DNA of 64,000 nucleotides, taken from contig DDUL01000036.1 of NCBI GenBank assembly GCA_002344785.1, positions 120,063 to 184,062 of the forward strand. The letters are read 5' to 3'. This document shows positions 1-64,000 of the stretch, piece after piece. This DNA comes from Bdellovibrionaceae bacterium UBA2339 (GTDB lineage: Bacteria; Bdellovibrionota; Bdellovibrionia; Bdellovibrionales; JAMPXM01). Below the pieces are notes generated by a model. The model was not told where the DNA came from. It made no database searches and saw nothing but the letters and a program-made list of their open reading frames with translations. Positions within the stretch are counted from its first letter, which is position 1. Every line of letters starts with the position of its first letter. The translations under genes and the position numbers were made by a program.

Positions 1-758
1 TGCGTCCTTATGCCCACACCCTGTTGGGCATGATTGCGGATATCGCGCTCACTAAAAAGATCGAACACGCACTTTTGACTCGATCGGATGATCCGAAAAA
101 AGTCTTAGTGGTGGTGATCACCAGTGACCGCGGTCTTTGCGGCGCCTTTAACACCAACGTTTCGAAATTCGCTGAGCGCTATATGAAGGCGAACAAAGAG
201 AAGTACGAAAAGATCGACTTCTTGCTGATTGGCCGTCGTGGTGCGGATTACTTCCGTCGTCGAGGAGTGGTCGGAATCGACACGATTCTCAATATGGCGA
301 AGGACATTTCGTATGAGATGGCCGCGAAAATCGCCGAAAACGTGATGAACCAGTACAAGTCGGGTGAGTACGACGAAGTTCGTTTCATCTACAATGAATT
401 CAAGTCGGCGATTCAGCAGACGGTGGTCGCAGAAACGATGTTGCCGATCGACATTGAGGCGGCGGCGACGTTGGGCAAAGGCGAAGGCGGCTTCCCTGCC
501 GACATGATTTTCGAACCCTCTCCGGAAGAGTTCATCGAGCAGCTGATCGTGAAACACTTCAATGTGCAGGTGTATCGCTGTCTGTCGGAATCTGTAGCTG
601 CTGAGCACGGCGCGCGCATGACCTCAATGGAGAATGCGACGAAGAACGCCGGAGAAATGATTAAGAGTTTAACTTTGACTTACAACAAAGCCCGCCAGGC
701 TGCGATCACGACCGAGTTGATCGAGATCACGAGCGGTGCGGAAGCTTTGAAAGCCTGA
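1..758 (+). CDS. atpG: F0F1 ATP synthase gamma subunit, 5' end cut by window edge
   Basis: The frame is open from nt 3. RPYAHTLLGMIADI resembles the conserved ARPYAE region of gamma subunits, so the TTG at 24 is not the real start. TSDRGLCGAFNTN motif. C-terminal ITTELIEITSGAEAL. Followed by atpD and atpC. Confidence 0.95.
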   Translation, partial: RPYAHTLLGMIADIALTKKIEHALLTRSDDPKKVLVVVITSDRGLCGAFNTNVSKFAERYMKANKEKYEKIDFLLIGRRGADYFRRRGVVGIDTILNMAKDISYEMAAKIAENVMNQYKSGEYDEVRFIYNEFKSAIQQTVVAETMLPIDIEAAATLGKGEGGFPADMIFEPSPEEFIEQLIVKHFNVQVYRCLSESVAAEHGARMTSMENATKNAGEMIKSLTLTYNKARQAAITTELIEITSGAEALKA

Positions 759-2168
<1,410 letters not shown>

Positions 2169-2179
2169 GGAGTTGACCC

Positions 2180-2608
2180 ATGGCTGATGCGCTGAAGCTC
2201 ACGCTTGTGACGCCAGAGAAAAAGCTTCTCGTCGATCTTGTGGTCGACGAGGTGTTTGTTCCTGGCCATCGCGGCGAGCTCAATATTTTGCCCGGGCACG
2301 CTCCGCTCATGACTTTGCTTGAGACGGGCGTGCTGAAATATCGCGAAAAGGGCAGCCAGAATTTGAAGATTGTGGCGGTGAGCTGGGGCTACTGCCAGGT
2401 CAACGCTCATGGTGTGAACGTACTGGCTGAAACAGCTGAGCGACCTGATGAGATCGATGCGGATCGCGCTTTGGCGGCTTGGAAACTGGCGCAAGAGCGG
2501 ATTGATTCAGGCGAACTCGATCCGGATGGCTTGGAAAAGTATCGTCGCAAGCAAGCTCGCGCCGAGCTTCGCCGCACTTTGGTGAAGGGTTCGGACACAT
2601 CACATTGA
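2180..2608 (+). CDS. atpC: F0F1 ATP synthase epsilon subunit
   Basis: 142 aa. N-terminal LKLTLVTPEKKLL...VPGHRGELNILPGHAPLMT is typical of epsilon. It is the last gene in the G-D-C order. Confidence 0.9.
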   Translation: MADALKLTLVTPEKKLLVDLVVDEVFVPGHRGELNILPGHAPLMTLLETGVLKYREKGSQNLKIVAVSWGYCQVNAHGVNVLAETAERPDEIDADRALAAWKLAQERIDSGELDPDGLEKYRRKQARAELRRTLVKGSDTSH

Positions 2609-2615
2609 GGATGGC

Positions 2616-3266
2616 ATGCGCCTGATTCTACGAAAGCCCGAGGAAGTACTGACCTCGGGCTTTTCTGTTTTTGAAGTCGATCAAATAATCTTGCGTGCTC
2701 GCGTGGAGCTGGAAGTGCGCGTGGAAGGTGGGCGTGAAGTCCGAAGCGCGTTTCGTTATGAGGTGCGGGGCGGATTGTTGGCATCGAAGGTGAAGCATCG
2801 ACGGGTTTCATTGGAGACGATCCGCCTTGATGATCAAGTGCAGGCGCGATGGGAGTCGGGTGCCGAGGTCGCTGAGCGCGAATGGGCGTCACCCTACTTT
2901 GCGCCGACAGAGATTTGGCGTGCGCTAGAGTTGAGTTGGCCGATGGACGACGCGACTTGCGTGTGGCCGACGCAGTATTCGATGCAAGCGAACTCGCCAC
3001 GACTGATGCAGACCCACATTGTTGTCGCACGACAAGATAGTCCAAGCCGAGGCCGATTGGGTTGGGCCAAATATTCGTCGGCGCCTGGCGAGATGGGTTT
3101 CACAGATTTGCCGCCCACGGATTTCGATGAAGACGACATCAAGGCGAAGTTGGCTTCGATGTCGCTGCCGCTGGGGATCGAGATTGAGTCGGGGCAGCTG
3201 CGGGAGATCTCGGCGGGCTTTCTGGGGCTGCCGGCGCTGAAGCTTCAGCGGGTGAAGGCTCGATGA
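2616..3266 (+). CDS. hypothetical protein
   Basis: 216-aa ORF starting 8 nt after atpC, with GAGG upstream. Amino-acid composition looks protein-like. I recognise no motif. The 3' end overlaps the convergent GH3 gene by 128 nt. Confidence 0.4.
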   Translation: MRLILRKPEEVLTSGFSVFEVDQIILRARVELEVRVEGGREVRSAFRYEVRGGLLASKVKHRRVSLETIRLDDQVQARWESGAEVAEREWASPYFAPTEIWRALELSWPMDDATCVWPTQYSMQANSPRLMQTHIVVARQDSPSRGRLGWAKYSSAPGEMGFTDLPPTDFDEDDIKAKLASMSLPLGIEIESGQLREISAGFLGLPALKLQRVKAR

Positions 3267-4863
3267 AATGCGCGGCGATCACTTCGCCGAGGCGTGGGTG
3301 ACGATAATTCACTTCGATGATTTCGTAGAAGTCGCGCACGCCCTTGAGAGCGGCGCGGGACTCGACATTGATCACTCGCATTCGTGCGCGAATTTCTTCT
3401 GGGTAATGCTGCAGTTCCGCAGCCGGGCCTTTGCCGGAGGCGTAGACAAGGATGGGCGACTCGGGGTTGGCGCGTAAGGACCGCAGATTGGTGGCGCGCT
3501 GGCCTGAAGCGAGGCGCAGGAAGTTCACGCTGCGCTTACTACCTCGAGATTTAAATCCCTTCCGAACCTGATCGGCGAAGACCATGCGTGGGGTGAGAAC
3601 GTAAATCGGGTCATGCGCTTGCAGCTCGATCCACCTCGAAGTGGCTGGCGCGCGGGCGCTTTGATGGTGGCGAAGCAAGGCTTGAAGCACGCCATCGCTG
3701 ACGAGTTGGAATTCGGGGTTCTTGAGTGCGAGTCGAAGAGCTTGCTCGGGTTGAGTGGCAGGTGGAGTTGGGGAGGCGAAGGCGTTTTGAGCGGCTTCGA
3801 TGCGGCCGAGCGCCTCGCGAACTCGATCTTTGGAAAGCCTTCCGCCCTGAAGGGCCTGACGAATGGCGGAGATGATTTCGAGCTGCGCTTTGGGTGCGTA
3901 GGAAACCATGACCAAGTCGGATCCAGCCTTCAGAGCTTCAACGGCGCGTTCGCCAAGGCTAAGGGTCTTCGATGCGCCCAACATCTGAATGTCGTCGGTG
4001 ATGACAAGCCCTGGGAGGCGGAGATCTTTGCGCAGCAGATCTTGGACGAGGGCCGGAGAGAAGCTGGCAGGCTTTTTACTCGGATCGATCTTGGGAAAAG
4101 CCACATGTGCGAGCATCACGGCCCAGGGTAAGGTGAGAGACTCTTGGAGCTGAGTGTAGGGTTTCAGATCGCGAGCCTTGAGTTGCTCGAGCGTGGATTG
4201 GTTCTCGGCAAAACCTAAGTGCGAGTCGCCTGAGGCGTCACCGTGTCCTGGAAAATGTTTAGCGACGGGTAGGATGCGCGCTTCTTGGAGGCCTTGTGCG
4301 AAGGCGACGGCGAAGCGGCCCACAGCCTCGGGAGACTCGCCATAGGAGCGCGTGCCGATGAATTCGTCGGTGTCGGGATCTGAGACGTCGACGACGGGTG
4401 CTAGGTTGGTGTTGATGCCGAGGGCCCGCATGAGTTTGCCGGTGGCCAACGCGATTCGACGGGCAAACTCGGGATCTTGTGTGCGGGCGAGCGCGAGCGC
4501 GCTGGGCATGGGTGGTGTTTGCTTGATGCGAATGACGTTGCCTCCCTCTTGGTCGATCGCGATGAGCAAGGGCGGGAGGCCGGCCTTTTTCGCTGTGGCT
4601 TGCGCGCACTCGAGCATCTTCAGAGTTTGTCGCGGGGTTTTGATGTTGCGAGAAAATAGAATCAGCGAGCTGGGTTTATTGGTGCGAATGAGTCTTTGCA
4701 GTTGCGGTGTGCATTCGTGGCCGACGAAGCCGAGCATGAGCAGCTGACCGAGACGGCTCTCGATGGGATCGGGTTTCGTTTCTTGCGCGCGTAAATCGGC
4801 TTGGGCCCAAGTGAGTGAGATCGCAAGCAATCCTAGCCAGCGCGCCGCCTTCTGCAGCCTCAT
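3139..4863 (-). CDS. secreted glycoside hydrolase family 3 beta-N-acetylhexosaminidase (NagZ-like) with extra C-terminal domain and P/A/S-rich tail
   Basis: KHFPGHGDASGDSH and NLAPVVDV motifs of GH3 NagZ-type enzymes. N-terminal signal peptide LGLLAISLTWAQADLRAQ. Confidence 0.85.
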   Translation of the reverse strand: MRLQKAARWLGLLAISLTWAQADLRAQETKPDPIESRLGQLLMLGFVGHECTPQLQRLIRTNKPSSLILFSRNIKTPRQTLKMLECAQATAKKAGLPPLLIAIDQEGGNVIRIKQTPPMPSALALARTQDPEFARRIALATGKLMRALGINTNLAPVVDVSDPDTDEFIGTRSYGESPEAVGRFAVAFAQGLQEARILPVAKHFPGHGDASGDSHLGFAENQSTLEQLKARDLKPYTQLQESLTLPWAVMLAHVAFPKIDPSKKPASFSPALVQDLLRKDLRLPGLVITDDIQMLGASKTLSLGERAVEALKAGSDLVMVSYAPKAQLEIISAIRQALQGGRLSKDRVREALGRIEAAQNAFASPTPPATQPEQALRLALKNPEFQLVSDGVLQALLRHHQSARAPATSRWIELQAHDPIYVLTPRMVFADQVRKGFKSRGSKRSVNFLRLASGQRATNLRSLRANPESPILVYASGKGPAAELQHYPEEIRARMRVINVESRAALKGVRDFYEIIEVNYRHPRLGEVIAAHFIEPSPAEASAPAAPESPPRSPAAAPTQSRSPAAATSKPTSP

Positions 4864-4930
4864 TCACATATTTTAGTAGTCTCGAGCGCCTCAGGCTGGG
4901 CACCGAAGTCGGGCTCGACCGAAACTGAAC

Positions 4931-7900
4931 TTAAGTCAGAGTGGGGCAAAGTCGGCGAAGCGCGATCAGCTCATCGTAGATTTTCGGCCAGGTGATGGCA
5001 TCGAGGCGGATGTTCACGCGCATGTCAGGCGTGAGGGCAACGCGACCCTTCTCACGTGCGGCCAAGGCGACAATCTCCGATGGCGGAAGCGGCGTATTCT
5101 CGGTGAAGGCGAGCGAGATCGCCTTTGGTCCAGAGCTGAGATCGCGGATCTGAAGTTCACGGCAGATCGCGCGAATGAGCATGAGGCCGAGAAGATTGAG
5201 GACTTCCTCGGGCGGGCGGCCAAACTGATCGCGAAGTTCGCCTTCGAGTTGATCGACGTCTTCGGGTGTTCGAATCGAAGCGAAGCGACGGTACCAAGCC
5301 AGGCGAATGCGAAGATCTGGCATGTATTGATCGGGGATGAGTGCGGGAATTCGCACGTTGATATCGGGATCGACGCGTTCGACGACGTCTTCGCCTTTGA
5401 GCTCGCGCAGAGTTTCTTCAAGAAGTTCGAGATAAGTTTCGTAGCCGACGGCCTCGACATGCCCGCTTTGGTCTTCGCCGAGCAAGTTGCCGGCGCCGCG
5501 CAACTCGAGATCGTGATGGGCGATGGTGATGCCGCTACCGAGCGCGGTGTTCTCATGAATGACTTTGAGGCGTTCTTGGGCGTCAGCCTCAAGGCGTTTG
5601 TTGGGCGGAATCAAGAGATAGCAATACGCACGCTCCTTGGAGCGACCGACGCGACCGCGCAGTTGATAAAGCTGGCTGAGGCCAAAGGTATGAGCTTGAT
5701 CAATGAACATCGTGTTGGCGCGCGGATTGTCGATGCCGCTTTCGATGATCGTGGTGGAGAGAAGCACATCGATTTCGTGATTGAAGAAGGCGAGCATGGT
5801 TTCTTCAAGCTCGTGCTCCGGCATTTGCCCGTGACCGACGCGAATTCTCGCTTCGGGAACAAGCTTGCGGAGCTCGTCGGCGACGCCGTAAATGGATTGC
5901 ACGCGGTTGTGCAGATAGAAAACTTGTCCACCGCGCTGAATCTCGTTGAGGATGCCGCGACGAACTGTCTCTTCATCGTATTTACAAACGAAGGTTCGTG
6001 TCGGCAGTCGATCGATCGGCGGCGTGTTGATGAGGCTTAAGTCGCGAATGCCAACGAGACTCATGTTCAGCGTCCTCGGAATTGGCGTGGCGGAAAGCGT
6101 GAGGGTGTCGACGCCGATGCGGAGTTTGCGAATGCGCTCCTTGTGCCCAACGCCGAAACGTTGCTCTTCATCGATGACCAAAAGTCCCAGATCTTTGAAG
6201 GCGACATCTTTGGAAAGCAGGCGATGCGTCCCGATCAAAATGTCGACGCGGCCTTCTTTGAGCTCTTGAAGTGTCTGTCGCGCTTGCTGGGGCGGAACGA
6301 AGCGATTGAGCGCGCGAATCACCACAGGCCAATCTTTGAAGCGCCGGGTGAAAGTCTCGTAGTGCTGAAAGCTCAACACGGTTGTGGGCGCGAGCACGGC
6401 GACCTGGCGCTTGCCTTGAATCGCCTTAAACGTTGCGCGCATGGCGACCTCGGTTTTGCCGAAGCCCACATCGCCGCACACGAGCCTGTCCATGGGTTTC
6501 TCGTGTGAAAGATCATGCAAGATGGCCTCGATCGCTTTGAGCTGATCGTCGGTTTCATCATAGGGAAATGCGGCCTCGAAGGCTTCGAACTCTGACTCGG
6601 CCTTTTCGTCATGCGGAAAGGCGGGACGCTGAGTTTGTGATCGCAAGGCATAAAGGCGAAGGAGTTCCGAGGCGATCTCGCGCAGATGGCTGCGAACGCG
6701 AATCTTAGTTTTCGCCCAGCCGGTGCCGCCCAACTTGTCGAGCTGAGCTTCGCCGCCAGGGCCAGAGTACTTTTGAATCTGGCCGATGCGGTAAATCGGT
6801 AGATAAAGTTTGTCGCTGTCTTTGTAAGAGAGGGCGAGAAACTCACTTTCGATTCCGCCGACCTGCATGCGCTTGAGGCCTTCGTACACCGCAATGCCGT
6901 GTTGAATATGCACGACGCGATCGCCAGGGTTGAGGTCTTGAAAGGCCAAATGCGCGGTGACGTCTTTGTAGGTGTCTTGGTGTGACTGAGTCGAGGCGCG
7001 GCGGCGATGCTTGGAGCCCAAGAAATCTTCATCGCGAAGAAGTACGAGCTTCGCGGCTGGAATTCGCAAGCTTTCGCTTAGGGGACGACTGATGAGTCGG
7101 ACTTCTTCGGGCGAATCCGCCGAAGGCTCGAACAACCAAAGCTCGTTGTCGTCGCTGGAGTTTTGAGTTGAATCGACATTCACGTGGCGAAGCTCGGCGC
7201 GATCGAGAAGGCTTGCGACGCGAGCTTGCTGCGCTTGCGTGCCGCAGGCGACCAGCACGCGATCCCCGTTGGCGAGCCAGGTGCGCACGCGCTGAAGCGC
7301 TTCGGCGCCGGCCGGATTTTGTGGTGTAGGTGGCGGAAACACGACCGCGAAGCTCGGAAAACTGGGCGCGGTCGGGGCATCGAGATCGCCCGAGGCCGCG
7401 TTGGCGGCGTGAGGCGAGTCGTCGATGGCGAGGCGAGAGAACTCGAGTGACAGCTGAGTTTCGTGCCGAGGCCACTGATCCATGCTTCGAAACAACGCTT
7501 CAGGAGGCGGATTGATGGCTGAATCGACGTTGGCGGCATGCTCGCGCTTCAGAGTTTCGAGGTGGCGATCATGAGCCTGTGCGATGCCGATTGGGTCAAC
7601 CCAACAGAGCATGTGTTGTGAAGTGAGGTAGTCGAGCGGCGTTTCACTTTGTGCGTGGAAGAGCGACATCAAAAAGTCGATGCCGGGAAAAGTGTGGCCT
7701 AAGGCAATCGACTGGAGCAGCTGATCGCGATCGCTGAGCTCGGATTGATTGAGGGTCAGTTTGCGATAGGCGTCGGCGGCCCGTTCGCGACTTTCGTCGT
7801 CAAGAATGAACTCGCGCGCGGGAATGATGTGAGCGACTTGCAGATCTTCGTCGAAGGACCTTTGTGTTTGGGGGTCGAAGTGCCGAATGGACTCGATCTG

Positions 7901-8572
7901 ATCGCCGAACAAATCGAAGCGCAGCGGCCAGGCATGCGCCGGCGAGAAGATGTCGACGACAGAACCGCGCAGAGCGAAGCTTCCGACATCTTCGACGAGT
8001 GGCGTGTTTGAATAACCAAGGCGCTGAAGTGTTTCGCTTAAGTTTGAAGGAAGCTCTTCAAGTTTCCGATACTTAAGCTGGTGATTCAGCAGTGTTTGTT
8101 TGGGTAGGCAAAGTTGCCCGATGGCCGCCACCGTGGCGGTGAGATAGCTTGTGCGCGAAGTTCCCGAGCCGCTCGCGAGTTGAAACAGCCAGGCGTTGCG
8201 CTTTGCGACGATGCGCGGGTTGGGATAGAGGCCCGAGTAGGGCGAGACATCAAATTCGGGCAATGAAATGCAGGTCACATTGGGCTGGAAAAATCGCACC
8301 GCGGTTGTGAAGGCCTCTTCTTGGGCAGAATCGGCGAAAATCAGCACCGGCCGAGGCCATGTGTGGCGATCTTGTGTCGCGAGTAGCAGCGCGATCGCCT
8401 CGGGTGAGGCGGTGCCATTCACGCGAAGGCGAAATTCGCCTAAATCATGAGCACGCTGAAGCGCGGACCACACCGCCGTCACGGATTCGGCGCCAAGTTC
8501 AGCTTCGCGAAGTGAAAGACTTGAGCTCACGATGCATCCCGTAGTGTTTTCCGCATCTTTGGCGGCGCCCAT
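4931..8572 (-). CDS. mfd: transcription-repair coupling factor
   Basis: GDVGFGKTEVA (Walker A), LVIDEEQRFGV, LSATPIPRTL and QLRGRVGRS helicase motifs. UvrB-homology N-terminus. The ORF-track start at 8686 is probably too long. The ATG at 8572 (MGAAKD) or a nearby codon is more likely. Confidence 0.93.
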   Translation of the reverse strand: MGAAKDAENTTGCIVSSSLSLREAELGAESVTAVWSALQRAHDLGEFRLRVNGTASPEAIALLLATQDRHTWPRPVLIFADSAQEEAFTTAVRFFQPNVTCISLPEFDVSPYSGLYPNPRIVAKRNAWLFQLASGSGTSRTSYLTATVAAIGQLCLPKQTLLNHQLKYRKLEELPSNLSETLQRLGYSNTPLVEDVGSFALRGSVVDIFSPAHAWPLRFDLFGDQIESIRHFDPQTQRSFDEDLQVAHIIPAREFILDDESRERAADAYRKLTLNQSELSDRDQLLQSIALGHTFPGIDFLMSLFHAQSETPLDYLTSQHMLCWVDPIGIAQAHDRHLETLKREHAANVDSAINPPPEALFRSMDQWPRHETQLSLEFSRLAIDDSPHAANAASGDLDAPTAPSFPSFAVVFPPPTPQNPAGAEALQRVRTWLANGDRVLVACGTQAQQARVASLLDRAELRHVNVDSTQNSSDDNELWLFEPSADSPEEVRLISRPLSESLRIPAAKLVLLRDEDFLGSKHRRRASTQSHQDTYKDVTAHLAFQDLNPGDRVVHIQHGIAVYEGLKRMQVGGIESEFLALSYKDSDKLYLPIYRIGQIQKYSGPGGEAQLDKLGGTGWAKTKIRVRSHLREIASELLRLYALRSQTQRPAFPHDEKAESEFEAFEAAFPYDETDDQLKAIEAILHDLSHEKPMDRLVCGDVGFGKTEVAMRATFKAIQGKRQVAVLAPTTVLSFQHYETFTRRFKDWPVVIRALNRFVPPQQARQTLQELKEGRVDILIGTHRLLSKDVAFKDLGLLVIDEEQRFGVGHKERIRKLRIGVDTLTLSATPIPRTLNMSLVGIRDLSLINTPPIDRLPTRTFVCKYDEETVRRGILNEIQRGGQVFYLHNRVQSIYGVADELRKLVPEARIRVGHGQMPEHELEETMLAFFNHEIDVLLSTTIIESGIDNPRANTMFIDQAHTFGLSQLYQLRGRVGRSKERAYCYLLIPPNKRLEADAQERLKVIHENTALGSGITIAHHDLELRGAGNLLGEDQSGHVEAVGYETYLELLEETLRELKGEDVVERVDPDINVRIPALIPDQYMPDLRIRLAWYRRFASIRTPEDVDQLEGELRDQFGRPPEEVLNLLGLMLIRAICRELQIRDLSSGPKAISLAFTENTPLPPSEIVALAAREKGRVALTPDMRVNIRLDAITWPKIYDELIALRRLCPTLT

Positions 8573-8705
8573 GGGGCGAAGAATTGATCTAGCAACTTGA
8601 CCGGAATCGCCTCGGGAGGCAATTGCCGATCCAACTTTTCTGACTTGAATTGTGCCGAGGCCAAGGCTTGCCATGCAACGCGGCAATCGCTGGAATTCTC
8701 AATCC

Positions 8706-8734
8706 TTGGAATCTCTTGCACGCCTCGATATAAC
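8706..8734 (+). promoter_or_regulatory. candidate sigma70-type promoter for the nuo operon
   Basis: TTGGAA - 17 nt - TATAAC, about 90 nt upstream of the nuoA ATG. Confidence 0.35.
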
Positions 8735-8824
8735 TGAGCCAAGCCGATATCTCCTCGGGATGCAGCTCGAGAAACAACGATTTGCCCGCAGCGAAAAAGC
8801 GCGTGCGGCCAAAGGGAGTGAAGC

Positions 8825-9205
8825 ATGTCTTCGGGCGCGCTTTTGCCAGTCCTCATTCTCGCCATCATGGTTCTAACTTTTGGTGCACTTTTGATCGTGG
8901 GCACCGGATTGTTGGGGCCGCGCAAAATCGTCAAGTCGGTTGCCAAAGAAATGCCGTATGAGTGCGGTCTGCCCGGCCAAGAAACCAAGGACACAAAAGT
9001 TTCGGTGCGCTTTTATCTCACCGCGATTTTGTTCATTCTCTTCGATATTGAAATCATCTTCATGTACCCGTGGGCGATTCAGTTCATGGACAGTCTTAAA
9101 GACGGAAGCGGTGGCTACATGCTCGGCGTGATGGGCGTGTTCGTGCTGCTCTTCGTGGTCGGGCTGATCTGGGAAGTGAAATCCAAAGCTCTGGATTGGA
9201 AGTGA
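8825..9205 (+). CDS. nuoA: NADH-quinone oxidoreductase subunit A
   Basis: 126 aa, 3 TM. YECGLPG and FDIEIIFMYPWA motifs of NuoA/ND3. Confidence 0.93.
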   Translation: MSSGALLPVLILAIMVLTFGALLIVGTGLLGPRKIVKSVAKEMPYECGLPGQETKDTKVSVRFYLTAILFILFDIEIIFMYPWAIQFMDSLKDGSGGYMLGVMGVFVLLFVVGLIWEVKSKALDWK

Positions 9206-9207
9206 AC

Positions 9208-10365
9208 ATGCCGCAAATTCAGCTGGGTTTAGGAGTCGATTCGACAGAGACCATCATCAACGTGATCAAAATGTTCGCGCTGTTTCTCTTGATGGTGCAG
9301 CTGGTGCCGCTCTTGGTGTGGGTTGAGCGTCGCGGCTCGGCCTTCATTCAGAATCGCTACGGACCGAATCGTGTTGGACCGTTGGGCCTATTGCAGCTCT
9401 TGGCGGATGCGGTGAAGTTCCTGTTCAAGGAAGAATTCCGTCCGAAAAAGGGCGTCGCCTTCATGTACTACTTCGCGCCGGTGATGGCGCTGTTGCCGGG
9501 CGCACTTTCATTTGCGTCGATTCCACTTTCCGTGCCGATCGTTTTGAAAGGCGAAAACTGGGGGCCCTACAATTTTGTCTTGCAGGGCTATGATCTAGGG
9601 ATCGGCATCGTGTTCATCCTCGGAATCTCGTCGCTTGGCGTGTACTCGCTGCTCATGGCGGGATGGGGCTCGTCCAACAAGTACTCGTTGATGGGCGCAC
9701 TTCGCGCTTCCGCACAGGCGATCTCTTACGAGTTGGCGTTGTCGCTGTCGTTGGTCGGCATATTGATGGTGTACGGCACCTTTAGCTTCACCGAAATCGT
9801 GGCTCAGCAGCAGGGCCCGCTGACGTTCAATTTCATGGGCACGCAGCAAGTTTGGAATTGGTTGCCGAACTGGGGAATTTTCTTTCAGCCGCTGGGCGCG
9901 CTGCTGTTCTTTGCGGCGACTTTCGCCGAAGCCAATCGTTTGCCGTTCGATTTGCCCGAGGCCGAAGGCGAACTGGTCGCGGGTTTTCACACCGAGTACG
10001 CGGGCTTTAAACTTCTGATGTTCTACATTGGCGAGTACGGACACATGCTTGTGGCCTCGTGCTTGCTCGCGACGTTTTACTTTGGTGGCTACAATATTCC
10101 GGGTGTCACTCCCGCTGAAGTGACGGCGTTCTTCGCCGGCTTCGTGGGCGAAGGCAATTTATCGCAAATTTTGACGGCCGTGACGTATCACGTTTCGCTG
10201 TTGCTGCGGGTCTTGCTGTTTCTGTGGATTTTTATCCACGTGCGCTGGACGTTGCCGCGATTCCGCTATGATCAGCTGATGGATTTGGGTTGGAAGACGA
10301 TGTTGCCGTGGGCGCTGTTCAATGCGTGCGCGACGGCTGTGATTTTGTGGCTTTTCCAGAAGTGA
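9208..10365 (+). CDS. nuoH: NADH-quinone oxidoreductase subunit H
   Basis: RYGPNRVGPLGLLQLLADAVKFLFKEE is the NuoH/ND1 signature. The ATG at 9208 is preferred over the TTG at 9196. Confidence 0.93.
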   Translation: MPQIQLGLGVDSTETIINVIKMFALFLLMVQLVPLLVWVERRGSAFIQNRYGPNRVGPLGLLQLLADAVKFLFKEEFRPKKGVAFMYYFAPVMALLPGALSFASIPLSVPIVLKGENWGPYNFVLQGYDLGIGIVFILGISSLGVYSLLMAGWGSSNKYSLMGALRASAQAISYELALSLSLVGILMVYGTFSFTEIVAQQQGPLTFNFMGTQQVWNWLPNWGIFFQPLGALLFFAATFAEANRLPFDLPEAEGELVAGFHTEYAGFKLLMFYIGEYGHMLVASCLLATFYFGGYNIPGVTPAEVTAFFAGFVGEGNLSQILTAVTYHVSLLLRVLLFLWIFIHVRWTLPRFRYDQLMDLGWKTMLPWALFNACATAVILWLFQK

Positions 10366-10398
10366 TGGGCGTCAACCACGCCTGAATGAGGAGATGAG

Positions 10399-10935
10399 AT
10401 GACCCTCACCGCGCAAGACCTGTTGTTCTACATCCTTGGGGGGCTGTCGTTGGCGTCGGCACTGGGCGTGCTGCTGATGACGAACCCGATTTATTCCGCG
10501 CTTTGCTTGGCGCTCACCATGGTGAGTTTGGCTGGGCTCTACGCATCGATGCAGGCCTGGTTTGTCGCCGGCGTGCAGCTGATCGTGTATGCGGGCGCCG
10601 TTATGGTGTTGTTCGTGATGGTGCTGATGTTGTTTGACCTCAAGTCCGAGGTGAAGGCCTTCAGTCGCGGGGCGGTTGCGGGCTTTATGAAATTGGTGGC
10701 CGTTGGATTGATGACGGGCGCCTTCCTCGCGGCGATTTACAACTCCGCTGATACTTTGCTGGGAACGAGCTTGGCGGCGAACGTCGATGGCACGGCCTCG
10801 ACCAAAGCGCTGGCGCAAATGTTGTTTGGAAAATACGTCTTCGCGTTTGAGGCCATGGGCGTCCTGCTCCTGATCATTGCGATCGGCGCCGTCGCATTGT
10901 CGCGCATCGAGGGAGGCACGCATGCCGATGAGTAA
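10399..10935 (+). CDS. nuoJ: NADH-quinone oxidoreductase subunit J
   Basis: 178 aa, polytopic. The N-terminus [28 protein letters not shown] is typical of NuoJ/ND6. GAGGAG RBS. Confidence 0.9.
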
Positions 10936-11245
10936 TCTTGTCGATGTCGGCTTAAGCCACTATTTGGCCTTGTCGGCGGCACTGTTCGCCATAGGCATGC
11001 TGGGCGTGCTCATGCGCCGAAACGTCATCGTGATGATGATGTCGATCGAATTGATGTTGAACGCCGTGAATCTCACCTTCGTCGCCTTCAGTCGGTTTCG
11101 CGACAACATGGATGGTCAGGCGATGGTGTTCTTCGTGATGACGGTGGCGGCGGCCGAAGCCGCTGTCGGCTTGGCGCTGGCGGTGACCATCTTTAAGCGA
11201 TTCCGTGAAGTGAACATCCGCTACTTCGAGCACTTGAAGGGATAA
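10922..11245 (+). CDS. nuoK: NADH-quinone oxidoreductase subunit K
   Basis: [35 protein letters not shown] is the NuoK/ND4L signature. The internal ATG at 10922 gives the usual length of about 100 aa. Confidence 0.9.
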
Positions 11246-11248
11246 GCC

Positions 11249-13189
11249 ATGAAACCAGAACTTATTTTTTCAGTCCTGTTGCTCGCGCCTCTTGTCGGCT
11301 TCTTGTTCAACGGTTTGCGCTGGCAATCGAAAAACTACATGTTGGCTGGCGCGGTCGCGACAGGCGCTGCGGCGGTTTCTTTTGCGATGTCCGTGGTGGC
11401 GGTGTCGCGATTGTTTGGCGAGGGCGCTCCGACCTCCATCGAGGCCAACTTCTACAACTGGGCCGCGATGGATTTGCTCAGCATCGACGTCAGCTTCGTG
11501 ATCGATCGGATCAGCGCATTGATGGTGTTGGTGGTTACGGGAGTCGGCACGCTGATCCACTTGTTCTCTGTCGGCTATATGTCGCATGACGAACGCCCGT
11601 CGAAGTACTTCGCCTATTTGAATCTGTTTTTGTTCAACATGTTGCTGCTCATTCTGGGCGACAACCTCTTGATGATGTTCGTTGGCTGGGAAGGCGTGGG
11701 TCTTTGCTCCTACTTGCTGATCGGCTTTTGGTTCTCTGACAAAGAAAAGGCCGCGGCGGGCATGAAAGCCTTCGTCACCAATCGCATCGGCGACGCTGGA
11801 TTTTTGCTCGGGATCTTTGTGATCTTTGGATTGTTCGGCAGCTTGAACTTTGCCGAGATCATTTCAAAGCTTGGCGCATTTTCCGTTGAAACGGGATGGA
11901 CGGGCCCCATCACTTTGGCCTGTTTGTTCTTGTTTATCGGCGCGACGGGAAAATCGGCGCAGGTGCCGCTTTATGTTTGGCTTCCGGACGCGATGGCTGG
12001 CCCGACGCCGGTGTCGGCGCTGATCCACGCTGCGACCATGGTCACGGCGGGTGTCTACATGATTGTGCGCCTCAGTCCGTTGTTCATGTTGGCGCCCAAC
12101 GCCATGGCGGTCGTGGCGACGATCGGCGCGGTGACCGCGCTGATGGCCGCCGTGATTGGTCTTGCACAGCACGACATTAAAAAGGTCTTGGCCTACTCGA
12201 CGGTTTCGCAGCTGGGGTACATGTTCCTGGCGTGTGGTGTCGGCGCCTTCGGCGCGGCGATGTTTCACTTGGTCACGCACGCTTTCTTTAAAGCGCTGAT
12301 GTTCTTGGGTTCGGGCTCGGTGATTCATGGAATGCACGAAGAGCAAGACATTCGCAAAATGGGTGGCTTGAAGAAGTACATGCCGATCACGCACGCGACT
12401 TTCTTCATTGGCTGGATTGCGATCATCGGCATTCCTCCGTTTGCGGGCTTTTTCTCCAAAGATGAAATTCTGTGGTTTGCTTTTGCCAGTGAGCGCGGGT
12501 CGCACTGGTACTGGTTGGCGGGCTTAATCGGTGCGGCCACCACGGCTTTCTACATGACGCGATTGATGGCTCTCACTTTCTGGGGCAAGAGCCGCTTTGA
12601 CGCCCACAAAGTGCATCCGCATGAGGCGGGTCCGTCGATGTTGATTCCGTTGGTTGTGTTGGCGGTGCTGTCGGCCATCGGTGGCTTCATGGGGATTCCC
12701 CATGTCATCGGCGAAATTCTTCCCGGCCATCCCGGCAACTGGCTGGAGCATTGGTTGAAGGGGTCGATTGCAGCAGTGCCGATGACGGAAGCCATGAAAC
12801 ACGCGACGACGATGGAGTGGATCTTGATGGGAATTTCCGTCTCGATCGCCGGCTTGTCGGCTGTGACGGCCTTCTCCTTTTATGTGCTCGATCCGTCGCG
12901 ACCGGCGAAGTTTGTCAGCCTGTTCCCGCGTCTGCACCGCTTCGTCGAAAACAAATTGATGGTCGACGAGTTTTACGGCGCACAGATCATTCAGCCGCTT
13001 GTGAACGCGAGTCGCGCGCTGTGGGCCTTTGTCGATGTGAACATCATCGACAAAGCCACTTTCGTGGTGGGCGACATTGTTCGGGGCGTGGGCTCGACCG
13101 CGAGAACTCTGCAAACCGGTAACCTGCAACAGTACGCACTGTACATCGCTCTAGGAGCGGTCGCAGTGTTGTTCTACGTTTTGAAGTGA
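11249..13189 (+). CDS. nuoL: NADH-quinone oxidoreductase subunit L
   Basis: 646 aa, antiporter-like. WEGVGLCSYLLIGFW motif and a long C-terminal extension. Confidence 0.93.
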   Translation: MKPELIFSVLLLAPLVGFLFNGLRWQSKNYMLAGAVATGAAAVSFAMSVVAVSRLFGEGAPTSIEANFYNWAAMDLLSIDVSFVIDRISALMVLVVTGVGTLIHLFSVGYMSHDERPSKYFAYLNLFLFNMLLLILGDNLLMMFVGWEGVGLCSYLLIGFWFSDKEKAAAGMKAFVTNRIGDAGFLLGIFVIFGLFGSLNFAEIISKLGAFSVETGWTGPITLACLFLFIGATGKSAQVPLYVWLPDAMAGPTPVSALIHAATMVTAGVYMIVRLSPLFMLAPNAMAVVATIGAVTALMAAVIGLAQHDIKKVLAYSTVSQLGYMFLACGVGAFGAAMFHLVTHAFFKALMFLGSGSVIHGMHEEQDIRKMGGLKKYMPITHATFFIGWIAIIGIPPFAGFFSKDEILWFAFASERGSHWYWLAGLIGAATTAFYMTRLMALTFWGKSRFDAHKVHPHEAGPSMLIPLVVLAVLSAIGGFMGIPHVIGEILPGHPGNWLEHWLKGSIAAVPMTEAMKHATTMEWILMGISVSIAGLSAVTAFSFYVLDPSRPAKFVSLFPRLHRFVENKLMVDEFYGAQIIQPLVNASRALWAFVDVNIIDKATFVVGDIVRGVGSTARTLQTGNLQQYALYIALGAVAVLFYVLK

Positions 13190-13199
13190 GGAGGCGCCC

Positions 13200-14822
13200 A
13201 TGGCGCAGATGCCGCTTCTGTCTTTGATTGTGTTTATGCCGCTGATTTTTGCGGCGCTGATGGCGCTGATGCCCGGTGATCGCGGTGTGCGCCCGATGGC
13301 GTTGGTGGCGTCGCTGCTGCAATTCGGTGTGAGCCTGTTGCTATTTAAGTACTACGATGCGGCCACGCCGGCTTTGCAGCTGGTGGAGCAGCACAGTTGG
13401 ATTCCCGAATTCGGTATCTCCTACTTCATTGGCGTCGATGGAATTTCATTCTGGTTGATTCTGCTGACGACGTTCTTACTCCCTGTTGTGGTCTTGGGAT
13501 CTTGGAACGCGATCGACAAGAAGGTTAAGGCCTTCCATGTTGCCTTGTTCGCGCTACAGACGGCGATGCTGGGCTCGTTTGTCGCAATGGATTTGGTGCT
13601 GTTCTATGTGTTCTTCGAGTTGTCGCTGGTGCCGATGTATTTCATCGTCGGAATCTGGGGTGGCGCGCGACGCGTGTACGCGACGATGAAGTTCTTCATC
13701 TACACCATGGCGGGATCTGTGTTGATGCTGTTGGCGATCATCTACTTGATGTTCGCGGCTCGTGACACTGAGGGCCTGGGCTACTTCACCGCCAACGTCC
13801 TTGAGCTTTACAAGCTGAAGCTGCCCTTTACGGCTGACGGACTGATGTCGCCGCAGGCGCTGCTGTTCTTCGCATTCTCGGCGGCATTCGCGATCAAAGT
13901 TCCGATGTTCCCGGTTCACACTTGGCTGCCCGACGCGCACGTCGAAGCGCCGACGCCCGGATCCGTGGTCCTGGCGGGTGTGATGCTGAAGATGGGCACT
14001 TACGGGTTCGTACGCTTTGTGATTCCGATGTTCCCCGAGGCCGCTGAACACTTTGGTTGGATCTTCTTGTTCCTTGGCGCTGTTGGAATCGTGTACGGCG
14101 CACTGGTCGCCATGGTTCAGCCCGACATCAAAAAGCTGGTGGCCTACTCCTCGGTCTCTCACATGGGTTATGTGATGCTCGGGATCTTCGCGATGAACAC
14201 CTACGGCATGACGGGCGCGCTCTACCAGATGCTCAATCACGGCATCAGCACCGGCGCGCTTTTCTTGTTGGTCGGCATGATCTACGAGCGCACACATTCG
14301 CGCGAAATCGAAAAGTACGGCGGCCTTGCGAAGGTTCTGCCGATTTACACCATCATCTTCTTCATTGTGACGCTTTCGAGTATTGCCGTGCCGATGACCA
14401 ACGGCTTCGTTGGGGAGTTCCTCATTTTGCTGGGCAGCTTCCAGGCCTCTCAGTTGATGGGTGCGATCGCGGTAACGGGTGTGATCTTTGGCGCGGTTTA
14501 CATGTTGTGGATGTTCAAGCGCGTGTTCTTTGGCGAAAAGGGCGAGCTCGTCAGCGACGAGAAGCATCCCCTTCATGATCTCAGTGCTCGTGAAATTCTG
14601 GTGATGGCGCCTCTGATTGTGTTGGTGTTCTGGATGGGATTGGTTCCGAATCACTTCTTGAGTTATTCGAAGTCGTCCATCGATCACCTGATGCAGAACA
14701 AGGACGCCTATCAGCTGGGAGTTTTGACGATGGAAGATGCCACGAAGCGTGTGGCCGCCACGATCGAAATGGAAACCGTGACAGCCAAAGCGACAACGAC
14801 TGAGGCGGGGGTGGCTCGATGA
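13200..14822 (+). CDS. nuoM: NADH-quinone oxidoreductase subunit M
   Basis: 540 aa, antiporter-like. VHTWLPDAHVEAPTPGS motif. Confidence 0.93.
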   Translation: MAQMPLLSLIVFMPLIFAALMALMPGDRGVRPMALVASLLQFGVSLLLFKYYDAATPALQLVEQHSWIPEFGISYFIGVDGISFWLILLTTFLLPVVVLGSWNAIDKKVKAFHVALFALQTAMLGSFVAMDLVLFYVFFELSLVPMYFIVGIWGGARRVYATMKFFIYTMAGSVLMLLAIIYLMFAARDTEGLGYFTANVLELYKLKLPFTADGLMSPQALLFFAFSAAFAIKVPMFPVHTWLPDAHVEAPTPGSVVLAGVMLKMGTYGFVRFVIPMFPEAAEHFGWIFLFLGAVGIVYGALVAMVQPDIKKLVAYSSVSHMGYVMLGIFAMNTYGMTGALYQMLNHGISTGALFLLVGMIYERTHSREIEKYGGLAKVLPIYTIIFFIVTLSSIAVPMTNGFVGEFLILLGSFQASQLMGAIAVTGVIFGAVYMLWMFKRVFFGEKGELVSDEKHPLHDLSAREILVMAPLIVLVFWMGLVPNHFLSYSKSSIDHLMQNKDAYQLGVLTMEDATKRVAATIEMETVTAKATTTEAGVAR

Positions 14823-16315
14823 ATCACGCACTTGGAATCAGCAGCTACTTGATTGTCGCGCCGATGCTGGCGCTGTTGGCGGCGAGTCTGGTCCCGGTGA
14901 TGCTCAAGGTTTTCTCGGGAAACCGTGAACCGCATCCGTTTGTAACCACGACTTACGGATTCATCGCGGTGGCCACGGCCTTGGGTCTTGCGATCACTTT
15001 TCTCGGCGGCAGCAAGTTTGGATTTCACAACGCGTTGGTGTCGGATGGTTTGTCGCTTTGGGCTTCGGTGATCGTCTTGGTTTCTGGCGGCTTTTCGATC
15101 TTCATGATGCACGATCATGTCGAAACGCAGACGAAGCTTTTCTCAGAAAAAGTCTTCCTCTTGCTCGGCAGCCTCATTGGCATGCTGATCGTGGTTCTAT
15201 CCAACGACCTGATTGTGACTTTCCTTGGCATTGAGACCATGTCGTTGTGTCTCTATGTTTTGATTGCCATGAGTCGCGAGACAATTCTCTCGAAAGAAGC
15301 GGCCTTCAAGTATTTCATTCTGGGAAGCTTTGCCTCGGCCATCTTCCTCTACGGGATCGCGCTCATCTACGGCACAGCCGGAACCACTCAGTTCCCAGGT
15401 CTGATGGAGCAGGTAGGCCCGCTGCTGGAAAGCCGCAATCACTTGTTTTTGATCGGCATCGTCTTTGTGGTGCTGGGCTTTGCATTCAAAGTTTCGGTGT
15501 TTCCATTTCATTTCTGGACACCCGATGTTTATCAGGGCGCACCGACGCCGGTGACGGCGTTCATGGCGACGGCGGTGAAGGCAGCGACCTTTGTGGCCAT
15601 TCTCCGATTGTTTCAATCGACGGGATATCAGCATTCGTTGCCGCTCAAGGAAGTCATCTCGTGGCTTGCGGCCTTGACGATGCTCGTGGGCAATGCCGCC
15701 GCGATCATGCAGGCGAACTTTAAACGAATGCTGGCCTACTCGTCAGTGGCGCACTCGGGCTATCTGATGGTCGGTGTTGTGGCGGCCGGATTTGGCGACT
15801 CGCAAGGCGTGGCAAGCGCGGCTGGAATTGTCGTGCTCTTTTATCTGTTGGCCTATTCCATCATGACTTTGGGAAGTTTCGCCTTTGTCGCGTTGCTGGA
15901 AAAGAGCGTCGGCCAGGCTTTGCAGGTTGATGATGTGCGGGGGTTGGCTCGATCGCATCCTGTTTTGGCCGGATGTATGGCCATCGTCTTGTTTTCGCTG
16001 GCCGGTGTGCCGCCGTTGCTTGGATTCTTCGGTAAGTTCGGCTTGTTCAGCTTGGCCATCGAACAGAACTTCTACTGGCTCGCGATTTGGGGCGTTTTGA
16101 ATTCTGTAATCTCGGTCTACTACTATCTGCGACCCATTGTACTCATGTACATGCAGGGCGAAGACTCGTCGGCAAATGCGCCTCTCATTGAGATGAATAA
16201 GCACATCATGACGCGGTTTACGCTTTTTGGATCCGCAGTCCTGATCATTATCATGGGAATGTTTTCTTCCCCGATCCTCGCGGCACTGAAGGCCGCCATT
16301 CTGGGTCGCTCCTAA
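14819..16315 (+). CDS. nuoN: NADH-quinone oxidoreductase subunit N
   Basis: 498 aa. FPFHFWTPDVYQGAPTPVTAF motif. ATGA overlap with nuoM. Confidence 0.92.
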   Translation: MNHALGISSYLIVAPMLALLAASLVPVMLKVFSGNREPHPFVTTTYGFIAVATALGLAITFLGGSKFGFHNALVSDGLSLWASVIVLVSGGFSIFMMHDHVETQTKLFSEKVFLLLGSLIGMLIVVLSNDLIVTFLGIETMSLCLYVLIAMSRETILSKEAAFKYFILGSFASAIFLYGIALIYGTAGTTQFPGLMEQVGPLLESRNHLFLIGIVFVVLGFAFKVSVFPFHFWTPDVYQGAPTPVTAFMATAVKAATFVAILRLFQSTGYQHSLPLKEVISWLAALTMLVGNAAAIMQANFKRMLAYSSVAHSGYLMVGVVAAGFGDSQGVASAAGIVVLFYLLAYSIMTLGSFAFVALLEKSVGQALQVDDVRGLARSHPVLAGCMAIVLFSLAGVPPLLGFFGKFGLFSLAIEQNFYWLAIWGVLNSVISVYYYLRPIVLMYMQGEDSSANAPLIEMNKHIMTRFTLFGSAVLIIIMGMFSSPILAALKAAILGRS

Positions 16316-16544
16316 GCGTTCTTATAGAGTATTCAGAAAGTCGAGCTGGGCTGGCGCTGTGAAGTCATGGGTGGACTTCGCGGCGCAAGTTCGGAGTCCA
16401 GCGTCGAGACGCGCCCTCTGAATGGGCTCAGCGAACTCGACCTGCTGTCTCAACTTGCTTCGAAGTCTCATTCTCGATGGACATTCGGCCCGAGCTTCAG
16501 AAAACTAGAGAGCTGAAGTCACTAACCTGTGTTGAGGGGGACCC

Positions 16545-17585
16545 ATGCGTCGTACTCAAGGACTCCAGCTGTTGCATCGACGATTGAGCTTTGGCCTGAT
16601 TGTGATTTGCGCGTCTTCGATGCTTGGCATTGCTTGCACCAAGAAGAATGCACCACAAACCTCCGTCGTCGCGCCGACTGGTGCCGCACCCAATGCGCCC
16701 GCACAAGCTGCTGCGCAAGCTGAAGGACCGCGTGCGCCGATGTCGCCTCGAACAGCTCCACCGAATATTTTCATTCCGCCCGGTGGATTCTTGATGGGCG
16801 TGGCCCCAGGCAACACCTATATCGTTGCGGGCTCGCCTGTCGGTAAGACATTTCAAGATGCGATGGAAGACGAGATCAAGCCGGGGATGACTTTGGCTCA
16901 GCTTGCGGAGCGCGCCAACGCCGTCGTCGCCGAAGTTGGTTTGGATTTTGGCGTCGGCATTTATTCGACGATGGATTCGACCTACGCGAACATGCAGGAA
17001 ACGAATCCGGCGAAGAAGAATTCCAATATAGTTGTGGGTCCTGTGCAGATTAATCCATGCAATCGGAAAGTTGTGCCGATGCGTGTGGTGAACATCAAAG
17101 AAACGACGGCAACGGTTGTCACTTCGATGGGTAAGTTTGAAGTGAAGTTCAACGACGATGTTCGTCCGCGCATGATGTATTTGTATCAGGGCGACAAGCA
17201 GGTCGCACAGATGCCCATCAGCGACTTGGATCACCCGATCAACTTCATGAACGGCACGATTCCTTACTCGCCGATGCCGCTATCGGCGAAATACAAGGAG
17301 TGGTGGGATAAGAATATGCTCGCGAAGATTCGTGAGATGAACTCAGGATTGGCTGAGACGCCTCATCTGATGATGACCATCAACAGCGCGGGTCAGATTC
17401 GATTTGCATCGGACATCAATGCCTATCGACCTGGAAGTTTTGCATCCAACCCCAATCCGGCGAAGACTCAGGGTAAGCCGGGCTCCATCATGCACACGGT
17501 GCTTTCCGGAAACCTTACGGTGGACATCACCGACTACTGCGTGCAGCCGCCGCCGCAGGCTCCGCCGCCTCCACGAGGCAGCTGA
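16545..17585 (+). CDS. lipoprotein of unknown function
   Basis: Signal peptide plus lipobox (SSMLGIAC). 346 aa with a Pro-rich C-terminus (PPPQAPPPP). No recognisable catalytic motif. Confidence 0.65.
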   Translation: MRRTQGLQLLHRRLSFGLIVICASSMLGIACTKKNAPQTSVVAPTGAAPNAPAQAAAQAEGPRAPMSPRTAPPNIFIPPGGFLMGVAPGNTYIVAGSPVGKTFQDAMEDEIKPGMTLAQLAERANAVVAEVGLDFGVGIYSTMDSTYANMQETNPAKKNSNIVVGPVQINPCNRKVVPMRVVNIKETTATVVTSMGKFEVKFNDDVRPRMMYLYQGDKQVAQMPISDLDHPINFMNGTIPYSPMPLSAKYKEWWDKNMLAKIREMNSGLAETPHLMMTINSAGQIRFASDINAYRPGSFASNPNPAKTQGKPGSIMHTVLSGNLTVDITDYCVQPPPQAPPPPRGS

Positions 17586-17614
17586 GCTATTGGCACATAG
17601 GATGAGTTGATGTG

Positions 17615-17645
17615 AGGGGCCTCCCGAGAAGTCTTTGGGGCCCCT
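17615..17645. terminator. hairpin between convergent genes (possible bidirectional terminator)
   Basis: AGGGGCC (17615-17621) pairs with GGCCCCT (17639-17645). It lies between the lipoprotein stop and the radical-SAM stop. Confidence 0.45.
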
Positions 17646-18877
17646 TAATTATTTTGTGAGGCTTGGAAGCTCGGGTAAGCGCCGGCTTTCACAAGGGCGC
17701 TGAACATCTCTGGGAAAGTCGTGCAAAAACTCTCGCTTCGCCGTTGGTCCACGTCATCGAGCTTATAGACAATTTTTTCGAGGCCACTGGCCGGAGATTC
17801 GAAGCCGGGATCTGGCGGCAAATTTAGAAAGCCCTCGATGGCATTTTGACTAGCGTCGAATCCCACGTTGTAGCGGCTGAGATCTAAGGACTGAAGCGAA
17901 CGCTGCACGGTGGCCTTGATGGCCGGCGGCAAGTTGCGAATCGAAAACTCTCGAGGTTGGTGAATCAAGTTGTAGAGCTCGACTCTTGCCTCTGGGAAAT
18001 TCAACGTCCACTCGAGAAGATCGCGAATTGTCAGCACATTGAAGAGGCTGATCGATGCGAAGACTCCAACTTTGAAGTGGGGGTTCTCCCTGGCCACGTG
18101 GATGAACTTTTCGAAATTGCGCGCCACTTGCTCCCACTTGGCGCCCTTTCTTTGATACTCAAAGCGCGGACCGACGTCGTCGATCGACAGGAAAAGATCC
18201 ACTCGCTCAAACTTTCTAAGTGCGTCGACCCACTTCTCGTCAAAGACGCTGCCGTTTGAATTCAGCGTCACCGCGACGTGGTCGGCGTGGCCTTGATCAA
18301 TTAATTCATTGAGTAGGCTAAAGGCTTCTTTGTTGAGAAAGGGCTCGCCGCCATAAATCAGAACGCGGCGAAGGCTTGGCATCCATTGCCGAATTGCACG
18401 CATATTCTCTTCGCGAAGCTTGGGCGCTGCGCGCGCTTTGAGATCCAGAGTGACCTCGGCCGAGGGTGTGTGGAAATGATTCTCTTCAGCGGCCCATGAA
18501 GTGGACCACTCGGGATTGCAGATGCGGCACTTCAGGTTGCAGAGATTAGAAAGTTTGAGCACGAGATATTCAACAGTCGGTGAGTCGCGCCGATCTTTGA
18601 GCAGGGCATTGGACTGTTGTCGAAGGCTGTAGGTACCCGCGTCCTCTTCTGTCCAGCAGAGTTGGCACTCCTTGGGTCGCTCGCCTTTGATGAAGCGCTG
18701 ACGAAGACTTTGAAGATCTTCAGAGTTCCAAACTTCGTCGATCGAGTTTTCGAGCAAATTAAAAGGGCGTCCATCGGGCCGCTGAATCGGGCGTCCGATC
18801 TTGCAACACACAAGGCAAGTGCCATTGGGTGTGATTTCGAGACTGTTGAAAGGCATGACGCAGTAACTGGAGGACAT
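17645..18877 (-). CDS. radical SAM enzyme with N-terminal Cys-rich (twitch/SPASM-like) module, paralogue 3
   Basis: CX3CX2C motif in LSNLCNLKCRIC, preceded by YCVMPF...GTCLVCC...ECQLCW. Same architecture as the ORFs at 19545 and 20849. Confidence 0.85.
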   Translation of the reverse strand: MSSSYCVMPFNSLEITPNGTCLVCCKIGRPIQRPDGRPFNLLENSIDEVWNSEDLQSLRQRFIKGERPKECQLCWTEEDAGTYSLRQQSNALLKDRRDSPTVEYLVLKLSNLCNLKCRICNPEWSTSWAAEENHFHTPSAEVTLDLKARAAPKLREENMRAIRQWMPSLRRVLIYGGEPFLNKEAFSLLNELIDQGHADHVAVTLNSNGSVFDEKWVDALRKFERVDLFLSIDDVGPRFEYQRKGAKWEQVARNFEKFIHVARENPHFKVGVFASISLFNVLTIRDLLEWTLNFPEARVELYNLIHQPREFSIRNLPPAIKATVQRSLQSLDLSRYNVGFDASQNAIEGFLNLPPDPGFESPASGLEKIVYKLDDVDQRRSESFCTTFPEMFSALVKAGAYPSFQASQNN

Positions 18878-18951
18878 TCGCTCAATAGGCTATCACCGAT
18901 GTCGCAAGCCAGACAGCTGTTTTGAAAAGACTGGCGATCACGAATCCGCGA

Positions 18952-19479
18952 CTAGAGCGTGAGTCGAAGATGGCGGCGCATGGCAGAAGGTTTGACCATG
19001 CCTTGTGATCGGACGATTTCGCGGGAACCGCGGAAGCTGATCATCGTTGAGGCGCTCGGGGTTCCAAACTTTTGCACGACGTCGCGCTGTGAGGCGAGAT
19101 CCACTTGGTAAACTTCAATTCCGCGAAACTCAGCCTCAGCGAGGACGCGTGTCAAAGTCGGAACTTGAATACGACAGGTGGGCGAGTCCACTGAAGTGAA
19201 TACCAGTAAGACCATTCGCTGCGCCTTTTGCGCCGCCTCAAAGCTCGCGCTATCAAAGCGTCGAAGCGTGAGCGGGTTGGCTGAGGGCGGAGCGGACTGA
19301 TCCGGATCAATAGCCGCGCCACCTGGAACCTGCGCGGCAGGAAGCGTCGGGGCTCCGGGCTGGGGAGCTTGGGCCTGCGCTGACAAATCAAAGATGGAAA
19401 GAATCGCACAGAAAGCGGCGACGAGGATGCATCGAGCTGACCCGAGCGAATGTCTGTGAGCGCGAACGAATCCGAACAT
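18952..19479 (-). CDS. secreted thioredoxin-fold protein with SxxC (single-Cys) active-site position
   Basis: Signal peptide MFGFVRAHRHSLGSARCILVAAFCAILSIFDLSAQA. Trx-like core LLVFTSVDSPTCRIQVPTL...IEVYQVDL...VVQKFG...STMISFRG. An alternative GTG start at 19542 lies 2 nt after the upstream stop. Confidence 0.65.
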   Translation of the reverse strand: MFGFVRAHRHSLGSARCILVAAFCAILSIFDLSAQAQAPQPGAPTLPAAQVPGGAAIDPDQSAPPSANPLTLRRFDSASFEAAQKAQRMVLLVFTSVDSPTCRIQVPTLTRVLAEAEFRGIEVYQVDLASQRDVVQKFGTPSASTMISFRGSREIVRSQGMVKPSAMRRHLRLTL

Positions 19480-19544
19480 GATAACTCTTCGGTCGAATTG
19501 GCGAATTTTATGAGTCGGATGGCAGCGCATTCGACACCTCACTC

Positions 19545-20852
19545 TCAGGCTAAAGTCGGGTCAGGAGATGTCGTCAGTTCCCAATTTCGAGCTTCGGGGA
19601 AAACGCGGAAAAAATCGTCCATTTCAAAGTTCATTTGTCGCTTGAGGCTTGCAAGTAAGGCCGCGCGCTCCGCACGAGCGGGTGCGGTGGGCGCTTGCAG
19701 CATGAAGGCCCGCATTTCGTCGAGTCGAGTCCGCATATTCTGTGCTTCGTGCGAGGTGCCAAGGCGCGACTTTAGTCCGTCCCAATCGCGAGCCACGCGA
19801 GCCTTGTCTGCATCGGGAAGGTTCTGGATCGAGAAGTAGGTGTGGGTGCGCAATAAGTTGAAGGCGAAGTGATCGGGCTTTGCAGCCTCTTGCCGAAGCA
19901 GCTCATCGTGAAGGTCCACAAGGTGGAGCGCATTGAGGATTTGCACCGTCGGCGCGACGAAGAAATTGAACTGAGGATGAGACTTAGAGAACTGAACAGC
20001 CTGCTGCATGTTCTCGAGCACCTGAGGCCACTTCGTACCACGGCGAATCCAAGCGGCGCGCTCGCCGCTCGCATCGACGCTGGCATGCAAATTCACTGAG
20101 CGAAACTTTTCCCAAAGCTCAAAGGCCGGCGTGCGATTCCAGCTCAGCATGGACAGATTGGAGTTATAGCGCAACCGAATGTGAGTGTGTCCGCGGTCAA
20201 TCAATCGCCGCAACAGATCCCATTGAGCTTCGATGATCAGCGGTTCGCCGCCACAGAGATAGATTTCATCGAGATGCGGCGCTTGCTCGTCGACGAACTG
20301 CCAAAACTGCGGCCAATTGGCGATTGCGGATTGGACGATGGGTCCCTGCCATCGACCGGCCTTCGCTTCATTCTGTGCATAACTTGACGAGTTGTGTTCG
20401 TCGCACATCACGCATGCGAAATTGCAGAGGTTCGAGAATCGCAGATCAAGATAGAGCATCTTTCGCTGCGCTCGTTTTCCATCGCGAGTGGTGCCGACGA
20501 CCAGCTCTTGCTGGTCCGCATAGCGACGATTCATGTCCATGCGATAGCTGATGGCCCCGTATTGAGTCTCGGCGCTTTGGCAGCGAAAGCATGAGGCCGG
20601 CAGTCGTCCCGAAATCATTTCCGCGCGCAAGGCATTGGCTTGAGGCGTGTCGAGTAGATCCTGAAGTCCATGGTCCCGCGTGTGCCCGTAGACATACTCA
20701 AAGTTCGTGCAGCACGGTGAGGCGGCACCGGAGCTCGGTAAATAAATGTGAAGCCATGGCAAAATGCAAAAGCTTGAGCTCTGCCAAAGTGCTTTCACCT
20801 CGGCAGGTGTGAGTTGACTCGTCTGATCCTCATCGCGCGAAGCAAGGCTCAT
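19545..20852 (-). CDS. radical SAM enzyme with N-terminal Cys-rich (twitch/SPASM-like) module, paralogue 2
   Basis: FSNLCNFACVMC (CX3CX2C), preceded by FCILPWLH...SPCC...ASCFRC. ATGA overlap with the upstream paralogue. Confidence 0.85.
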   Translation of the reverse strand: MSLASRDEDQTSQLTPAEVKALWQSSSFCILPWLHIYLPSSGAASPCCTNFEYVYGHTRDHGLQDLLDTPQANALRAEMISGRLPASCFRCQSAETQYGAISYRMDMNRRYADQQELVVGTTRDGKRAQRKMLYLDLRFSNLCNFACVMCDEHNSSSYAQNEAKAGRWQGPIVQSAIANWPQFWQFVDEQAPHLDEIYLCGGEPLIIEAQWDLLRRLIDRGHTHIRLRYNSNLSMLSWNRTPAFELWEKFRSVNLHASVDASGERAAWIRRGTKWPQVLENMQQAVQFSKSHPQFNFFVAPTVQILNALHLVDLHDELLRQEAAKPDHFAFNLLRTHTYFSIQNLPDADKARVARDWDGLKSRLGTSHEAQNMRTRLDEMRAFMLQAPTAPARAERAALLASLKRQMNFEMDDFFRVFPEARNWELTTSPDPTLA

Positions 20853-22117
20853 CGACCATCTCTTTGCGCATTCGCATGTGGTGAGTTCGAAAGGCGAAGA
20901 CCCGCAAGCTTCAACACCTCGTTGGCTCCTTGCGCAGAAGTCTGATCCAGCCAGCTCCGGAGCCGCAAAATCTCCTCTTCGCGCGAAGCCTGCAGCATCA
21001 TGTACGCCTTCATTTCCGTAAGTCGGGACCGCAAATGAGCACCTTCGGGCGCTTGATTGGCGAGGCCCGCCAGCTGATCCCAGGCCGTGACAACACGCTG
21101 CTTATCGTCGTCGCTGAGATTCTGAATTGAAAAATGCGAGGGAAACATCAGCAGGTTCGGTGAAACCATGCTGTCACCGAGGGCATCCACCGATCGCAAA
21201 TGCCGATAAAGGTCGAGCAGATGAAGCGCATTGAGAATTTGTACGGTGGGTGTGATGACGAGTGAAACTCCGGCCACGTTTCGAGAAAGCTGATGAACAG
21301 CGCGAAGATTGTCTTCGATCTGTCTCCAGTCGCTGCCGCGTCGGATGATCGTCGCAAGTTCTCCATAGGCATCGATCGAAGCTTGCACGGAAACGCGTTC
21401 GAACTTAGCCCAAAGCTCAAGGACGGAGGTTGATGATGAACCCGCCGCGAGTCTTGTGAGGTTGGTGTTATAGCGGAGATGAACTTGAGTGCGGCCAGCA
21501 CGAATGAGCCGCTTTAAGAGATCCTCGTGTTCAGCGAGAAGAATGGGTTCGCCGCCACAAAAGTAAATCTCCTCAAACTCGCCGATGTGGTCGTCAAAAA
21601 ACTTCCAGAAATCTTCAGGTTTGCCAAAGGCCCGCCTCAAGGTCGGGCCGTCATAGCGACCCGCTGCGCGTTCCTTTTGTGCGAACAGAGAAGAGTTCAC
21701 CTCATCGCACATGATACAGGCGAGGTTGCAGAGATTTGAGAAGCGAACGTCGAGATACACGCTTCTGCGAACCTGTCGCCGTCCGTCGGAGTCGGTCTTT
21801 CGAATCAGATCAGCATGATGTTGAAATCGACGATTCATGTCTTGGCGATAAGACAGAGATCCAAACTCAGCTTCAGGCTGCGAGCATCGATAACAACTTG
21901 CGGGCAAGCGCCCGCGGAGCATTTCGACGCGAAACGCGTTGGCCGCCGGTGAGTCGAGTGCCTCATCCAGACCGCTTTGATGAGTGTGGCCGAAGACATA
22001 ATCTTGGTTGATGCAGCAGGGGATGACTCGGCCATCTGTCCAAACCGCAGCGTGGAGCCAAGGTAAGATGCAAAGATGCTTGGAGCTGAGCAGCTCCTGG
22101 GCTGCGTCGTCCTTCAT
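20849..22117 (-). CDS. radical SAM enzyme with N-terminal Cys-rich (twitch/SPASM-like) module, paralogue 1
   Basis: FSNLCNLACIMC, preceded by LCILPWLH...IPCC...ASCYRC. The internal ATG at 22117 forms an ATGA overlap with the carbamoyltransferase stop, so the ORF-track start at 22192 is probably too long. Confidence 0.85.
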   Translation of the reverse strand: MKDDAAQELLSSKHLCILPWLHAAVWTDGRVIPCCINQDYVFGHTHQSGLDEALDSPAANAFRVEMLRGRLPASCYRCSQPEAEFGSLSYRQDMNRRFQHHADLIRKTDSDGRRQVRRSVYLDVRFSNLCNLACIMCDEVNSSLFAQKERAAGRYDGPTLRRAFGKPEDFWKFFDDHIGEFEEIYFCGGEPILLAEHEDLLKRLIRAGRTQVHLRYNTNLTRLAAGSSSTSVLELWAKFERVSVQASIDAYGELATIIRRGSDWRQIEDNLRAVHQLSRNVAGVSLVITPTVQILNALHLLDLYRHLRSVDALGDSMVSPNLLMFPSHFSIQNLSDDDKQRVVTAWDQLAGLANQAPEGAHLRSRLTEMKAYMMLQASREEEILRLRSWLDQTSAQGANEVLKLAGLRLSNSPHANAQRDGR

Positions 22118-23814
22118 GCGCTGGGGGTCGGCGACTTCTCGACGATGAAATCGCCGATCGCCAACAAATCCATTTGTGTGTGTTTGAAGCAATCGATGGC
22201 GTGTTCCGGCTGGCAGACCACAGGTTCGCCCTTACGATTGAAGCTTGTGTTGATGATCACGGGGACACCGGAGAGCGAGTCGAACTCTTCGATCAAGCGA
22301 CGAAGTTTTGGATTGGAGGTCTTATCGCAGGTCTGGACGCGAGCTGTGCCATCAATGTGTGTGATGGCGGGGACGCGGCTTTGGGCCTCGGGTCGGACCT
22401 GAGGAGCCAACAACATATAGGGAGAAGCGACGTTGAGATTGAAATACTCGTTGGCTTTTTCCTCGAGCACGATGGGGGCAAAGGGCCGAAAGGCCTCGCG
22501 CTTCTTGATTCGCAGATTCAAAATATCTTTCATTCCGGCAAATGTCGGATTGCCGATGATGGAACGATTGCCCAGCGCACGCGGTCCAAACTCCATGCGC
22601 CCCTGAAACCAACCGATGGCTTTGTTGTCGAAGATGGCTTGTGCGACGTACTTGCAGAGCGCGGCCTCGTCCATCTCTCGATAGCTGAGCTTGGCGGCCT
22701 TGAGTGCGCGTTCGATTTCGCGCTTGGAAAACTCGGGACCCAAATAGGCGTGGCGCATGACTTGGCGTTCGCAATTGGGCTGTAGCTGATGTTGCACCCA
22801 AAGCGCCGAGCCGACGGAGCCGCCGGCATCGCCCGCGGCAGGTTGAACGAACACATCCTGAAAGTCGGTTTGATCCAGAATCTTGGCGTTGGCCACGCAG
22901 TTTAGGGTCACGCCACCGGCCAAACAAAGATTCTTAAGTCCCGTCGACTTTTGCAGCAGCCTCGCGTTGAGGATGAAACAGTTCTCGATGAACTCTTGGC
23001 AAGCAGCGGCCAGGTCGTAGTGCCTTTGCTCCCAGGGCTCGCCGGTTGCGCGCGGCCGACCGAAGAGCTTCTCCCACTTTGCGCTCCACATTCTCTGGCC
23101 GTAGCGGAACGCGAAGTAACTTTGATCCAGAACAAAACTTCCATCGTCATTGAGGCGCGCGACCTGCGTGAGTTTGTCGCGATAGGATTTGGGATCGCCA
23201 TATCCGGCAAGCCCCATAGTCTTTCCTTCACCGCCATGCGCATCGAAGCCTAAGAACGTGGTGACGGCCGTGTAGAGCAAACCCAAGGAGTGCGGATAAT
23301 GAATCTCTCGGTCGATTGAAATGCGCCGACCTTCGCCTTTGCCCACGGAGAGAGTGGCCCATTCGCCGACGCCATCGGCGGTGAGAATGGCAGCACTCTC
23401 AAACGGCGAAGGATAAAAGGCCGATGCTGCGTGTGAGAGATGATGCTTGAGGAAGTAGATGGGTCCTTTGAATGTGAGCTCATCTTCGATGAGCGTCGGC
23501 AATGCCAATCGATGACTTAGCCACTTCGGCATTGAGCGATGAAAGCCGGTCCATGAGAAGGGCCAAGCTGAGACGTGATCTGCGACAACGCGCGCGAACT
23601 TGAGAAACGGCTTTTCAAAGTAGGCGACGGCATCCACGTCTTGGAGTGTGACGCCAGCCTGCTGCATGCAGAAGTTGATCGATTGAATGGGAAATTCGGA
23701 AGTGTTCTTCACGCGACTAAAGCGCTCTTCTTGCGCAGCCGCGATGATCTGACCATCGCGAACCACGCAGGCCGAAGAGTCGTGATAGAAACAGGAAATC
23801 CCCAAGATCAACAC
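22114..23814 (-). CDS. NodU/CmcH-family carbamoyltransferase
   Basis: 566 aa. The N-terminus ILGISCFYHDSSACVVRDGQIIAAAQEERFSRVK is typical of NodU/CmcH/TobZ-type carbamoyltransferases. GTG start. Confidence 0.9.
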   Translation of the reverse strand: MLILGISCFYHDSSACVVRDGQIIAAAQEERFSRVKNTSEFPIQSINFCMQQAGVTLQDVDAVAYFEKPFLKFARVVADHVSAWPFSWTGFHRSMPKWLSHRLALPTLIEDELTFKGPIYFLKHHLSHAASAFYPSPFESAAILTADGVGEWATLSVGKGEGRRISIDREIHYPHSLGLLYTAVTTFLGFDAHGGEGKTMGLAGYGDPKSYRDKLTQVARLNDDGSFVLDQSYFAFRYGQRMWSAKWEKLFGRPRATGEPWEQRHYDLAAACQEFIENCFILNARLLQKSTGLKNLCLAGGVTLNCVANAKILDQTDFQDVFVQPAAGDAGGSVGSALWVQHQLQPNCERQVMRHAYLGPEFSKREIERALKAAKLSYREMDEAALCKYVAQAIFDNKAIGWFQGRMEFGPRALGNRSIIGNPTFAGMKDILNLRIKKREAFRPFAPIVLEEKANEYFNLNVASPYMLLAPQVRPEAQSRVPAITHIDGTARVQTCDKTSNPKLRRLIEEFDSLSGVPVIINTSFNRKGEPVVCQPEHAIDCFKHTQMDLLAIGDFIVEKSPTPSA

Positions 23815-23817
23815 GAA

Positions 23818-23976
23818 TCAAACTCCGGCGTAGATAAAGGTGATGATGATGCCGGGTCCGACCTTGAAGAACAAAATCGCAAACAAGATGAGCGAAATGA
23901 GAATGGGCGCCATGAAGTAGAGCTTGTGTTCGCGAATCAGGTGTCCCACTTCGCGGAGCATGCTTTTGATTTTCAT
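23818..23976 (-). CDS. 52-aa single-TM protein (SxtK/DUF5989-like), not in the supplied ORF track
   Basis: My own translation: MKIKSMLREVGHLIREHKLYFMAPILISLILFAILFFKVGPGIIITFIYAGV. SD-like AAGGGGTGAG upstream. The stop is 3 nt before the carbamoyltransferase GTG. Confidence 0.65.
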   Translation of the reverse strand: MKIKSMLREVGHLIREHKLYFMAPILISLILFAILFFKVGPGIIITFIYAGV

Positions 23977-24029
23977 CACTCACCCCTTATGGCCATCGGC
24001 CCACTGATCTCAAATACCCCACTCTAAAC

Positions 24030-24329
24030 CTAGGACTGAAATTTTGCCTGATCGACGGAGGCATCATAGCCTTTGGCCGCGACCCAATTTGAATCTGGAG
24101 AAATCGTCGGATGACGGAGAGCTCGTCGCGCGAAAAGTCGGACCCAAATTGAAGTTGGACCCAACACGAAGAAGTACAAAAGAAAGAGCGCTAATCCGCC
24201 GATGATTTTCTGCAGGACGACTTCAATCATGAAGCGCTCAAACCACTTGAGAGCGCGCCAAGCCGGAGCCGGCAACACAGCCTGAAGGAAGGCTTGAAAT
24301 TTCTCAAAGCCCTTGATGAGCCAACTCAA
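24030..24329 (-). CDS. small membrane protein, possibly SxtJ-like
   Basis: 99 aa with a hydrophobic segment IIGGLALFLLYFFVLGPTSIWVRLFARRAL. ATGA overlap with the TusA-like gene. The family assignment rests only on position next to the carbamoyltransferase. Confidence 0.55.
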   Translation of the reverse strand: MSWLIKGFEKFQAFLQAVLPAPAWRALKWFERFMIEVVLQKIIGGLALFLLYFFVLGPTSIWVRLFARRALRHPTISPDSNWVAAKGYDASVDQAKFQS

Positions 24330-24631
24330 CTTGGATCCTCCGTAGTGGAAGTCTGTCCATCGACCTCGATGAGGAGATGCCAGGTGGGCGTTGGCAGAGA
24401 GCCGTCGGCTTGCTGCCTTCGCAGGACGACCTTGTGACCTTCACCCTCGACGGAGGCGCTGACGTTATCGACGGGTTCACCGTCATCGACACGCACGTGC
24501 AAACGCTCGCCGCTCATCATCGTGCTGAGCTTGACGACGGCTTTCGCGGCATTCTGCGGGCAAGGTATGCCACGCAGATCGAGCGATTCGTCGGCGGCCA
24601 TGTCATCGACAAATTGGCCATGATTTACCAT
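24326..24631 (-). CDS. TusA/SirA-like sulfur carrier protein
   Basis: LDLRGIPCPQN matches the DxRGxxCPxP-type motif of the TusA family. About 100 aa. Confidence 0.75.
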   Translation of the reverse strand: MVNHGQFVDDMAADESLDLRGIPCPQNAAKAVVKLSTMMSGERLHVRVDDGEPVDNVSASVEGEGHKVVLRRQQADGSLPTPTWHLLIEVDGQTSTTEDPS

Positions 24632-24816
24632 GACCGAGCCTCGGGCCGTTGTGCGCGGCCGACTCTCGTCATAGCGTATCGTTGTGGGAATGAAATGAAG
24701 CGAGACATCTTCAATATGATGGCACTGTCGCGCAGAATTTCCAAACGCTAGTGCGCTTGTGGCGGACGAAGTTGCCCCGCCCCGCTTCGTCGAGTCCCGG
24801 TTTGCAGAACGTCAAT

Positions 24817-26028
24817 TTATTGCGAATTGAATCGAGCGTGTTCGTCATGCAGACGATTCACAACCTGGACGATGGCTTCGCCCAGACGCGCCACCTCACT
24901 CGGTGTGTGCCACTTTGAGAAGGACAGGCGAAGACCTTCTTGGGCGTCTGCTCGGCGACCCAGCGCGCGCAGCACATACGAAGTTGTGAGTTTCCCGGAC
25001 GAGCATGCCGAACCGGTTGCCGTCGCAAATCCAAGCTGATCCAGTTGGCGCATGATGGGCTTGGCTTCAAGACCCAAGAACGTGAAGTTCACGATATTCG
25101 GAAGCACAGGTCCTGAGCGAGGTCCGTTGAGTCGCGCCATGGGCAGCTCACCCAACACATGATCAATCAACTTCTTGCGCAGCTCTTGCAGATACTCGGA
25201 CACCGAAGCGGCTCGCGGGTTTTCGCTCGGCCACGAACTCCAACACTTCACGGCTTCGGCAAAACCCACCGCCAATTCGACCGCCGGAGTTCCCGATCTT
25301 AAGCCGCGCTCTTGGCCGCCCCCGCGAAACCAAGGCTCCAGCTCCAGCCCGCTGCGCACAAACAGGCCGCCGATGCCTCGAGGCCCATGGCACTTATGGG
25401 CATTGATACTCAGCAAATCGACGTGGATCTCTTGGAGATTGATCGGAGTTTTGAGGTAGCTTTGACAGGCGTCGGTGTGAAACAGAACTTTGTGTCGTCG
25501 CGCGATCTCGCCGATGGCACGAAGGTCTTGAACAACGCCGATCTCGTTGTTGGCATGCATGATCGAGATCAATTTGGTTTCAGGGCGGATGAGAGCTTCG
25601 AGCTCATTGAGACGTACAACACCGTCAGCGTCGACGGGGGCCTCGTCTAAATCAATCCAACCGCGACGAGCCATCCAAATCGCCGGTTGGCGTATGCTGG
25701 AGTGTTCGATCGACGAGACGATGTAGTGGGGGCGAGGCGCAGAAGCCGACGTAAGGGTTTCTTGATTGAGAAGTGCATGCAGCACCCAATTGTTCGCCTC
25801 AGTGCCGCCCGAGCAAAAGATCATCTCGAAACTTGAACGCAGGCCCAATGACTCGGCGATGACCTCGCGCGCGTTTTCGAGATGTGCGGCCGCACGAACT
25901 CCGGCTTGGTGAATGGAAGAGTTGTTGGCGAGTTCGAGGCGAAAGCACTCGGCCACGCGTTCGGCGACACGAGGGTCGACAACAGAGCTTGCGGCCTGAT
26001 CGAAGTTGATCGCGCTGTAATTCGGCAT
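24817..26028 (-). CDS. NifS/IscS-type cysteine desulfurase (class V aminotransferase)
   Basis: SGGTEANN, HTDACQ, INAHKCHGPRGIGGLFVR (PLP Lys), RSGTPAVEL and TGSACSSG (persulfide Cys). Confidence 0.9.
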   Translation of the reverse strand: MPNYSAINFDQAASSVVDPRVAERVAECFRLELANNSSIHQAGVRAAAHLENAREVIAESLGLRSSFEMIFCSGGTEANNWVLHALLNQETLTSASAPRPHYIVSSIEHSSIRQPAIWMARRGWIDLDEAPVDADGVVRLNELEALIRPETKLISIMHANNEIGVVQDLRAIGEIARRHKVLFHTDACQSYLKTPINLQEIHVDLLSINAHKCHGPRGIGGLFVRSGLELEPWFRGGGQERGLRSGTPAVELAVGFAEAVKCWSSWPSENPRAASVSEYLQELRKKLIDHVLGELPMARLNGPRSGPVLPNIVNFTFLGLEAKPIMRQLDQLGFATATGSACSSGKLTTSYVLRALGRRADAQEGLRLSFSKWHTPSEVARLGEAIVQVVNRLHDEHARFNSQ

Positions 26029-26031
26029 CCG

Positions 26032-27195
26032 TTACTTGTACTCGTAATTCAGCTGAGATGCGATCTCATTCAGCGTGGACTTCTTCACATTGAAATCCAA
26101 ATCACGCAGTGCCTCATCGCGACTGAGGACACCTTGGCGGATCAGCTTACTCATCTCCACGTGATAATGCGTGTAGCCGAAGTGCTTCATCGAATTGGCC
26201 ACGCTGACAAAGTTCAACGCGCAATTCGTACTTCGACCCGGATAGCTGAGCTTGGGATATTCCCACCCGAGTTCGCGGCGAATCGTTTCCACGTAAGTTT
26301 CTTGATCAAAGGGTAAGAACCAATGGGGAGAGAGAACCAGGGACTTGTGTCGCTTCTGGGCGCGCTTGAGCACTTCCTCCATGGAGGTCGGAAAATCCTT
26401 ATAGCGCGGATTGGGTCGAATGTAGGTTTCGATGAATTGCTTTGTCGCCTCACCCATCTCTTTGAACTCGGGCTGGGAGGTGTTGCAGCCGCACTTGCTC
26501 ATGACGTTCTGAGAAGTGCTCTGACCCTTCGTCCATCCGGCGATGATGATGGGAATTTCGTAGCGAGCCGCAGTGTCGTAGGCCAGATCCATGTACCAGA
26601 GCGAACAGGGGTGACAGACCACGGCCTTCGAGTCGGTCTTCAACAGGGTGCTAAACAATTCCTTCATGTACCCTGACTTGAAGAACATGAAGTCGACTCC
26701 AAGTTTGTCGACAGCGCGCTTAACGTTGGCGATGGCTTCAGGTGTTTCAAAGCCATTGTCGAACATGAAAGCCAGCGGGCGGACTTTGTAGCGTGTGACC
26801 ATGTAGTAGAGCGCCGAAGTTGAGTCCTTGCCGCCGCTGCACATGGCGAGGACATCATACTTACCTTGGCCCTTATGCTTGGCGAGAATCTTCAACAGAT
26901 CGGACTCCAGCAATTTTGACGAGGCCTCGACCTGCTTTTCTTGTTCGTACTCTCGACACAAATTGCACACGCCCTCGTGATCAAAAAATATGTGAGGCTT
27001 AGCTTCGGGCATCACACAAGATTTGCAGATGGGTCGGTGAGAGCCTTCAACGCCGGCGACTTTGTAGTCCGGTGAGTCGGGAGCCGGAGTGGTCGGGTGG
27101 AGAGTGGCCAACGGAGTTGCGAACTCGCTGGCGCTCGTGACCGCAGGCGACGCCGATCGGCTAGGGCCAAAATTTTGTCCAGTGCCCTGACTCAC
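26032..27195 (-). CDS. PP-loop ATP pyrophosphatase of the N-acetyl-sugar amidotransferase (WbpG/PseA-like) type
   Basis: CKSCVMPEAKPHIFFDHEGVCNLC zinc-ribbon, followed by VLAMCSGGKDSTSALYY (SGGxDS PP-loop). GTG start with AAGGAGG 6 nt upstream. Confidence 0.8.
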   Translation of the reverse strand: MSQGTGQNFGPSRSASPAVTSASEFATPLATLHPTTPAPDSPDYKVAGVEGSHRPICKSCVMPEAKPHIFFDHEGVCNLCREYEQEKQVEASSKLLESDLLKILAKHKGQGKYDVLAMCSGGKDSTSALYYMVTRYKVRPLAFMFDNGFETPEAIANVKRAVDKLGVDFMFFKSGYMKELFSTLLKTDSKAVVCHPCSLWYMDLAYDTAARYEIPIIIAGWTKGQSTSQNVMSKCGCNTSQPEFKEMGEATKQFIETYIRPNPRYKDFPTSMEEVLKRAQKRHKSLVLSPHWFLPFDQETYVETIRRELGWEYPKLSYPGRSTNCALNFVSVANSMKHFGYTHYHVEMSKLIRQGVLSRDEALRDLDFNVKKSTLNEIASQLNYEYK

Positions 27196-27397
27196 GTTTG
27201 GCCTCCTTGCGAACTCTCAATCCGAGGTCCGAAAAAACGGTTGTAAAGATCCTGTCTCGAAGTGAGACGGTCCGCTGCACATGTGCGAACTCACTCTAGA
27301 ATAGGTTAGGAAGTTCGTGATCACAAAGTCCAGACCGACTGCAAAATGATGTTTTAGTCGGACGCAAACTGAGCGAGCGATCGCGCCTTACTTTGAG

Positions 27398-29146
27398 TCA
27401 CTTTTTGTCGGGCTGAGCACGCGTTTCTCCGAGCGCGGCTCGGTGCTGAAGTAGAACTTCAAGGGCCGACTGCGCGACGCCCCCATAGCCGAGTGCCGTC
27501 AAATGCTGATCTTCATCACCCAGCTCTGAAGAATAAACATCGCGAAGCGAGTGGGCCTGTAAAAGTTGAGCGAGTTGTGGACGAGGATCCACGCTCTCGA
27601 CCTTCAGCCGGTCAACCACGGCGCGAAGCTGAGTGTTCACGGGATTTTCGCGAAGATGCATTTGTCGATCAGAGCGGGCCGGCTTCGAAACCTGGTCATT
27701 TGAAGCCAAAAATTTATAGGGGTGATAGAGCTGGACAATGGGGAGCGCTCCGGCTTCGCGAACTTGTCGGACAATTTCCTCGATGCCGATTTCAATCGAG
27801 TTCTCCGCATCCACTGAGGTGGCCAACTTGTAGTACTGAGGCAGAGAATCCCGCCAATTCTCGACACGATTCATAATCAGACGGAGTTCAGCTTGCGCAG
27901 CAGAGTCGGGTGGCGTTTGGCGCGCTTGGGCTTGTCGGGCGCTGATGTCGCTCAGTGTGATGTGATAATCCGAGTAGGGATTCAACTCGATGAGCGAGGC
28001 CAACGACTCGGCCGTCGGGTGCAGCGAATGAAACACACTGAGAAAGGGCGCCTCAGACCGCAACACTTCGAGCTGTTGCTGGGATTGCGAAGGGCTCAAC
28101 CCAGAAGGGGTGTGGCGCTCAATGACCCAAGCCCGTAGGTGTGAGTCTTCAAAGCCGAGTTGATGTGGGCGGGGCAGCTGGGATGGCAGCTGGGACCGCA
28201 GTTGGGCCCACAGATCGTCGAGTGTTTGCGAAATCTCTGTCGTGGATTCGCCGCGCTTGGCCTGCAGCTGTGCGGACTTTAATCCCAATGCCAAAGCGAT
28301 ATGAGGTTGAGGCTTGAAACTCACATCTTCCCAGCGCCCGCGCGCGAGTCGCTGTAGAGCCTCGGCACGATCTCGAGAAGCTTGCGCGCTGTCGGCACTG
28401 AGCAGGTGCGCGAGAGTCGCCGCGAACAAACTGCGGTGTTGGTCATTCGCCAGCGGACTTCGCAAACCGCTCTCTAAAGCCTGAGCCACGGACTTCAGCA
28501 GATGTGGCCCGAACACCATCGGATCTGTCCACCCGGGCTCCAGCATGCCCGCCCACGCCATGCTTCGTTCAAATCCATGCAGGTCGGTATCGATGAGATA
28601 GTGAGGCGTTCGCATGTGGAAATTCGCCAAGAGACCGCGTCCCAATCCGTGTCGCCAAAGATCTATGGCGCGGCCGACGCGCAGACCCTCGTACCAAGTT
28701 TCATAGCCGCGCTGACGAGGATGATGTAAGCCGAGCTTGTTGTAGAAGTTCGATTCGCCAGCCCAGATCAACACCACTTGCGGCTGATACAATCGCATCC
28801 ACCTCGGCAAGTGGCGAAGAATCTGCGCTGTGTTCCAGCCGCCACGTCCAAGATTCAGGACTTGAACCTCCAAGCCTTGTTCGCTGAGTAAAACTTGAAG
28901 CTGGTCAGGAAAACTTTGGCCCGCCGGGGCGCCCGTCCCAAATGTGAAGCTGTGTCCAATGCATAGAATGCGCGGCCGGGTGAAATCAGGCGTCGGCTCA
29001 TCGGCGAAGCGGCCCTGGCGGCCGAACCATCTAAGTCCCAGTTCCGCCACGATGAAAATCAGTAAGAATGCGGCGATGACCAACGAGGCGCGCACGGCAA
29101 GTCGAAGCGAACTTGGCCGATACTGCCGAGCCCGATCAGAGGTCAT
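27398..29146 (-). CDS. membrane-anchored SGNH/GDSL-like hydrolase with large helical insertion
   Basis: N-terminal TM. Block I ILCIGHSFTFG, block II LGRGGWNT, block III IWAGESNF. After about 300 aa of helical sequence come IVQLYHPY and DQHLTALGY (block V-like). Confidence 0.6.
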   Translation of the reverse strand: MTSDRARQYRPSSLRLAVRASLVIAAFLLIFIVAELGLRWFGRQGRFADEPTPDFTRPRILCIGHSFTFGTGAPAGQSFPDQLQVLLSEQGLEVQVLNLGRGGWNTAQILRHLPRWMRLYQPQVVLIWAGESNFYNKLGLHHPRQRGYETWYEGLRVGRAIDLWRHGLGRGLLANFHMRTPHYLIDTDLHGFERSMAWAGMLEPGWTDPMVFGPHLLKSVAQALESGLRSPLANDQHRSLFAATLAHLLSADSAQASRDRAEALQRLARGRWEDVSFKPQPHIALALGLKSAQLQAKRGESTTEISQTLDDLWAQLRSQLPSQLPRPHQLGFEDSHLRAWVIERHTPSGLSPSQSQQQLEVLRSEAPFLSVFHSLHPTAESLASLIELNPYSDYHITLSDISARQAQARQTPPDSAAQAELRLIMNRVENWRDSLPQYYKLATSVDAENSIEIGIEEIVRQVREAGALPIVQLYHPYKFLASNDQVSKPARSDRQMHLRENPVNTQLRAVVDRLKVESVDPRPQLAQLLQAHSLRDVYSSELGDEDQHLTALGYGGVAQSALEVLLQHRAALGETRAQPDKK

Positions 29147-30341
29147 GCTTGCGAAGCGCCTGAATTGCGGCCTTGAAGCCGATCTGCACGATGCGGGTGA
29201 GAATTTCGGGGTTCAGACTGAAGTGATCGACAAAGAACATCTCGTAGTCGTTGGGACTGGGGTGAATATAGATGTAGTCGACGTTGGATTTGTAGTTCAC
29301 GCGCTTCGCGAGGATGTCCAGCAGCTTGTCGCGATGTTCATCCGGCAACCCTTGTTGGCGAAAATATCCATCCACCGCACTCATGATCGCCGAAATCTGT
29401 TGCTGATGCTCGATGTGCTTCTCAATTTTCTGTTGAATCACTTGATAGAGCGCTTGATTGATAATCAGCGGAATTCCGTAGTTGTGCAGCGACCCCATGA
29501 CCGGCGTGTAGTGGTAGGGCTGAATCGAATACGATGCGATCACCAAATCGCAACCCGCATCGGCCGCGACATGCGTGGATAATGTGTCGCGGATCTCGCC
29601 GTCAAAAAAGAACAGCTCCTTACCTTTTTGATTGCGAATCCCGTAGGGCGCGTAAAACGGCGGGAGCGCCGTGCTGGCGGCGACAGCTTCCGAGATCGAC
29701 GCAAAATTCGCATACTTGATGTTCTTTACTTTATACGTTTCGGGAAAGGCGCCGAAAACGGCCTTTCGCGTGTGATTGAGTTGAGTGGCAATCACATAGA
29801 GTTGTACGCCAAGTGCGGCGAAGTCGTTTTCCTTGAGCACATTGGTGCGCATGTAGCGCTCGATGTTTTTGGTGGTGAACAGTCCATTGAGCTTGAAGCC
29901 GTTTTTCAACAAAGCTTCCAGACCGCCGCTCACCAAGGACTTACGACGAAGTGTGCTCGGCAGAAACCCAAGCAGGCTGCCGCCGTTCATTGCAAAGATG
30001 TCGCGGTAAGTGATGGGCTTCAGGCGCGTGAACAGTCGCCGTCGCTGGGCCATGCGATTGAGGTCCGAATCTGTGCCGCGCTCGAATGCATCAATGATGG
30101 ACTCGACGGAATGGCCAGCGGCGAGAAGCGAAGATACGAAGGATCCTGCGCTGGAGCCGACATAGACTTTGAAGGTCATCTCGTCGTTGGGAAATCGAAG
30201 CTGAACTTCTTCCTTGGTCCCGCCGGCGAACTGAAAGCCCTTCTCCCGAAGCGCGAGGCAGACGCCCAAATGAAAAGCCGCGGCCTTGATTCCGCCACCC
30301 GACAACACCAATCCCAGCTTCTTTTTTTCCGTCAGCCGCAT
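29136..30341 (-). CDS. patatin-like phospholipase
   Basis: LVLSGGGIKAAAFHLG (GGGxxG), VGSSAGS (GxSxG) and FFFDGEIRD (catalytic Asp). The stop overlaps the SGNH start by 11 nt. Confidence 0.85.
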   Translation of the reverse strand: MRLTEKKKLGLVLSGGGIKAAAFHLGVCLALREKGFQFAGGTKEEVQLRFPNDEMTFKVYVGSSAGSFVSSLLAAGHSVESIIDAFERGTDSDLNRMAQRRRLFTRLKPITYRDIFAMNGGSLLGFLPSTLRRKSLVSGGLEALLKNGFKLNGLFTTKNIERYMRTNVLKENDFAALGVQLYVIATQLNHTRKAVFGAFPETYKVKNIKYANFASISEAVAASTALPPFYAPYGIRNQKGKELFFFDGEIRDTLSTHVAADAGCDLVIASYSIQPYHYTPVMGSLHNYGIPLIINQALYQVIQQKIEKHIEHQQQISAIMSAVDGYFRQQGLPDEHRDKLLDILAKRVNYKSNVDYIYIHPSPNDYEMFFVDHFSLNPEILTRIVQIGFKAAIQALRKHDL

Positions 30342-30481
30342 CGATTCAGTTTAAACCTGTGTCCAGCAGGCGTCGACCCCCCGCATCTGAAGCTATCAAC
30401 GCCCCGCAACACTCGCAGGCAAGACCAAGGATCGAGCAGAAAAAATTTGAGCGTCAGCCGACTTCCACCTAGGCTCGAATC

Positions 30482-31135
30482 ATGGTGTCGACCTCGACTC
30501 GAAACAAAGCTGCGACCAAGTCGCAGTCTCAAAAAAACTGGCTGCTTCTCACTGATTACGCGAGCAAGTATCGGGTCAGTGTTTCAACTCTGCGCCGTCG
30601 GATTAAGTCGGGTGCGCAGGAGCACCGTTTTGAAAACGGCAAATACTTTTTGCCCGAGCCCACAGTGCGAGACTTAGACGCCGGCGTGCACTTGGCCACC
30701 GAGATCTCCGCCACCACGGTCTCACCGGCGTCTTCACAAGCAGCGACTTCGCTCGGCGCGAGTGCGACTCAAGCTGAACCACCGGCGGGTGCCGCGGCCT
30801 CGCCCCGAGCCATGCCGGCACAGCATTTCACTTCTTCAGCTGAATTGGGTCTGCAAGAAAGCAAGCTGAGCGCCGATCTGAATCACTCGACGGTGCAAGT
30901 TGCGGCAGCTCAAATGGCGGCGCATGAAACCACCGAGGGGTCTTTGCTTCGTACGACCACTCGGCTCGTGGATGAGCTCAAGCGCGCTTACACACAAGTT
31001 TTGCAAGAAAAAGAAGAGCAGATTTTGCTTCTCAAAGAGGAGATCGCTGATCTCAAGACGCTCGTTCGCGTCCTGGAGTTTGATCGCGAGCGCCAGCTTC
31101 ACCAACAGCAGCAGCAGCAGACTCAGCTTCGCTGA
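30482..31135 (+). CDS. HTH DNA-binding protein with C-terminal coiled coil and Gln-rich (HQQQQQQTQ) tail
   Basis: N-terminal LLLTDYASKYRVSVSTLRRRIKSG (excisionase/MerR-like HTH). Ala/Ser-rich linker. Heptad-like LVDELKRAYTQVLQEKEEQILLLKEEIADLKTLV. Ends HQQQQQQTQLR. Confidence 0.6.
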   Translation: MVSTSTRNKAATKSQSQKNWLLLTDYASKYRVSVSTLRRRIKSGAQEHRFENGKYFLPEPTVRDLDAGVHLATEISATTVSPASSQAATSLGASATQAEPPAGAAASPRAMPAQHFTSSAELGLQESKLSADLNHSTVQVAAAQMAAHETTEGSLLRTTTRLVDELKRAYTQVLQEKEEQILLLKEEIADLKTLVRVLEFDRERQLHQQQQQQTQLR

Positions 31136-31174
31136 GCCTAGGCCTGACGGAAGCGTCCGTTCACTTTGCCGTTC

Positions 31175-31200
31175 AAAAAACGAACGCCGCTTTCGCGGCG
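31175..31200 (-). terminator. Rho-independent terminator of lon
   Basis: CGCCGC-TTTC-GCGGCG stem-loop (31185-31200), followed on the minus strand by CGTTTTTTG. Confidence 0.7.
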
Positions 31201-31231
31201 CTCGATCGATCTTTAGAATTTTGATTTCCGA

Positions 31232-33664
31232 TTAGGCGGCGGAAGCGGCCGCAGAGTCTTTGCCCTTTTTGCCTGTGCCGCCCTTGCTGGTCGGCTGACG
31301 CTTGGATTTGCCAAGCTTCTCATCCAGGGCCATATGCAGAACTTCATCCAAGTGCTCGACGTAGACAAAGTTGAGCTGCTGGCGGAACTCCTCGGGGATG
31401 TCTTGCACATCCTTTTGGTTCTGGAAGGGGATCAGCACCGTCTTCACGCCGTGGTTCAGAGCGGCCAAGGCCTTCTCACGAATTCCACCGACGGGAAGCA
31501 CTCGACCTGAGAGCGTCACTTCGCCTGTCATCGCGACATCGGCGCGAATCGGCGTGTCGGTCATCAGCGAGATGATCGCTGTCGCCATGGTGATGCCTGC
31601 ACTGGGTCCGTCCTTCGGCACAGCACCCGCGGGGATGTGCACGTGGGCTTGCCAGTTGTCGACCCAATCCTCGTCAATTCCAAGTTCCTTGGCGTGCGCA
31701 CGAGCGTAGCTCATCGCGGCCTGCGCGGACTCTTTCATCACATCGCCCATCTGGCCTGTGAGAACAAAGCCGCCCTTGCCTTTCATCTTCAAAGCCTCGA
31801 TGTAGAGCACTTCGCCGCCGGCCTGAGTCCAAGCCAAACCTGTCGCGATCCCCACTTGCGCCTCTTTGAGCTTCTCGTCGCGAATGAATCGCGGCGCACC
31901 CAAGAGATCCGCGACCTTCTCGGCGGTCACGACGACTTTCTCCGTTTGTCCCATCACAACGCGCTTAGCGACTTTGCGGCAGACTGAACCGACTTCGCGC
32001 TCGAGATTTCGCAGACCAGCTTCACGCGTGTAGCCTGAGATCAAGTAGCGGATACCGTCTTCTTTGAACTCGATGTTCTCGTCCGTTACACCGTTCGTCT
32101 CCATCTGGCGACGAATCAAATGCTTCTTGGTGATCAACACCTTGTCGTTCTCGGTGTAGCCCGGAATCTGAATCAGCTCCATACGATCGCGAAGCGCTGG
32201 CGGAATATTTTCCACCACGTTCGCTGTCGCGATGAACAAGACGTTCGACAGATCGAAGTCCACGTTCAAGTAGTGATCGCGGAAGGCATGGTTCTGTTCA
32301 GGATCCAGAACTTCGAGCATGGCCGCCGAAGGATCGCCGCGGTAGTCGCTACCGAGTTTGTCGATCTCGTCGAGCACGATCACGGGATTTCGCGTCTTCA
32401 CTTGCTTGAGGGCCTGGACGATCTTGCCGGGCATCGCGCCGACATAGGTTCGTCGATGACCGCGAATTTCGGCTTCGTCCTTCACGCCGCCCAAGGCGAC
32501 GCGGAAGTACTCGCGACCCATGGCTCGAGCGATGGACTTACCGAGCGAAGTTTTGCCGACGCCCGGAGGTCCCGCGAAACACAGGATCGGACCTTTGCGT
32601 GAGTCAGTTTTGAGTTTGCGAACCGCCAAGAATTCAAGGATGCGGTCCTTAGCTTTTTGCAGTTCATAGTGATCTTCGTCCAACACCTGCTTGGCGCGAT
32701 CGAGATCGAGGTTGTCCTCGGTCGACTTGCCCCAAGGCAGATCCACCATCCAATCCAGATAGGTGCGGAGCATCGAGGCTTCGCTCGCGTCCGGATGCAT
32801 GCGCTCCAAGCGACCCAACTGCTTGAGAGCTTCGTTGAGTACCGGCTCGGGCATGCCGGAGTTGCGAACTTTTTCGCGCAACTCTTCCAGCTCTTCGCCC
32901 TTTTGATCTTGTTCGCCCAGTTCATTCTTAATCGCGCGCATTTGTTCGCGAAGGAAGTACTCGCGCTGCGACTTATTCATTTCGTTGCTCGACTGCGAGC
33001 GGATCTTGGTCTGCATCTGCAGAACTTCAAGCTCGCTCGTCAGAATTTCTGAAACCAACTTCAGTCGCGCCTTAGGGTCCAAGGTCTCCAGCACGCGTTG
33101 CGCATCGGCGACTTTCAAACCTAAGTTGGAGGCGATCAAGTCGGCCAAGCGACCCGGCTCTTGGACATCGTCGAGGATCAAAAGAATGTCGGGAGACAGT
33201 GAGCGGCCCAAGGCGATGATCTTTTCCAGCTGCTCGCGAGCGGTGCGGATCAGCGCTTCGGTTTCAACGCCATCGGCGCCCGGCGCCTTGGCTTCTTCGT
33301 CGACCACGCGCTCAACACCGACTTCGAAGTTCGGCGAAGATTTCACGAAACGGGTGATGCGGCCTTTGGCCTCGCCCTGAATCAGAATCTTCACACGACC
33401 ATCAGCGAGTTTACGCATGCGCATGATTCGCGCGATGGTGCCGACGGTGTAGATCGAATCTTCAGTCGGATTCTCTTCAGTGATTTCACGTTGTGAGGCG
33501 AGGAAGATCAGGCGGTTCTTGCCGAGCGCTTCTTCCACAGATCGGATCGAGGCTTCGCGTCCGACAAAGAGGGGAAGAATCATGTAGGGAAACACCACAA
33601 TATCGCGAACGGGCAACATCGGAAGTGTTTCTGGGATATCCAGGGCCTGATTATCAAACGCCAT
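31232..33664 (-). CDS. lon: ATP-dependent Lon protease
   Basis: LAN domain LPVRDIVVFPYMILPLFVGR. Walker A GPPGVGKTS. Protease Ser in PKDGPSAGIT. Start taken at MAFDNQ (33664). Confidence 0.96.
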   Translation of the reverse strand: MAFDNQALDIPETLPMLPVRDIVVFPYMILPLFVGREASIRSVEEALGKNRLIFLASQREITEENPTEDSIYTVGTIARIMRMRKLADGRVKILIQGEAKGRITRFVKSSPNFEVGVERVVDEEAKAPGADGVETEALIRTAREQLEKIIALGRSLSPDILLILDDVQEPGRLADLIASNLGLKVADAQRVLETLDPKARLKLVSEILTSELEVLQMQTKIRSQSSNEMNKSQREYFLREQMRAIKNELGEQDQKGEELEELREKVRNSGMPEPVLNEALKQLGRLERMHPDASEASMLRTYLDWMVDLPWGKSTEDNLDLDRAKQVLDEDHYELQKAKDRILEFLAVRKLKTDSRKGPILCFAGPPGVGKTSLGKSIARAMGREYFRVALGGVKDEAEIRGHRRTYVGAMPGKIVQALKQVKTRNPVIVLDEIDKLGSDYRGDPSAAMLEVLDPEQNHAFRDHYLNVDFDLSNVLFIATANVVENIPPALRDRMELIQIPGYTENDKVLITKKHLIRRQMETNGVTDENIEFKEDGIRYLISGYTREAGLRNLEREVGSVCRKVAKRVVMGQTEKVVVTAEKVADLLGAPRFIRDEKLKEAQVGIATGLAWTQAGGEVLYIEALKMKGKGGFVLTGQMGDVMKESAQAAMSYARAHAKELGIDEDWVDNWQAHVHIPAGAVPKDGPSAGITMATAIISLMTDTPIRADVAMTGEVTLSGRVLPVGGIREKALAALNHGVKTVLIPFQNQKDVQDIPEEFRQQLNFVYVEHLDEVLHMALDEKLGKSKRQPTSKGGTGKKGKDSAAASAA

Positions 33665-33964
33665 GCGTCCTCCGCGACCCACTCGAGCGGCTGCGACCTG
33701 CAGCTTGTCGTATGAGGGATCGACTGTTCTAAAAAGCTTTTCGGAGAACCTTTAAAATCCCTTTACGCCGACAGCACCGCGCAAAGGTCCAATTTTGCGG
33801 GAAAACGCCTCGGTCTTCAGGCTAGATTTACAGGGGCCAGTGTGAATTGGGTCGATTGAGGAAACTCGCAACTGGCGTGAATTGTGGCGCGGGCCTCAGG
33901 GAAATTGTGAAGTGTTCGAGGCCGCGGCGACGCCAACGCGTCGAGGGCCATAAAGCGCTCGCCT

Positions 33965-33996
33965 CGAAAAAGCAAAGCGCCCCGACGAGGGCGCTT
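33965..33996 (-). terminator. Rho-independent terminator downstream of dksA
   Basis: AAGCGCCC (33975-33982) pairs with GGGCGCTT (33989-33996). On the minus strand it is followed by TGCTTTTTCG. Confidence 0.65.
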
Positions 33997-34079
33997 CACG
34001 TGGATCTTAGTTTAGTTTGATCGGAGTGTTCAAAACCGTCGCCTGCATTCGGCGACAGGACTTTTGTCCGAGATGATTC

Positions 34080-34583
34080 TTAAGCGTGAACAGGCTCGAG
34101 GCGCTCGCGCTGCTCTTGCTCTTCTTTGCAAGCCAAGCAGAGGCTGGTCACGGGACGCGCGCGCAACCGCTCAAGCCCGATGGGCTCTTCGCAAACTTCG
34201 CACAGGCCGAAGCGTCCCTCTTCGATGCGGCTCAGAGCGCGATCGATCTTCGGCAACATTTGCGTCGCACGTTCCTTAATGCGAATTTGCAAATTCAAAT
34301 CAATCTCACCGCTGGCGAGATCACCTTCATCGCCGCGCAAGCCGCCGGGAGACAGACCTTCACTGCGGAAGCCGCTCACATGATTGAGATGTTCGTCGCG
34401 CAGTCGGAGCAACTGATCTTTCAAATCGCAAATCTCATTGCGGGTCAGTTCGCGAGGCTCCACCCAACGCGCTGGAGTGGCGAGACGTGAACGCGAAGAG
34501 TGTTGGCTCTGTGTGGGTGCCGGCGAAGTTCCTCGGCGCGATTTCGAAGTGCTGGTCGACTTTGAAGATGTGAGTTTCGGCAT
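34080..34583 (-). CDS. dksA: DksA/TraR-family C4 zinc-finger transcription factor
   Basis: CEVCEEPIGLERLRARPVTSLCLACK (CxxC-x17-CxxC). Coiled-coil tip DEGDLA (DxxDxA). Ser/Thr/Arg-rich N-terminal extension. Confidence 0.85.
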   Translation of the reverse strand: MPKLTSSKSTSTSKSRRGTSPAPTQSQHSSRSRLATPARWVEPRELTRNEICDLKDQLLRLRDEHLNHVSGFRSEGLSPGGLRGDEGDLASGEIDLNLQIRIKERATQMLPKIDRALSRIEEGRFGLCEVCEEPIGLERLRARPVTSLCLACKEEQEQRERLEPVHA

Positions 34584-35086
34584 GTTTCCCCTTCATGCGT
34601 TGATCGATGAGATTCACTCACCGGCATTTGTTGGCGACCCCTGGTTGCCAACAAAACAAGCAGACTAAATCCTGAGCGCACCCCCTCGTGCGACAGGATG
34701 TGACAGCTTGTAAGAGCTTGAAGGTAAATTTGTCAAAAGTCTGAGTGGACGCCTCGGGCCATGCCCGCATCTCGGGCAGGTGTCCATGATCATTGTGTTT
34801 TTTCTGTTCAGCAGCTGCGGAGCGCAGCGGGTGTGAAAGCCCGGATCATTATCAATTCCCTATGAAAAGCCTGTTGAAGCGCTGTGAAGTCGTCGAAATT
34901 TCCGAGTGAATGCTTAATTTCCCGACAGAACATGGGCTCCGCCGCGCCAGGGTGAATAAATCTGTCACGATTTCTGTTATTCACCGACTCGAGACTCTGA
35001 ATCTTGCCCAGAATGCCGAATCTTTTCGCCCGGCGCTCCCGCCTCCAAACCCCAAGCTCAAAACCCCAACCTCAAAATCTGGACGC

Positions 35087-35497
35087 TTAACCACGCGCAA
35101 ATCGCTGCTGAAGTGCTTCGCGAATTTCAGCGCCCTCAATCGAAAGTCGAGTCCACGGCAACACGCGAAGGCGCTCTTCTTCAATCGGCTCTTCCGTCTC
35201 TTCGCAAATTCCAAACGAGCCTTGTTCGATGCGAGCGAGAGCGGCCTCGATCTCCATCAATTGATTTTGAATTCGCTGTTGTGAACTGAGGAAGGCGTTC
35301 TCGGCCAAAAGATCCATGGTGAGATCACCTTCATCGCTGCCGCCGCGATCGCGAGATTCAAACTCACGCGCCGCCTGACGCGCGCGATTGAGCAAGTCGG
35401 CTTTGGACTCGAGCAAGCGTGTGCGGCATTCGCGAACGAAGGCTTCCGTGAGTCCTTGAGCTTTATGTTGGCGCGTCGGTCTTTGGATCTTCTGCAT
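35087..35497 (-). CDS. DksA-like protein with degenerate (one-Cys) zinc finger
   Basis: The same architecture with tip DEGDLT, but the finger reads ICEETEEPIEEERLRVLPWTRLSIEG. Start taken at MQKIQRP (35497). Confidence 0.7.
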   Translation of the reverse strand: MQKIQRPTRQHKAQGLTEAFVRECRTRLLESKADLLNRARQAAREFESRDRGGSDEGDLTMDLLAENAFLSSQQRIQNQLMEIEAALARIEQGSFGICEETEEPIEEERLRVLPWTRLSIEGAEIREALQQRFARG

Positions 35498-35682
35498 ATG
35501 AGTCGGGCCTCCCACCCGTGAGCAAAGCACTCTGAGTTTTCCCCTCAGCCCCGAGGGGCCGATGTCTCGAGGTCGAACTTCCTGGACCTCGAACGCCGCT
35601 AAGACAGACGCCGACGTCTCGGCGGTTAGGAGGCAACCGCCGATCGTGCATCGAAAATTCTAATGGGGGAGAGTCGGGGCCC

Positions 35683-37764
35683 TTATCGCTTGGAGCTGGG
35701 GGCCTCGAGAGGCTGAATTTTGCCACCCTTAACGGTGAGGATGGAGATGGGGCGGGAAAACTCGCGTCCAGCGCCAATCGAGAAACGGCCCAAAGAACCG
35801 GTGATGTTCTGTGCGGTGCTGAGCTGCTCTTGGAGTGAAATGCGCGACGAGGCGCCATCGCTGATCAACTTACGGAGCAAGGCCCCCGTGTCATAGGCTT
35901 GGGTTTCGATGAGACCTGGATCCGCGCCATAAAAATCACGGAAGCTGCGGAAGAATTCCGAGCTCACGAAGGACTTGTCTTCACTCATCAGTCCGTCGAC
36001 GAAGACGGCGCCTTCCGCGGCCTTCTGCGAGCGCTGCACGAACTGTGGATTGTTCCACACGTTGGTACCCAGCACGCGCATGTTGTCGACATCGTAGTAG
36101 GCGAGCATGGGCAGAATTTGTCCAGCCGCCTTGGGCGTATCGGGAATGAAGAGAAACTCAAAGTCCACCGCAGGCGTCAGCACTTCTTCATAGGTGGGGC
36201 CGCCTTGCCGAACGCTGCGCTTGGGGTTGCGATCCATGAAGGCGCGGTAGCGCGCCCGGTACTCGTCGGCGCGATCTTCCATGTAATAGGTTGCGACGAG
36301 CCGCTGAATGACGCTTCGAAAATCTGTCTCATCGGGGTCGTAGGTCTGCGCCGCCGTGACGTGGCCGCCGCGCTTGAGGACTTCGTCCCAAAACGAATTC
36401 GCAAACTCCACACCATACGAGTCGTTGGGGTACAGAATCGCAAAGCGCTTGGCGCCGACTTGGTCCATCGCATAGCTGACCAGTGTTTGCGTCTGCTGCC
36501 GACTGGTGAGCGCGTTTCGAAACACGAACTCGCCGATCTCGGTGATTCCAGATTTCTGACTCATGAGCAGCATGGGCACGCCCAGCTCTTGCGCCTTCGT
36601 CGCCTCAGCAGTCGCCGTGCGGCTCAAAAGTCCACCGACGATCGCCAGCGCATTGTCTTCCACAACCAAGCGTTCAACAGCTCGACGGGCGAGATCTGGA
36701 TTGCCTTCGCTATCAATAATGGCGAGTCGAAAATGACTTCCCGCCTTGCCAGCCAATCCCGCACCAAGGCCAAGTTGCAAGCCGCGAAGTGCGCGGTAGC
36801 CAACGCCGGCGTTGCGGCCCGAGAGCGGGAGTACGGCGCCAATGGTGCGCGAATCCACGCGGCTTCGAGCGTCGATTTGCGTGACAAGTAACTGCGCGCG
36901 TTCGGCGATTTCGGATTTAGGTGCGAGCGAGATGACATCTTCGAACATCGACTTGGCCGCGCTCAGTTTCCGCTGATCGGCGAGCACTAAGCCGATACGA
37001 AATTTTGCCGAGGGTCGTAGAAATCCGTAGCGAGAAGAATCGGCGATGCTTTTGACGTCGCTGTCGCTGAGTTTGGCATCGAGGATTTCCTGAGCCAGCA
37101 CGCGCGCGCGATCTCGCAAGCGTTGCGCAGACGTCCCGAGGCGAACACTCTCCGCGTCGGCGTCATCCGCCAGACGCACTAAATTTTCGAGTGCTTCAAG
37201 GTGGCGACCAAGCGCCGAGAGCGCGAGCGATTTCAGCTCCAGAGCCTCAAGGCGAGTGATGCTGCGCTCAGGTCCGCTGGCGAGTGCCGCACTTTTCTCT
37301 GCACTTCGCAGCGCCTCTTCAGCGCGATTCAATTTCATTTGCTGGCGCCCGGCGCCGAGATGAGCGTCGGCTTCGTGGTTCGAGGCCACTGGCAGCTGAG
37401 TGATGAGGGTGTAAGCCCGCAGGGCCTCTTGCGCTTCGCCCGCTCTCTCGTGGTACTGAGCGACGTTCATAAGCGCATCGTCGGCCAGTGTGCTTTGCGG
37501 GTGTGCGGCAGCGAACTTCTCCAGTCGCTCCAGACCTTGCGCGACAGCACCCTTATCCAGAAGAGCTTTTGCGGACTGATATTCTTTTTCCATCGCAGGC
37601 GAGGGCGGCGCCGCCTCTTGTTTGCGTTCGACGATCGACTGGCAACCCACCAGCAGAGCCAAGCTGACGGCCAGGATCAGGTTGCGTCGGGCTGGTCCGC
37701 GCCGACATCGAGAAACAACAGTATCAATGGCACCCGATGAACAAGACATTTCGACCCCGATCAC
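35683..37764 (-). CDS. lipoprotein with N-terminal TPR-like repeats and C-terminal type-1 periplasmic-binding-protein domain (LpoA/LivK-like architecture)
   Basis: Lipobox LALLVGC. Helical repeats (AQYHERAGEAQEALRAY and similar). C-terminal IGAVLPLSGRNAGVGYRALRGLQLG is typical of the PBP1/ANF-receptor fold. Confidence 0.65.
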   Translation of the reverse strand: MIGVEMSCSSGAIDTVVSRCRRGPARRNLILAVSLALLVGCQSIVERKQEAAPPSPAMEKEYQSAKALLDKGAVAQGLERLEKFAAAHPQSTLADDALMNVAQYHERAGEAQEALRAYTLITQLPVASNHEADAHLGAGRQQMKLNRAEEALRSAEKSAALASGPERSITRLEALELKSLALSALGRHLEALENLVRLADDADAESVRLGTSAQRLRDRARVLAQEILDAKLSDSDVKSIADSSRYGFLRPSAKFRIGLVLADQRKLSAAKSMFEDVISLAPKSEIAERAQLLVTQIDARSRVDSRTIGAVLPLSGRNAGVGYRALRGLQLGLGAGLAGKAGSHFRLAIIDSEGNPDLARRAVERLVVEDNALAIVGGLLSRTATAEATKAQELGVPMLLMSQKSGITEIGEFVFRNALTSRQQTQTLVSYAMDQVGAKRFAILYPNDSYGVEFANSFWDEVLKRGGHVTAAQTYDPDETDFRSVIQRLVATYYMEDRADEYRARYRAFMDRNPKRSVRQGGPTYEEVLTPAVDFEFLFIPDTPKAAGQILPMLAYYDVDNMRVLGTNVWNNPQFVQRSQKAAEGAVFVDGLMSEDKSFVSSEFFRSFRDFYGADPGLIETQAYDTGALLRKLISDGASSRISLQEQLSTAQNITGSLGRFSIGAGREFSRPISILTVKGGKIQPLEAPSSKR

Positions 37765-37775
37765 TTCTGACTCAT

Positions 37776-38777
37776 TTACTTCTTACGAAGACGTTCGACT
37801 TTTTCTTGATAGGCCTTCACCATCGGCGTCGGCTTCAACCCAGCGGCGAAGCGCCGTAGAGTTTCGCGCTGTTCATCACTCAACTCGCGCGGCACATCGA
37901 CCAAAACCTTGACCAATAAATCTCCAGCCTCGCCCGAAATGGCGGCGAAGCCCTTGCCCTTCATGCGAAAGATTTGTCCAGAAGGTGTTCCCGGCGGAAT
38001 CTTCAATGAAGCTTTCCCGGTCAGCGTGGGAATCTCAATGATGGAGCCAAGGGCCGCGTCGATGAAATTGATGGGAACTTCCAAGTGGATATCATTCTCA
38101 ACACGCTTAAACAGCGGATGCTCGGCGAGATTCACAATCACGTACAAGTCGCCGGCGACTCCAGTTTGCGGAAGATCGCCTTCACTGCGAAGTTTCAAGC
38201 GCTGTCCCGCCTTCACTCCCGAGGGAATGGTGATCGCCAGCTTGGCCGTCTCTTCGCGGCCCTTGCGATTGCGCACAAACGAAATGGTTTTTTCACAGCC
38301 CGTGGCGGCCTCCTCGAAGGTCACCGTCAAGGTGTAGCGAAGATCGGCACCTCGACCTGGTCCTGCTTTGCCGCGCGGCTCGGTACCGGAATGAAATGGT
38401 CCGCGTTGTCGCGGATCCGCGCCGCGAAAAGTTCCGCCGAAAATATCTGAGAAAATATCTTGAAAGGATTCGGGTCCGGAATAGTCGAAGCCGCCGCCTT
38501 CGAACGGATTGGCTCCAGGACGAAAGGGTCCACCAGCGCCCGCCCCCGCGAAGTGCGGCGCGTGACCGATTTGATCATAGCGGGCACGTCGCTTGTCATC
38601 CGACAAAGTTTCGTAGGCCTCGTTAATCTCTTTGAATCGCTCTTCAGCCTTTTTGTCGCCCGGATTCTTATCCGGATGAAACTGCAAGGCGAGCTTGCGA
38701 AAGGCCTTCTTGATTTCTTCACCTGTCGCGCTTCGCGCGACACCGAGAACTTCGTAAAAATCCCGCTTCGTGGCCAC
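37776..38777 (-). CDS. J-domain co-chaperone lacking the zinc-finger domain (CbpA/class II DnaJ-like)
   Basis: DFYEVLGV...[11 protein letters not shown] (HPD), a G/F-rich linker, no CxxCxGxG repeats, and C-terminal substrate-binding domains. Confidence 0.85.
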
Positions 38778-38798
38778 ACGCGCTCCCGTCGATGCGTC

Positions 38799-39362
38799 TT
38801 ATTCTTTTTCTTTCGCCACGATGACTTGGCCGTGGCGAATCACGCGATCGTGAAGTTTGTAGGGCTTGCGGAACACGCGCGAAATATGTCCGGGGGGCAA
38901 GTCCGCGGACACTTCACTCGACAGAGCCTCGAACACCGCGGGATCAAAGGCTTTGCCGAGCGCGGGAATCTCTTCGATGCCATTTTTTGAAAGCGCGGCT
39001 TTCAACTGCGTGGCCGTCAGTTCAATGCCCTTGCGGAAAGAATCAAAGTTGTCGGTGGTCACTTCAGTCGCCAGCGCCTTTTCAAAAATATCCACGACCT
39101 CGAGAATGTCGACGGCCAAGCGTTCGGCACCAAAGCGACGAAGATCCGAGCGCTCTTTGATCGCATTCTTTTTGTAGTTCTCAAACTCGGCGGCCAAATA
39201 CAGATAGTCGTTCTTGAACTTCATCAGTTCCGCGATTTGTTCGGGCGAAAGCTCGGTGTGCATGCCGTCGGCGGGGCCTTGGGCCTCGCCCGATGAATTT
39301 TGCTGCGCGCCGGATCCCGTGGAGTTGGGATGAGGATTTTTTGGATCAGAATTTTGGTCCAC
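38799..39362 (-). CDS. grpE: nucleotide exchange factor GrpE
   Basis: 187 aa. KNDYLYLAAEFENYKKN and the C-terminal beta-domain ISRVFRKPYKLHDRVIRHGQVIV. Confidence 0.92.
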   Translation of the reverse strand: MDQNSDPKNPHPNSTGSGAQQNSSGEAQGPADGMHTELSPEQIAELMKFKNDYLYLAAEFENYKKNAIKERSDLRRFGAERLAVDILEVVDIFEKALATEVTTDNFDSFRKGIELTATQLKAALSKNGIEEIPALGKAFDPAVFEALSSEVSADLPPGHISRVFRKPYKLHDRVIRHGQVIVAKEKE

Positions 39363-39388
39363 TTCGGCTCCTTTGAAGGCTCAGGTCA

Positions 39389-39416
39389 TTATGGAGCCGC
39401 TGGAGTCGAAGTCAAA
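39389..39416 (-). promoter_or_regulatory. candidate promoter of grpE operon
   Basis: The minus strand reads TTGACT - 16 nt - CATAAT, about 25 nt upstream of AAAGGAG and the grpE ATG. The -10 region CTCCATAAT also loosely resembles a sigma32 -10. Confidence 0.45.
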
Positions 39417-39488
39417 CCGCCGAGTCGATGAATTTCGGCTTTCTGCCGCCAGCGAATTGTGAACGAAAAAACTCGCACACCGTCGGGC

Positions 39489-40769
39489 TCAGGACAGAGA
39501 CGGCCATTCGTCCTGCAAGTAGGTCAGGCGCTCCAGCACTCGATTTGCCAGTGCATGACCGCGCGGCGTGAAGTGATAATTCACCCCGAATGAAACGCCT
39601 TGAGAATTTGTGCGAGTTCTCAGCAAACCTCCTTCGACGCAGGGGGCGAGGCGCCGAATCGCGTCCTGCGCGGCGGCTCGGCCGAATTTTTCCGCAACGC
39701 GTTCAATGTCGAGGCCGCGCTGCACGCGAAGATGTGTGTGCAAGTAGTCCGTCAGGGCCTCGTGCGGCTTGAGGGCTTCAACACGGTCGGCCGACATGCT
39801 TTGCCAAAAGCTCGCACCTCGCGCCTCGCGCAGTTCGTGTTCATAAGCCTTCAAGGTCGCAGGATTCCAGAAGCGAAGCCCCCAAAAGTCGTCTTGGCCC
39901 GCAGTTCGCGGCCGATAAGAGTGCGCACCCATGCCTAAGCCCCAATAGGGTTGATCGCTCCAGTACAAAAGATTGTGTCGCGATTCAAAACCCGGCACGG
40001 CGAAGTTCGAAAGCTCGTAGCGAAAAATCCCAGCGCTCTGCAATCGCTCTTCGATCATCTCGAACATGTCGGCCTGCTCTTCGTCCCCGGCTCGCCCGCG
40101 ATTCAGCGGATGCTTTTCCGGAACCGTGAGGCAATACGCGCTCAAATGTCGCGGGCCATAGGCGAGAGCTTGGCGCAGATCTTCTTCAAGCTCGCGCAAA
40201 CTTTGTCCGGGAAGCGCGAAGAGCAAATCGAAATTGAAGTTGAGGCCCATGCGACTCAGGAGCTCAAGATCGCGATGCGTATCGGCGACACTGTGCTTTC
40301 GTCCAGTGACCTTCAAAAGCTCAGCATTGAAGGTCTGCGCGCCAACGGAAAAGCGAGTGACGCCGCAATCGAGCCAAGCCTGAACTCGACTTTGTGGAGA
40401 ATCAGCGTCGTCGACAGGTCCCAGAGTTCCCGGATTCACTTCCAGTGTGACTTCGGCATTCGCAGAAAGCGGGAAGCCCGCTCTTGCAAGCTCGTCGCGG
40501 ACGGCTACCATATCTTCAGGCCGCATTAAACTGGGCGTGCCGCCGCCTAGGTAGAGAGAGGACAATGGTGTAGGGTTAAGAGATTCGGCGCGCGAGCGAA
40601 TTTCCTCTCGCAAGAGATCAACATAACGCCCCATCGGCGGCAGATCCCCGACTTCGAACTTCACAAAGTCGCAGTACGTACAAATCTGCAAACAGTAGGG
40701 AATATGGACGTAGACGCCAAAGGCGGGCGCAGAAACTGATCGAAAATCTGGATTTGATTCAGAACTCAT
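39489..40769 (-). CDS. hemW: radical SAM heme chaperone HemW (HemN-like)
   Basis: VYVHIPYCLQICTYCDF (CX3CX2C) and a HemN C-terminal domain. The ORF-track extension up to 41582 is antisense to the M16 gene and is rejected. Confidence 0.85.
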   Translation of the reverse strand: MSSESNPDFRSVSAPAFGVYVHIPYCLQICTYCDFVKFEVGDLPPMGRYVDLLREEIRSRAESLNPTPLSSLYLGGGTPSLMRPEDMVAVRDELARAGFPLSANAEVTLEVNPGTLGPVDDADSPQSRVQAWLDCGVTRFSVGAQTFNAELLKVTGRKHSVADTHRDLELLSRMGLNFNFDLLFALPGQSLRELEEDLRQALAYGPRHLSAYCLTVPEKHPLNRGRAGDEEQADMFEMIEERLQSAGIFRYELSNFAVPGFESRHNLLYWSDQPYWGLGMGAHSYRPRTAGQDDFWGLRFWNPATLKAYEHELREARGASFWQSMSADRVEALKPHEALTDYLHTHLRVQRGLDIERVAEKFGRAAAQDAIRRLAPCVEGGLLRTRTNSQGVSFGVNYHFTPRGHALANRVLERLTYLQDEWPSLS

Positions 40770-40781
40770 GAGGTAGCAGAG

Positions 40782-43487
40782 ATGACGCAGAAACGAGCCG
40801 CAAGCAAGTCGACAAACGGCATGAAGCCGATTTCCTTCCAACTCAAAAACGGCTTGCAGGTGCGATTGCTGCCCTCGCGTCGCGCGCCGGTGATTTCCGT
40901 CCAGTGTTGGGTGAACACAGGCTCGGCGGATGAGCGCCCCGCTGAGCAAGGCATCAGTCATTTCATCGAACACCTGGTTTTCAAGGGCACGGAACACTAC
41001 GGCGTCGGCGAAATCGCTAAAGCCGTCGAGGCCTCGGGCGGCGAAATGAACGCATGGACCAGCTTCGATCAAACTGTGTTCTACATCAACATCTCCAAGG
41101 AATTCGTCGGCACGGCCCTGCACACCATCGGCGACATGATGTCGACACCCCGCTTTGATCCCAAAGAGATCGATGCCGAACGTGAGGTGGTGTTGGAAGA
41201 GATCAAGCGCACCAACGACAATCCGTCTCGGCGGGGCAGTCGTCTGCTTTTTTCGAACTTCTATCGGCGCCACCCCTATCGCGTGCCGGTCATCGGTCGG
41301 CCCGAAGTTGTCGCGAAAGTCTCTCCCAAAGTTCTGCGCCGTTATTTCGCCGAACGCTACTCGGCGAAGAACATGCTTTTGGTGGTCGCCGGAGACTTTG
41401 AGACGGGAGAAATGCGTCGGCAGATTGCTGAAAACTTCGGGCGCGTGCAAGGCGGCCGAGTTCGCAGTGTGAAGCGATCGCGCGAAACGGCACCGACGCG
41501 GCCTCGAATCCGCTTGGAAGAATCCGATTTGAAGGAAACTCAGGTGCATATTTGCTTTCCCATTCCCCCAGCTGCGCATCAAGATTTGGCGGGCCTGGAA
41601 GTGCTCAGCATGATGTTGGGTCAGGGCGACGCCAGCCGTCTGGTGAAGCGGCTTCGCTTGGATGAAGATTTGGCGAACTCTGTTGGTGCAGGATGTTTCG
41701 CGCCCAAAGACCCCGGCTTTTTCTCCATTTCATTCACCGCGCGGCCCGAACAGACCCTGCCGTCATTGAAGGCTTGTGCGGAAGTTGTCGCGGCGAACTT
41801 CCAAGAGGCGTATTCGCAAGCGGAAATTGAGCGCGCCATCACCAATATCGAAAGTTCGGAATACTACGGGCTGGAGTCCGTCGAGGGTTTGGCGCGCAAA
41901 ATGGGATCGCTGCTCACTTTGTTTGGCGATCTCAAAAAGTTCGACGAGTACATGCAGCGCGTGCGCGACTTCAGCGCCCAAGAGGCGCACCGGCTTTTGC
42001 GAAAGTATTTAGACCCCGCGCGCATGACGGCTGTCGTGTTGATGGCCAAAGGCCAAGAAAGCGAAAAGCCAGCGATCGAAGCCGCACTTCGCGATTTCGG
42101 TGCGACATTGAAAAAGGCGCGCGCGGCCTCGACAGCACGATTGTCGCCCCGAGACGCCGCCAAGAAAATCAAGCCGCATCCAAAGTGGAAAGCGGCGGCG
42201 GATCTGAACGTCAAAATTGAGCGCGAAACTTTGCCAAGCGGCACGCGAGTGATCTGGCGAGCGACGCGCTCGGCTCCGACGGTCAGCGCGCGCATCGCCT
42301 GGCGGGGCGGTTCAAGGACGGAAGCTCCTCATCAAGGCGGCTTGACGGAACTTCTCTCTCGCGTGTGGGTGAGTGGCACTCGTGAGCTGAACGAGTCGCA
42401 ACTTCTTGAACGCATTGAGAGCATGGCCGCGGGCCTCGGTGCGTTTGGCGGTCGCCACACCGTGGGGCTGAGCGCGCAGACTTTGTCGATTCGTCAGCGC
42501 GAGTTCGCGCCACTGTTTGCTGAAGTGGCGTGGTCGCCGCGGCTGAGCGCCGAGGCTGTGCCGCGTGAAATCAGTCAGATGCTTGAAGGACTTCGAACGC
42601 GCGATGACCGACCATCGCAGATTGCCTCGCGCATCTTCATGGAGACGCTGTTTCGCGATCATTTTTACGCACGAGATCCGATGGGTACCGCGGAGAGCTT
42701 GCGAAGCCTCGACTTGAAACAGCTGCAACTGCACCTCGAGAAGAACATCGCCAGTGCGCCGCTTGTCGTTGTGACGGGGGATTTGGACAAGGCGATTTGG
42801 CGAGATGCGATCGAGAGTGCGGCAGCGGCGCGAAAGCGGCCCGCCGCCAGCGCGGCCTTGCGAGACGCAAAGGTCGAACGCTTTAAGCCTCGTGCTGAGA
42901 GTGAGCAAAGATGTTTCCGCGAACTCAAGAAGGAGCAAACTCAAGTGCTTCTCGGCTGGCCGGGATTGACCTTGGATGATCCGCGCCGCGTGACTCTGCA
43001 AGTGGCGCAAGGCCTACTCTCGGGAATGGGCGGGCGGCTGTTTGTCGAACTTCGCGAAAAGAAGTCGCTGGCTTATAGTGTCGGCCCGACGGCGATGGAA
43101 GGACTTGAGGGCGGCTATGTCGGAGCGCACATCGGCTGCTCGCCGGAAAAAGCCGAAGAGGCGATTCGCGATTTGTTGCTCGAGTTTCAGAAGCTCGCCG
43201 AGCACTTGGTCGATGCCGAAGAGTTGGCGCGCGCCAAGCGTTTCTTGATCGGGCATCATGATCTTGGACTGCAAAAAGCCTCGGCCCTGAGCTCTGCTTT
43301 TCTGTTTCACGAGATCTACGGTCTTCCCGCGGAAGACATTCTCAACTACGGCGAACAAGTGAAAGCTGTGAGCGCTGAGAATCTCAGAAACTTGATCGCC
43401 GAACTTGTGAGTCGGCCGCCGACGATCGTGGTGGTGGGCCCCAAGTCACCCTGGCGCGAAGGTGAATTCACCGCGATTCAGGCTTAA
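40782..43487 (+). CDS. fused two-module M16 (pitrilysin/insulinase) family zinc peptidase
   Basis: HFIEHLVFKGT (HxxEH) in the N-terminal module. The 901-aa length corresponds to two M16 active/inactive pairs. Confidence 0.85.
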   Translation: MTQKRAASKSTNGMKPISFQLKNGLQVRLLPSRRAPVISVQCWVNTGSADERPAEQGISHFIEHLVFKGTEHYGVGEIAKAVEASGGEMNAWTSFDQTVFYINISKEFVGTALHTIGDMMSTPRFDPKEIDAEREVVLEEIKRTNDNPSRRGSRLLFSNFYRRHPYRVPVIGRPEVVAKVSPKVLRRYFAERYSAKNMLLVVAGDFETGEMRRQIAENFGRVQGGRVRSVKRSRETAPTRPRIRLEESDLKETQVHICFPIPPAAHQDLAGLEVLSMMLGQGDASRLVKRLRLDEDLANSVGAGCFAPKDPGFFSISFTARPEQTLPSLKACAEVVAANFQEAYSQAEIERAITNIESSEYYGLESVEGLARKMGSLLTLFGDLKKFDEYMQRVRDFSAQEAHRLLRKYLDPARMTAVVLMAKGQESEKPAIEAALRDFGATLKKARAASTARLSPRDAAKKIKPHPKWKAAADLNVKIERETLPSGTRVIWRATRSAPTVSARIAWRGGSRTEAPHQGGLTELLSRVWVSGTRELNESQLLERIESMAAGLGAFGGRHTVGLSAQTLSIRQREFAPLFAEVAWSPRLSAEAVPREISQMLEGLRTRDDRPSQIASRIFMETLFRDHFYARDPMGTAESLRSLDLKQLQLHLEKNIASAPLVVVTGDLDKAIWRDAIESAAAARKRPAASAALRDAKVERFKPRAESEQRCFRELKKEQTQVLLGWPGLTLDDPRRVTLQVAQGLLSGMGGRLFVELREKKSLAYSVGPTAMEGLEGGYVGAHIGCSPEKAEEAIRDLLLEFQKLAEHLVDAEELARAKRFLIGHHDLGLQKASALSSAFLFHEIYGLPAEDILNYGEQVKAVSAENLRNLIAELVSRPPTIVVVGPKSPWREGEFTAIQA

Positions 43488-43498
43488 TCTTGGTATAA

Positions 43499-43519
43499 GC
43501 GCGGCTTTCGAGCCGCGTC
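43499..43519 (+). terminator. possible terminator hairpin after M16 peptidase gene
   Basis: GCGCGGCT-TTCG-AGCCGCGTC stem-loop 12 nt after the stop. There is no clean T-run. Confidence 0.3.
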
Positions 43520-43648
43520 TCAAACTGAGATTTTGCCCCGTCCAAAGTCGTAATTCGCTTCATGATTTCTCTCGATCTCAGGTGGAGTTGTTAAACTGAG
43601 ATCAGATTCGCGCGCAGGTGAGGCGCGGGTTCGAAGGGGTTTCACGCG

Positions 43649-44260
43649 ATGTCGACGAAGACCATATTCGTCTCCAGCCGCGAGTACTTTGCCGAAGTGG
43701 TGGACTCGGCACTGTCGTCTCGACGGATGGACACATTTCCATCAGCCAAAGACTATCTGATTCGCTTGCTCGAGTTCCATGTGCCTGCCGAGCATCTGTT
43801 CGACGAGTTCGACGAACAAGGTCGCCGTCAGCGATCAACTCTGGCCGAGGCGTACTTGCGCGCCATGAGCTCCGAGCCCGCGCAGCGCGTGGAACTTCTC
43901 AAGCGCACGGCGGATCGCGCGCTCTACATCAGCGGCTTCTTTTCCGATTCACTGCAAAGAAAACTGGTCGATGTGGACTATTATGCCGACATGGGTGTCG
44001 CGGCCTACTCGTCACTGGCGGAAAACGTGCGCGACGACCTGTCGACACGAGTTTATCGCGAGTACTCGCGCCGTTTCACCGAATTCATGGATGTCTTGGC
44101 CTGGATCAGCTCGCAGTCGAAGCAGCAGAGCGAGGCCAACATACTGCGTCTGTACGAGGCCTTCGCGCGCACCGGTTCGGAGTATGCGCGCGAGCAGCTC
44201 TTGGAACGCGGGCTGATCGCGGTACCGCTGTCGGAGCTTGAAAAGTCCAAAAAGCAGTAG
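43649..44260 (+). CDS. hypothetical protein
   Basis: 203-aa ORF with protein-like, helical composition. No motif recognised. Confidence 0.55.
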   Translation: MSTKTIFVSSREYFAEVVDSALSSRRMDTFPSAKDYLIRLLEFHVPAEHLFDEFDEQGRRQRSTLAEAYLRAMSSEPAQRVELLKRTADRALYISGFFSDSLQRKLVDVDYYADMGVAAYSSLAENVRDDLSTRVYREYSRRFTEFMDVLAWISSQSKQQSEANILRLYEAFARTGSEYAREQLLERGLIAVPLSELEKSKKQ

Positions 44261-44297
44261 CTGACAGCGCCCCGCCGCGCCCGTTAGACTCACGAAC

Positions 44298-44723
44298 ATG
44301 TTTGATATCGGCTTCAGCGAAATGATTTTGATCGCCGTGATCGCGCTTGTCGCGATTGGGCCAAAACAACTTCCTGAGGTCGCGCGCACAGTCGGAAAAT
44401 TCATTGGCGAGTTCAAACGCATGTTCGGCGACGTCGCCACCAGCTTCATCGACGCCCGTGACGGCGCGGACCGCGAGCTGCGCAAGTTCAAAGACGATGT
44501 GAAGGGGTCGGTGTTCTCGCAAGCGAGACATGAGGACCAGTCGCAGGCGAGACACGATGACCAGCCGCAAGCGAGACATGAGGACCAGCCGCAGGCGCAT
44601 GCAGCGACTCAGCCCGAGTCAGCAACTCACGCCCCCGAGACCCACGCTTCCGAGTCACCGGCAGCTCATTCGCCAGTGGCCTCGAGCCAATCCTCTGCAA
44701 GCGACTCAGGTGAAAAGTCATGA
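44298..44723 (+). CDS. tatB: twin-arginine translocase subunit TatB
   Basis: The N-terminus MFDIGFSEMILIAVIALVAIGPKQLPE closely matches, by recollection, the E. coli TatB N-terminus (MFDIGFSE...). Followed by tatC with an ATGA overlap. Confidence 0.85.
   Translation: MFDIGFSEMILIAVIALVAIGPKQLPEVARTVGKFIGEFKRMFGDVATSFIDARDGADRELRKFKDDVKGSVFSQARHEDQSQARHDDQPQARHEDQPQAHAATQPESATHAPETHASESPAAHSPVASSQSSASDSGEKS
44520..44600 (+). repeat. 24-bp tandem repeat (3.4 copies) inside tatB
   Basis: Units at 44520-44543, 44544-44567 and 44568-44591, plus a partial copy. They encode QARHEDQS / QARHDDQP / QARHEDQP / QAH. Confidence 0.9.
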
Positions 44724-45490
44724 GAGACCCGCGCGATGAAAACGGCGTCGATCAACTGACATTGACGGATCATCTTGCCGAGCTGCGCACGCGCATTATC
44801 CGCTCGCTCTATGCCATCGTCGTTGGCGTCGGAATCGCGTTTTTCTACTCGGATGTTTTGTTCGACCTGGTTCGCCAACCCGTGCAGCAGTTTTTGCCCG
44901 AGGGTGGTTTGGTGTTCACACACCCCATGGATAAATTCATGGCCCACTTCAAACTTTCAGGTGTGGCGGGCCTCATCCTCACCTGTCCGTTTTGGCTGTA
45001 TCAAGCTTGGTGCTTCGTCGCGCCCGGTCTGTATCGACATGAGCGTAAATATGCGATGGCGTTCATCGCGACCTCGAGCGCGCTCTTTGTGATCGGTGCG
45101 AGCTTCGCTTACTTTTTGGTGTTGCCGGCGGCCTTCGATTTTCTCTTCACCTTTGGTGGCACCACAGATCGCCCGTTGATCACCATCGCGGAGTACTTTT
45201 CGTTTTTTGCCACCATGGTTTTGGTCTTTGCGGTTTGTTTTGAATTGCCCGTCGTGATGGTGATTCTGGGTCTGTTGGGGATTCTGAAGGCCGAAGGACT
45301 TCGTTCCACGCGGCGTTATGCGATTGTTGTGCTGTCTGTCCTATCCGCGGTCGTGACGCCGCCCGATGTGATCAGCATGATGCTGCTTTTTGTTCCTCTT
45401 CTCATTCTTTATGAAATCTCGATTCTCCTGATTGCGGTGATCGAACGCCGTCGAGCCGCGGCCTCGACGATTGGCGCCGCAGAGCATTAA
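44720..45490 (+). CDS. tatC: twin-arginine translocase subunit TatC
   Basis: 256 aa, 6 TM. LTDHLAELRTRIIRSL at the N-terminus is typical of TatC. Confidence 0.92.
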   Translation: MRDPRDENGVDQLTLTDHLAELRTRIIRSLYAIVVGVGIAFFYSDVLFDLVRQPVQQFLPEGGLVFTHPMDKFMAHFKLSGVAGLILTCPFWLYQAWCFVAPGLYRHERKYAMAFIATSSALFVIGASFAYFLVLPAAFDFLFTFGGTTDRPLITIAEYFSFFATMVLVFAVCFELPVVMVILGLLGILKAEGLRSTRRYAIVVLSVLSAVVTPPDVISMMLLFVPLLILYEISILLIAVIERRRAAASTIGAAEH

Positions 45491-45508
45491 TCCTCAAGCC
45501 AATTCGAC

Positions 45509-45537
45509 TTGAATCGCAATCTGGCCCTGCTTAGACT
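45509..45537 (+). promoter_or_regulatory. candidate sigma70-type promoter of the histone-fold gene
   Basis: TTGAAT - 17 nt - TAGACT, about 70 nt upstream of the ATG. Confidence 0.4.
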
Positions 45538-45609
45538 TTTTTTGATGATCGCGGCACAAGCCTTCGGTCGGGTTCAACGTCTCGGGATTCATCTTCTTGA
45601 GGGGGTAAT

Positions 45610-45804
45610 ATGGCGGACGTACTCGTTGTGACGAGCAAAGTGAAAAAACTCATCAAAGAAAAAGGCGAGTGCAACACCTCGGCGGAAACCATTGATGTAC
45701 TCAGCAAGGCGATCGAGCGTCTCTGCCTGAAGGGCATCGAGGCCGCAAAGGCTGACGGTCGTAAGACTGTTATGGCTCGCGACATCGTCATCGATCACAT
45801 CTAG
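45610..45804 (+). CDS. bacterial histone-fold protein (Bdellovibrio Bd0055/HBb-like)
   Basis: 64 aa. MADVLVVTSKVKKLIKEKG...ETIDVLSKAIERLCLKGIEAAKADGRKTVMARDIVIDHI. The A..GRKT..A.DI signature resembles archaeal HMf (HAGRKTIKAEDI). Confidence 0.8.
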   Translation: MADVLVVTSKVKKLIKEKGECNTSAETIDVLSKAIERLCLKGIEAAKADGRKTVMARDIVIDHI

Positions 45805-45900
45805 ATCCATGATTTCTTGATATTGTGTTGGGGAGTCTGCCCATTGAGCTGTAACGGCTCAGGCCCGAAGGGTCGGTCAGCATCTCTCGTGCACCTAAGG

Positions 45901-45945
45901 ATCGCGCCGAACTCTCAGTTTTGAGAACGGCGCGATTTTGTTTTT
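45901..45945 (+). terminator. Rho-independent terminator of the histone-fold gene
   Basis: ATCGCGCCG...CGGCGCGAT long hairpin with inner TCTCA/TGAGA pairing, followed by TTTGTTTTT. Confidence 0.8.
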
Positions 45946-46083
45946 CCCGGCATCCTCATCGAGGCGTCGGGCCTGTAAGTCGTGCACAGCCAACACGCGC
46001 CGATGATTTCAAATGGACAGCTCCGAGGCCACGGCCCTAAACCAGTGCATCACTATCAAAGTGAGTACGAAAGTGAGGCCAAA

Positions 46084-46620
46084 ATGTTTTGGGGACTAAC
46101 TTTTCTCGCCGTTGGACTGCTGCTGCTTTTGCAAACCGTCTTGAAGGTGGATCTGCCGATCTTGCGCATTCTGTTCAGTCTGGCGCTGATCTACTTGGGC
46201 GTAAAAATGATGTTCGGAACTTTCGGAATCAGCATCAATGGCGCGAAGTTCGAAAAAGTCGCGACGGCCACGGATGTGGTGTTCACCGAAGGCGATCTCA
46301 GCGCGCGCAGCGATGATCGGGTCAATCGCAACTTCAACACCGTCTTCGGTCAGTCGCGCTTGGATCTCAGCAGTGTCGAGCCCACAGATCTCGAAAAGGG
46401 CGTCGAGATTTCCGCTGTGTTTGGCAAAACCGAAGTGCAAACTCCTCGTGAGTTGCCGCTTGTGGTGGAAAGCAACACGGCCTTTGGAAAGATCGATGTA
46501 CGCGGCGATAAAACCGGCGCGCTTGGCAACGGCATCTATCGATCACCCGGCTTCGATGCCTCGAAGCCGCATTTGAAAATCGAAGCGAACTCGGTCTTCG
46601 GCGAGATCGTGATTCGCTAA
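46084..46620 (+). CDS. membrane protein with LiaF-like C-terminal domain
   Basis: Two N-terminal TM helices (FWGLTFLAVGLLLLL, ILFSLALIYLGVKMMF). Repeated beta motifs SAVFGKTEV / NTAFGKIDV / NSVFGEIVI, as in the LiaF/DUF2154 family. Confidence 0.55.
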   Translation: MFWGLTFLAVGLLLLLQTVLKVDLPILRILFSLALIYLGVKMMFGTFGISINGAKFEKVATATDVVFTEGDLSARSDDRVNRNFNTVFGQSRLDLSSVEPTDLEKGVEISAVFGKTEVQTPRELPLVVESNTAFGKIDVRGDKTGALGNGIYRSPGFDASKPHLKIEANSVFGEIVIR

Positions 46621-46668
46621 GGCTCTTCAGTTTCTTCTCCGGAAAAATATGAAGCTGCGGAACGCGGG

Positions 46669-49237
<2,569 letters not shown>

Positions 49238-49241
<4 letters not shown>

Positions 49242-50710
49242 TGGATCTAACTTTCGCAACTTGTTCTGAAGTGGGGCGCGCGGTTCGCGATCGCAAAGTT
49301 TCGGCGGTCGAGGTGACGCGACATTTTCTCAAACGCATCGGTGAGCTCGACCCGAAAATCGGCGCGTTCACGACGGTGAACTCTCGGGCCGAGGCCCAAG
49401 CGGCTGACGTCGATGCCCGCTTGGCGCGCGGCGAAGCTGTTGGCCCCTTGGCGGGCGTCCCCATTGCCATCAAGGATTTGCTGTGCACGAAGGGGCTTCG
49501 CACCACGGCTTCGTCGAAGATTTTGGCGAACTTCATTCCGCCGTACTCAGCAACAGTTGTGAGGCGCTTGGAAGAAGCCGGCGCGATTTGTATCGGTAAA
49601 ACCAGCTTGGATGAATTCGGCATGGGGTCATCCAATGAGAACTCGGCTTTTGGTTCGGTGAAAAATCCTTGGAACCCTGAGTACGTGCCTGGCGGATCCA
49701 GCGGCGGGTCGGCGGCGTCGGTTGCCGCGCGCATGGCGCTGGCCTCGATCGGTACGGATACAGGTGGATCGATTCGCCAGCCTTCAAGCTTCTGCGGGTT
49801 GTTTGGCATCAAGCCGACTTACGGTCGCGTCAGTCGCTACGGCATCATCGCCTTCGCCTCCAGCCTCGATCAGGCCGGGCCGATGGCGCTTTCAACTGAA
49901 GATGCGGCACTCATCTTGGAGGTCATTTCGGGTCGCTGTGAACGTGACTCCACCAGTGCCGATGTTTCGGTGCCGCAGTTTTCCCAGCAGATCAGCGATC
50001 AGGTGAAGGGCCTGCGTATTGGTCTGCCGAAGCAGTACTTCGCTGAGAAAATGGACGCCGACGTGGAGCGCGTGACTCGCGAAAGTATCGAAGCTCTCAA
50101 AAAGCGCGGGGCAATTCTGGTCGATGTGGAGCTGCCTCTCGTGAAGTATGCCGTACCGGTTTACTACTTGGTCGCCACCAGCGAAGCCTCTTCGAATCTT
50201 GCGCGTTACGACGGTATGCGCTTTGGTCACAGATCCAAGAACGCCACCAAAGGCGATCTGGATGACTTGTACTCAAGCTCGCGTGGCGAGGGCTTCGGAC
50301 CCGAAGTGAAGCGACGGATCATGTTGGGAACTTACGCTCTTTCGAGCGGCTACTACGATGCCTACTATCAAAAGGCCTCTCAGGTCCGCCGCTTGATTCG
50401 CGACGAATTCACCCGCGCCTTCACTCAGTGTGATGTGATCCTAAGCCCTGTCTGCACGTCTCCGGCTTTCAAAATCGGCGAACGTATCAATGACCCCTTG
50501 GCCATGTATCTCAATGATATTTTCACGACGTCGACCAATTTGGCGGGTCTGCCTGGAATGTCAGTCCCGGCCGGCTTCTCTAAGGAAGGCTTACCCATCG
50601 GCGTGCAGCTGATGGCGCCTCACTTTGAAGAATCGCGCTTGTTCAATGTTTCTTCGGTCCTTGAAAAAGATTTGGGCGCTGCAAAGTCGCGGAGGCCGCA
50701 TGTCATCTGA
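49238..50710 (+). CDS. gatA: Asp/Glu-tRNA amidotransferase subunit A
   Basis: Amidase signature GGSSGGSAASVA and GTDTGGSIRQPS. Confidence 0.95.
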
Positions 50711-52145
50711 AACACGCTTCGGTGCCTATGAGCCCGTGATCGGCATTGAGATTCACGTGCAGCTGCAGACTCGGTCGAAAATGTTCTGCACGGATTCCAC
50801 AGCTTTTGCCTCGGGCGACAATGAATGCGTATGTGAAGTTTGCACCGGCATGCCGGGCGCGCTGCCGACGGTGAATCGCACGGCCATCGAGTACGCGGTG
50901 AAGACCGGCCTCGCCTTGGGTTGCAGCATTCGCGAAAAGAGCGTGTTTTCTCGCAAGCAATACTTCTATCCGGATCTTCCTAAGGGCTATCAGATTTCAC
51001 AATTTGATTTGCCGCTTTGTGAAAACGGACGCGTCGAATTCGTTTACAATGGAAGCAAAAAGTCCATCGAGATCATTCGCGCACATGTGGAAGAGGATGC
51101 GGGAAAGTCCACTCACCAAGGCGACTGCTCGCTGATCAACCTCAATCGCGCCAGCGTGCCGCTTCTTGAAATCGTCTCAGGACCGGATTTGAGAGGCCCG
51201 GAAGAGGCGGCCGAGTACGCGCGCACCGTGCACAAGATGGTGCAGTATCTTGAAGTCTGCGACGGCAACCTCGAGGAAGGCTCTTTCCGTTGCGATTGCA
51301 ACGTCAGTGTTCGCAAGCGTGGCGAAACCAAGCTCAACACACGTGTCGAAATCAAGAACATCAACTCGTTCCGCTTCGTTGAGAAGGCGATCGAGTACGA
51401 GATCCTCCGGCAAATCGACGCGATGGAATCCGGGGAAAAAATCCGTCAGGAAACGCGTCTCTATGACCCCGATAAGAACCGCACCTTTGCCATGCGTTCC
51501 AAAGAAGAGGCGCATGACTACCGATATTTCCCGGATCCCGATCTGTTGCCACTGGTGCTCACGAAGGCCGAAATCGAATCGATGCGCGCCAAGCTTCCTG
51601 AAATGCCTTTGGCCCGCGCGGCACGCTTTCAGTCGGAGTACAAACTGCCCGAATATGACAGCCAAGTTCTCACGGCCGAGAAAGATTTGGCCGATTATTT
51701 TGAGAAAGTGGTGAGCGCTTCCGGCAATGCGAAGGCGGCCTCGAACTGGGTTATGACCGAATTGCTTCGTGAACTGAACGACTCCAAGAAAACTGTGAGC
51801 CAAAGTCCGATCCCCGCTGAGCGTTTGGGCCAGATGATCGCGCTCATCGACAAAGGCACGATTTCGGGAAAGATCGCCAAGACGGTGTTCGCCGAAATGT
51901 GGACGAGCGGCAAAGCGCCGGAAGTCATCGTTCAAGAGAAGGGCCTGGTGCAAATCACCGACACCTCGGCGATTGAGAAATCCATCGACGAAGTTTTGGC
52001 CGCAAACCCGAAAGAGTTGGCAGACTATCGCGGCGGCAAAGAAAAACTCTTTGGCTTCTTTGTCGGTCAAGTGATGAAGGCGACCAAGGGTCAGGCTAGC
52101 CCGGACATGGTGAACCAAATGCTGAAGGCGAAGCTCAAAGGATGA
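50700..52145 (+). CDS. gatB: Asp/Glu-tRNA amidotransferase subunit B
   Basis: YEPVIGIEIHVQL, NLNRASVPLLEIVS and a C-terminal YqeY-like domain. The ATG at 50700 is preferred over 50625. Confidence 0.95.
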   Translation: MSSETRFGAYEPVIGIEIHVQLQTRSKMFCTDSTAFASGDNECVCEVCTGMPGALPTVNRTAIEYAVKTGLALGCSIREKSVFSRKQYFYPDLPKGYQISQFDLPLCENGRVEFVYNGSKKSIEIIRAHVEEDAGKSTHQGDCSLINLNRASVPLLEIVSGPDLRGPEEAAEYARTVHKMVQYLEVCDGNLEEGSFRCDCNVSVRKRGETKLNTRVEIKNINSFRFVEKAIEYEILRQIDAMESGEKIRQETRLYDPDKNRTFAMRSKEEAHDYRYFPDPDLLPLVLTKAEIESMRAKLPEMPLARAARFQSEYKLPEYDSQVLTAEKDLADYFEKVVSASGNAKAASNWVMTELLRELNDSKKTVSQSPIPAERLGQMIALIDKGTISGKIAKTVFAEMWTSGKAPEVIVQEKGLVQITDTSAIEKSIDEVLAANPKELADYRGGKEKLFGFFVGQVMKATKGQASPDMVNQMLKAKLKG

Positions 52146-53062
52146 AGATCGCCGCTTTAGATCTTGGGACCAACACCTCGCTTTTGCTCATCGTTGAGAC
52201 GCAAGCCGGGGGTTTGCGGGTTTTGTGCGATGAAGTTCGCATCACGCGTCTTGGTCAGGATGTTCAGGCCACAAAACGCCTGCACCCGGAAGCGCTCCAG
52301 CGCGCCGAGGAGTGCTTTCGTGAATTCAAGTCCCTGATCGATCGACACCAAGTTGATGTCGTGCGCGCGTACACAACGAGTGCAGCACGCGACGCCGTCA
52401 ACGGCCAAGACTTCATTCAGCTGGGTGCGCGCTACGGAATTCCGATCGAGATCATCAGTGGCGAGCGCGAAGCCGAGCTCACTTTTCGAGGTGCTCTCGA
52501 AGGGCCTAGTGAAATATTGACGGCCGTCATTGATGTCGGCGGAGGCTCAACTGAAATCGTGATCGGCGACTTCAGCGGCCCGAAGGAGCGGGTGAGCGTG
52601 AATGTCGGCAGCGTTCGCCTCACGGAGAAGTTCATCACACAGCATCCGATTCCAGACGCTCAGCTCAATGACCTGATCAAGTTTGTTCGTCAGGAGATTG
52701 AAGCAGGTCTTCAGAAGTTCACACTGTCGCCTCAGCAGGTGCTGATGGTGGCGGGAACTCCCACTACGCTTGCCGCCGTGGAACTTGGCCGCGCCTTCGA
52801 GTCGGAGTTGGTGCACGGCCACCGCATGAAGCTTTCAGATCTAGAAGCCTGGGTCCGGCGATTGGCGGCGATGTCGATTGATGAACGGAAACGTCTGGGC
52901 GGCATGGAGCCCAAACGCGCCGACGTGATTGTGGCGGGCGCCATTTGCTTAGCGGAGGCGCTGCGTGCGCTGAAGAAATCCGAAGCGCGCGTGTCCATTC
53001 GCGGACTCCGCTACGGAATCGCGCTGGATCATTTGGCCACGGTCAACGGAGTCAAACGATGA
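52142..53062 (+). CDS. Ppx/GppA-family phosphatase (short form)
   Basis: KIAALDLGTNTSLLLIVE and VIDVGGGSTEIV, the ASKHA-fold motifs of Ppx/GppA. Confidence 0.85.
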   Translation: MKIAALDLGTNTSLLLIVETQAGGLRVLCDEVRITRLGQDVQATKRLHPEALQRAEECFREFKSLIDRHQVDVVRAYTTSAARDAVNGQDFIQLGARYGIPIEIISGEREAELTFRGALEGPSEILTAVIDVGGGSTEIVIGDFSGPKERVSVNVGSVRLTEKFITQHPIPDAQLNDLIKFVRQEIEAGLQKFTLSPQQVLMVAGTPTTLAAVELGRAFESELVHGHRMKLSDLEAWVRRLAAMSIDERKRLGGMEPKRADVIVAGAICLAEALRALKKSEARVSIRGLRYGIALDHLATVNGVKR

Positions 53063-53523
53063 GAGCCCGAAACTTCATTGTCATGTTGAGCGCCTGCATT
53101 CTGGCGCATGCAGCGAGCGCGGAATCGAAAGATCAGCGACCGAAATTTGCCAAGGCTGAAGTGCGCTTGGCTGGCCAAAGACTCAGGCTCGAGGTCGCGG
53201 ACAACGATAGCAAACGCGCTTACGGGCTGATGTTTGTTGAAAAGCTCGAGCCGAACACCGGCATGATCTTCATCTTCGAGTCCGAGCGAACTTTGTCGTT
53301 TTGGATGAAGAACACTCTCATTCCATTATCGATCGGCTACTTCGATGCCAATCGCCGATTCGTGAATTCGCACGAGATGCTTCCAGAAGTGATGGGGAAA
53401 CTTGATCTGAAGAGTTATCCCAGCACGCGCCCGGCCCAGTACGCCATTGAGCTGCCAGCAGGTTGGTTCTTGAAACATAAGCTCGACAGCAAGTCGCGCT
53501 TTGAGTGGATCAAACGTCCCTGA
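53059..53523 (+). CDS. secreted DUF192-domain protein
   Basis: Signal peptide. AYGLMFVEKLEPNTGMIFIF...FWMKNTLIPLSIGYFD is typical of DUF192. ATGA overlap with ppx. Confidence 0.8.
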   Translation: MRARNFIVMLSACILAHAASAESKDQRPKFAKAEVRLAGQRLRLEVADNDSKRAYGLMFVEKLEPNTGMIFIFESERTLSFWMKNTLIPLSIGYFDANRRFVNSHEMLPEVMGKLDLKSYPSTRPAQYAIELPAGWFLKHKLDSKSRFEWIKRP

Positions 53524-53560
53524 GCGATCTCGACGTCGCATCTTGATGGATTGGCGCGGA

Positions 53561-53614
53561 CTCGACCTCTGGCTAGGCCCGACTGAGGTCGAGAGAAAAA
53601 TATGCCTTTTCTCT
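53561..53614 (+). terminator. two adjacent hairpins after the DUF192 gene (terminator-like)
   Basis: CTCGACCTC (53561-53569) pairs with GAGGTCGAG (53585-53593). AGAGAAAA (53592-53599) pairs with TTTTCTCT (53607-53614). Confidence 0.45.
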
Positions 53615-53705
53615 AGCTCCAGAGGTTGTGCTGTAATGAAGCATCGGCCGAGTCTGGCTCATGTTGAGTCCGACCGACCTTCGAGCAGCTCAAGGATTGG
53701 CAGCT

Positions 53706-55208
53706 ATGATGAAAAGACTTCTATTCAGTCTGGCGTGTGTCGCACTCGCGCTTCAATTATCAGGATGTTCTTCAAGTTCATCTTCGGACGAAGGTGGCGG
53801 TGGCGATGAAACTTTCGCCGAAGAAGGCGCGGGCGATTTCCAAGAGGACGAGGGTGGCGATCTCAGTATGGACGGCGATGACGCTGGCGGTGGCGAGACC
53901 ACCACGGCCGACTCGGGTTCGGATGCTGGTGATGGCGATGATTTGTCGTTGGAAGACGAAGGCCAAGACGCCTCGCAAACCGCATCGAACTCGGCGGAAG
54001 ATGACTTAGGTGACCTGGATGACTCGGGTGACGATCTGACGCTCGACGATGAGCCCACCGAGCAGCCTGTTGCCGAAACGCCAGCTGAAACTCCTGCCGA
54101 ACAGCCAGTGGATGCCGTGGCGGAAACTCCGCCTGCGACGGAGCCGGTCTCTGAGCCGATCGCAGAAACTCCCGTGTCCGAACCTGCAACAGCCCCGGTT
54201 CCAAGCACAGTTTCAGCTCCGCCTGTGTTCTATCCGGTAACGAAAATCAAAACTTCGCCCTTCACGGCGGGTGATGCGAATCTCAATCGCGTGTACATCG
54301 GCAGGCCGGGGGACTCGGCTAAATCCATAGCGAAGCGAATCTACGGAGACGAGTCGCGTGCCAAGGATCTGCGCAAGTGGAACTCGTCGCTGAGTAACGG
54401 CGTCACGGTCGGTGAGAAAGTTTATTACCAAAGCCCGACCAACGCTGCCGACACCAACATGCTGACTTACTACGAAGATGTGGGAATCGCGCCGCAAGTT
54501 TACGTGACGAAGTCCGGCGACAACATTCGCAGCGTCTCGAAAGATTTGTTGGGGCACAGAGATTCTTGGAAAGAAATTTGGGCGACGAACTTTGATGTCG
54601 AATCCAAAGCCAATGTCCCCGAAGGCTTGAACTTGCGCTACTGGCCGGATCAGCCGGTCGCGCAGACCGTGGCCCAAACTCCGCCGACACAGCCGCAAGA
54701 CATTCCGCCGCTGACACAAACAGATCCGACGCTTGCGCCGACGGATCCGCCGCCATCGACAGGTGGAAACTTCCAACCTGTGGACACGCCACCACTGGCA
54801 CAGCCGACACCCGATCAATCGCTGGCATCAAATCCGACGCCGACAACTCCGCCCGGTACACCGCCGGCGAACGATCCGTTCGCTATGCCGACTCCCGATC
54901 CGATGTTGGCGCAGGGAACTCCGCCCGTACCGCCCACGGACCCGACAGCCAATCCGACTGCGGATCCCACACAAGTGGCGACGACGGACCCGACACCGGA
55001 TCCGAACATGCCTGTGAACCCAGATCCGTCGCAGCCGCAACCGCCGACGGACACACCTGCGGTTTCACAAGTTGATGAAGACGCAGACTCGATGATGATG
55101 ATCGGCATGGCGGGGATTGTGATCCTTGCCGGTGCGGCGGTCTTCTTGATCATGAAAAAGCGCAAGCCAAAGTCCGTGGATCTCACACAGACCACGCAAG
55201 TCGGCTGA
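53706..55208 (+). CDS. lipoprotein with acidic region, two LysM-like domains, Pro/Thr-rich region and C-terminal TM anchor
   Basis: Lipobox LQLSGC. D/E/G-rich stretch. LysM-like YIGRPGDSAKSIAKRIYGD...LRKWN and YVTKSGDNIRSVSKDLLGH...IWATN. PT-rich segment. C-terminal MMMIGMAGIVILAGAAVFLIMKKRK. Confidence 0.75.
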   Translation: MMKRLLFSLACVALALQLSGCSSSSSSDEGGGGDETFAEEGAGDFQEDEGGDLSMDGDDAGGGETTTADSGSDAGDGDDLSLEDEGQDASQTASNSAEDDLGDLDDSGDDLTLDDEPTEQPVAETPAETPAEQPVDAVAETPPATEPVSEPIAETPVSEPATAPVPSTVSAPPVFYPVTKIKTSPFTAGDANLNRVYIGRPGDSAKSIAKRIYGDESRAKDLRKWNSSLSNGVTVGEKVYYQSPTNAADTNMLTYYEDVGIAPQVYVTKSGDNIRSVSKDLLGHRDSWKEIWATNFDVESKANVPEGLNLRYWPDQPVAQTVAQTPPTQPQDIPPLTQTDPTLAPTDPPPSTGGNFQPVDTPPLAQPTPDQSLASNPTPTTPPGTPPANDPFAMPTPDPMLAQGTPPVPPTDPTANPTADPTQVATTDPTPDPNMPVNPDPSQPQPPTDTPAVSQVDEDADSMMMIGMAGIVILAGAAVFLIMKKRKPKSVDLTQTTQVG

Positions 55209-55233
55209 TCGCACGCCAGCCATCCGTAACGAC

Positions 55234-55259
55234 AAAAGGAGCCCGCAAAGGCTCCTTTT
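55234..55259. terminator. bidirectional Rho-independent terminator between LysM gene and pilZ gene
   Basis: AAAAGGAGCC-CGCAAA-GGCTCCTTTT. The A-run and T-run are part of a perfect 10-bp stem. Confidence 0.8.
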
Positions 55260-55282
55260 GCATTTCGATCTGAGTTTTGAAA

Positions 55283-55651
55283 TCAGCTTGCGCGCTTAAA
55301 GATCTCGTCGATCAACGAGCGACGCGTTTCGCGTTTGCTCTCGACGAAGTACATGAGGTCATCGACGATCTGCACGTCGCGACCATTCACCGGCAAGAAC
55401 TTGATGCCCGCGCCGATCTTGTTGCACCAAATGATCTGTGCGTTCACTTTGCGCTGGCGACCGCCCACTTTGAAAGTGAGCTGCAACTTATCGCCGGCCT
55501 GAACGTTCTCCATCTGATGCTCGAGGAAGGCCCCCGTCATACTGATGTTCTTCAAAACACCAGCCGCAGAGTTGCGACCATATGAGCGCCGAAACTCCAC
55601 GTTCAACTTGAGCGGCACGCGCGGTGACGGAACTTGGTCTTGGGTGTCCAT
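55283..55651 (-). CDS. PilZ-domain (c-di-GMP receptor) protein
   Basis: RSYGR (RxxxR) and NISMTGAF (D/NxSxxG) motifs. 122 aa. Confidence 0.8.
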   Translation of the reverse strand: MDTQDQVPSPRVPLKLNVEFRRSYGRNSAAGVLKNISMTGAFLEHQMENVQAGDKLQLTFKVGGRQRKVNAQIIWCNKIGAGIKFLPVNGRDVQIVDDLMYFVESKRETRRSLIDEIFKRAS

Positions 55652-56262
55652 TGAACCTCCTGCACGACACCTTCATTTTTCGGCAATTCCTCAGACGATT
55701 TTGAGCAAACTTCACTCATTAAGCGAGGCTCTCGACCTTGGTCTTTGCTTAAAATCGCTGTCGAAGCCGCGACCGCAAGAGCGTCTCAAGCTGAGTCAGC
55801 GGCGAATGCCTCAATTCGTATCAGTCGCCTCGCGAGCCCACGGAATTCGAATTTTCGTGTCGATCTAGTCGACACAATGCATAATTAACGAGTTTGACAA
55901 GCCTAGGCCCTGTCGATGAAGTTGGGTCATCGCTCCGCTTCGTCATGATCTCGATTGAGAACTGGCGACGAACGGCCAACGGCCAAATCGAAGGCCCGAA
56001 GTCTGGAAAGCCAGAGCGCACCTCGAAAAAAATCAAAAGCCCACGAACTCAAACCTTAAAACCCATTTCAATTCAACTCAGGAACAGATTCAGGAACACC
56101 CTCTGCCCAAGCCCAATTCGCGACATCTCAATCCGAATTGAAAGTCCAAAAGGACGGCTCTGACGGCCACAAATCGTCGTTCTCAATGCATGAAAACTCA
56201 CCTCAACAACACAAAAAAACTCAAATCAGAATTCAAAGTTTCGAAACACGAAGGAGTATCGA

Positions 56263-57924
56263 GTGTCGCAGACAACCGATGATATGAAGCCCGTTACGGC
56301 CGGTGACGGCCCATCTGGCCCGACGCCTGTGTCGGGTGGCGAGGGCGAGGCCCCAGCTACTGGTGGTGGCGAGTCTACAGAAGGCGGCGGCGGAGGTGGC
56401 GGCGGCCGAGGCGAAGGTCGACATCGCAATTTCCGTGATCGCCATCGTCATGGCGGCGGTCAGAACAAAGGCGGCCAGCAGAACAATCAGCGCTATCAAA
56501 AGCACGGCCGCCACAACAACAATCCAGATCGCGACAATCGCGGTAACCGCGGCGGCCAATCCCGCGACAATCGCAGCTTCGATGCTGGAGGCCCGGCCTC
56601 GGAGGAAGTCGATGCGATTCCGCCGATCACCGATGATGAACTCAAGCAGATCGAGTTGACCGAAGAGGAACGTGCCAATCTGAGTTCGAAGAACCTCAAG
56701 ACCATGCGGATCGAGGATCTGACAACTCTGGCTCTCAAACTCAAAATTGAAAACGCCGCCGGACTACGTCGCCAAGACATGGTGTTCGAAATCCTCAAGC
56801 GCGCCGCGCGACTCGGCGATATCTACGGTCATGGCGTGCTCGAAATTCTTCCCGACGCCTACGGTTTCTTGCGCTCACCGGACTACAACTACTTGCACGG
56901 ACCAGACGATATCTACGTCAGCCCCTCGCAGATCCGACGCTTCGGTTTGCGAACCGGAGACACCGTCACCGGCACAGTGCGACCGCCGAAAGAGGGCGAG
57001 CGCTACTTCGCGCTGTTGAAGGTCGATCAACTCAACTTCGAGGCGCCCGAAAAAGCGCACAACAAGTTGCTGTTTGATAACTTGACGCCGCTCTATCCCC
57101 AGCAGCGCCTGCGCTTGGAGCATTCTCCGGGCGAGTTCACGACGCGAGTTGTGGACTTGATGGCCCCGCTCGGCAAAGGTCAGCGCGCCTTGATCGTCGC
57201 GCCTCCGCGTACGGGCAAAACCGTTTTGATGCAGAACATCGCCAACGCCATTTCCAACAATCATCCGGAAGTGAAGTTGATCGTGTTGCTGATCGACGAA
57301 CGACCCGAGGAAGTCACCGACATGCAGCGAACTGTGAAGGGTGAAGTGGTTTCGTCGACGTTCGACGAACCGCCCACACGGCACGTGCAGGTGGCCGAAA
57401 TGGTGATCGAAAAGGCGAAACGATTGGTGGAGCACAAGCACGACGTCGTGATCCTGCTCGACTCGATCACGCGCTTGGCGCGCGCTTACAACACCGTCGT
57501 ACCTCCCAGCGGAAAAATCCTCTCGGGTGGTGTGGACTCGAACGCGCTTCACAAACCCAAGCGCTTCTTCGGTGCTGCAAGAAACATCGAGGAGGGTGGT
57601 TCGCTCACCATCATCGCGACGGCCTTGATCGATACGGGATCGCGCATGGACGAAGTGATTTTCGAAGAATTCAAAGGTACGGGTAATTCGGAAATTCACT
57701 TGGATCGCAAGCTCATGGAGAAGCGAATCTTCCCGTGTATGGACATCAATAAGTCCGGTACGCGCAAAGAAGACTTGCTGATCGACAAGGCGGACCTCAA
57801 TCGCCTGTGGATTTTGCGCAAGGTGCTCTCGCCCATGAACGTGGTGGATTCGATGGAGTTTTTGTTGGACAAGATCAGTGGCGCGAAAACCAACGACGAC
57901 TTCCTCAAGAACATGAATGGGTAA
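56263..57924 (+). CDS. rho: transcription termination factor Rho with N-terminal G/R/N/Q-rich extension
   Basis: GTG start with AAGGAG 6 nt upstream. YGFLR RNA-binding motif. Walker [10 protein letters not shown]-terminal ATPase motifs. Roughly the first 110 aa are low-complexity. Confidence 0.95.
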
Positions 57925-58126
57925 GTTGCTGTAATTACAAAGAAAACCAACAGACCCTCGTCTCGCTGAGGCGGGGGTCCTGCTGAAAGCCACATCAATT
58001 GTTCGTGGACAAGTGGCCGTAGGAACGTGTATCACCTAGGTCTTTTGAATTTTCGGGTTCGTTAGGCCGCGCTGACTTTGTCCCCTATGGCCCGGCATTG
58101 GACACCTGACTTGGAAGGACGCTCGT

Positions 58127-58342
58127 ATGAAAGAGAATTTGCACCCAACATACTTCGCTGACGCTGTTGTGACTTGCGTGTGTGGCGCGACTTGGACCAC
58201 GGGCTCCACGATGAAAGAGGTTCGCGTGGATATCTGCTCGAACTGCCACCCTTACTTCACCGGCAAACAGAAACTCGTCGACACTGAAGGCCGCGTGGAT
58301 CGCTTCCGCAAGAAGTACGCTGGCAACACAAAGACGAAGTAG
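58127..58342 (+). CDS. rpmE: 50S ribosomal protein L31
   Basis: MKENLHPTY...CVCGATW...[13 protein letters not shown]. Confidence 0.95.
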
Positions 58343-58387
58343 ACCTCGAGAACGGGCTCCGCGCCCGCGCGCTGAGTCCGCATGAAG

Positions 58388-58418
58388 AAAGCCCGCCTCG
58401 CTGCGGGCTTTTGTTTTT
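58388..58418 (+). terminator. Rho-independent terminator after rpmE
   Basis: AAAGCCCGC-CTCGCT-GCGGGCTTT followed by TGTTTTT. Confidence 0.8.
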
Positions 58419-58444
58419 CCGCCATGCACACGCCGAGGGAATGA

Positions 58445-59527
58445 ATGGGCATCTTTGATCGACTGGCCGACGTTGAAGCACGCTTTAAGCACGTTCGCCA
58501 CGAACTGGAAAATCCCAACGTCACACAAGATCAAAGTAAGTACCGAAGTCTCATGAAGGAGACGGCTGAGTTGGAACCCGTCGTGGAGCTTTACCGCGCC
58601 TACAAAGAACGGCTTCAGCAGAAGCAAGACGCCCTCAGCCTGCTGGAGTCCGAGCGCGATCCAGAACTCAAAGCGCTCGCCAAAGAAGAAGTCGCCTTGG
58701 CCGAGGCCGCGCTGCCGAATCTCGAAGAGCAGCTCAAGCTCGCGCTGCTGCCACGTGATCCCAACGATGAAAAGAACGTGATCCTCGAAGTTCGTCCTGC
58801 GGCAGGCGGGGATGAGGCGGGACTCTTTGCTGAAGAAATCTTCCGTGCCTACACGCTGTATGCGCAACGACAGGGCTGGACGGTTGAAGTGATGAGCTAC
58901 ACGCCCGGCGCTGTTGGTGGCGTCAAAGAGGCCATCGCCTCGATCTCTGGCGATAAAGTATTCTCAAAGCTGAAACACGAAAGTGGCGTGCATCGTGTCC
59001 AGCGCGTACCGAAGACGGAAACTCAAGGGCGCGTGCACACCTCCACGATCACCGTCGCTGTGATTCCTGAAGCGCAAGAAGTTGATGTGAAGATCAATCC
59101 CAACGACTTGCGTATTGATGTGTTCAGATCCGGAGGCGCGGGCGGGCAGTCGGTGAACACGACTGACTCGGCTGTGCGTGTGACGCATATTCCGACGGGC
59201 ACTGTGGTGATCTGCCAAGACGAGAAGTCGCAGCTCAAAAACAAGAACAAGGCGCTCAAGGTTTTGTATTCACGCCTGAAGGCGGCCGAAGACGCCAAAG
59301 CTATTGCTTCAGCCAGCGAAGCGCGCTTGGCGCAAATCGGAACTGGCGATCGCAGCGAGCGAATTCGCACTTACAATTTTCCACAATCGCGCATCACGGA
59401 TCATCGCATTGGACTGACGCTACATCAGATCGATGAAGTGATGAACGGGGGACTGGATCTGCTGGTCGCGCCGTTGATCGCGCACGCGCAAGCTGAGGCT
59501 CTCAAGGCCGGCGAAGGCGCAGGATGA
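58445..59527 (+). CDS. prfA: peptide chain release factor 1
   Basis: SGGAGGQSVNTTDSAVR (GGQ). RVQRVPKTETQGRVHTS (PxT-type tripeptide of RF1). 360 aa. Confidence 0.95.
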   Translation: MGIFDRLADVEARFKHVRHELENPNVTQDQSKYRSLMKETAELEPVVELYRAYKERLQQKQDALSLLESERDPELKALAKEEVALAEAALPNLEEQLKLALLPRDPNDEKNVILEVRPAAGGDEAGLFAEEIFRAYTLYAQRQGWTVEVMSYTPGAVGGVKEAIASISGDKVFSKLKHESGVHRVQRVPKTETQGRVHTSTITVAVIPEAQEVDVKINPNDLRIDVFRSGGAGGQSVNTTDSAVRVTHIPTGTVVICQDEKSQLKNKNKALKVLYSRLKAAEDAKAIASASEARLAQIGTGDRSERIRTYNFPQSRITDHRIGLTLHQIDEVMNGGLDLLVAPLIAHAQAEALKAGEGAG

Positions 59528-60449
59528 TCTGGTCGTAAACGCGAATCGCGTCGGCCGCGAAGAAGCTGATCAGAAGAAAGAGCGGCAATAAAAATTCGAT
59601 CCCCAAAAGCAGGTACACGCCCATTTGCATGAAAATAATGATGGGGACAAAGAGCCAGCGCCTTTGAAGCCGCAGCCACAACACCACGACGCCTAACTCA
59701 AAGAACATCGTGCCCCAGCCGATCGCGCCGACGGCCCAGTCGCGCTGAGCGACCCAGTGGCCCGCGGCCTCGTACCACTGGCCCTCCAAAATTCCGGCGC
59801 GCGTGACGGCGTTTTGGTAGATGGCTTCGCGCGCGAGAATCAAGGGCGAGCGAATCAAGTCTTCACCACGCGCAAAAACCTTGGCGAGGCCCGCCAGAAA
59901 ATACATGTGGATCAACACAAATTGTGTTGCGGCGATCGGCCAAGCGAACTCGACAGGCGGAAGCGGCGAGGTGCGTTTCCTCATCAGCGAATCAAGGCTC
60001 CAAGCGTGATTCGCGTGGCTGGCGACCAGCACCGCCTGCGCGAAGATCAGCGGAAGTTCCACGCGAAACATGTGACCTATGCCGTTGGCGACGGAGACAA
60101 AGAACAACGAACCGAGAAGCGACACCATCGAAGTGATCCGCCAACCTAGTCCAATGAGTGCGGCCACTGTGCTGAGAGTGAACATCCACCACAGGACATT
60201 GGCGACGCTCGGATGCGCGAGGTGCTCGATCCACGGTGTGAGCAGATGGCCGACTCCGGTCGGCTCCCAGCTTGGCAGCACGACGGGTTCAAACCACTTT
60301 TCGATGTGTCGATAGCTCAAATGCAGAAACAGCACACCGCCCATGATGCCGATGCGAACCAAGGCCAAGGCGCGCGCATCCGCGGGTCGCAAAGCCAACC
60401 GAATCTGTCGTTCGACGAATTCTCTTGCGATGCCAGAATTGAGTTTCAT
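59502..60449 (-). CDS. HTTM-domain (vitamin-K-carboxylase-like) polytopic membrane protein
   Basis: ARALALVRIGIMGGVLF near the N-terminus, then AWSLDSL, HMYFLAGLAKV and TMFFELGVVVL, which are spaced as in HTTM domains. Confidence 0.55.
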   Translation of the reverse strand: MKLNSGIAREFVERQIRLALRPADARALALVRIGIMGGVLFLHLSYRHIEKWFEPVVLPSWEPTGVGHLLTPWIEHLAHPSVANVLWWMFTLSTVAALIGLGWRITSMVSLLGSLFFVSVANGIGHMFRVELPLIFAQAVLVASHANHAWSLDSLMRKRTSPLPPVEFAWPIAATQFVLIHMYFLAGLAKVFARGEDLIRSPLILAREAIYQNAVTRAGILEGQWYEAAGHWVAQRDWAVGAIGWGTMFFELGVVVLWLRLQRRWLFVPIIIFMQMGVYLLLGIEFLLPLFLLISFFAADAIRVYDQIILRLRRP

Positions 60450-61060
60450 GGCGAGGCCTCTGGCTGGAGGCGCAGCGGGGCCTCGGACATCAAAACTTCA
60501 TGCGGAGGGAAAAAGGCGTCGTAGGGGCCGCCGGGTGGTTGAGCCTCACCGATTTGCGGTGGATATCGCAGACCGTAGACGCGGATGGATCGCCAGCCTT
60601 GGATTTGCTCGCGCACTTCGGGAAACAGTGAGGCATTGATCGAGAGAAGTCGGGCGAGGGCTTCGGTGTGGCGCATGAGTCGGGGCCGCAGTTCCGGCTC
60701 GGCGTGAAGTCGATCTCGGAACATGTAGTAGAAAGTGTAGGTGACGCGAATTTGACTGAGGGGCGAGAAGGGGCGATTGCTGAGCACCAAGGTTTCGCGG
60801 TCAGATTCTCGTTCCACACCCCGAATTTGTGCCCACTTGAAGCCATAGATCATGCGCGAGTACATGGGATAATGTGAGAACGGCCATAGCTCTTCATCAG
60901 CCGCCAGGGTGATGAAGCCGGGCAGGAAGAGGATTCCCAGCCAGATTGCGATGAGCTTTTTGCGGCCGGCGGAAAGTGAGGTCACTTGTTCAGCATGGAC
61001 CTCCGACGCAAGTCCTTCAAGCTTGGGAAAGACAAAAAGCAGTTGTAGAACTTGATCCAT
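60446..61060 (-). CDS. hypothetical membrane-anchored protein, partner of the HTTM protein
   Basis: TM helix LIAIWLGILFLPGFITL followed by WPFSHYPMYS. The stop overlaps the HTTM start (ATGA). The start is uncertain: either the ATG at 61060 or a downstream GTG (VTSLSAGRKK). Confidence 0.5.
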   Translation of the reverse strand: MDQVLQLLFVFPKLEGLASEVHAEQVTSLSAGRKKLIAIWLGILFLPGFITLAADEELWPFSHYPMYSRMIYGFKWAQIRGVERESDRETLVLSNRPFSPLSQIRVTYTFYYMFRDRLHAEPELRPRLMRHTEALARLLSINASLFPEVREQIQGWRSIRVYGLRYPPQIGEAQPPGGPYDAFFPPHEVLMSEAPLRLQPEASP

Positions 61061-61979
61061 GAGTTCGACGAGTTCGGCGGCCCCCACCCTGCAAGACATC
61101 GTTCGCAAAACGACGGAGTTCCTCAGCGCTAAAGGCGTGGCGTCCGCTCGTCTCGATGCGGAGCTGTTGATGGCGCATGCGTTGGGTTGGTCCCGCCTGC
61201 AGGTTTTCACGCGCTTTGACTACCCGCTCAGCGAAGATGAACTCGAGCGATGTCGCCAACTTCTGCGTCGACGCGCCAGCGGGGAGTCGGTCGCGGCCAT
61301 CATCGGGAAAAAAGGTTTCTATCATCATGATTGGTCGGTTGGGCCAGGTGTGCTGGTCCCTCGACCTGAAACTGAAATGCTTGTCGACTTAGCCTTGGAC
61401 TTTGCTCAAGCCCATGAATCAATGGGCAGCGCCGAGACGCACTTCCGATTTGCAGATCTTGGATGCGGCACCGGCTGCATCGGTCTTTCAATCGCCGACG
61501 ATCTTCTCAAGCGCGGCCGCCGCGTGCGGGCCGAGCTGTGGGACCTATCGCCCGAGGCTTTGAAGTACGCTGAGATCAATCGCGATCAGTTGTTACGGCC
61601 TGAACACCGCGAATTCGTGCGCATCCACCTTGGTCGAGTCGAGACGGATTTTGTCAGCGGCACTGGCGAGGCCGAATTCGATCTGATCGTCGCCAATCCG
61701 CCCTACATCGATGAGCGTGACCATCGCGTTGAAGAAGGCGTGAAAAACCACGAGCCCCACAGCGCGCTGTTCGCGGATGAAAACGGTATGGGTTGCCTGC
61801 GCCGCTGGTCGACGACGACCTACCCGCGTTTGGCCTCGGGCGGTCTGATGATCTTCGAGATCGGGGATGGTCAAGGCGCCTCGATCAAGGCACACTTTGA
61901 AGAGCTGGGCTTGTCTGAGGTCAAAGTGCATCGGGATTTGGCTGGCCTTGAGCGCGTTGTCGTGGGCCGCAAGTCGTAA
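61059..61979 (+). CDS. prmC: release factor glutamine N5-methyltransferase
   Basis: DLGCGTGCIG (SAM-binding) and IVANPPYI (NPPY). Confidence 0.92.
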   Translation: MSSTSSAAPTLQDIVRKTTEFLSAKGVASARLDAELLMAHALGWSRLQVFTRFDYPLSEDELERCRQLLRRRASGESVAAIIGKKGFYHHDWSVGPGVLVPRPETEMLVDLALDFAQAHESMGSAETHFRFADLGCGTGCIGLSIADDLLKRGRRVRAELWDLSPEALKYAEINRDQLLRPEHREFVRIHLGRVETDFVSGTGEAEFDLIVANPPYIDERDHRVEEGVKNHEPHSALFADENGMGCLRRWSTTTYPRLASGGLMIFEIGDGQGASIKAHFEELGLSEVKVHRDLAGLERVVVGRKS

Positions 61980-62017
61980 GGACCCCAAGACCCCTCAAAG
62001 ACCCAAGGAGTAAACTC

Positions 62018-63274
62018 ATGGATCGAATGCGTGTCGTTGGCGGAAAAACTTTGCGCGGTGAAGTGCGGGCGAGCGGCGCGAAGAACAGCGCGCTGAAAAT
62101 GCTGTTCGCCAGCCTGCTCGCCGAAGGCCGACACGAGTTCAGCAATGTGCCCGACCTCAAAGACGTCGACTCTTCTTTCGCGCTCCTTGAGAGTCTCAAC
62201 TGCAAAGCTCGCCGTGAAGGCGATCGCGTGATCATCGATGTCGCGGCACCCGGAAACTTCGAAGCGCACTATGATTTGGTGCGGAAGATGCGCGCCTCGA
62301 TTTTGTGTCTCGGCCCGCTGCTGGCGAAGTACGGCCAAGCTCAGGTGAGTTTGCCCGGTGGTTGCGCGATCGGCAGTCGCCCCATCAACTTGCATCTTGA
62401 GGGCATGAAGGCGCTGGGCGCAGAGATCGAATTGAAGAACGGATATGTTCACGCCTCAGTGCCGGGTGGACGACTGCAAGGCGGGCAAATTCTCTTTGAA
62501 TTTGCGACGGTCGGCGGAACTGAAAATGTGATGATGGCTGCGACTCTCGCGAACGGCACCACTTACATTGAAAACGCGGCTAAGGAGCCTGAGATCGTCG
62601 ATCTCGCCAACTACCTGAACAAGATGGGCGCCAAGATCTCCGGCGCAGGCACCAGCATCATTCGCGTCGATGGCGTGAAGTCTTTGAATGCTTCTCAACA
62701 TCGCGTGATCCCCGATCGCATCGAAGCGGGGACTTTGCTGCTTGCGGGCGCGATCGCGGGCGGCGATGTCACCGTGACGGACTGTGTGCCGGATGACTTG
62801 GATGCGCTTTTGGCGAAGCTTCGCGAAGCTGGGCATGAAATTCATGCAGGCCCCAATCAAGTGCGAATCAAATCTTCGGGCGGAGCCCGCTGCGTGGATA
62901 TCACCACAGCGCCTCATCCTGGATTTCCCACGGATCTGCAGGCGCAATTCATGTCGCTGATGTGCGTGAGCGAAGGTGTTTCAGTGATCTCGGAAACCGT
63001 GTTTGAAAATCGCTTCATGCACGTCACTGAGCTTCTGCGCTTGGGGGCGGACATCACGCCGAAGACGCGCGTTGCGGTCGTGCGAGGAAAGCCCGGCGGC
63101 CTTGAGGGCGCACCTGTGATGGCGACAGACCTTCGCGCTTCAGCTTGCTTGGTGTTGGCCGGACTTGCCGCCCGAGGCGAAACCGTCGTGAATCGAATTT
63201 ACCATCTGGATCGCGGCTATGAAAAACTTGAGAACAAGTTGTCGTCTTTAGGTGCGGCCGTCGAACGTTTCTGA
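62018..63274 (+). CDS. murA: UDP-N-acetylglucosamine 1-carboxyvinyltransferase
   Basis: 418 aa. [14 protein letters not shown], the active-site loop [15 protein letters not shown], and [12 protein letters not shown]. Confidence 0.96.
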
Positions 63275-63280
63275 CGCTGG

Positions 63281-63319
63281 AAAAAAATAACCCCGACTCA
63301 GGAGGGGCCAGAGTCGGGG
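63281..63319 (-). terminator. Rho-independent terminator for a minus-strand transcript (the hairpin may also stop murA)
   Basis: CCCCGACTC (63291-63299) pairs with GAGTCGGGG (63311-63319). On the minus strand it is followed by TTATTTTTTT. On the plus strand there is no T-run. Confidence 0.65.
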
Positions 63320-63398
63320 CTATGAAGTCGATTCGGGAGGGGGCCTGAACCGACGCCGAGTTTGAGAACTGACCTTTATGAGGGGGGGATCAGTTCTC
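63320..63398 (-). ncRNA. candidate sRNA or 3'UTR element with C-rich anti-SD-like motifs
   Basis: The minus strand carries CCCCCCCTC in the loop of a 9-bp hairpin (63364-63398), then CCCCCTCCC (63335-63343), and CCCCTCCT in the terminator loop. The 5' end is undefined. Confidence 0.3.
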
Positions 63399-63518
63399 TT
63401 TGTGCTTTCGAGCTCGCGTTGCCGCTCGATCGAATGCTTTCTCAACCAAAATCAACGACTCTCGCGATGCCTGTTTCGCCTTGGGCGATGCAAGCTTCCT
63501 ATGTCCGGGGTGATTCAC

Positions 63519-63683
63519 TCACTCGCCAGAGTCGACGGGAACCGCCGGGTGACTCGCTCTCACTTCACTCATGTGAGCCTGTGAAAGGCCCGAGATCAGC
63601 AAGATCACGAGGATGTAGGACACGATGAGGATCGGCGCTACCCACTTCAACTTTTCGAGCTTCGGCTTCGACAACTTCAACAA
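63519..63683 (-). CDS. possible small single-TM protein (about 54 aa)
   Basis: TTG start after GAGG. LLKLSKPKLEKLKWVAPILIVSYILVILLISGLSQAH... The longer 144-aa ORF (to 63953) has an implausible N-terminus. Confidence 0.2.
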   Translation of the reverse strand: MLKLSKPKLEKLKWVAPILIVSYILVILLISGLSQAHMSEVRASHPAVPVDSGE

Positions 63684-64000
63684 CTTCTCAACCTCGGTTA
63701 TTAACCTCAGCCATCCGCACCAGCTTGAGCCTTCGCTTCGACCTCGGGGAGTGCGGCAGTTTTTGTCCATCAAGCTGATTAAGGCCTGACCGCGCTTCCC
63801 TTGATTTCGCATTGTGGGTTGGGTCTTTCGATGATCCTTTTCGGGACTTTTCTCTCGACCCCAGCCGTCCAACGAGCTCCACCCGTCGGCATCCGAATTT
63901 CGGACACGAGTGGTCGGGTAGCAATCATGGTGCCAGGCGCTAGACCTCGGCAACGCAGAGCCGCCTCGGACTCAGATCAAACCTGGACGCCAGTCGTGAT

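Follow-up and report, generated by a model that had tools for sequence, protein, structure and literature searches.

What is the function of ten contiguous tailoring genes that are accompanied by no enzyme to build a scaffold? These genes lie on the minus strand, between positions 17645 and 27195, of a 64,000-nucleotide stretch (hereafter, the window) of Bdellovibrionaceae bacterium UBA2339, a metagenome-assembled genome of the Pseudobdellovibrionaceae. A first-pass annotation described them as a translationally coupled operon that matches no characterised pathway, and listed decoration of a cell-surface glycan or lipid as one candidate function. The first of these points is upheld by our literature searches, which found nothing relevant to the gene set or to a matching pathway. 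The second remains the best guess, for the reasons set out below.

Results

All ten co-directional ORFs are present on the minus strand at the coordinates first assigned to them, and profile-HMM searches of Pfam and NCBIfam agree with every gene identity proposed in the first-pass annotation. The ten genes are one unit. At six of the nine junctions, neighbouring genes overlap by 4 nt or are separated by 2–3 nt: ATGA overlaps at 22114–22117 and 20849–20852, as originally described; 3-nt gaps at 26029–26031 and 23815–23817, also as described; a 2-nt gap between the second radical SAM gene and the thioredoxin-fold gene; and a 4-nt overlap at 24326–24329 that had been read as ATGA but is TTGA, with a TTG start. 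Translational coupling is not uniform. Three longer gaps had gone unmentioned: 185 nt between the cysteine desulfurase and TusA genes, 74 nt between the thioredoxin-fold gene and the third radical SAM gene, and 50 nt between the genes for the two small membrane proteins. The 185-nt gap contains a block (24716–24756, minus strand) for which the alignment with the relatives L005 and L085 shows few mismatches, whereas the flanking intergenic sequence diverges. This block, located before tusA, has no match in Rfam and may be an internal promoter.

The absence of a scaffold-building enzyme, as first reported, holds: searched against Pfam and NCBIfam, the ten products gave no match to a glycosyltransferase, NRPS/PKS, YcaO or transporter family. 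Inspection of the operon gaps likewise revealed no plausible precursor-peptide ORF, as had been claimed. The surrounding genes in the window are housekeeping genes, and there is no glycan-assembly gene near the operon in the window. The arrangement is not due to chance, since synteny is retained in relatives at 96%, 90% and 80% identity, and a core is retained across phyla.

The gene for the PP-loop enzyme serves as the marker of the cassette and was used to define the core. A relative of this enzyme is encoded by 184 of about 185,000 species-level genomes. We surveyed the best 80 loci from these 184 genomes, all of them metagenome-assembled; they represent Bdellovibrionota, Omnitrophota, Elusimicrobia, Bacteroidota, Planctomycetota, Desulfobacterota, Myxococcota, Patescibacteria and others. 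For the 36 well-flanked loci, with at least 6 kb on each side of the PP-loop gene, the genes found within 6 kb include those for a carbamoyltransferase (30/36), a 99-aa protein (28/36), a DUF5989 protein (28/36), an SGNH hydrolase (27/36), TusA (24/36) and NifS (21/36), in a recurring order and mostly on one strand. Median identity to the proteins of the window is 60% for the PP-loop enzyme, 53% for the carbamoyltransferase, 49% for DUF5989 and 46% for TusA. Thus, the conserved unit consists of the PP-loop enzyme, the 99-aa protein, DUF5989, the carbamoyltransferase and one or more SGNH/TPR hydrolases, joined by TusA in about two-thirds of loci and by NifS in more than half. The ten-gene set is therefore not the unit that is conserved. 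N-twitch radical SAM genes are present at just 4 of the 80 loci.

The PP-loop ATP pyrophosphatase (26032–27195, minus strand) has an N-terminal zinc ribbon (CxxC...GxCxxC, residues 57–80) and an SGGKDS motif (residues 120–125). Its closest fold match is a Legionella N-acetyl-sugar amidotransferase (NASAT; 8wex, E 2.8e-13), followed by TtuA, NcsA, LarE and YcfA. TtuA and NcsA are [4Fe-4S] tRNA thiolases, and NASATs are proposed to adenylate a carbonyl oxygen. The zinc-ribbon tetracysteine and SGGKDS are the motifs that define NASATs (PMC10607449). However, the enzyme scores 164 bits against the WbuX model (TIGR03573), below the 203-bit cutoff, and its family has five additional invariant cysteines (C194, C197, C235, C237 and C325), including one CxxC ~74 residues past the PP-loop; these may bind an Fe-S cluster or Zn, or carry persulfide. 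The apparent donor also differs. Ammonia for WbpG, the canonical NASAT, is thought to come from HisH2/HisF2 (PMC11445079), whereas the partners adjoining the PP-loop gene are TusA, NifS or, at one locus, a rhodanese-TusA-DsrE fusion, with no HisH/HisF-like family among the annotated recurrent neighbour families of the cassette. The PP-loop subfamily is thus a distinct one. More than 810 homologues of the enzyme were found, with ~60–77% identity among the best 120. Such very high conservation (~60% identity between phyla) is also what might be expected if the substrate were universal and cytoplasmic, for example a nucleotide or an RNA.

The sulfur-relay genes follow. The NifS/IscS-type cysteine desulfurase, a class-V aminotransferase (24817–26028, minus strand; Aminotran_5, 230 bits), scores 256–311 bits against models for NifS, DndA and IscS, all below the equivalog cutoffs, and its gene adjoins those for TusA and the PP-loop enzyme in 43 of 84 loci. 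The TusA-family sulfur carrier (24326–24631, minus strand; Pfam TusA, 50 bits, cutoff 28.6) has a DDGEP motif and a cysteine, Cys24, that is invariant within G-[VI]-P-C-P-x-N (53 family members). Sulfur insertion may not be universal: among loci flanked by 3 kb or more on both sides, 18 have no TusA gene next to the PP-loop gene, and most of these are from Omnitrophota.

The NodU/CmcH/TobZ-type carbamoyltransferase (22114–23814, minus strand) matches Carbam_trans_N (254 bits) and Carbam_trans_C (237 bits), and scores 191 bits against the NodU equivalog, for which the cutoff is 1000. Residues H124, H125, H128 and D147, which we take to be the expected HHxxH...D metal site, are invariant in 53 cassette members. 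Two small proteins are encoded just upstream. The 99-aa protein (24030–24329, minus strand) has a hydrophobic segment at residues 33–67 and a conserved C-terminal W...GY...QS motif, but no match in Pfam or NCBIfam; its gene occurs in 61 of 84 loci, in most of them adjoining that for DUF5989. The 53-aa DUF5989 protein (23818–23979, minus strand; PF19451, 31.4 bits, cutoff 27), a partner of the carbamoyltransferase, has a hydrophobic segment at residues 18–53, and its gene occurs in 63 of 84 loci. At three loci (L039, L065 and L084), DUF5989 is also found with a second, separate carbamoyltransferase.

The upstream limit first set for the operon, 27195, is too early: it leaves out a same-strand gene (27398–29146) for an SGNH/GDSL hydrolase, which is part of the conserved cassette in 27 of the 36 well-flanked loci. 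The product is predicted to be membrane-anchored by a single N-terminal hydrophobic segment (residues 12–42), and combines a Lipase_GDSL_2 match (residues 62–144) with a long helical TPR-like insert; its homologues match TPR models and the C-terminal GDSL block. G64/S66, G100, G130 and H548 are conserved in the family, which occurs in 50 of 84 loci, often as 2–6 tandem paralogues. A patatin-like phospholipase gene (29136–30341, minus strand; Pfam Patatin, 67 bits), the end of which overlaps the SGNH gene by 11 nt, could open the transcription unit. It holds the same upstream position in close relatives, but does not belong to the cross-phylum cassette (1/84 loci).

Three genes encode radical SAM proteins with an N-terminal twitch, all matching NF033640 (cutoff 170 bits) and all on the minus strand. 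Paralogue 1 (20849–22117; 307 bits), for which we chose the ATG overlapping the carbamoyltransferase stop codon as the start, is 47% identical to paralogue 2 (19545–20852; 319 bits). Paralogue 3 (17645–18877; 314 bits) is divergent, with 23–26% identity to the other two. Between paralogues 2 and 3 lies a thioredoxin-fold gene (18952–19542, minus strand; start codon uncertain) whose product has a predicted signal anchor (hydrophobic segment 32–57), SPTC in place of CxxC, and weak matches to Thioredoxin (E=6e-4) and TIGR01068 (E=6e-6), both below cutoff. At this position, the 96% relative has a 175-aa version and the 80% relative, in which the radical SAM section differs, has a 260-aa protein with no family match. 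Similar radical SAM additions recur at a few Bacteroidota and Elusimicrobia loci, and N-twitch radical SAM genes again come after the cassette at L041 (three copies), L072, L029 and L061; the thioredoxin-like gene is found at none of the 80 loci. Hence, the radical SAM trio and the thioredoxin-like gene are lineage-specific additions to this operon.

Discussion

Our favoured explanation, held with slightly less than even confidence, is that the ten genes represent a version, elaborated specifically in Pseudobdellovibrionaceae, of an uncharacterised tailoring cassette found across phyla. The lack of scaffold enzymes reflects local gene order rather than a property of the system, since GT2/GT4 glycosyltransferases, GalE and AsnB are neighbours of the cassette in other lineages, as are PMT_2, an SGNH-TPR-sulfatase fusion, and sulfatase/phosphotransferase-like and sulfatase/phosphoethanolamine-transferase-like proteins.

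Could the cassette instead tailor a diffusible small-molecule natural product whose scaffold genes lie elsewhere in the genome? We consider this unlikely. By analogy, the carbamoyltransferase, small-protein and GDSL genes would play the roles of sxtI, sxtJ, sxtK and sxtL in the saxitoxin cluster, where the carbamoyltransferase gene sxtI lies beside two short uncharacterised ORFs, sxtJ and sxtK, and which also encodes a GDSL enzyme, SxtL (PMC2885083). A search for homology between the 99-aa protein and SxtJ found none. N-twitch radical SAM arrays elsewhere occur with AMP-binding/ACP/ECH genes and with sulfotransferases, and the operon in the window lacks a glycan gene, both of which would suit a natural product. 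On the other hand, scaffold genes of any kind (NRPS, PKS, terpene or other) do not recur beside the cassette in the 80 loci, nor does an exporter; the accessory genes that do recur are of envelope type, and the cassette is present in small Patescibacteria genomes.

The operon might also combine two independent modules, one (PP-loop enzyme, TusA and NifS) thiolating a tRNA or rRNA nucleoside or a cofactor, and the other (carbamoyltransferase, small proteins and SGNH hydrolase) acting on the envelope. Six of the 36 well-flanked loci lack a carbamoyltransferase gene, and some loci, such as L089 and L091, have only PP-loop and NifS/TusA-like genes; hence, the PP-loop/sulfur module may act on a substrate other than the carbamoylated one. 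The cross-phylum conservation of the PP-loop enzyme is typical of enzymes with universal substrates, and tRNA thiolases are among its structural neighbours. Nonetheless, we regard this explanation as quite improbable. Linkage of the PP-loop and carbamoyltransferase genes within 6 kb in 30 of 36 loci, mostly on one strand, often adjoining, and in many phyla, is far above expectation for unrelated modules. Moreover, in Omnitrophota the PP-loop gene remains linked to the carbamoyltransferase module at loci that have neither TusA nor NifS, the full-length homology is to sugar amidotransferases rather than tRNA enzymes, and the PP-loop family is too rare to fit a housekeeping RNA modification.

There is still less to recommend peptide or protein modification, in which radical SAM enzymes of the twitch/SPASM type would cross-link or otherwise alter a protein substrate, perhaps the paralogous SGNH/TPR proteins or an unannotated peptide, with sulfur and carbamoyl groups placed on side chains. 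The structure model of paralogue 3 (pLDDT 93.7) has the RiPP maturases CteB, SkfB and SuiB, and anSME, among its nearest solved folds; there are weak matches to several peptide-maturase models; and SGNH/TPR genes form paralogue arrays. However, these fold matches cover only the generic radical SAM core (TM 0.3–0.4), and scores are similar for Viperin, MoaA and BlsE, whose substrates are nucleotides. Most cassettes lack radical SAM genes, the gaps in the window hold no precursor ORF, neither a RiPP recognition element nor a peptidase or exporter was detected, and the SGNH proteins have a conserved catalytic Ser and His, as would be expected of enzymes but not of substrates.

Very improbable is the generation of thiocyanate or cyanide by analogy with HypF/HypE, in which the carbamoyltransferase would carbamoylate the TusA cysteine (or its persulfide), and dehydration of the thiocarbamate by the PP-loop enzyme would yield thiocyanate for a metal centre or other acceptor: that cysteine is invariant, the carbamoyltransferase weakly matches HypF (TIGR00143, E 0.0049, below cutoff), and the PP-loop fold matches include QueC and the nitrile synthetase ArtA, PP-loop enzymes that convert amides to nitriles, but the scheme is purely analogical, hydrogenases and other metalloenzymes are not among the recurrent partners of the cassette, TusA is missing from many loci, NifS points to persulfide chemistry, and the membrane proteins and SGNH enzymes would have no role.

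Returning to a cross-phylum cassette that tailors the envelope, its chemistry is best read as carbamoylation plus ATP-driven conversion of a carbonyl to a thiocarbonyl (or amidine). The envelope is suggested by the neighbours in other lineages listed above and by a hydropathy scan, which marks the two small proteins as membrane proteins and shows N-terminal anchors in the SGNH and thioredoxin-like proteins. We infer the substrate class, the replacement of oxygen by sulfur, the topology (from the hydropathy scan and positive-inside rule only) and the order of steps as follows. At the cytoplasmic face of the membrane, the two small proteins would hold the carbamoyltransferase, which would make carbamoyl-AMP and carbamoylate a membrane-associated envelope precursor, most plausibly at an amino-sugar residue of a lipid-linked glycan or glycolipid. 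The PP-loop enzyme would adenylate an amide or carbamoyl carbonyl oxygen of the same substrate, and sulfur passed from cysteine via NifS to the invariant TusA cysteine would replace the activated oxygen, giving a thioamide or thiocarbamoyl group; lineages without TusA and NifS would use nitrogen instead, giving an amidine or guanidine. After export, the SGNH/TPR proteins would serve as esterases or transferases on the outer side of the membrane, and the radical SAM paralogues would add further lineage-specific modifications. Overall, the probable role of the cassette is to attach carbamoyl and sulfur-containing groups to a molecule of the cell envelope that is associated with the membrane.

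Gene content and genomic setting

ORF calling and profile searches place ten ORFs at 17645-27195, all on the minus strand and oriented in one direction. The first encodes a PP-loop enzyme (26032-27195), whose best family is TIGR03573/WbuX (164.0 bits against a cutoff of 203.2). It is followed by genes for a NifS/IscS-type cysteine desulfurase (24817-26028), TusA (24326-24631; 50 bits to Pfam TusA, cutoff 28.6), a 99-aa membrane protein without a family (24030-24329), a 53-aa DUF5989 membrane protein (23818-23979), and a NodU/CmcH-type carbamoyltransferase (22114-23814). The remaining genes encode the radical SAM proteins rSAM1 (20849-22117) and rSAM2 (19545-20852), a signal-anchored protein with a weak thioredoxin fold (Trx-like; 18952-19542), and a third radical SAM protein, rSAM3 (17645-18877). 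Profile searches back each of the ten assignments made in the first-pass annotation, which was written from sequence alone. The ATGA overlaps it described at 22114-22117 and 20849-20852 are right, but the sequence at 24326-24329, described likewise, is TTGA. The gaps of about 3 nt that it placed at 26029-26031 and 23815-23817 are present, and there is an additional 2-nt gap ahead of the Trx-like gene; three wider gaps, one of 185 nt between NifS and TusA and the others of 74 nt and 50 nt, had gone unlisted. Its claim that the operon encodes no scaffold-building enzyme is borne out by profile searches, which matched none of the ten products to a glycosyltransferase, NRPS/PKS, YcaO or transporter family. 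We saw no precursor-like ORF in the intergenic gaps of the operon.

Directly upstream of the ten genes, on the same strand, is a gene for a membrane-anchored SGNH/GDSL protein of 582 aa (27398-29146), and this is overlapped by 11 nt by the end of a gene for a patatin-like phospholipase (29136-30341, minus strand). Housekeeping genes (nuoH-N, lon, mfd, dnaJ/grpE and dksA) flank the operon, and its GC content (0.535-0.566) is the same as that of the rest of the window. A phage or mobile origin is rejected given these flanks, the uniform GC content, and a viral-contig scan that gave only a 29-residue fragment.

A Pseudobdellovibrionaceae MAG encodes a protein that matches the 99-aa protein at 100% identity, and a PP-loop gene 90% identical to that of the window is found in a Bdellovibrionaceae MAG. 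The gene order lon-patatin-PP-loop...rSAM-nuo is kept in relatives at 96%, 90% and 80% identity; in the 80% relative, the place of rSAM2 and the Trx-like gene is taken by two rSAM genes and a gene for a 260-aa protein that matches no family. The SGNH gene is missing between the patatin and PP-loop genes of these three relatives (locus L005, 9605-10001; locus L085, 2313-2709; and the contig of a third relative), which implies either recent loss in them or gain in the window. Convergent to the operon end is a gene for a 346-aa predicted lipoprotein with the lipobox LGIAC and no family match (16545-17585, plus strand); its counterparts in the relatives (342 and 344 aa) occupy the equivalent place. 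Elsewhere in the window, a 697-aa HemN-like radical SAM ORF (39489-41582, minus strand) and a 901-aa M16 peptidase ORF (40782-43487, plus strand) overlap by ~800 nt; at least one start codon is probably set too far upstream.

Within the 185-nt gap between the NifS and TusA genes, a block of ~40 nt (24716-24756, minus strand), GCGCACTAGCGTTTGGAAATTC..CG.GACAGTG.CATCAT, is kept in L005 and L085, while the intergenic sequence around it diverges. Judged by sequence, the spacing of TTGGAA and CATCAT by 17 nt looks promoter-like. Just upstream of the block, at about 24763-24789, the window has an extra, hairpin-forming insert, GACGAAG...CTTCGTC. A search of 16300-31300 against Rfam gave no riboswitch or structured RNA match at E<=1. 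Scans for sigma-70 promoters (0 promoters) and for intrinsic terminators (fewer terminator-like sites than in shuffled sequence) were uninformative.

A smaller cassette is conserved across phyla

Homologues of the PP-loop protein number more than 810, and identity to it is ~60-77% in the top 120, which span very distant lineages. When one genome was scanned for each species, 184 PP-loop relatives were recovered, and we examined the loci of the best 80. These belong to Bdellovibrionota, Omnitrophota, Elusimicrobia, Bacteroidota, Planctomycetota, Desulfobacterota, Myxococcota, Patescibacteria, Gemmatimonadota and others. Each of the 80 is a MAG, with no cultured isolate among them, and this may be why the gene set went unstudied.

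The loci were ORF-called and searched with profiles seeded from the window proteins. Partners within 6 kb were counted in the 36 loci that have at least 6 kb on each side of the PP-loop gene. The carbamoyltransferase is present in 30 of the 36, the 99-aa and DUF5989 genes in 28 each, an SGNH/TPR gene (of the family of the SGNH/GDSL gene described above) in 27, TusA in 24 and NifS in 21. The usual order is NifS-TusA-PP-loop-99aa-DUF5989-carbamoyltransferase-SGNH, with a variable number of SGNH genes. Against the window proteins, the cassette members have median identities of 60% (PP-loop enzyme), 53% (carbamoyltransferase), 49% (DUF5989), 46% (TusA), 38% (NifS) and 32% (both the 99-aa and SGNH proteins). 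N-terminal-twitch rSAM genes lie beside the cassette in few loci (L041, with three copies, L072, L029 and L061), with weaker relatives elsewhere. The rSAM genes are thus absent from most cassettes, and it follows that the ten genes are a lineage-specific elaboration of a smaller cassette shared between phyla. This cassette also includes the SGNH gene at 27398-29146, which was omitted from the operon as first described. Hence, the genes of the proposed ten-gene system stand, but its unit and boundaries need revising.

The composition of the loci varies. Accessory genes in other lineages encode GT2/GT4 glycosyltransferases, GalE, AsnB, sulfatase/phosphoethanolamine-transferase-like proteins and PMT_2. 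The absence of a scaffold enzyme from the operon is real, but the significance first given to it needs revision. In many Omnitrophota loci, neither TusA nor NifS is adjacent to the PP-loop gene. Other loci have the PP-loop gene with NifS and a TusA-like gene and nothing else of the cassette, and in some the PP-loop gene adjoins a CoA-disulfide-reductase/rhodanese/TusA/DsrE fusion. In one locus (L091, 7517-9973), the PP-loop gene is preceded by a gene for an 818-aa protein that joins domains of pyridine-nucleotide disulfide reductase, rhodanese, TusA and DsrE-like type; nadA and a cysteine desulfurase gene follow the PP-loop gene, and a carbamoyltransferase gene is absent nearby.

The PP-loop enzyme resembles N-acetyl-sugar amidotransferases and, more weakly, tRNA thiolases

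N-acetyl-sugar amidotransferases (NASATs) turn the N-acetyl group of a sugar into an acetamidino group. They are defined by an SGGxDS PP-loop and a Zn-binding CxxCxn[GN]xCxxC motif (PMC10607449). Like the NASATs WbpG, WbuX, PseA/LfnA and LpNASAT, the window protein has both: SGGKDS at residues 120-125, invariant in 16/16 and 12/12 aligned members, and an N-terminal tetracysteine, C57-x2-C60...G75-V-C77-x2-C80. The TIGR03573 profile covers nearly the whole protein, and the best fold match of its model (pLDDT 79) is Legionella NASAT (8wex), although by sequence the profile aligns significantly with 8wex only in its N-terminal ~90 positions. The C-terminal 244 residues gave no significant match to PDB sequences. 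Unlike NASATs, the window protein misses the TIGR03573 cutoff (164 vs 203 bits), has five extra invariant cysteines (C194-x2-C197, C235, C237 and C325), is partnered in the cassette by TusA, NifS and the carbamoyltransferase, and is not found in characterized O-antigen or nonulosonic-acid loci. WbpG, the canonical NASAT, is thought to be supplied with ammonia by HisH2/HisF2 (PMC11445079); no HisH/HisF-like ammonia donor is present among the annotated recurrent neighbour families of the 80 loci.

After 8wex, the fold search ranks the [4Fe-4S] tRNA thiolases TtuA and NcsA, followed by LarE and by YcfA, the PP-loop sulfurtransferase of 6-thioguanine biosynthesis. The cassette enzyme shares with the PP-loop sulfurtransferases (TtuA/NcsA/TtcA, LarE and YcfA) a PP-loop adenylation domain, a Zn ribbon, a CxxC ~70 residues past the PP-loop, and a sulfur donor encoded alongside (TusA and NifS, at the frequencies given above). 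In enzymes of the TtuA/NcsA type, three cysteines (a CxxC and one distal Cys) ligate a catalytic cluster near the PP-loop, and these may be compared with the extra cysteines of the window protein. The fold matches to the PP-loop sulfurtransferases are weak (TM 0.3-0.35), at only 13-17% identity. No RNA-binding features were recognized in the window protein, and its gene surroundings are those of membrane and envelope functions, in contrast to translation for the PP-loop sulfurtransferases.

Some loci carry two PP-loop paralogues. The second is in tandem in L052 (5264-6304), L059 (3326-4393), L076 (11026-12057) and L080 (9496-10527), loci from Myxococcota and "proteobacterial" genomes. It has Leu in place of Cys119, FNxGF in place of FDxGF and C[GP]VC in place of CHPC, and it retains the other invariant cysteines; this pattern suggests a heterodimer with one specialized subunit. 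In Falkowbacteria (L002/L020, 9166-9315), the profile of the PP-loop family also picks up a 46-aa ORF immediately ahead of the cassette; this ORF may be a detached N-terminal (Zn-ribbon) piece of the enzyme.

Conserved features of the partner proteins

Carbamoyltransferases of the TobZ/NodU family make carbamoyl-AMP and pass the carbamoyl group to a hydroxyl or amine. Like NodU, CmcH and TobZ, the window enzyme has two domains (Carbam_trans_N, 254 bits against a cutoff of 24; Carbam_trans_C, 237 against 27). H124, H125, H128 and D147 are invariant in 53 cassette members, and we take them to be the HHxxH...D metal site of the Kae1-like domain expected from TobZ. Unlike NodU, the enzyme scores only 190.6 bits against the NodU equivalog (NF041651), for which the cutoff is 1000. 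Both the 99-aa protein and DUF5989 contain a single long hydrophobic stretch, with Gly-Pro at its centre. DUF5989 is also found beside a second, separate carbamoyltransferase in three loci, which suggests that it partners such enzymes in general. Literature searches on DUF5989 found nothing relevant. No link of the 99-aa protein to SxtJ was found: its family profile matched 28 unnamed proteins and none named SxtJ, in a search that is weak for short proteins, and none of 17 members has a Pfam family. Cys24 of TusA is 100% conserved, within G-[VI]-P-C-P-x-N; the canonical TusA motif is CPxP, and the cassette TusA reads CPxN.

The SGNH/TPR proteins have an N-terminal anchor and a helical/TPR insert of ~350 residues, and about 84% of members retain the block I Ser and the block V His. 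Their genes are often in arrays of 2-6 paralogues, and in Falkowbacteria the SGNH gene is fused with TPR and sulfatase-like domains. By description, they are like the extracytoplasmic acyl-transferases and esterases that act on envelope polymers (PatB/Ape, the C-domain of OatA, and AlgX/AlgJ) in their SGNH fold, Ser and His, and N-terminal TM anchor; both sets are encoded with cytoplasmic enzymes that make the transferred group. Unlike these proteins, those of the cassette have an SGNH fold split by the insert, and are often multiplied or fused to a sulfatase-like domain. Furthermore, the cassette lacks the MBOAT or AT3 membrane acyl-translocase of envelope SGNH acyl-transferase systems.

All three rSAM proteins exceed the cutoff of 170 bits for NF033640, "twitch domain-containing radical SAM" (rSAM1, 307; rSAM2, 319; rSAM3, 314), a family with more than 4,300 cluster representatives. 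They have a CxxxCxxC SAM-cluster motif and an N-terminal Cys-rich twitch domain, where the Pfam SPASM matches lie. Across 43 sequences, C24, C25, C71, C74, C113, C117 and C120 are always kept, and C6 almost always. rSAM1 and rSAM2 are 47% identical, and rSAM3 is 23-26% identical to both. The model of rSAM3 (pLDDT 93.7) matched CteB, SkfB, viperin, SuiB, anSME, BlsE and MoaA at TM 0.3-0.4; these matches are to generic rSAM cores only, so no function can be transferred. A literature search on the N-terminal twitch/SPASM family found nothing relevant. Elsewhere, genes of this family are arrayed as paralogues. The arrays in L086 (8483-18978), L087 (8627-12911 and flanks) and L088 have up to eight members, adjoin genes for GDSL/SGNH proteins, sulfotransferases, AMP-binding/ACP/ECH proteins or a carbamoyltransferase, and point to a wider, unstudied rSAM-SGNH gene neighbourhood.

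A proposed role in envelope tailoring

What might the cassette make? The closest linkage of the PP-loop gene is to the carbamoyltransferase gene, and this, together with the cysteine desulfurase and the invariant-Cys TusA, shapes the mechanism that we tentatively favor: an envelope-tailoring system that combines carbamoylation with a PP-loop-catalyzed exchange of oxygen for sulfur (or nitrogen). For NASAT-type PP-loop enzymes, the proposed chemistry is an ATP-driven activation of an amide carbonyl that lets a nucleophile displace the oxygen (PMC10607449). In the cassette, the carbamoyltransferase and PP-loop enzyme would share a single membrane-associated substrate, probably an amino sugar within a lipid-linked glycan or a glycolipid. 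The PP-loop enzyme would swap an amide or carbamoyl oxygen for sulfur, giving a thioamide or thiocarbamoyl group, with nitrogen perhaps used instead where the sulfur relay is not encoded, and the anchored SGNH/TPR enzymes would act afterwards, outside the membrane. We assign the cassette to the envelope because two membrane proteins are encoded, along with SGNH and Trx-like proteins that have N-terminal anchors, because the accessory genes of other lineages include those for glycosyltransferases, GalE, AsnB, sulfatase/phosphoethanolamine-transferase-like proteins and PMT_2, and because the nearest characterized relatives, NASAT and NodU, both use amino sugars. A more specific proposal, which we regard as speculative and unlikely, is that a NASAT sister family has swapped its ammonia donor for a NifS-to-TusA persulfide relay and, with a dedicated carbamoyltransferase complex, makes thioamide or thiocarbamoyl envelope amino sugars or lipids across many uncultured phyla, and that the N-twitch rSAMs process the product further in this lineage.

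The strongest rival, itself doubtful, is small-molecule tailoring as in sxtI-sxtJ-sxtK(-sxtL) of the saxitoxin cluster, where the carbamoyltransferase adjoins two short uncharacterized ORFs and a GDSL enzyme is also encoded (PMC2885083). The sxt cluster lacks a PP-loop/TusA/NifS module, however, neither scaffold genes nor exporters are recurrent neighbours of the cassette, and no link between the 99-aa protein and SxtJ was found. Two independent modules, with the PP-loop/TusA/NifS trio working on RNA or a cofactor, would fit the stand-alone trios and the high conservation of the PP-loop protein; the rarity of the PP-loop family and the adjacency of its gene to that of the carbamoyltransferase across phyla make this quite improbable. 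A peptide-modification system is very unlikely, since neither a precursor nor a peptidase was found, and a HypF/HypE-like thiocyanate route, which would be an analogy only, is the least probable of all. 

Two known systems were rejected. Dnd/Ssp phosphorothioation likewise pairs a cysteine desulfurase with a PP-loop ATPase, and the window NifS matches SspA at 350 bits and DndA at 335; but the PP-loop enzyme is neither DndC nor SspD, DndB/D/E and SspB/C are absent, and PADLOC matched a generic cysteine desulfurase only. For anti-phage defence, PADLOC gave no system-level match, with only weak viperin-like (rSAMs) and generic phospholipase (patatin) matches.

Novelty and significance

The first-pass reading of an unrecognized tailoring system stands, and literature searches on the gene combination, like that annotation, found no description of a characterized pathway. 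Every protein is in a known superfamily, and the logic of envelope-tailoring cassettes is familiar. What appears to be new is a NASAT-like subfamily tied to a sulfur relay and a carbamoyltransferase, two small membrane partners, a split SGNH/TPR family, and the repeated recruitment of N-twitch rSAMs. 

Even if the cassette performs ordinary glycan tailoring, the conserved gene set is a clean, testable target for function assignment. If our proposal is true, the cassette would represent an unrecognized envelope modification common to Bdellovibrionota, Omnitrophota, Elusimicrobia, Patescibacteria, Bacteroidota and other phyla, and would give a first functional context to DUF5989, the 99-aa family and the N-terminal-twitch rSAM family. 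Amide activation by PP-loop enzymes would then reach beyond nitrogen, to sulfur transfer onto glycoconjugates, and on the thiocarbonyl reading this would be the first pathway to thiocarbonyl-modified glycoconjugates. With its substrate and product inferred, the cassette offers a plausible path to new sulfur chemistry on glycoconjugates.

What the first reader, a model, noticed from the sequence alone, without database searches (positions are those of the whole stretch)
45509..45945. Monocistronic bacterial histone-fold gene
A 64-aa protein (…ETIDVLSKAIERLCLKGIEAAKADGRKTVMARDIVIDHI) has the size and the A..GRKT..A.DI signature of archaeal HMf-type histones. It closely resembles, from memory, Bdellovibrio bacteriovorus Bd0055, which was reported in 2023 as an abundant nucleoid histone with an unconventional DNA-binding mode. 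The gene has its own candidate promoter (TTGAAT-17-TAGACT), a strong RBS (GAGGGGG) and a long terminator hairpin, consistent with very high expression. It also serves as a taxonomic marker for the window.
Basis: partly seen in the sequence, partly recalled or inferred. Interest (0 to 1): 0.65.

Follow-up and report, generated by a model that had tools for sequence, protein, structure and literature searches.

The report
Bdellovibrio-type bacterial histone gene (HBb orthologue)

Summary
Window 45610-45804 (+) encodes a 64-aa protein that is 57/64 identical (E 2e-32) to the crystallised B. bacteriovorus histone Bd0055/HBb. A high-confidence AlphaFold model (pLDDT 92) superposes on the HBb crystal structures at TM 0.88-0.96 and rmsd 0.7-1.2 A. 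All published DNA-contact, RD-clamp and dimer-core residues are identical. The residues that prevent tetramer formation (A48, I61, no Phe at 45) are retained.

The gene is flanked by:
- a candidate promoter, TTGAAT-17-TAGACT. It is weak by consensus (8/12), but the same architecture recurs at orthologous loci far above chance.
- a very strong Shine-Dalgarno site.
- a strong intrinsic terminator, whose position is conserved in about 65 of 80 relatives.

"Monocistronic" is therefore likely but unproven, because no terminator separates the gene from tatC upstream.

It belongs to the "bacterial dimer" class of alpha3-truncated histones. It is not an HMf-type nucleosomal histone.

More than 160 Bdellovibrionales species carry near-identical orthologues, and the family's distribution is published. 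It is already known, and interest is low.

Side observations:
- The promoter-5'UTR-CDS block evolves roughly 6-fold or more slower at silent sites than its neighbours.
- The gene is convergently paired with ligA in 70 of 80 loci.

The parts
45509..45537 (+). Candidate sigma-70-type promoter: -35 TTGAAT (45509-45514), 17-nt spacer, -10 TAGACT (45532-45537)
   Evidence: Read directly from the sequence. It matches the consensus at 8/12, below the scan threshold. The same TTGNNN-N16-18-TAGAYT architecture lies upstream of the histone gene in 10 of 81 loci, against a background of about 0.003 per 200 nt, and this is the only instance in the window. 26 of 29 bases are identical to L001 although the flanking silent sites are saturated. 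No transcription start site data exist.
45538..45609 (+). 5' leader (the inferred transcription start is near 45544) containing the Shine-Dalgarno GAGGGGG at 45599-45605
   Evidence: 71 of 72 bases are identical to L001/L088, whereas the 3'UTR is unalignable. There are 1-2 differences from L082-L084. The SD:anti-SD duplex is -12.7 kcal/mol, in the top 0.3% of random 20-mers. The predicted fold is no better than shuffles, z = -0.05.
45610..45804 (+). Histone-fold gene, 64 codons plus TAG; orthologue of Bd0055/HBb
   Evidence: ORF confirmed. 57/64 identical to the PDB HBb chains, E 2e-32. AlphaFold model pLDDT 92, TM 0.88-0.96 to 9EZZ/8FVX/8CMP. pN 0.007 and pS 0.21 against L001.
45805..45900 (+). 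3' untranslated stretch with two small hairpins; not conserved
   Evidence: Folded. About 25-30% different from L082-L084 and unalignable with L001/L088. No Rfam match.
45901..45945 (+). Intrinsic terminator: stem ATCGCGCCG / CGGCGCGAT with an inner 5-bp stem, then TTTTGTTTTT
   Evidence: Hairpin dG is -24.7 kcal/mol. The stem is conserved in L001 and L082-L084 while the surrounding sequence is not. A hairpin plus T-run lies 50-140 nt after the stop codon in about 65 of 80 orthologous loci.
44298..45490 (+). Context: tatB-like gene (44298-44723) and tatC (44720-45490) directly upstream on the same strand, with no terminator before the histone promoter
   Evidence: Pfam PF02416 (E 1e-11) and PF00902 (E 2e-72). 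The scan of 44200-46700 lists no hairpin in the tatC-histone spacer itself (45491-45537). The only plus-strand hits nearby are two chance-level 5-bp hairpins, at 45373-45385 inside the tatC 3' end and at 45568-45585 inside the putative 5' leader. This neighbourhood is shared by only a subset of relatives.
46084..46620 (+). Context: LiaF-like membrane protein gene lying between the histone gene and ligA
   Evidence: Pfam PF09922, E 3e-11. It is present in the window's close relatives L001 and L081-L084/L088. It is absent in most other loci, where ligA abuts the histone gene.
46669..48825 (-). Context: NAD-dependent DNA ligase ligA, convergent with the histone gene
   Evidence: Pfam ligase adenylation, OB, zinc-finger, HhH and BRCT domains. 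ligA lies convergently downstream of the histone gene in 70 of 80 loci, with a gap under 200 nt in 49.

Best explanation
The gene encodes the orthologue of the Bdellovibrio bacteriovorus histone HBb (Bd0055) in an uncultured Bdellovibrionaceae-like bacterium.

By homology, the 64-aa chain folds into a truncated histone fold: alpha1 at 8-19, a short alpha2 at 25-48, a one-turn alpha3 and an extended C-terminus. It pairs head-to-tail into a homodimer through the alpha2 core (L31, I35, L38, V11, I59).

The dimer binds DNA without sequence specificity. It contacts minor-groove phosphates through the paired L1-L2 loops (N22, S24, K52, T53, R57, braced by the R51-D58-D49 clamp) and the start of alpha1 (T8, S9, K10, K12, K16).

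It lacks the His/Phe/Leu residues that build the four-helix bundle, having A48, A45 and I61 instead. It therefore should not form tetramers or wrap DNA into (hyper)nucleosomes. Instead it acts as a very abundant nucleoid-associated protein that bends DNA as single dimers. At high density it may coat DNA; which of these modes holds in vivo is unresolved in the literature.

Expression is most likely from its own promoter (45509-45537) through a 65-72-nt leader with a very strong ribosome-binding site. It would end at the intrinsic terminator at 45901-45945, giving a transcript of about 400 nt.

Shown here: ORF, homology, fold, residue conservation, expression signals and their comparative conservation. 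Inferred: dimerisation, DNA binding, abundance and the transcript ends.
For: Sequence and fold
- 57/64 identity, E 2e-32, to the HBb/Bd0055 crystal-structure chains.
- AlphaFold model at pLDDT 92.1 with H8-19, H25-48 and a one-turn H56-58. This matches the published description of a shortened alpha2 and a single-turn alpha3.
- Foldseek gives TM 0.88-0.96 and rmsd 0.7-1.2 A to 9EZZ, 8FVX, 9F0E and 8CMP. The next hits are the alpha3-truncated histones HTkC and HLp, then nucleosomal histones at TM about 0.6.

Functional residues
- All ten DNA-contact residues listed by Hu et al., the R51-D58-D49 clamp and the dimer-core residues are identical in the window protein. They are invariant or nearly so in 22 and 40 relatives.
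- The positions whose mutation (A48H, S45F, I61L) restores wrapping are A48, A45 and I61 here.

Function of the orthologue
- Bd0055 ranks 12th of 2,125 proteins by abundance and is the top protein of the nucleoid fraction. It could not be deleted.

Expression signals
- The promoter architecture recurs at orthologous loci.
- SD duplex of -12.7 kcal/mol.
- Terminator of -24.7 kcal/mol, positionally conserved.

Silent-site rate
- pS is 0.00-0.02 against 0.31-0.53 in neighbours (L082-L084), and 0.21 against 0.57-0.72 (L001/L088).
- This is the pattern known for the most highly expressed bacterial genes (established knowledge on codon-usage selection and Ks).
Against: - No biochemical, transcript or protein data exist for this organism.
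- Seven residues differ from Bd0055: D3, E20, C21, R37, I43, A45 and I64. One of them (45) lies at a position used in the tetramer-restoring triple mutant, although Ala is common there across the family.
- The in-vivo binding mode of HBb itself is disputed: straight nucleohistone filament versus bending.
- The promoter is only 8/12 to consensus and was not picked up by the generic scan.
- No terminator separates tatC from the gene, so read-through transcripts are possible.
- Codon usage of the gene is not visibly extreme. The low silent-site rate is therefore not fully explained by codon selection.
Confidence: 0.93

Rival explanations
1. Same protein, but its physiological mode is the 'nucleohistone filament'. 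Dimers bind end-on through a single L1-L2 interface and pack at about one dimer per 2.5 bp. This encases straight DNA in a protein sheath instead of bending it.
For: - The crystal structure of Bd0055 with 35-bp DNA shows this arrangement. AUC shows more than 60 dimers per 147 bp, and there is no FRET between DNA ends.
- The window protein keeps the N-terminal tail (ADVL versus AEVL) and has the same net charge by residue count from the sequences.
- Very high abundance would permit dense coating.
Against: - Hu et al. 2024 obtained two other co-crystal forms plus tethered-particle and molecular-dynamics data that show about 84 degrees of bending by single dimers. They argue that the filament may be a high-density or crystal-packing state.
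- Nothing in the sequence of this window discriminates between the two modes.
Confidence: 0.3
2. The gene is not an independent transcription unit. It is mainly expressed as the last gene of a tatB-tatC-histone operon, and the TTGAAT-17-TAGACT match is fortuitous.
For: - The gene is on the same strand as tatBC, with only 119 nt between the tatC stop and the ATG.
- No convincing terminator lies in that gap.
- The promoter match is 8/12, below the scan threshold.
Against: - The tatC linkage is absent in most orthologous loci, including all B. bacteriovorus strains.
- The TTGNNN-17-TAGAYT pattern recurs 40-77 nt upstream of the ATG in about 7 independent lineages, against about 0.2 expected.
- The other clade has its own conserved TTGTCA-N14-TGn-AAaCCT element at the same place.
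- Sequence identity to L088 jumps from 0.66 in the tatC 3' end to 0.85-0.98 from the -35 hexamer onwards.
Confidence: 0.15
3. It is a eukaryote-like NF-YB/HAP3-type transcription-factor subunit, as some NCBI records name the homologues. On this view it acts in gene-specific regulation with a partner histone-fold protein.
For: - The Pfam hit is to CBFD_NFYB_HMF (PF00808).
- Some database names read 'NFYB/HAP3 family transcription factor subunit'.
Against: - The Pfam score is at threshold (21.6 vs 21.4), and that family also covers archaeal histones.
- No partner or paralogue lies in the window.
- The 89%-identical orthologue is a homodimeric, non-specific, hugely abundant nucleoid protein.
- The structural match to NF-Y chains is only TM about 0.6.
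Confidence: 0.02

Closest known systems
HBb / Bd0055 of Bdellovibrio bacteriovorus HD100 (PDB 8FVX, 8FW7, 8CMP, 9EZZ, 9F0E); 'bacterial dimer' category of the alpha3-truncated histone family (Schwab et al. 2024)
   Same: - Same length (64 aa) and 89% identity.
- Same predicted fold, at rmsd 0.7-1.2 A.
- Identical DNA-contact residues, RD clamp and dimer core.
- The same absence of tetramerisation residues.
- A stand-alone small gene followed by an intrinsic terminator, with ligA convergent downstream.
   Different: - Seven substitutions: E3D, Q20E, M21C, Q37R, V43I, S45A and L64I. These make it closer to the family consensus than HD100 is.
- The host genome is about 56% G+C, against 44-49% G+C in the loci fetched from B. 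bacteriovorus and Bdellovibrio sp. isolates (about 50% for HD100 from my own memory).
- The upstream neighbour is tatBC.
- A different promoter type (TTGAAT-17-TAGACT instead of TTGTCA-N14-TGn-AAACCT) and a longer leader (about 65-72 nt against about 35 nt).
- A LiaF-like gene is inserted before ligA.
Face-to-face alpha3-truncated histones: HTkC of Thermococcus kodakarensis (9F2C). HLp of Leptospira perolatii (9QT0-2) is a close structural relative; Schwab et al. report FtF histones as common in Leptospirales, but I did not check how HLp itself is classified.
   Same: Truncated alpha3, short alpha2 and the RxT...D loop-2 motif. TM is 0.78-0.88 to the model. Sequence E-values are 7e-6 for HTkC and 4e-3 for HLp.
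   Different: Only 36-41% identity. FtF histones are defined by a torus-shaped tetramer that depends on conserved Arg/Asn residues. According to Schwab et al., the bacterial-dimer class lacks these.
Archaeal nucleosomal histones HMfA/HMfB/HTkA (1B67, 1A7W, 5T5K)
   Same: Histone-fold topology, the RKT loop-2 motif, the RD clamp and a basic DNA-binding ridge. Per dimer, the bending angle is similar in MD simulations.
   Different: About 27-31% identity and TM about 0.6. Alpha2 is one turn shorter and alpha3 has one turn instead of three. There is no His49 four-helix-bundle contact and no sprocket arginine, so no tetramers or hypernucleosomes form. The protein falls below the NCBIfam archaeal-histone cutoff.
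HU/IHF-type bacterial nucleoid-associated proteins
   Same: Proposed functional analogy: a small, abundant, dimeric, non-specific DNA bender.
   Different: An unrelated fold. In B. bacteriovorus, HU is present but less abundant in the nucleoid fraction than the histone.

Membership tests
Bacterial dimer histones (HBb/Bd0055 type, alpha3-truncated histone family) | Close sequence relationship to Bd0055/HBb (the category is defined by sequence clustering) | tested here: met
   57/64 identical, E 2e-32, full-length alignment. More than 1,100 homologues, with the best 120 at 84-98% identity.
Bacterial dimer histones (HBb/Bd0055 type, alpha3-truncated histone family) | Histone fold with alpha2 about one turn shorter than in nucleosomal histones, and alpha3 reduced to about one turn | tested here: met
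   AlphaFold model at pLDDT 92.1 with H8-19, H25-48 (24 residues), H56-58 and then an extended tail. TM 0.88-0.96 and rmsd 0.7-1.2 A to the HBb crystal structures.
Bacterial dimer histones (HBb/Bd0055 type, alpha3-truncated histone family) | RKTV loop-2 motif with the RD clamp (R51-D58, reinforced by D49) | tested here: met
   D49, G50, R51, K52, T53, V54 ... R57, D58 are present. R51, T53 and D58 are invariant in 40 diverse relatives.
Bacterial dimer histones (HBb/Bd0055 type, alpha3-truncated histone family) | Conserved T8-S9-K10 at the start of alpha1 and alpha1 lysines (K12, K13, K16) that contact DNA | tested here: met
   All are present in the sequence and invariant in alignment A1. The residue list comes from PMC11317129 and PMC10627809.
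Bacterial dimer histones (HBb/Bd0055 type, alpha3-truncated histone family) | Lack of the residues that build the dimer-dimer four-helix bundle (His at 48/49, Phe45, Leu61) | tested here: met
   The window protein has A48, A45 and I61. The Bd0055 A48H/S45F/I61L mutant is needed to restore wrapping.
Bacterial dimer histones (HBb/Bd0055 type, alpha3-truncated histone family) | Homodimer in solution, with non-specific DNA binding and bending | not testable with these tools
   The structure tool predicts monomers only, and no biochemistry is possible. Inferred from 89% identity and identical interface residues.
Bacterial dimer histones (HBb/Bd0055 type, alpha3-truncated histone family) | Very high abundance and nucleoid association | not testable with these tools
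   Indirect evidence only: a strong SD, its own promoter and terminator, and a silent-site rate 6-fold or more lower than in neighbours.
Archaeal nucleosomal (HMf/HTk-type) histones | Score above the curated cutoff of the archaeal histone model | tested here: not met
   NCBIfam NF043032 scores 32.2 bits against a cutoff of 50. Pfam PF00808 is only at threshold, 21.6 vs 21.4.
Archaeal nucleosomal (HMf/HTk-type) histones | Full-length alpha2 and three-turn alpha3, the tetramerisation His49 and the sprocket arginine R19 | tested here: not met
   The model shows a short alpha2 and a one-turn alpha3. A48 replaces the His. The sprocket arginine is reported missing from Bd0055, and the window protein has no arginine in alpha1 or loop L1 (residues 8-24: K18, G19, E20). 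TM is only about 0.56-0.6 to 1A7W and 1B67.
Face-to-face (FtF) alpha3 histones | Torus-shaped tetramer mediated by conserved Arg/Asn at the end of alpha2 | not tested
Sequence identity to HTkC is only 38-41%, and the literature places HBb relatives outside this class.

The most novel reading that the evidence does not exclude
The promoter-leader-CDS block (45497-45804) may be constrained at the nucleotide level beyond what the protein and codon usage require.

- The 72-nt leader is 71/72 identical to a relative whose neighbouring genes are saturated at silent sites.
- The leader is significantly more conserved than the gene's own silent sites (1/72 vs 9/43 differences).
- The gene's codon usage is not obviously extreme.

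The most novel reading not excluded is that the leader, and possibly the mRNA body, carries an undescribed post-transcriptional control or mRNA-stabilising element for histone dosage, for example autoregulation by the histone. Together with the deeply conserved convergent pairing with ligA, this would point to a replication-coupled histone supply system in Bdellovibrionales.

The alternatives are ordinary expression-linked selection, or recombination and sweeps at the locus.
Probability: 0.15. Interest if true: 0.5.

Novelty: already known. Interest (0 to 1): 0.2.

Why it matters
Bacterial histones were a real surprise when they were characterised in 2023-2024. This locus, however, adds only one more orthologue to a family already mapped across the Bdellovibrionota, and its exact protein sequence is already present on 15 public contigs.

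Its practical value is as a reliable marker that the window comes from a Bdellovibrionales-type predator lineage. It is also a clean example of the expression architecture of the gene: its own promoter, a strong SD and a terminator.

Three comparative side-results might be useful to groups working on HBb regulation:
- two lineage-specific promoter types;
- a leader and silent sites that evolve much more slowly than the neighbours;
- the conserved convergent partner ligA.

None of these changes what the gene is.

Tried and rejected
- Generic promoter/terminator scan. I therefore judged both by folding and by recurrence at orthologous loci.
- Rfam scan of the whole window at gathering thresholds: no RNA family anywhere, so the leader and the 3'UTR match nothing known.
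- Folding of the putative leader: MFE -24 kcal/mol, z = -0.05 against shuffles, so there is no evidence for a special structure.
- Scan of JGI metagenome contigs for a 22-nt leader word: no match. More relatives came instead from exact-protein look-ups.
- First AlphaFold run, with 22 near-identical sequences: pLDDT 64.6, and Foldseek TM about 0.57 to HBb. I replaced it with a 40-sequence alignment that included 45-66%-identical relatives from the representative search.
- Paralogue search by tblastn in the window: nothing better than E = 0.54. A Bd3044-like second histone cannot be assessed from 64 kb.
- Origin proximity. In five complete Bdellovibrio chromosomes the gene lies 44-48 kb from coordinate 1. 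The window, however, starts with ATP-synthase genes and not dnaA, so this could not be tested here.
- Recombination as the sole cause of the low silent-site divergence. I judged this less likely because the divergences keep the same tree order as the flanks, scaled down about 6-fold or more, and because the conserved block ends exactly at the stop codon in two independent comparisons. It is not excluded: L085 is a mosaic contig.
- Alternative ORFs overlapping the gene (40 aa on the + strand from TTG 45509; 86 aa and 73 aa on the - strand) were rejected as spurious. The homologues and the pN/pS ratio support only the 64-aa frame.
Full report

Yes. Window 45610-45804 on the + strand is an ATG-initiated ORF of 64 codons.

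The flanking elements are at the stated places:
- TTGAAT at 45509-45514, a 17-nt spacer and TAGACT at 45532-45537.
- GAGGGGG at 45599-45605, 4 nt before the ATG.
- A G+C-rich hairpin at 45901-45936, followed by TTTTGTTTTT up to 45945.

The span given in the finding (45509-45945) is therefore exactly -35 hexamer to T-tract.

**2. What is it?**

*Sequence.* A phmmer search of all PDB chains gives a full-length match to the Bdellovibrio bacteriovorus histone Bd0055/HBb (8FVX, 8FW7, 8CMP, 9EZZ, 9F0E). The E-value is 2e-32 and 57 of 64 residues are identical.

Far weaker matches follow: HTkC (7e-6), HmvA, an Asgard histone, Leptospira HLp and HMfA/B. Pfam reports CBFD_NFYB_HMF only at threshold (21.6 vs 21.4 bits). 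The NCBIfam archaeal-histone model scores 32 bits against a cutoff of 50.

*Structure.*
- A first AlphaFold run with a shallow alignment was poor (pLDDT 64.6).
- With 40 sequences, including 45-66%-identical relatives, the model reached pLDDT 92.1.
- That model has helices at 8-19 and 25-48, a single turn at 56-58 and an extended C-terminus.
- This is the published description of the HBb crystal structure: alpha2 one turn shorter and alpha3 a single turn.
- Foldseek places the five HBb/Bd0055 entries first, at TM 0.88-0.96 and rmsd 0.7-1.2 A.
- Next come the alpha3-truncated histones HTkC and HLp (TM about 0.8-0.88), then nucleosomal histones (TM about 0.6).

**3. Residue-level check against the literature.**

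- Hu et al. (PMC11317129) list N22, R57, S9, T53, T8, S24, K10, K12, K52 and K16 as the DNA-contacting residues. They give R51-D58 plus D49 as the clamp, and L31, I35, L38, V11 and I59 as the dimer core. All of these are identical in the window protein and invariant or nearly so in relatives.
- Hocher et al. (PMC10627809) showed that A48H + S45F + I61L is needed to make Bd0055 wrap DNA. The window protein has A48, A45 and I61.
- The seven differences from HD100 (D3, E20, C21, R37, I43, A45, I64) mostly move it towards the family consensus.

The protein therefore belongs to the 'bacterial dimer' category of the alpha3-truncated histone family (PMC11390915). It is not an HMf-type nucleosomal histone.

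**4. How it most likely works.**

The inference rests on homology with an 89%-identical, structurally and biochemically characterised protein.
- It should be a homodimeric, sequence-non-specific DNA binder.
- It should use the L1-L2 loops and the start of alpha1 on minor-groove phosphates.
- It should be unable to tetramerise, and so unable to form (hyper)nucleosomes.

In B. bacteriovorus the orthologue is the 12th most abundant of 2,125 proteins and the most abundant protein of the nucleoid fraction. It resisted deletion in about 280 attempts. Its transcript peaks late in the growth phase.

Whether it bends DNA as single dimers or encases straight DNA at high density is unresolved. This sequence cannot settle the question.

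**5. Expression architecture.**

*Promoter.* The promoter is only 8/12 to the sigma-70 consensus, and the generic scan did not list it. Comparative evidence nevertheless supports it.
- TTGNNN-N16-18-TAGAYT lies upstream of the histone gene in 10 of 81 loci. Nine of these lie 40-77 nt from the ATG; the L004 match lies 138 nt away.
- The background is about 0.003 per 200 nt, and this is the only instance in the 64-kb window.
- The carriers are, apart from L004, the loci that also have tatC upstream.
- The Bdellovibrio sensu stricto clade has a different conserved element at the same place. It is TTGTCA-N14-TGn-AAaCCT followed by TTT, which reads as an extended -10 promoter.

*Ribosome-binding site.* The SD:anti-SD duplex is -12.7 kcal/mol, in the top 0.3% of random 20-mers and the strongest of eight window genes tested. 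This assumes a canonical 16S tail.

*Terminator.* The hairpin dG is -24.7 kcal/mol. Its stem is conserved in close relatives while the surrounding 3'UTR is not. A hairpin plus T-run follows the stop codon within 50-140 nt in about 65 of 80 orthologous loci.

*Caveat.* 'Monocistronic' is therefore the best reading. However, tatC ends 119 nt upstream on the same strand without a terminator, so some read-through cannot be excluded.

**6. Distribution and novelty.**

- A scan of one genome per species found at least 162 relatives. The best 80 are 80-98% identical, and all come from Bdellovibrionales or related uncultured lineages (MAG titles include Pseudobdellovibrionaceae, Bdellovibrionia and Oligoflexia).
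- The closest is a Bdellovibrionaceae MAG (L001) at 98%.
- The 5.8-billion-protein search gave 1,104 hits.
- The 50%-clustered library gave 467 clusters, including doublets and N-terminally extended forms.
- The exact window protein is already on 15 public contigs. One of them (L081) is identical to the window over 3.2 kb.
- Hocher et al. already reported Bd0055 homologues in 67% of Bdellovibrionota genomes, with high amino-acid conservation.

The finding is thus correct but already known.

**7. Things learned on the way.**

*(a) The promoter-leader-CDS block is much more conserved at the DNA level than anything around it.*

| Comparison | Neighbouring genes (pS) | Histone gene (pS) | Leader and 3'UTR |
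|---|---|---|---|
| Window vs L082-L084 | 0.31-0.53 | 0.00-0.02 | Leader and promoter have 2 differences |
| Window vs L001/L088 | 0.57-0.72 (saturated) | 0.21 | Leader is 71/72 identical; 3'UTR cannot be aligned |
| Window vs more distant relatives | 0.60-0.88 | 0.62-0.90 | Leaders unrelated |

- The divergences keep the same tree order as the flanks, scaled down about 6-fold or more.
- The conserved block ends exactly at the stop codon in both comparisons.
- This favours a uniformly lower silent-site rate, as in the most highly expressed bacterial genes, over recombination.
- Two points leave room for an RNA-level constraint. Codon usage is not visibly extreme, and the leader is even more conserved than the gene's silent sites.
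- One short contig (L085) is a mosaic of two lineages with the junction inside the gene. It is either a real recombinant or an assembly chimera.

*(b) ligA pairing.* The histone gene is convergent with the NAD-dependent DNA ligase gene in 70 of 80 loci, with less than 200 nt between them in 49. In the window a LiaF-like gene sits in between. Hocher et al. do not mention a ligase.

*(c) No paralogue* lies in the window.

**8. Verdict.**

The novelty rating is 'already known' and interest is low (0.2). The residual novel reading, a dosage-control element in the hyperconserved leader or mRNA, is possible but unproven (probability about 0.15).

Noticed in passing
window 45497-45804, compared with L082-L084, L088/L001 and L085: The promoter-leader-CDS block is hyperconserved at the nucleotide level. 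Histone pS is 0.00-0.02 against 0.31-0.53 in neighbours (L082-L084), and 0.21 against 0.57-0.72 (L001/L088). The leader is 71/72 identical while the 3'UTR is unalignable, and identity drops sharply exactly at the stop codon. Codon usage is not obviously extreme.
   Followed up: partly
window 45610-48825; loci L001-L080: The histone gene is convergent with the NAD-dependent DNA ligase gene ligA in 70 of 80 Bdellovibrionales loci. The gap is under 200 nt in 49 of them, often with an A-tract/hairpin/T-tract that could terminate both genes. In the window a LiaF-like gene (46084-46620) lies in between. This pairing is not mentioned in Hocher et al..
   Followed up: partly
upstream 160 nt of the histone gene in L002-L080: There are two lineage-specific promoter architectures. 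The mostly tatC-linked loci have TTGNNN-N16-18-TAGAYT, with leaders of about 40-77 nt. The Bdellovibrio sensu stricto clade has a strongly conserved TTGTCA-N14-TGn-AA(A/C)C(C/G)T followed by TTT(T)A. This reads as an extended -10 promoter with a leader of about 30-38 nt.
   Followed up: partly
L085 (JGI 3300016664, 1,265-nt contig), gene at 957-1151: This is a mosaic contig. The upstream region and the first 35 nt or so of the CDS resemble the L016-type lineage. The rest of the CDS is identical to the window, and the 3'UTR is like L082. It is either a natural recombinant with a junction inside the conserved gene or a chimeric assembly.
   Followed up: no
window 44518-44597 (within the tatB-like gene 44298-44723): A 24-nt tandem repeat of 3.3 copies encodes (S/P)QARH(E/D)DQ units in the C-terminal tail of the TatB-like protein. 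This stretch (44530-44709) is the least conserved coding segment against relatives (identity 0.33-0.58), and the protein length varies between relatives (126, 129 and 141 aa).
   Followed up: no
window 43649-44260 (+): A 203-aa ORF with no Pfam match lies immediately upstream of tatB. It is 98% identical in L001 (pN 0.02 despite saturated silent sites) and co-occurs with tatBC in most loci that have the tat genes (10 of the 15 with a tatC hit). It is a conserved protein of unknown function linked to the Tat genes.
   Followed up: no
proteins P0121, P0130, P0133-P0157 and others from the representative search: The 50%-identity library holds 467 clusters related to this histone. They include doublets with two histone folds (for example P0121, 133 aa, 60% identical per fold) and forms with N-terminal extensions up to about 290 aa. 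This is consistent with the published diversity of bacterial histones.
   Followed up: no
window 34080-34583 (-) and 35087-35530 (-): Two adjacent ORFs of 167 and 147 aa lie next to a Lon-like protease ORF (31232-33682, identified by eye and not checked). Their C-termini look DksA/TraR-like by eye. The first has CxxC...CxxC. The second has lost most of the cysteines. They were not checked against any library.
   Followed up: no
window 1-64000: The whole 64 kb contains no tRNA gene and no Rfam family at gathering threshold. G+C is uniform at 54-58%, with mostly positive GC skew on the + strand. The window begins with ATP synthase gamma and beta genes and a complex I cluster.
   Followed up: no
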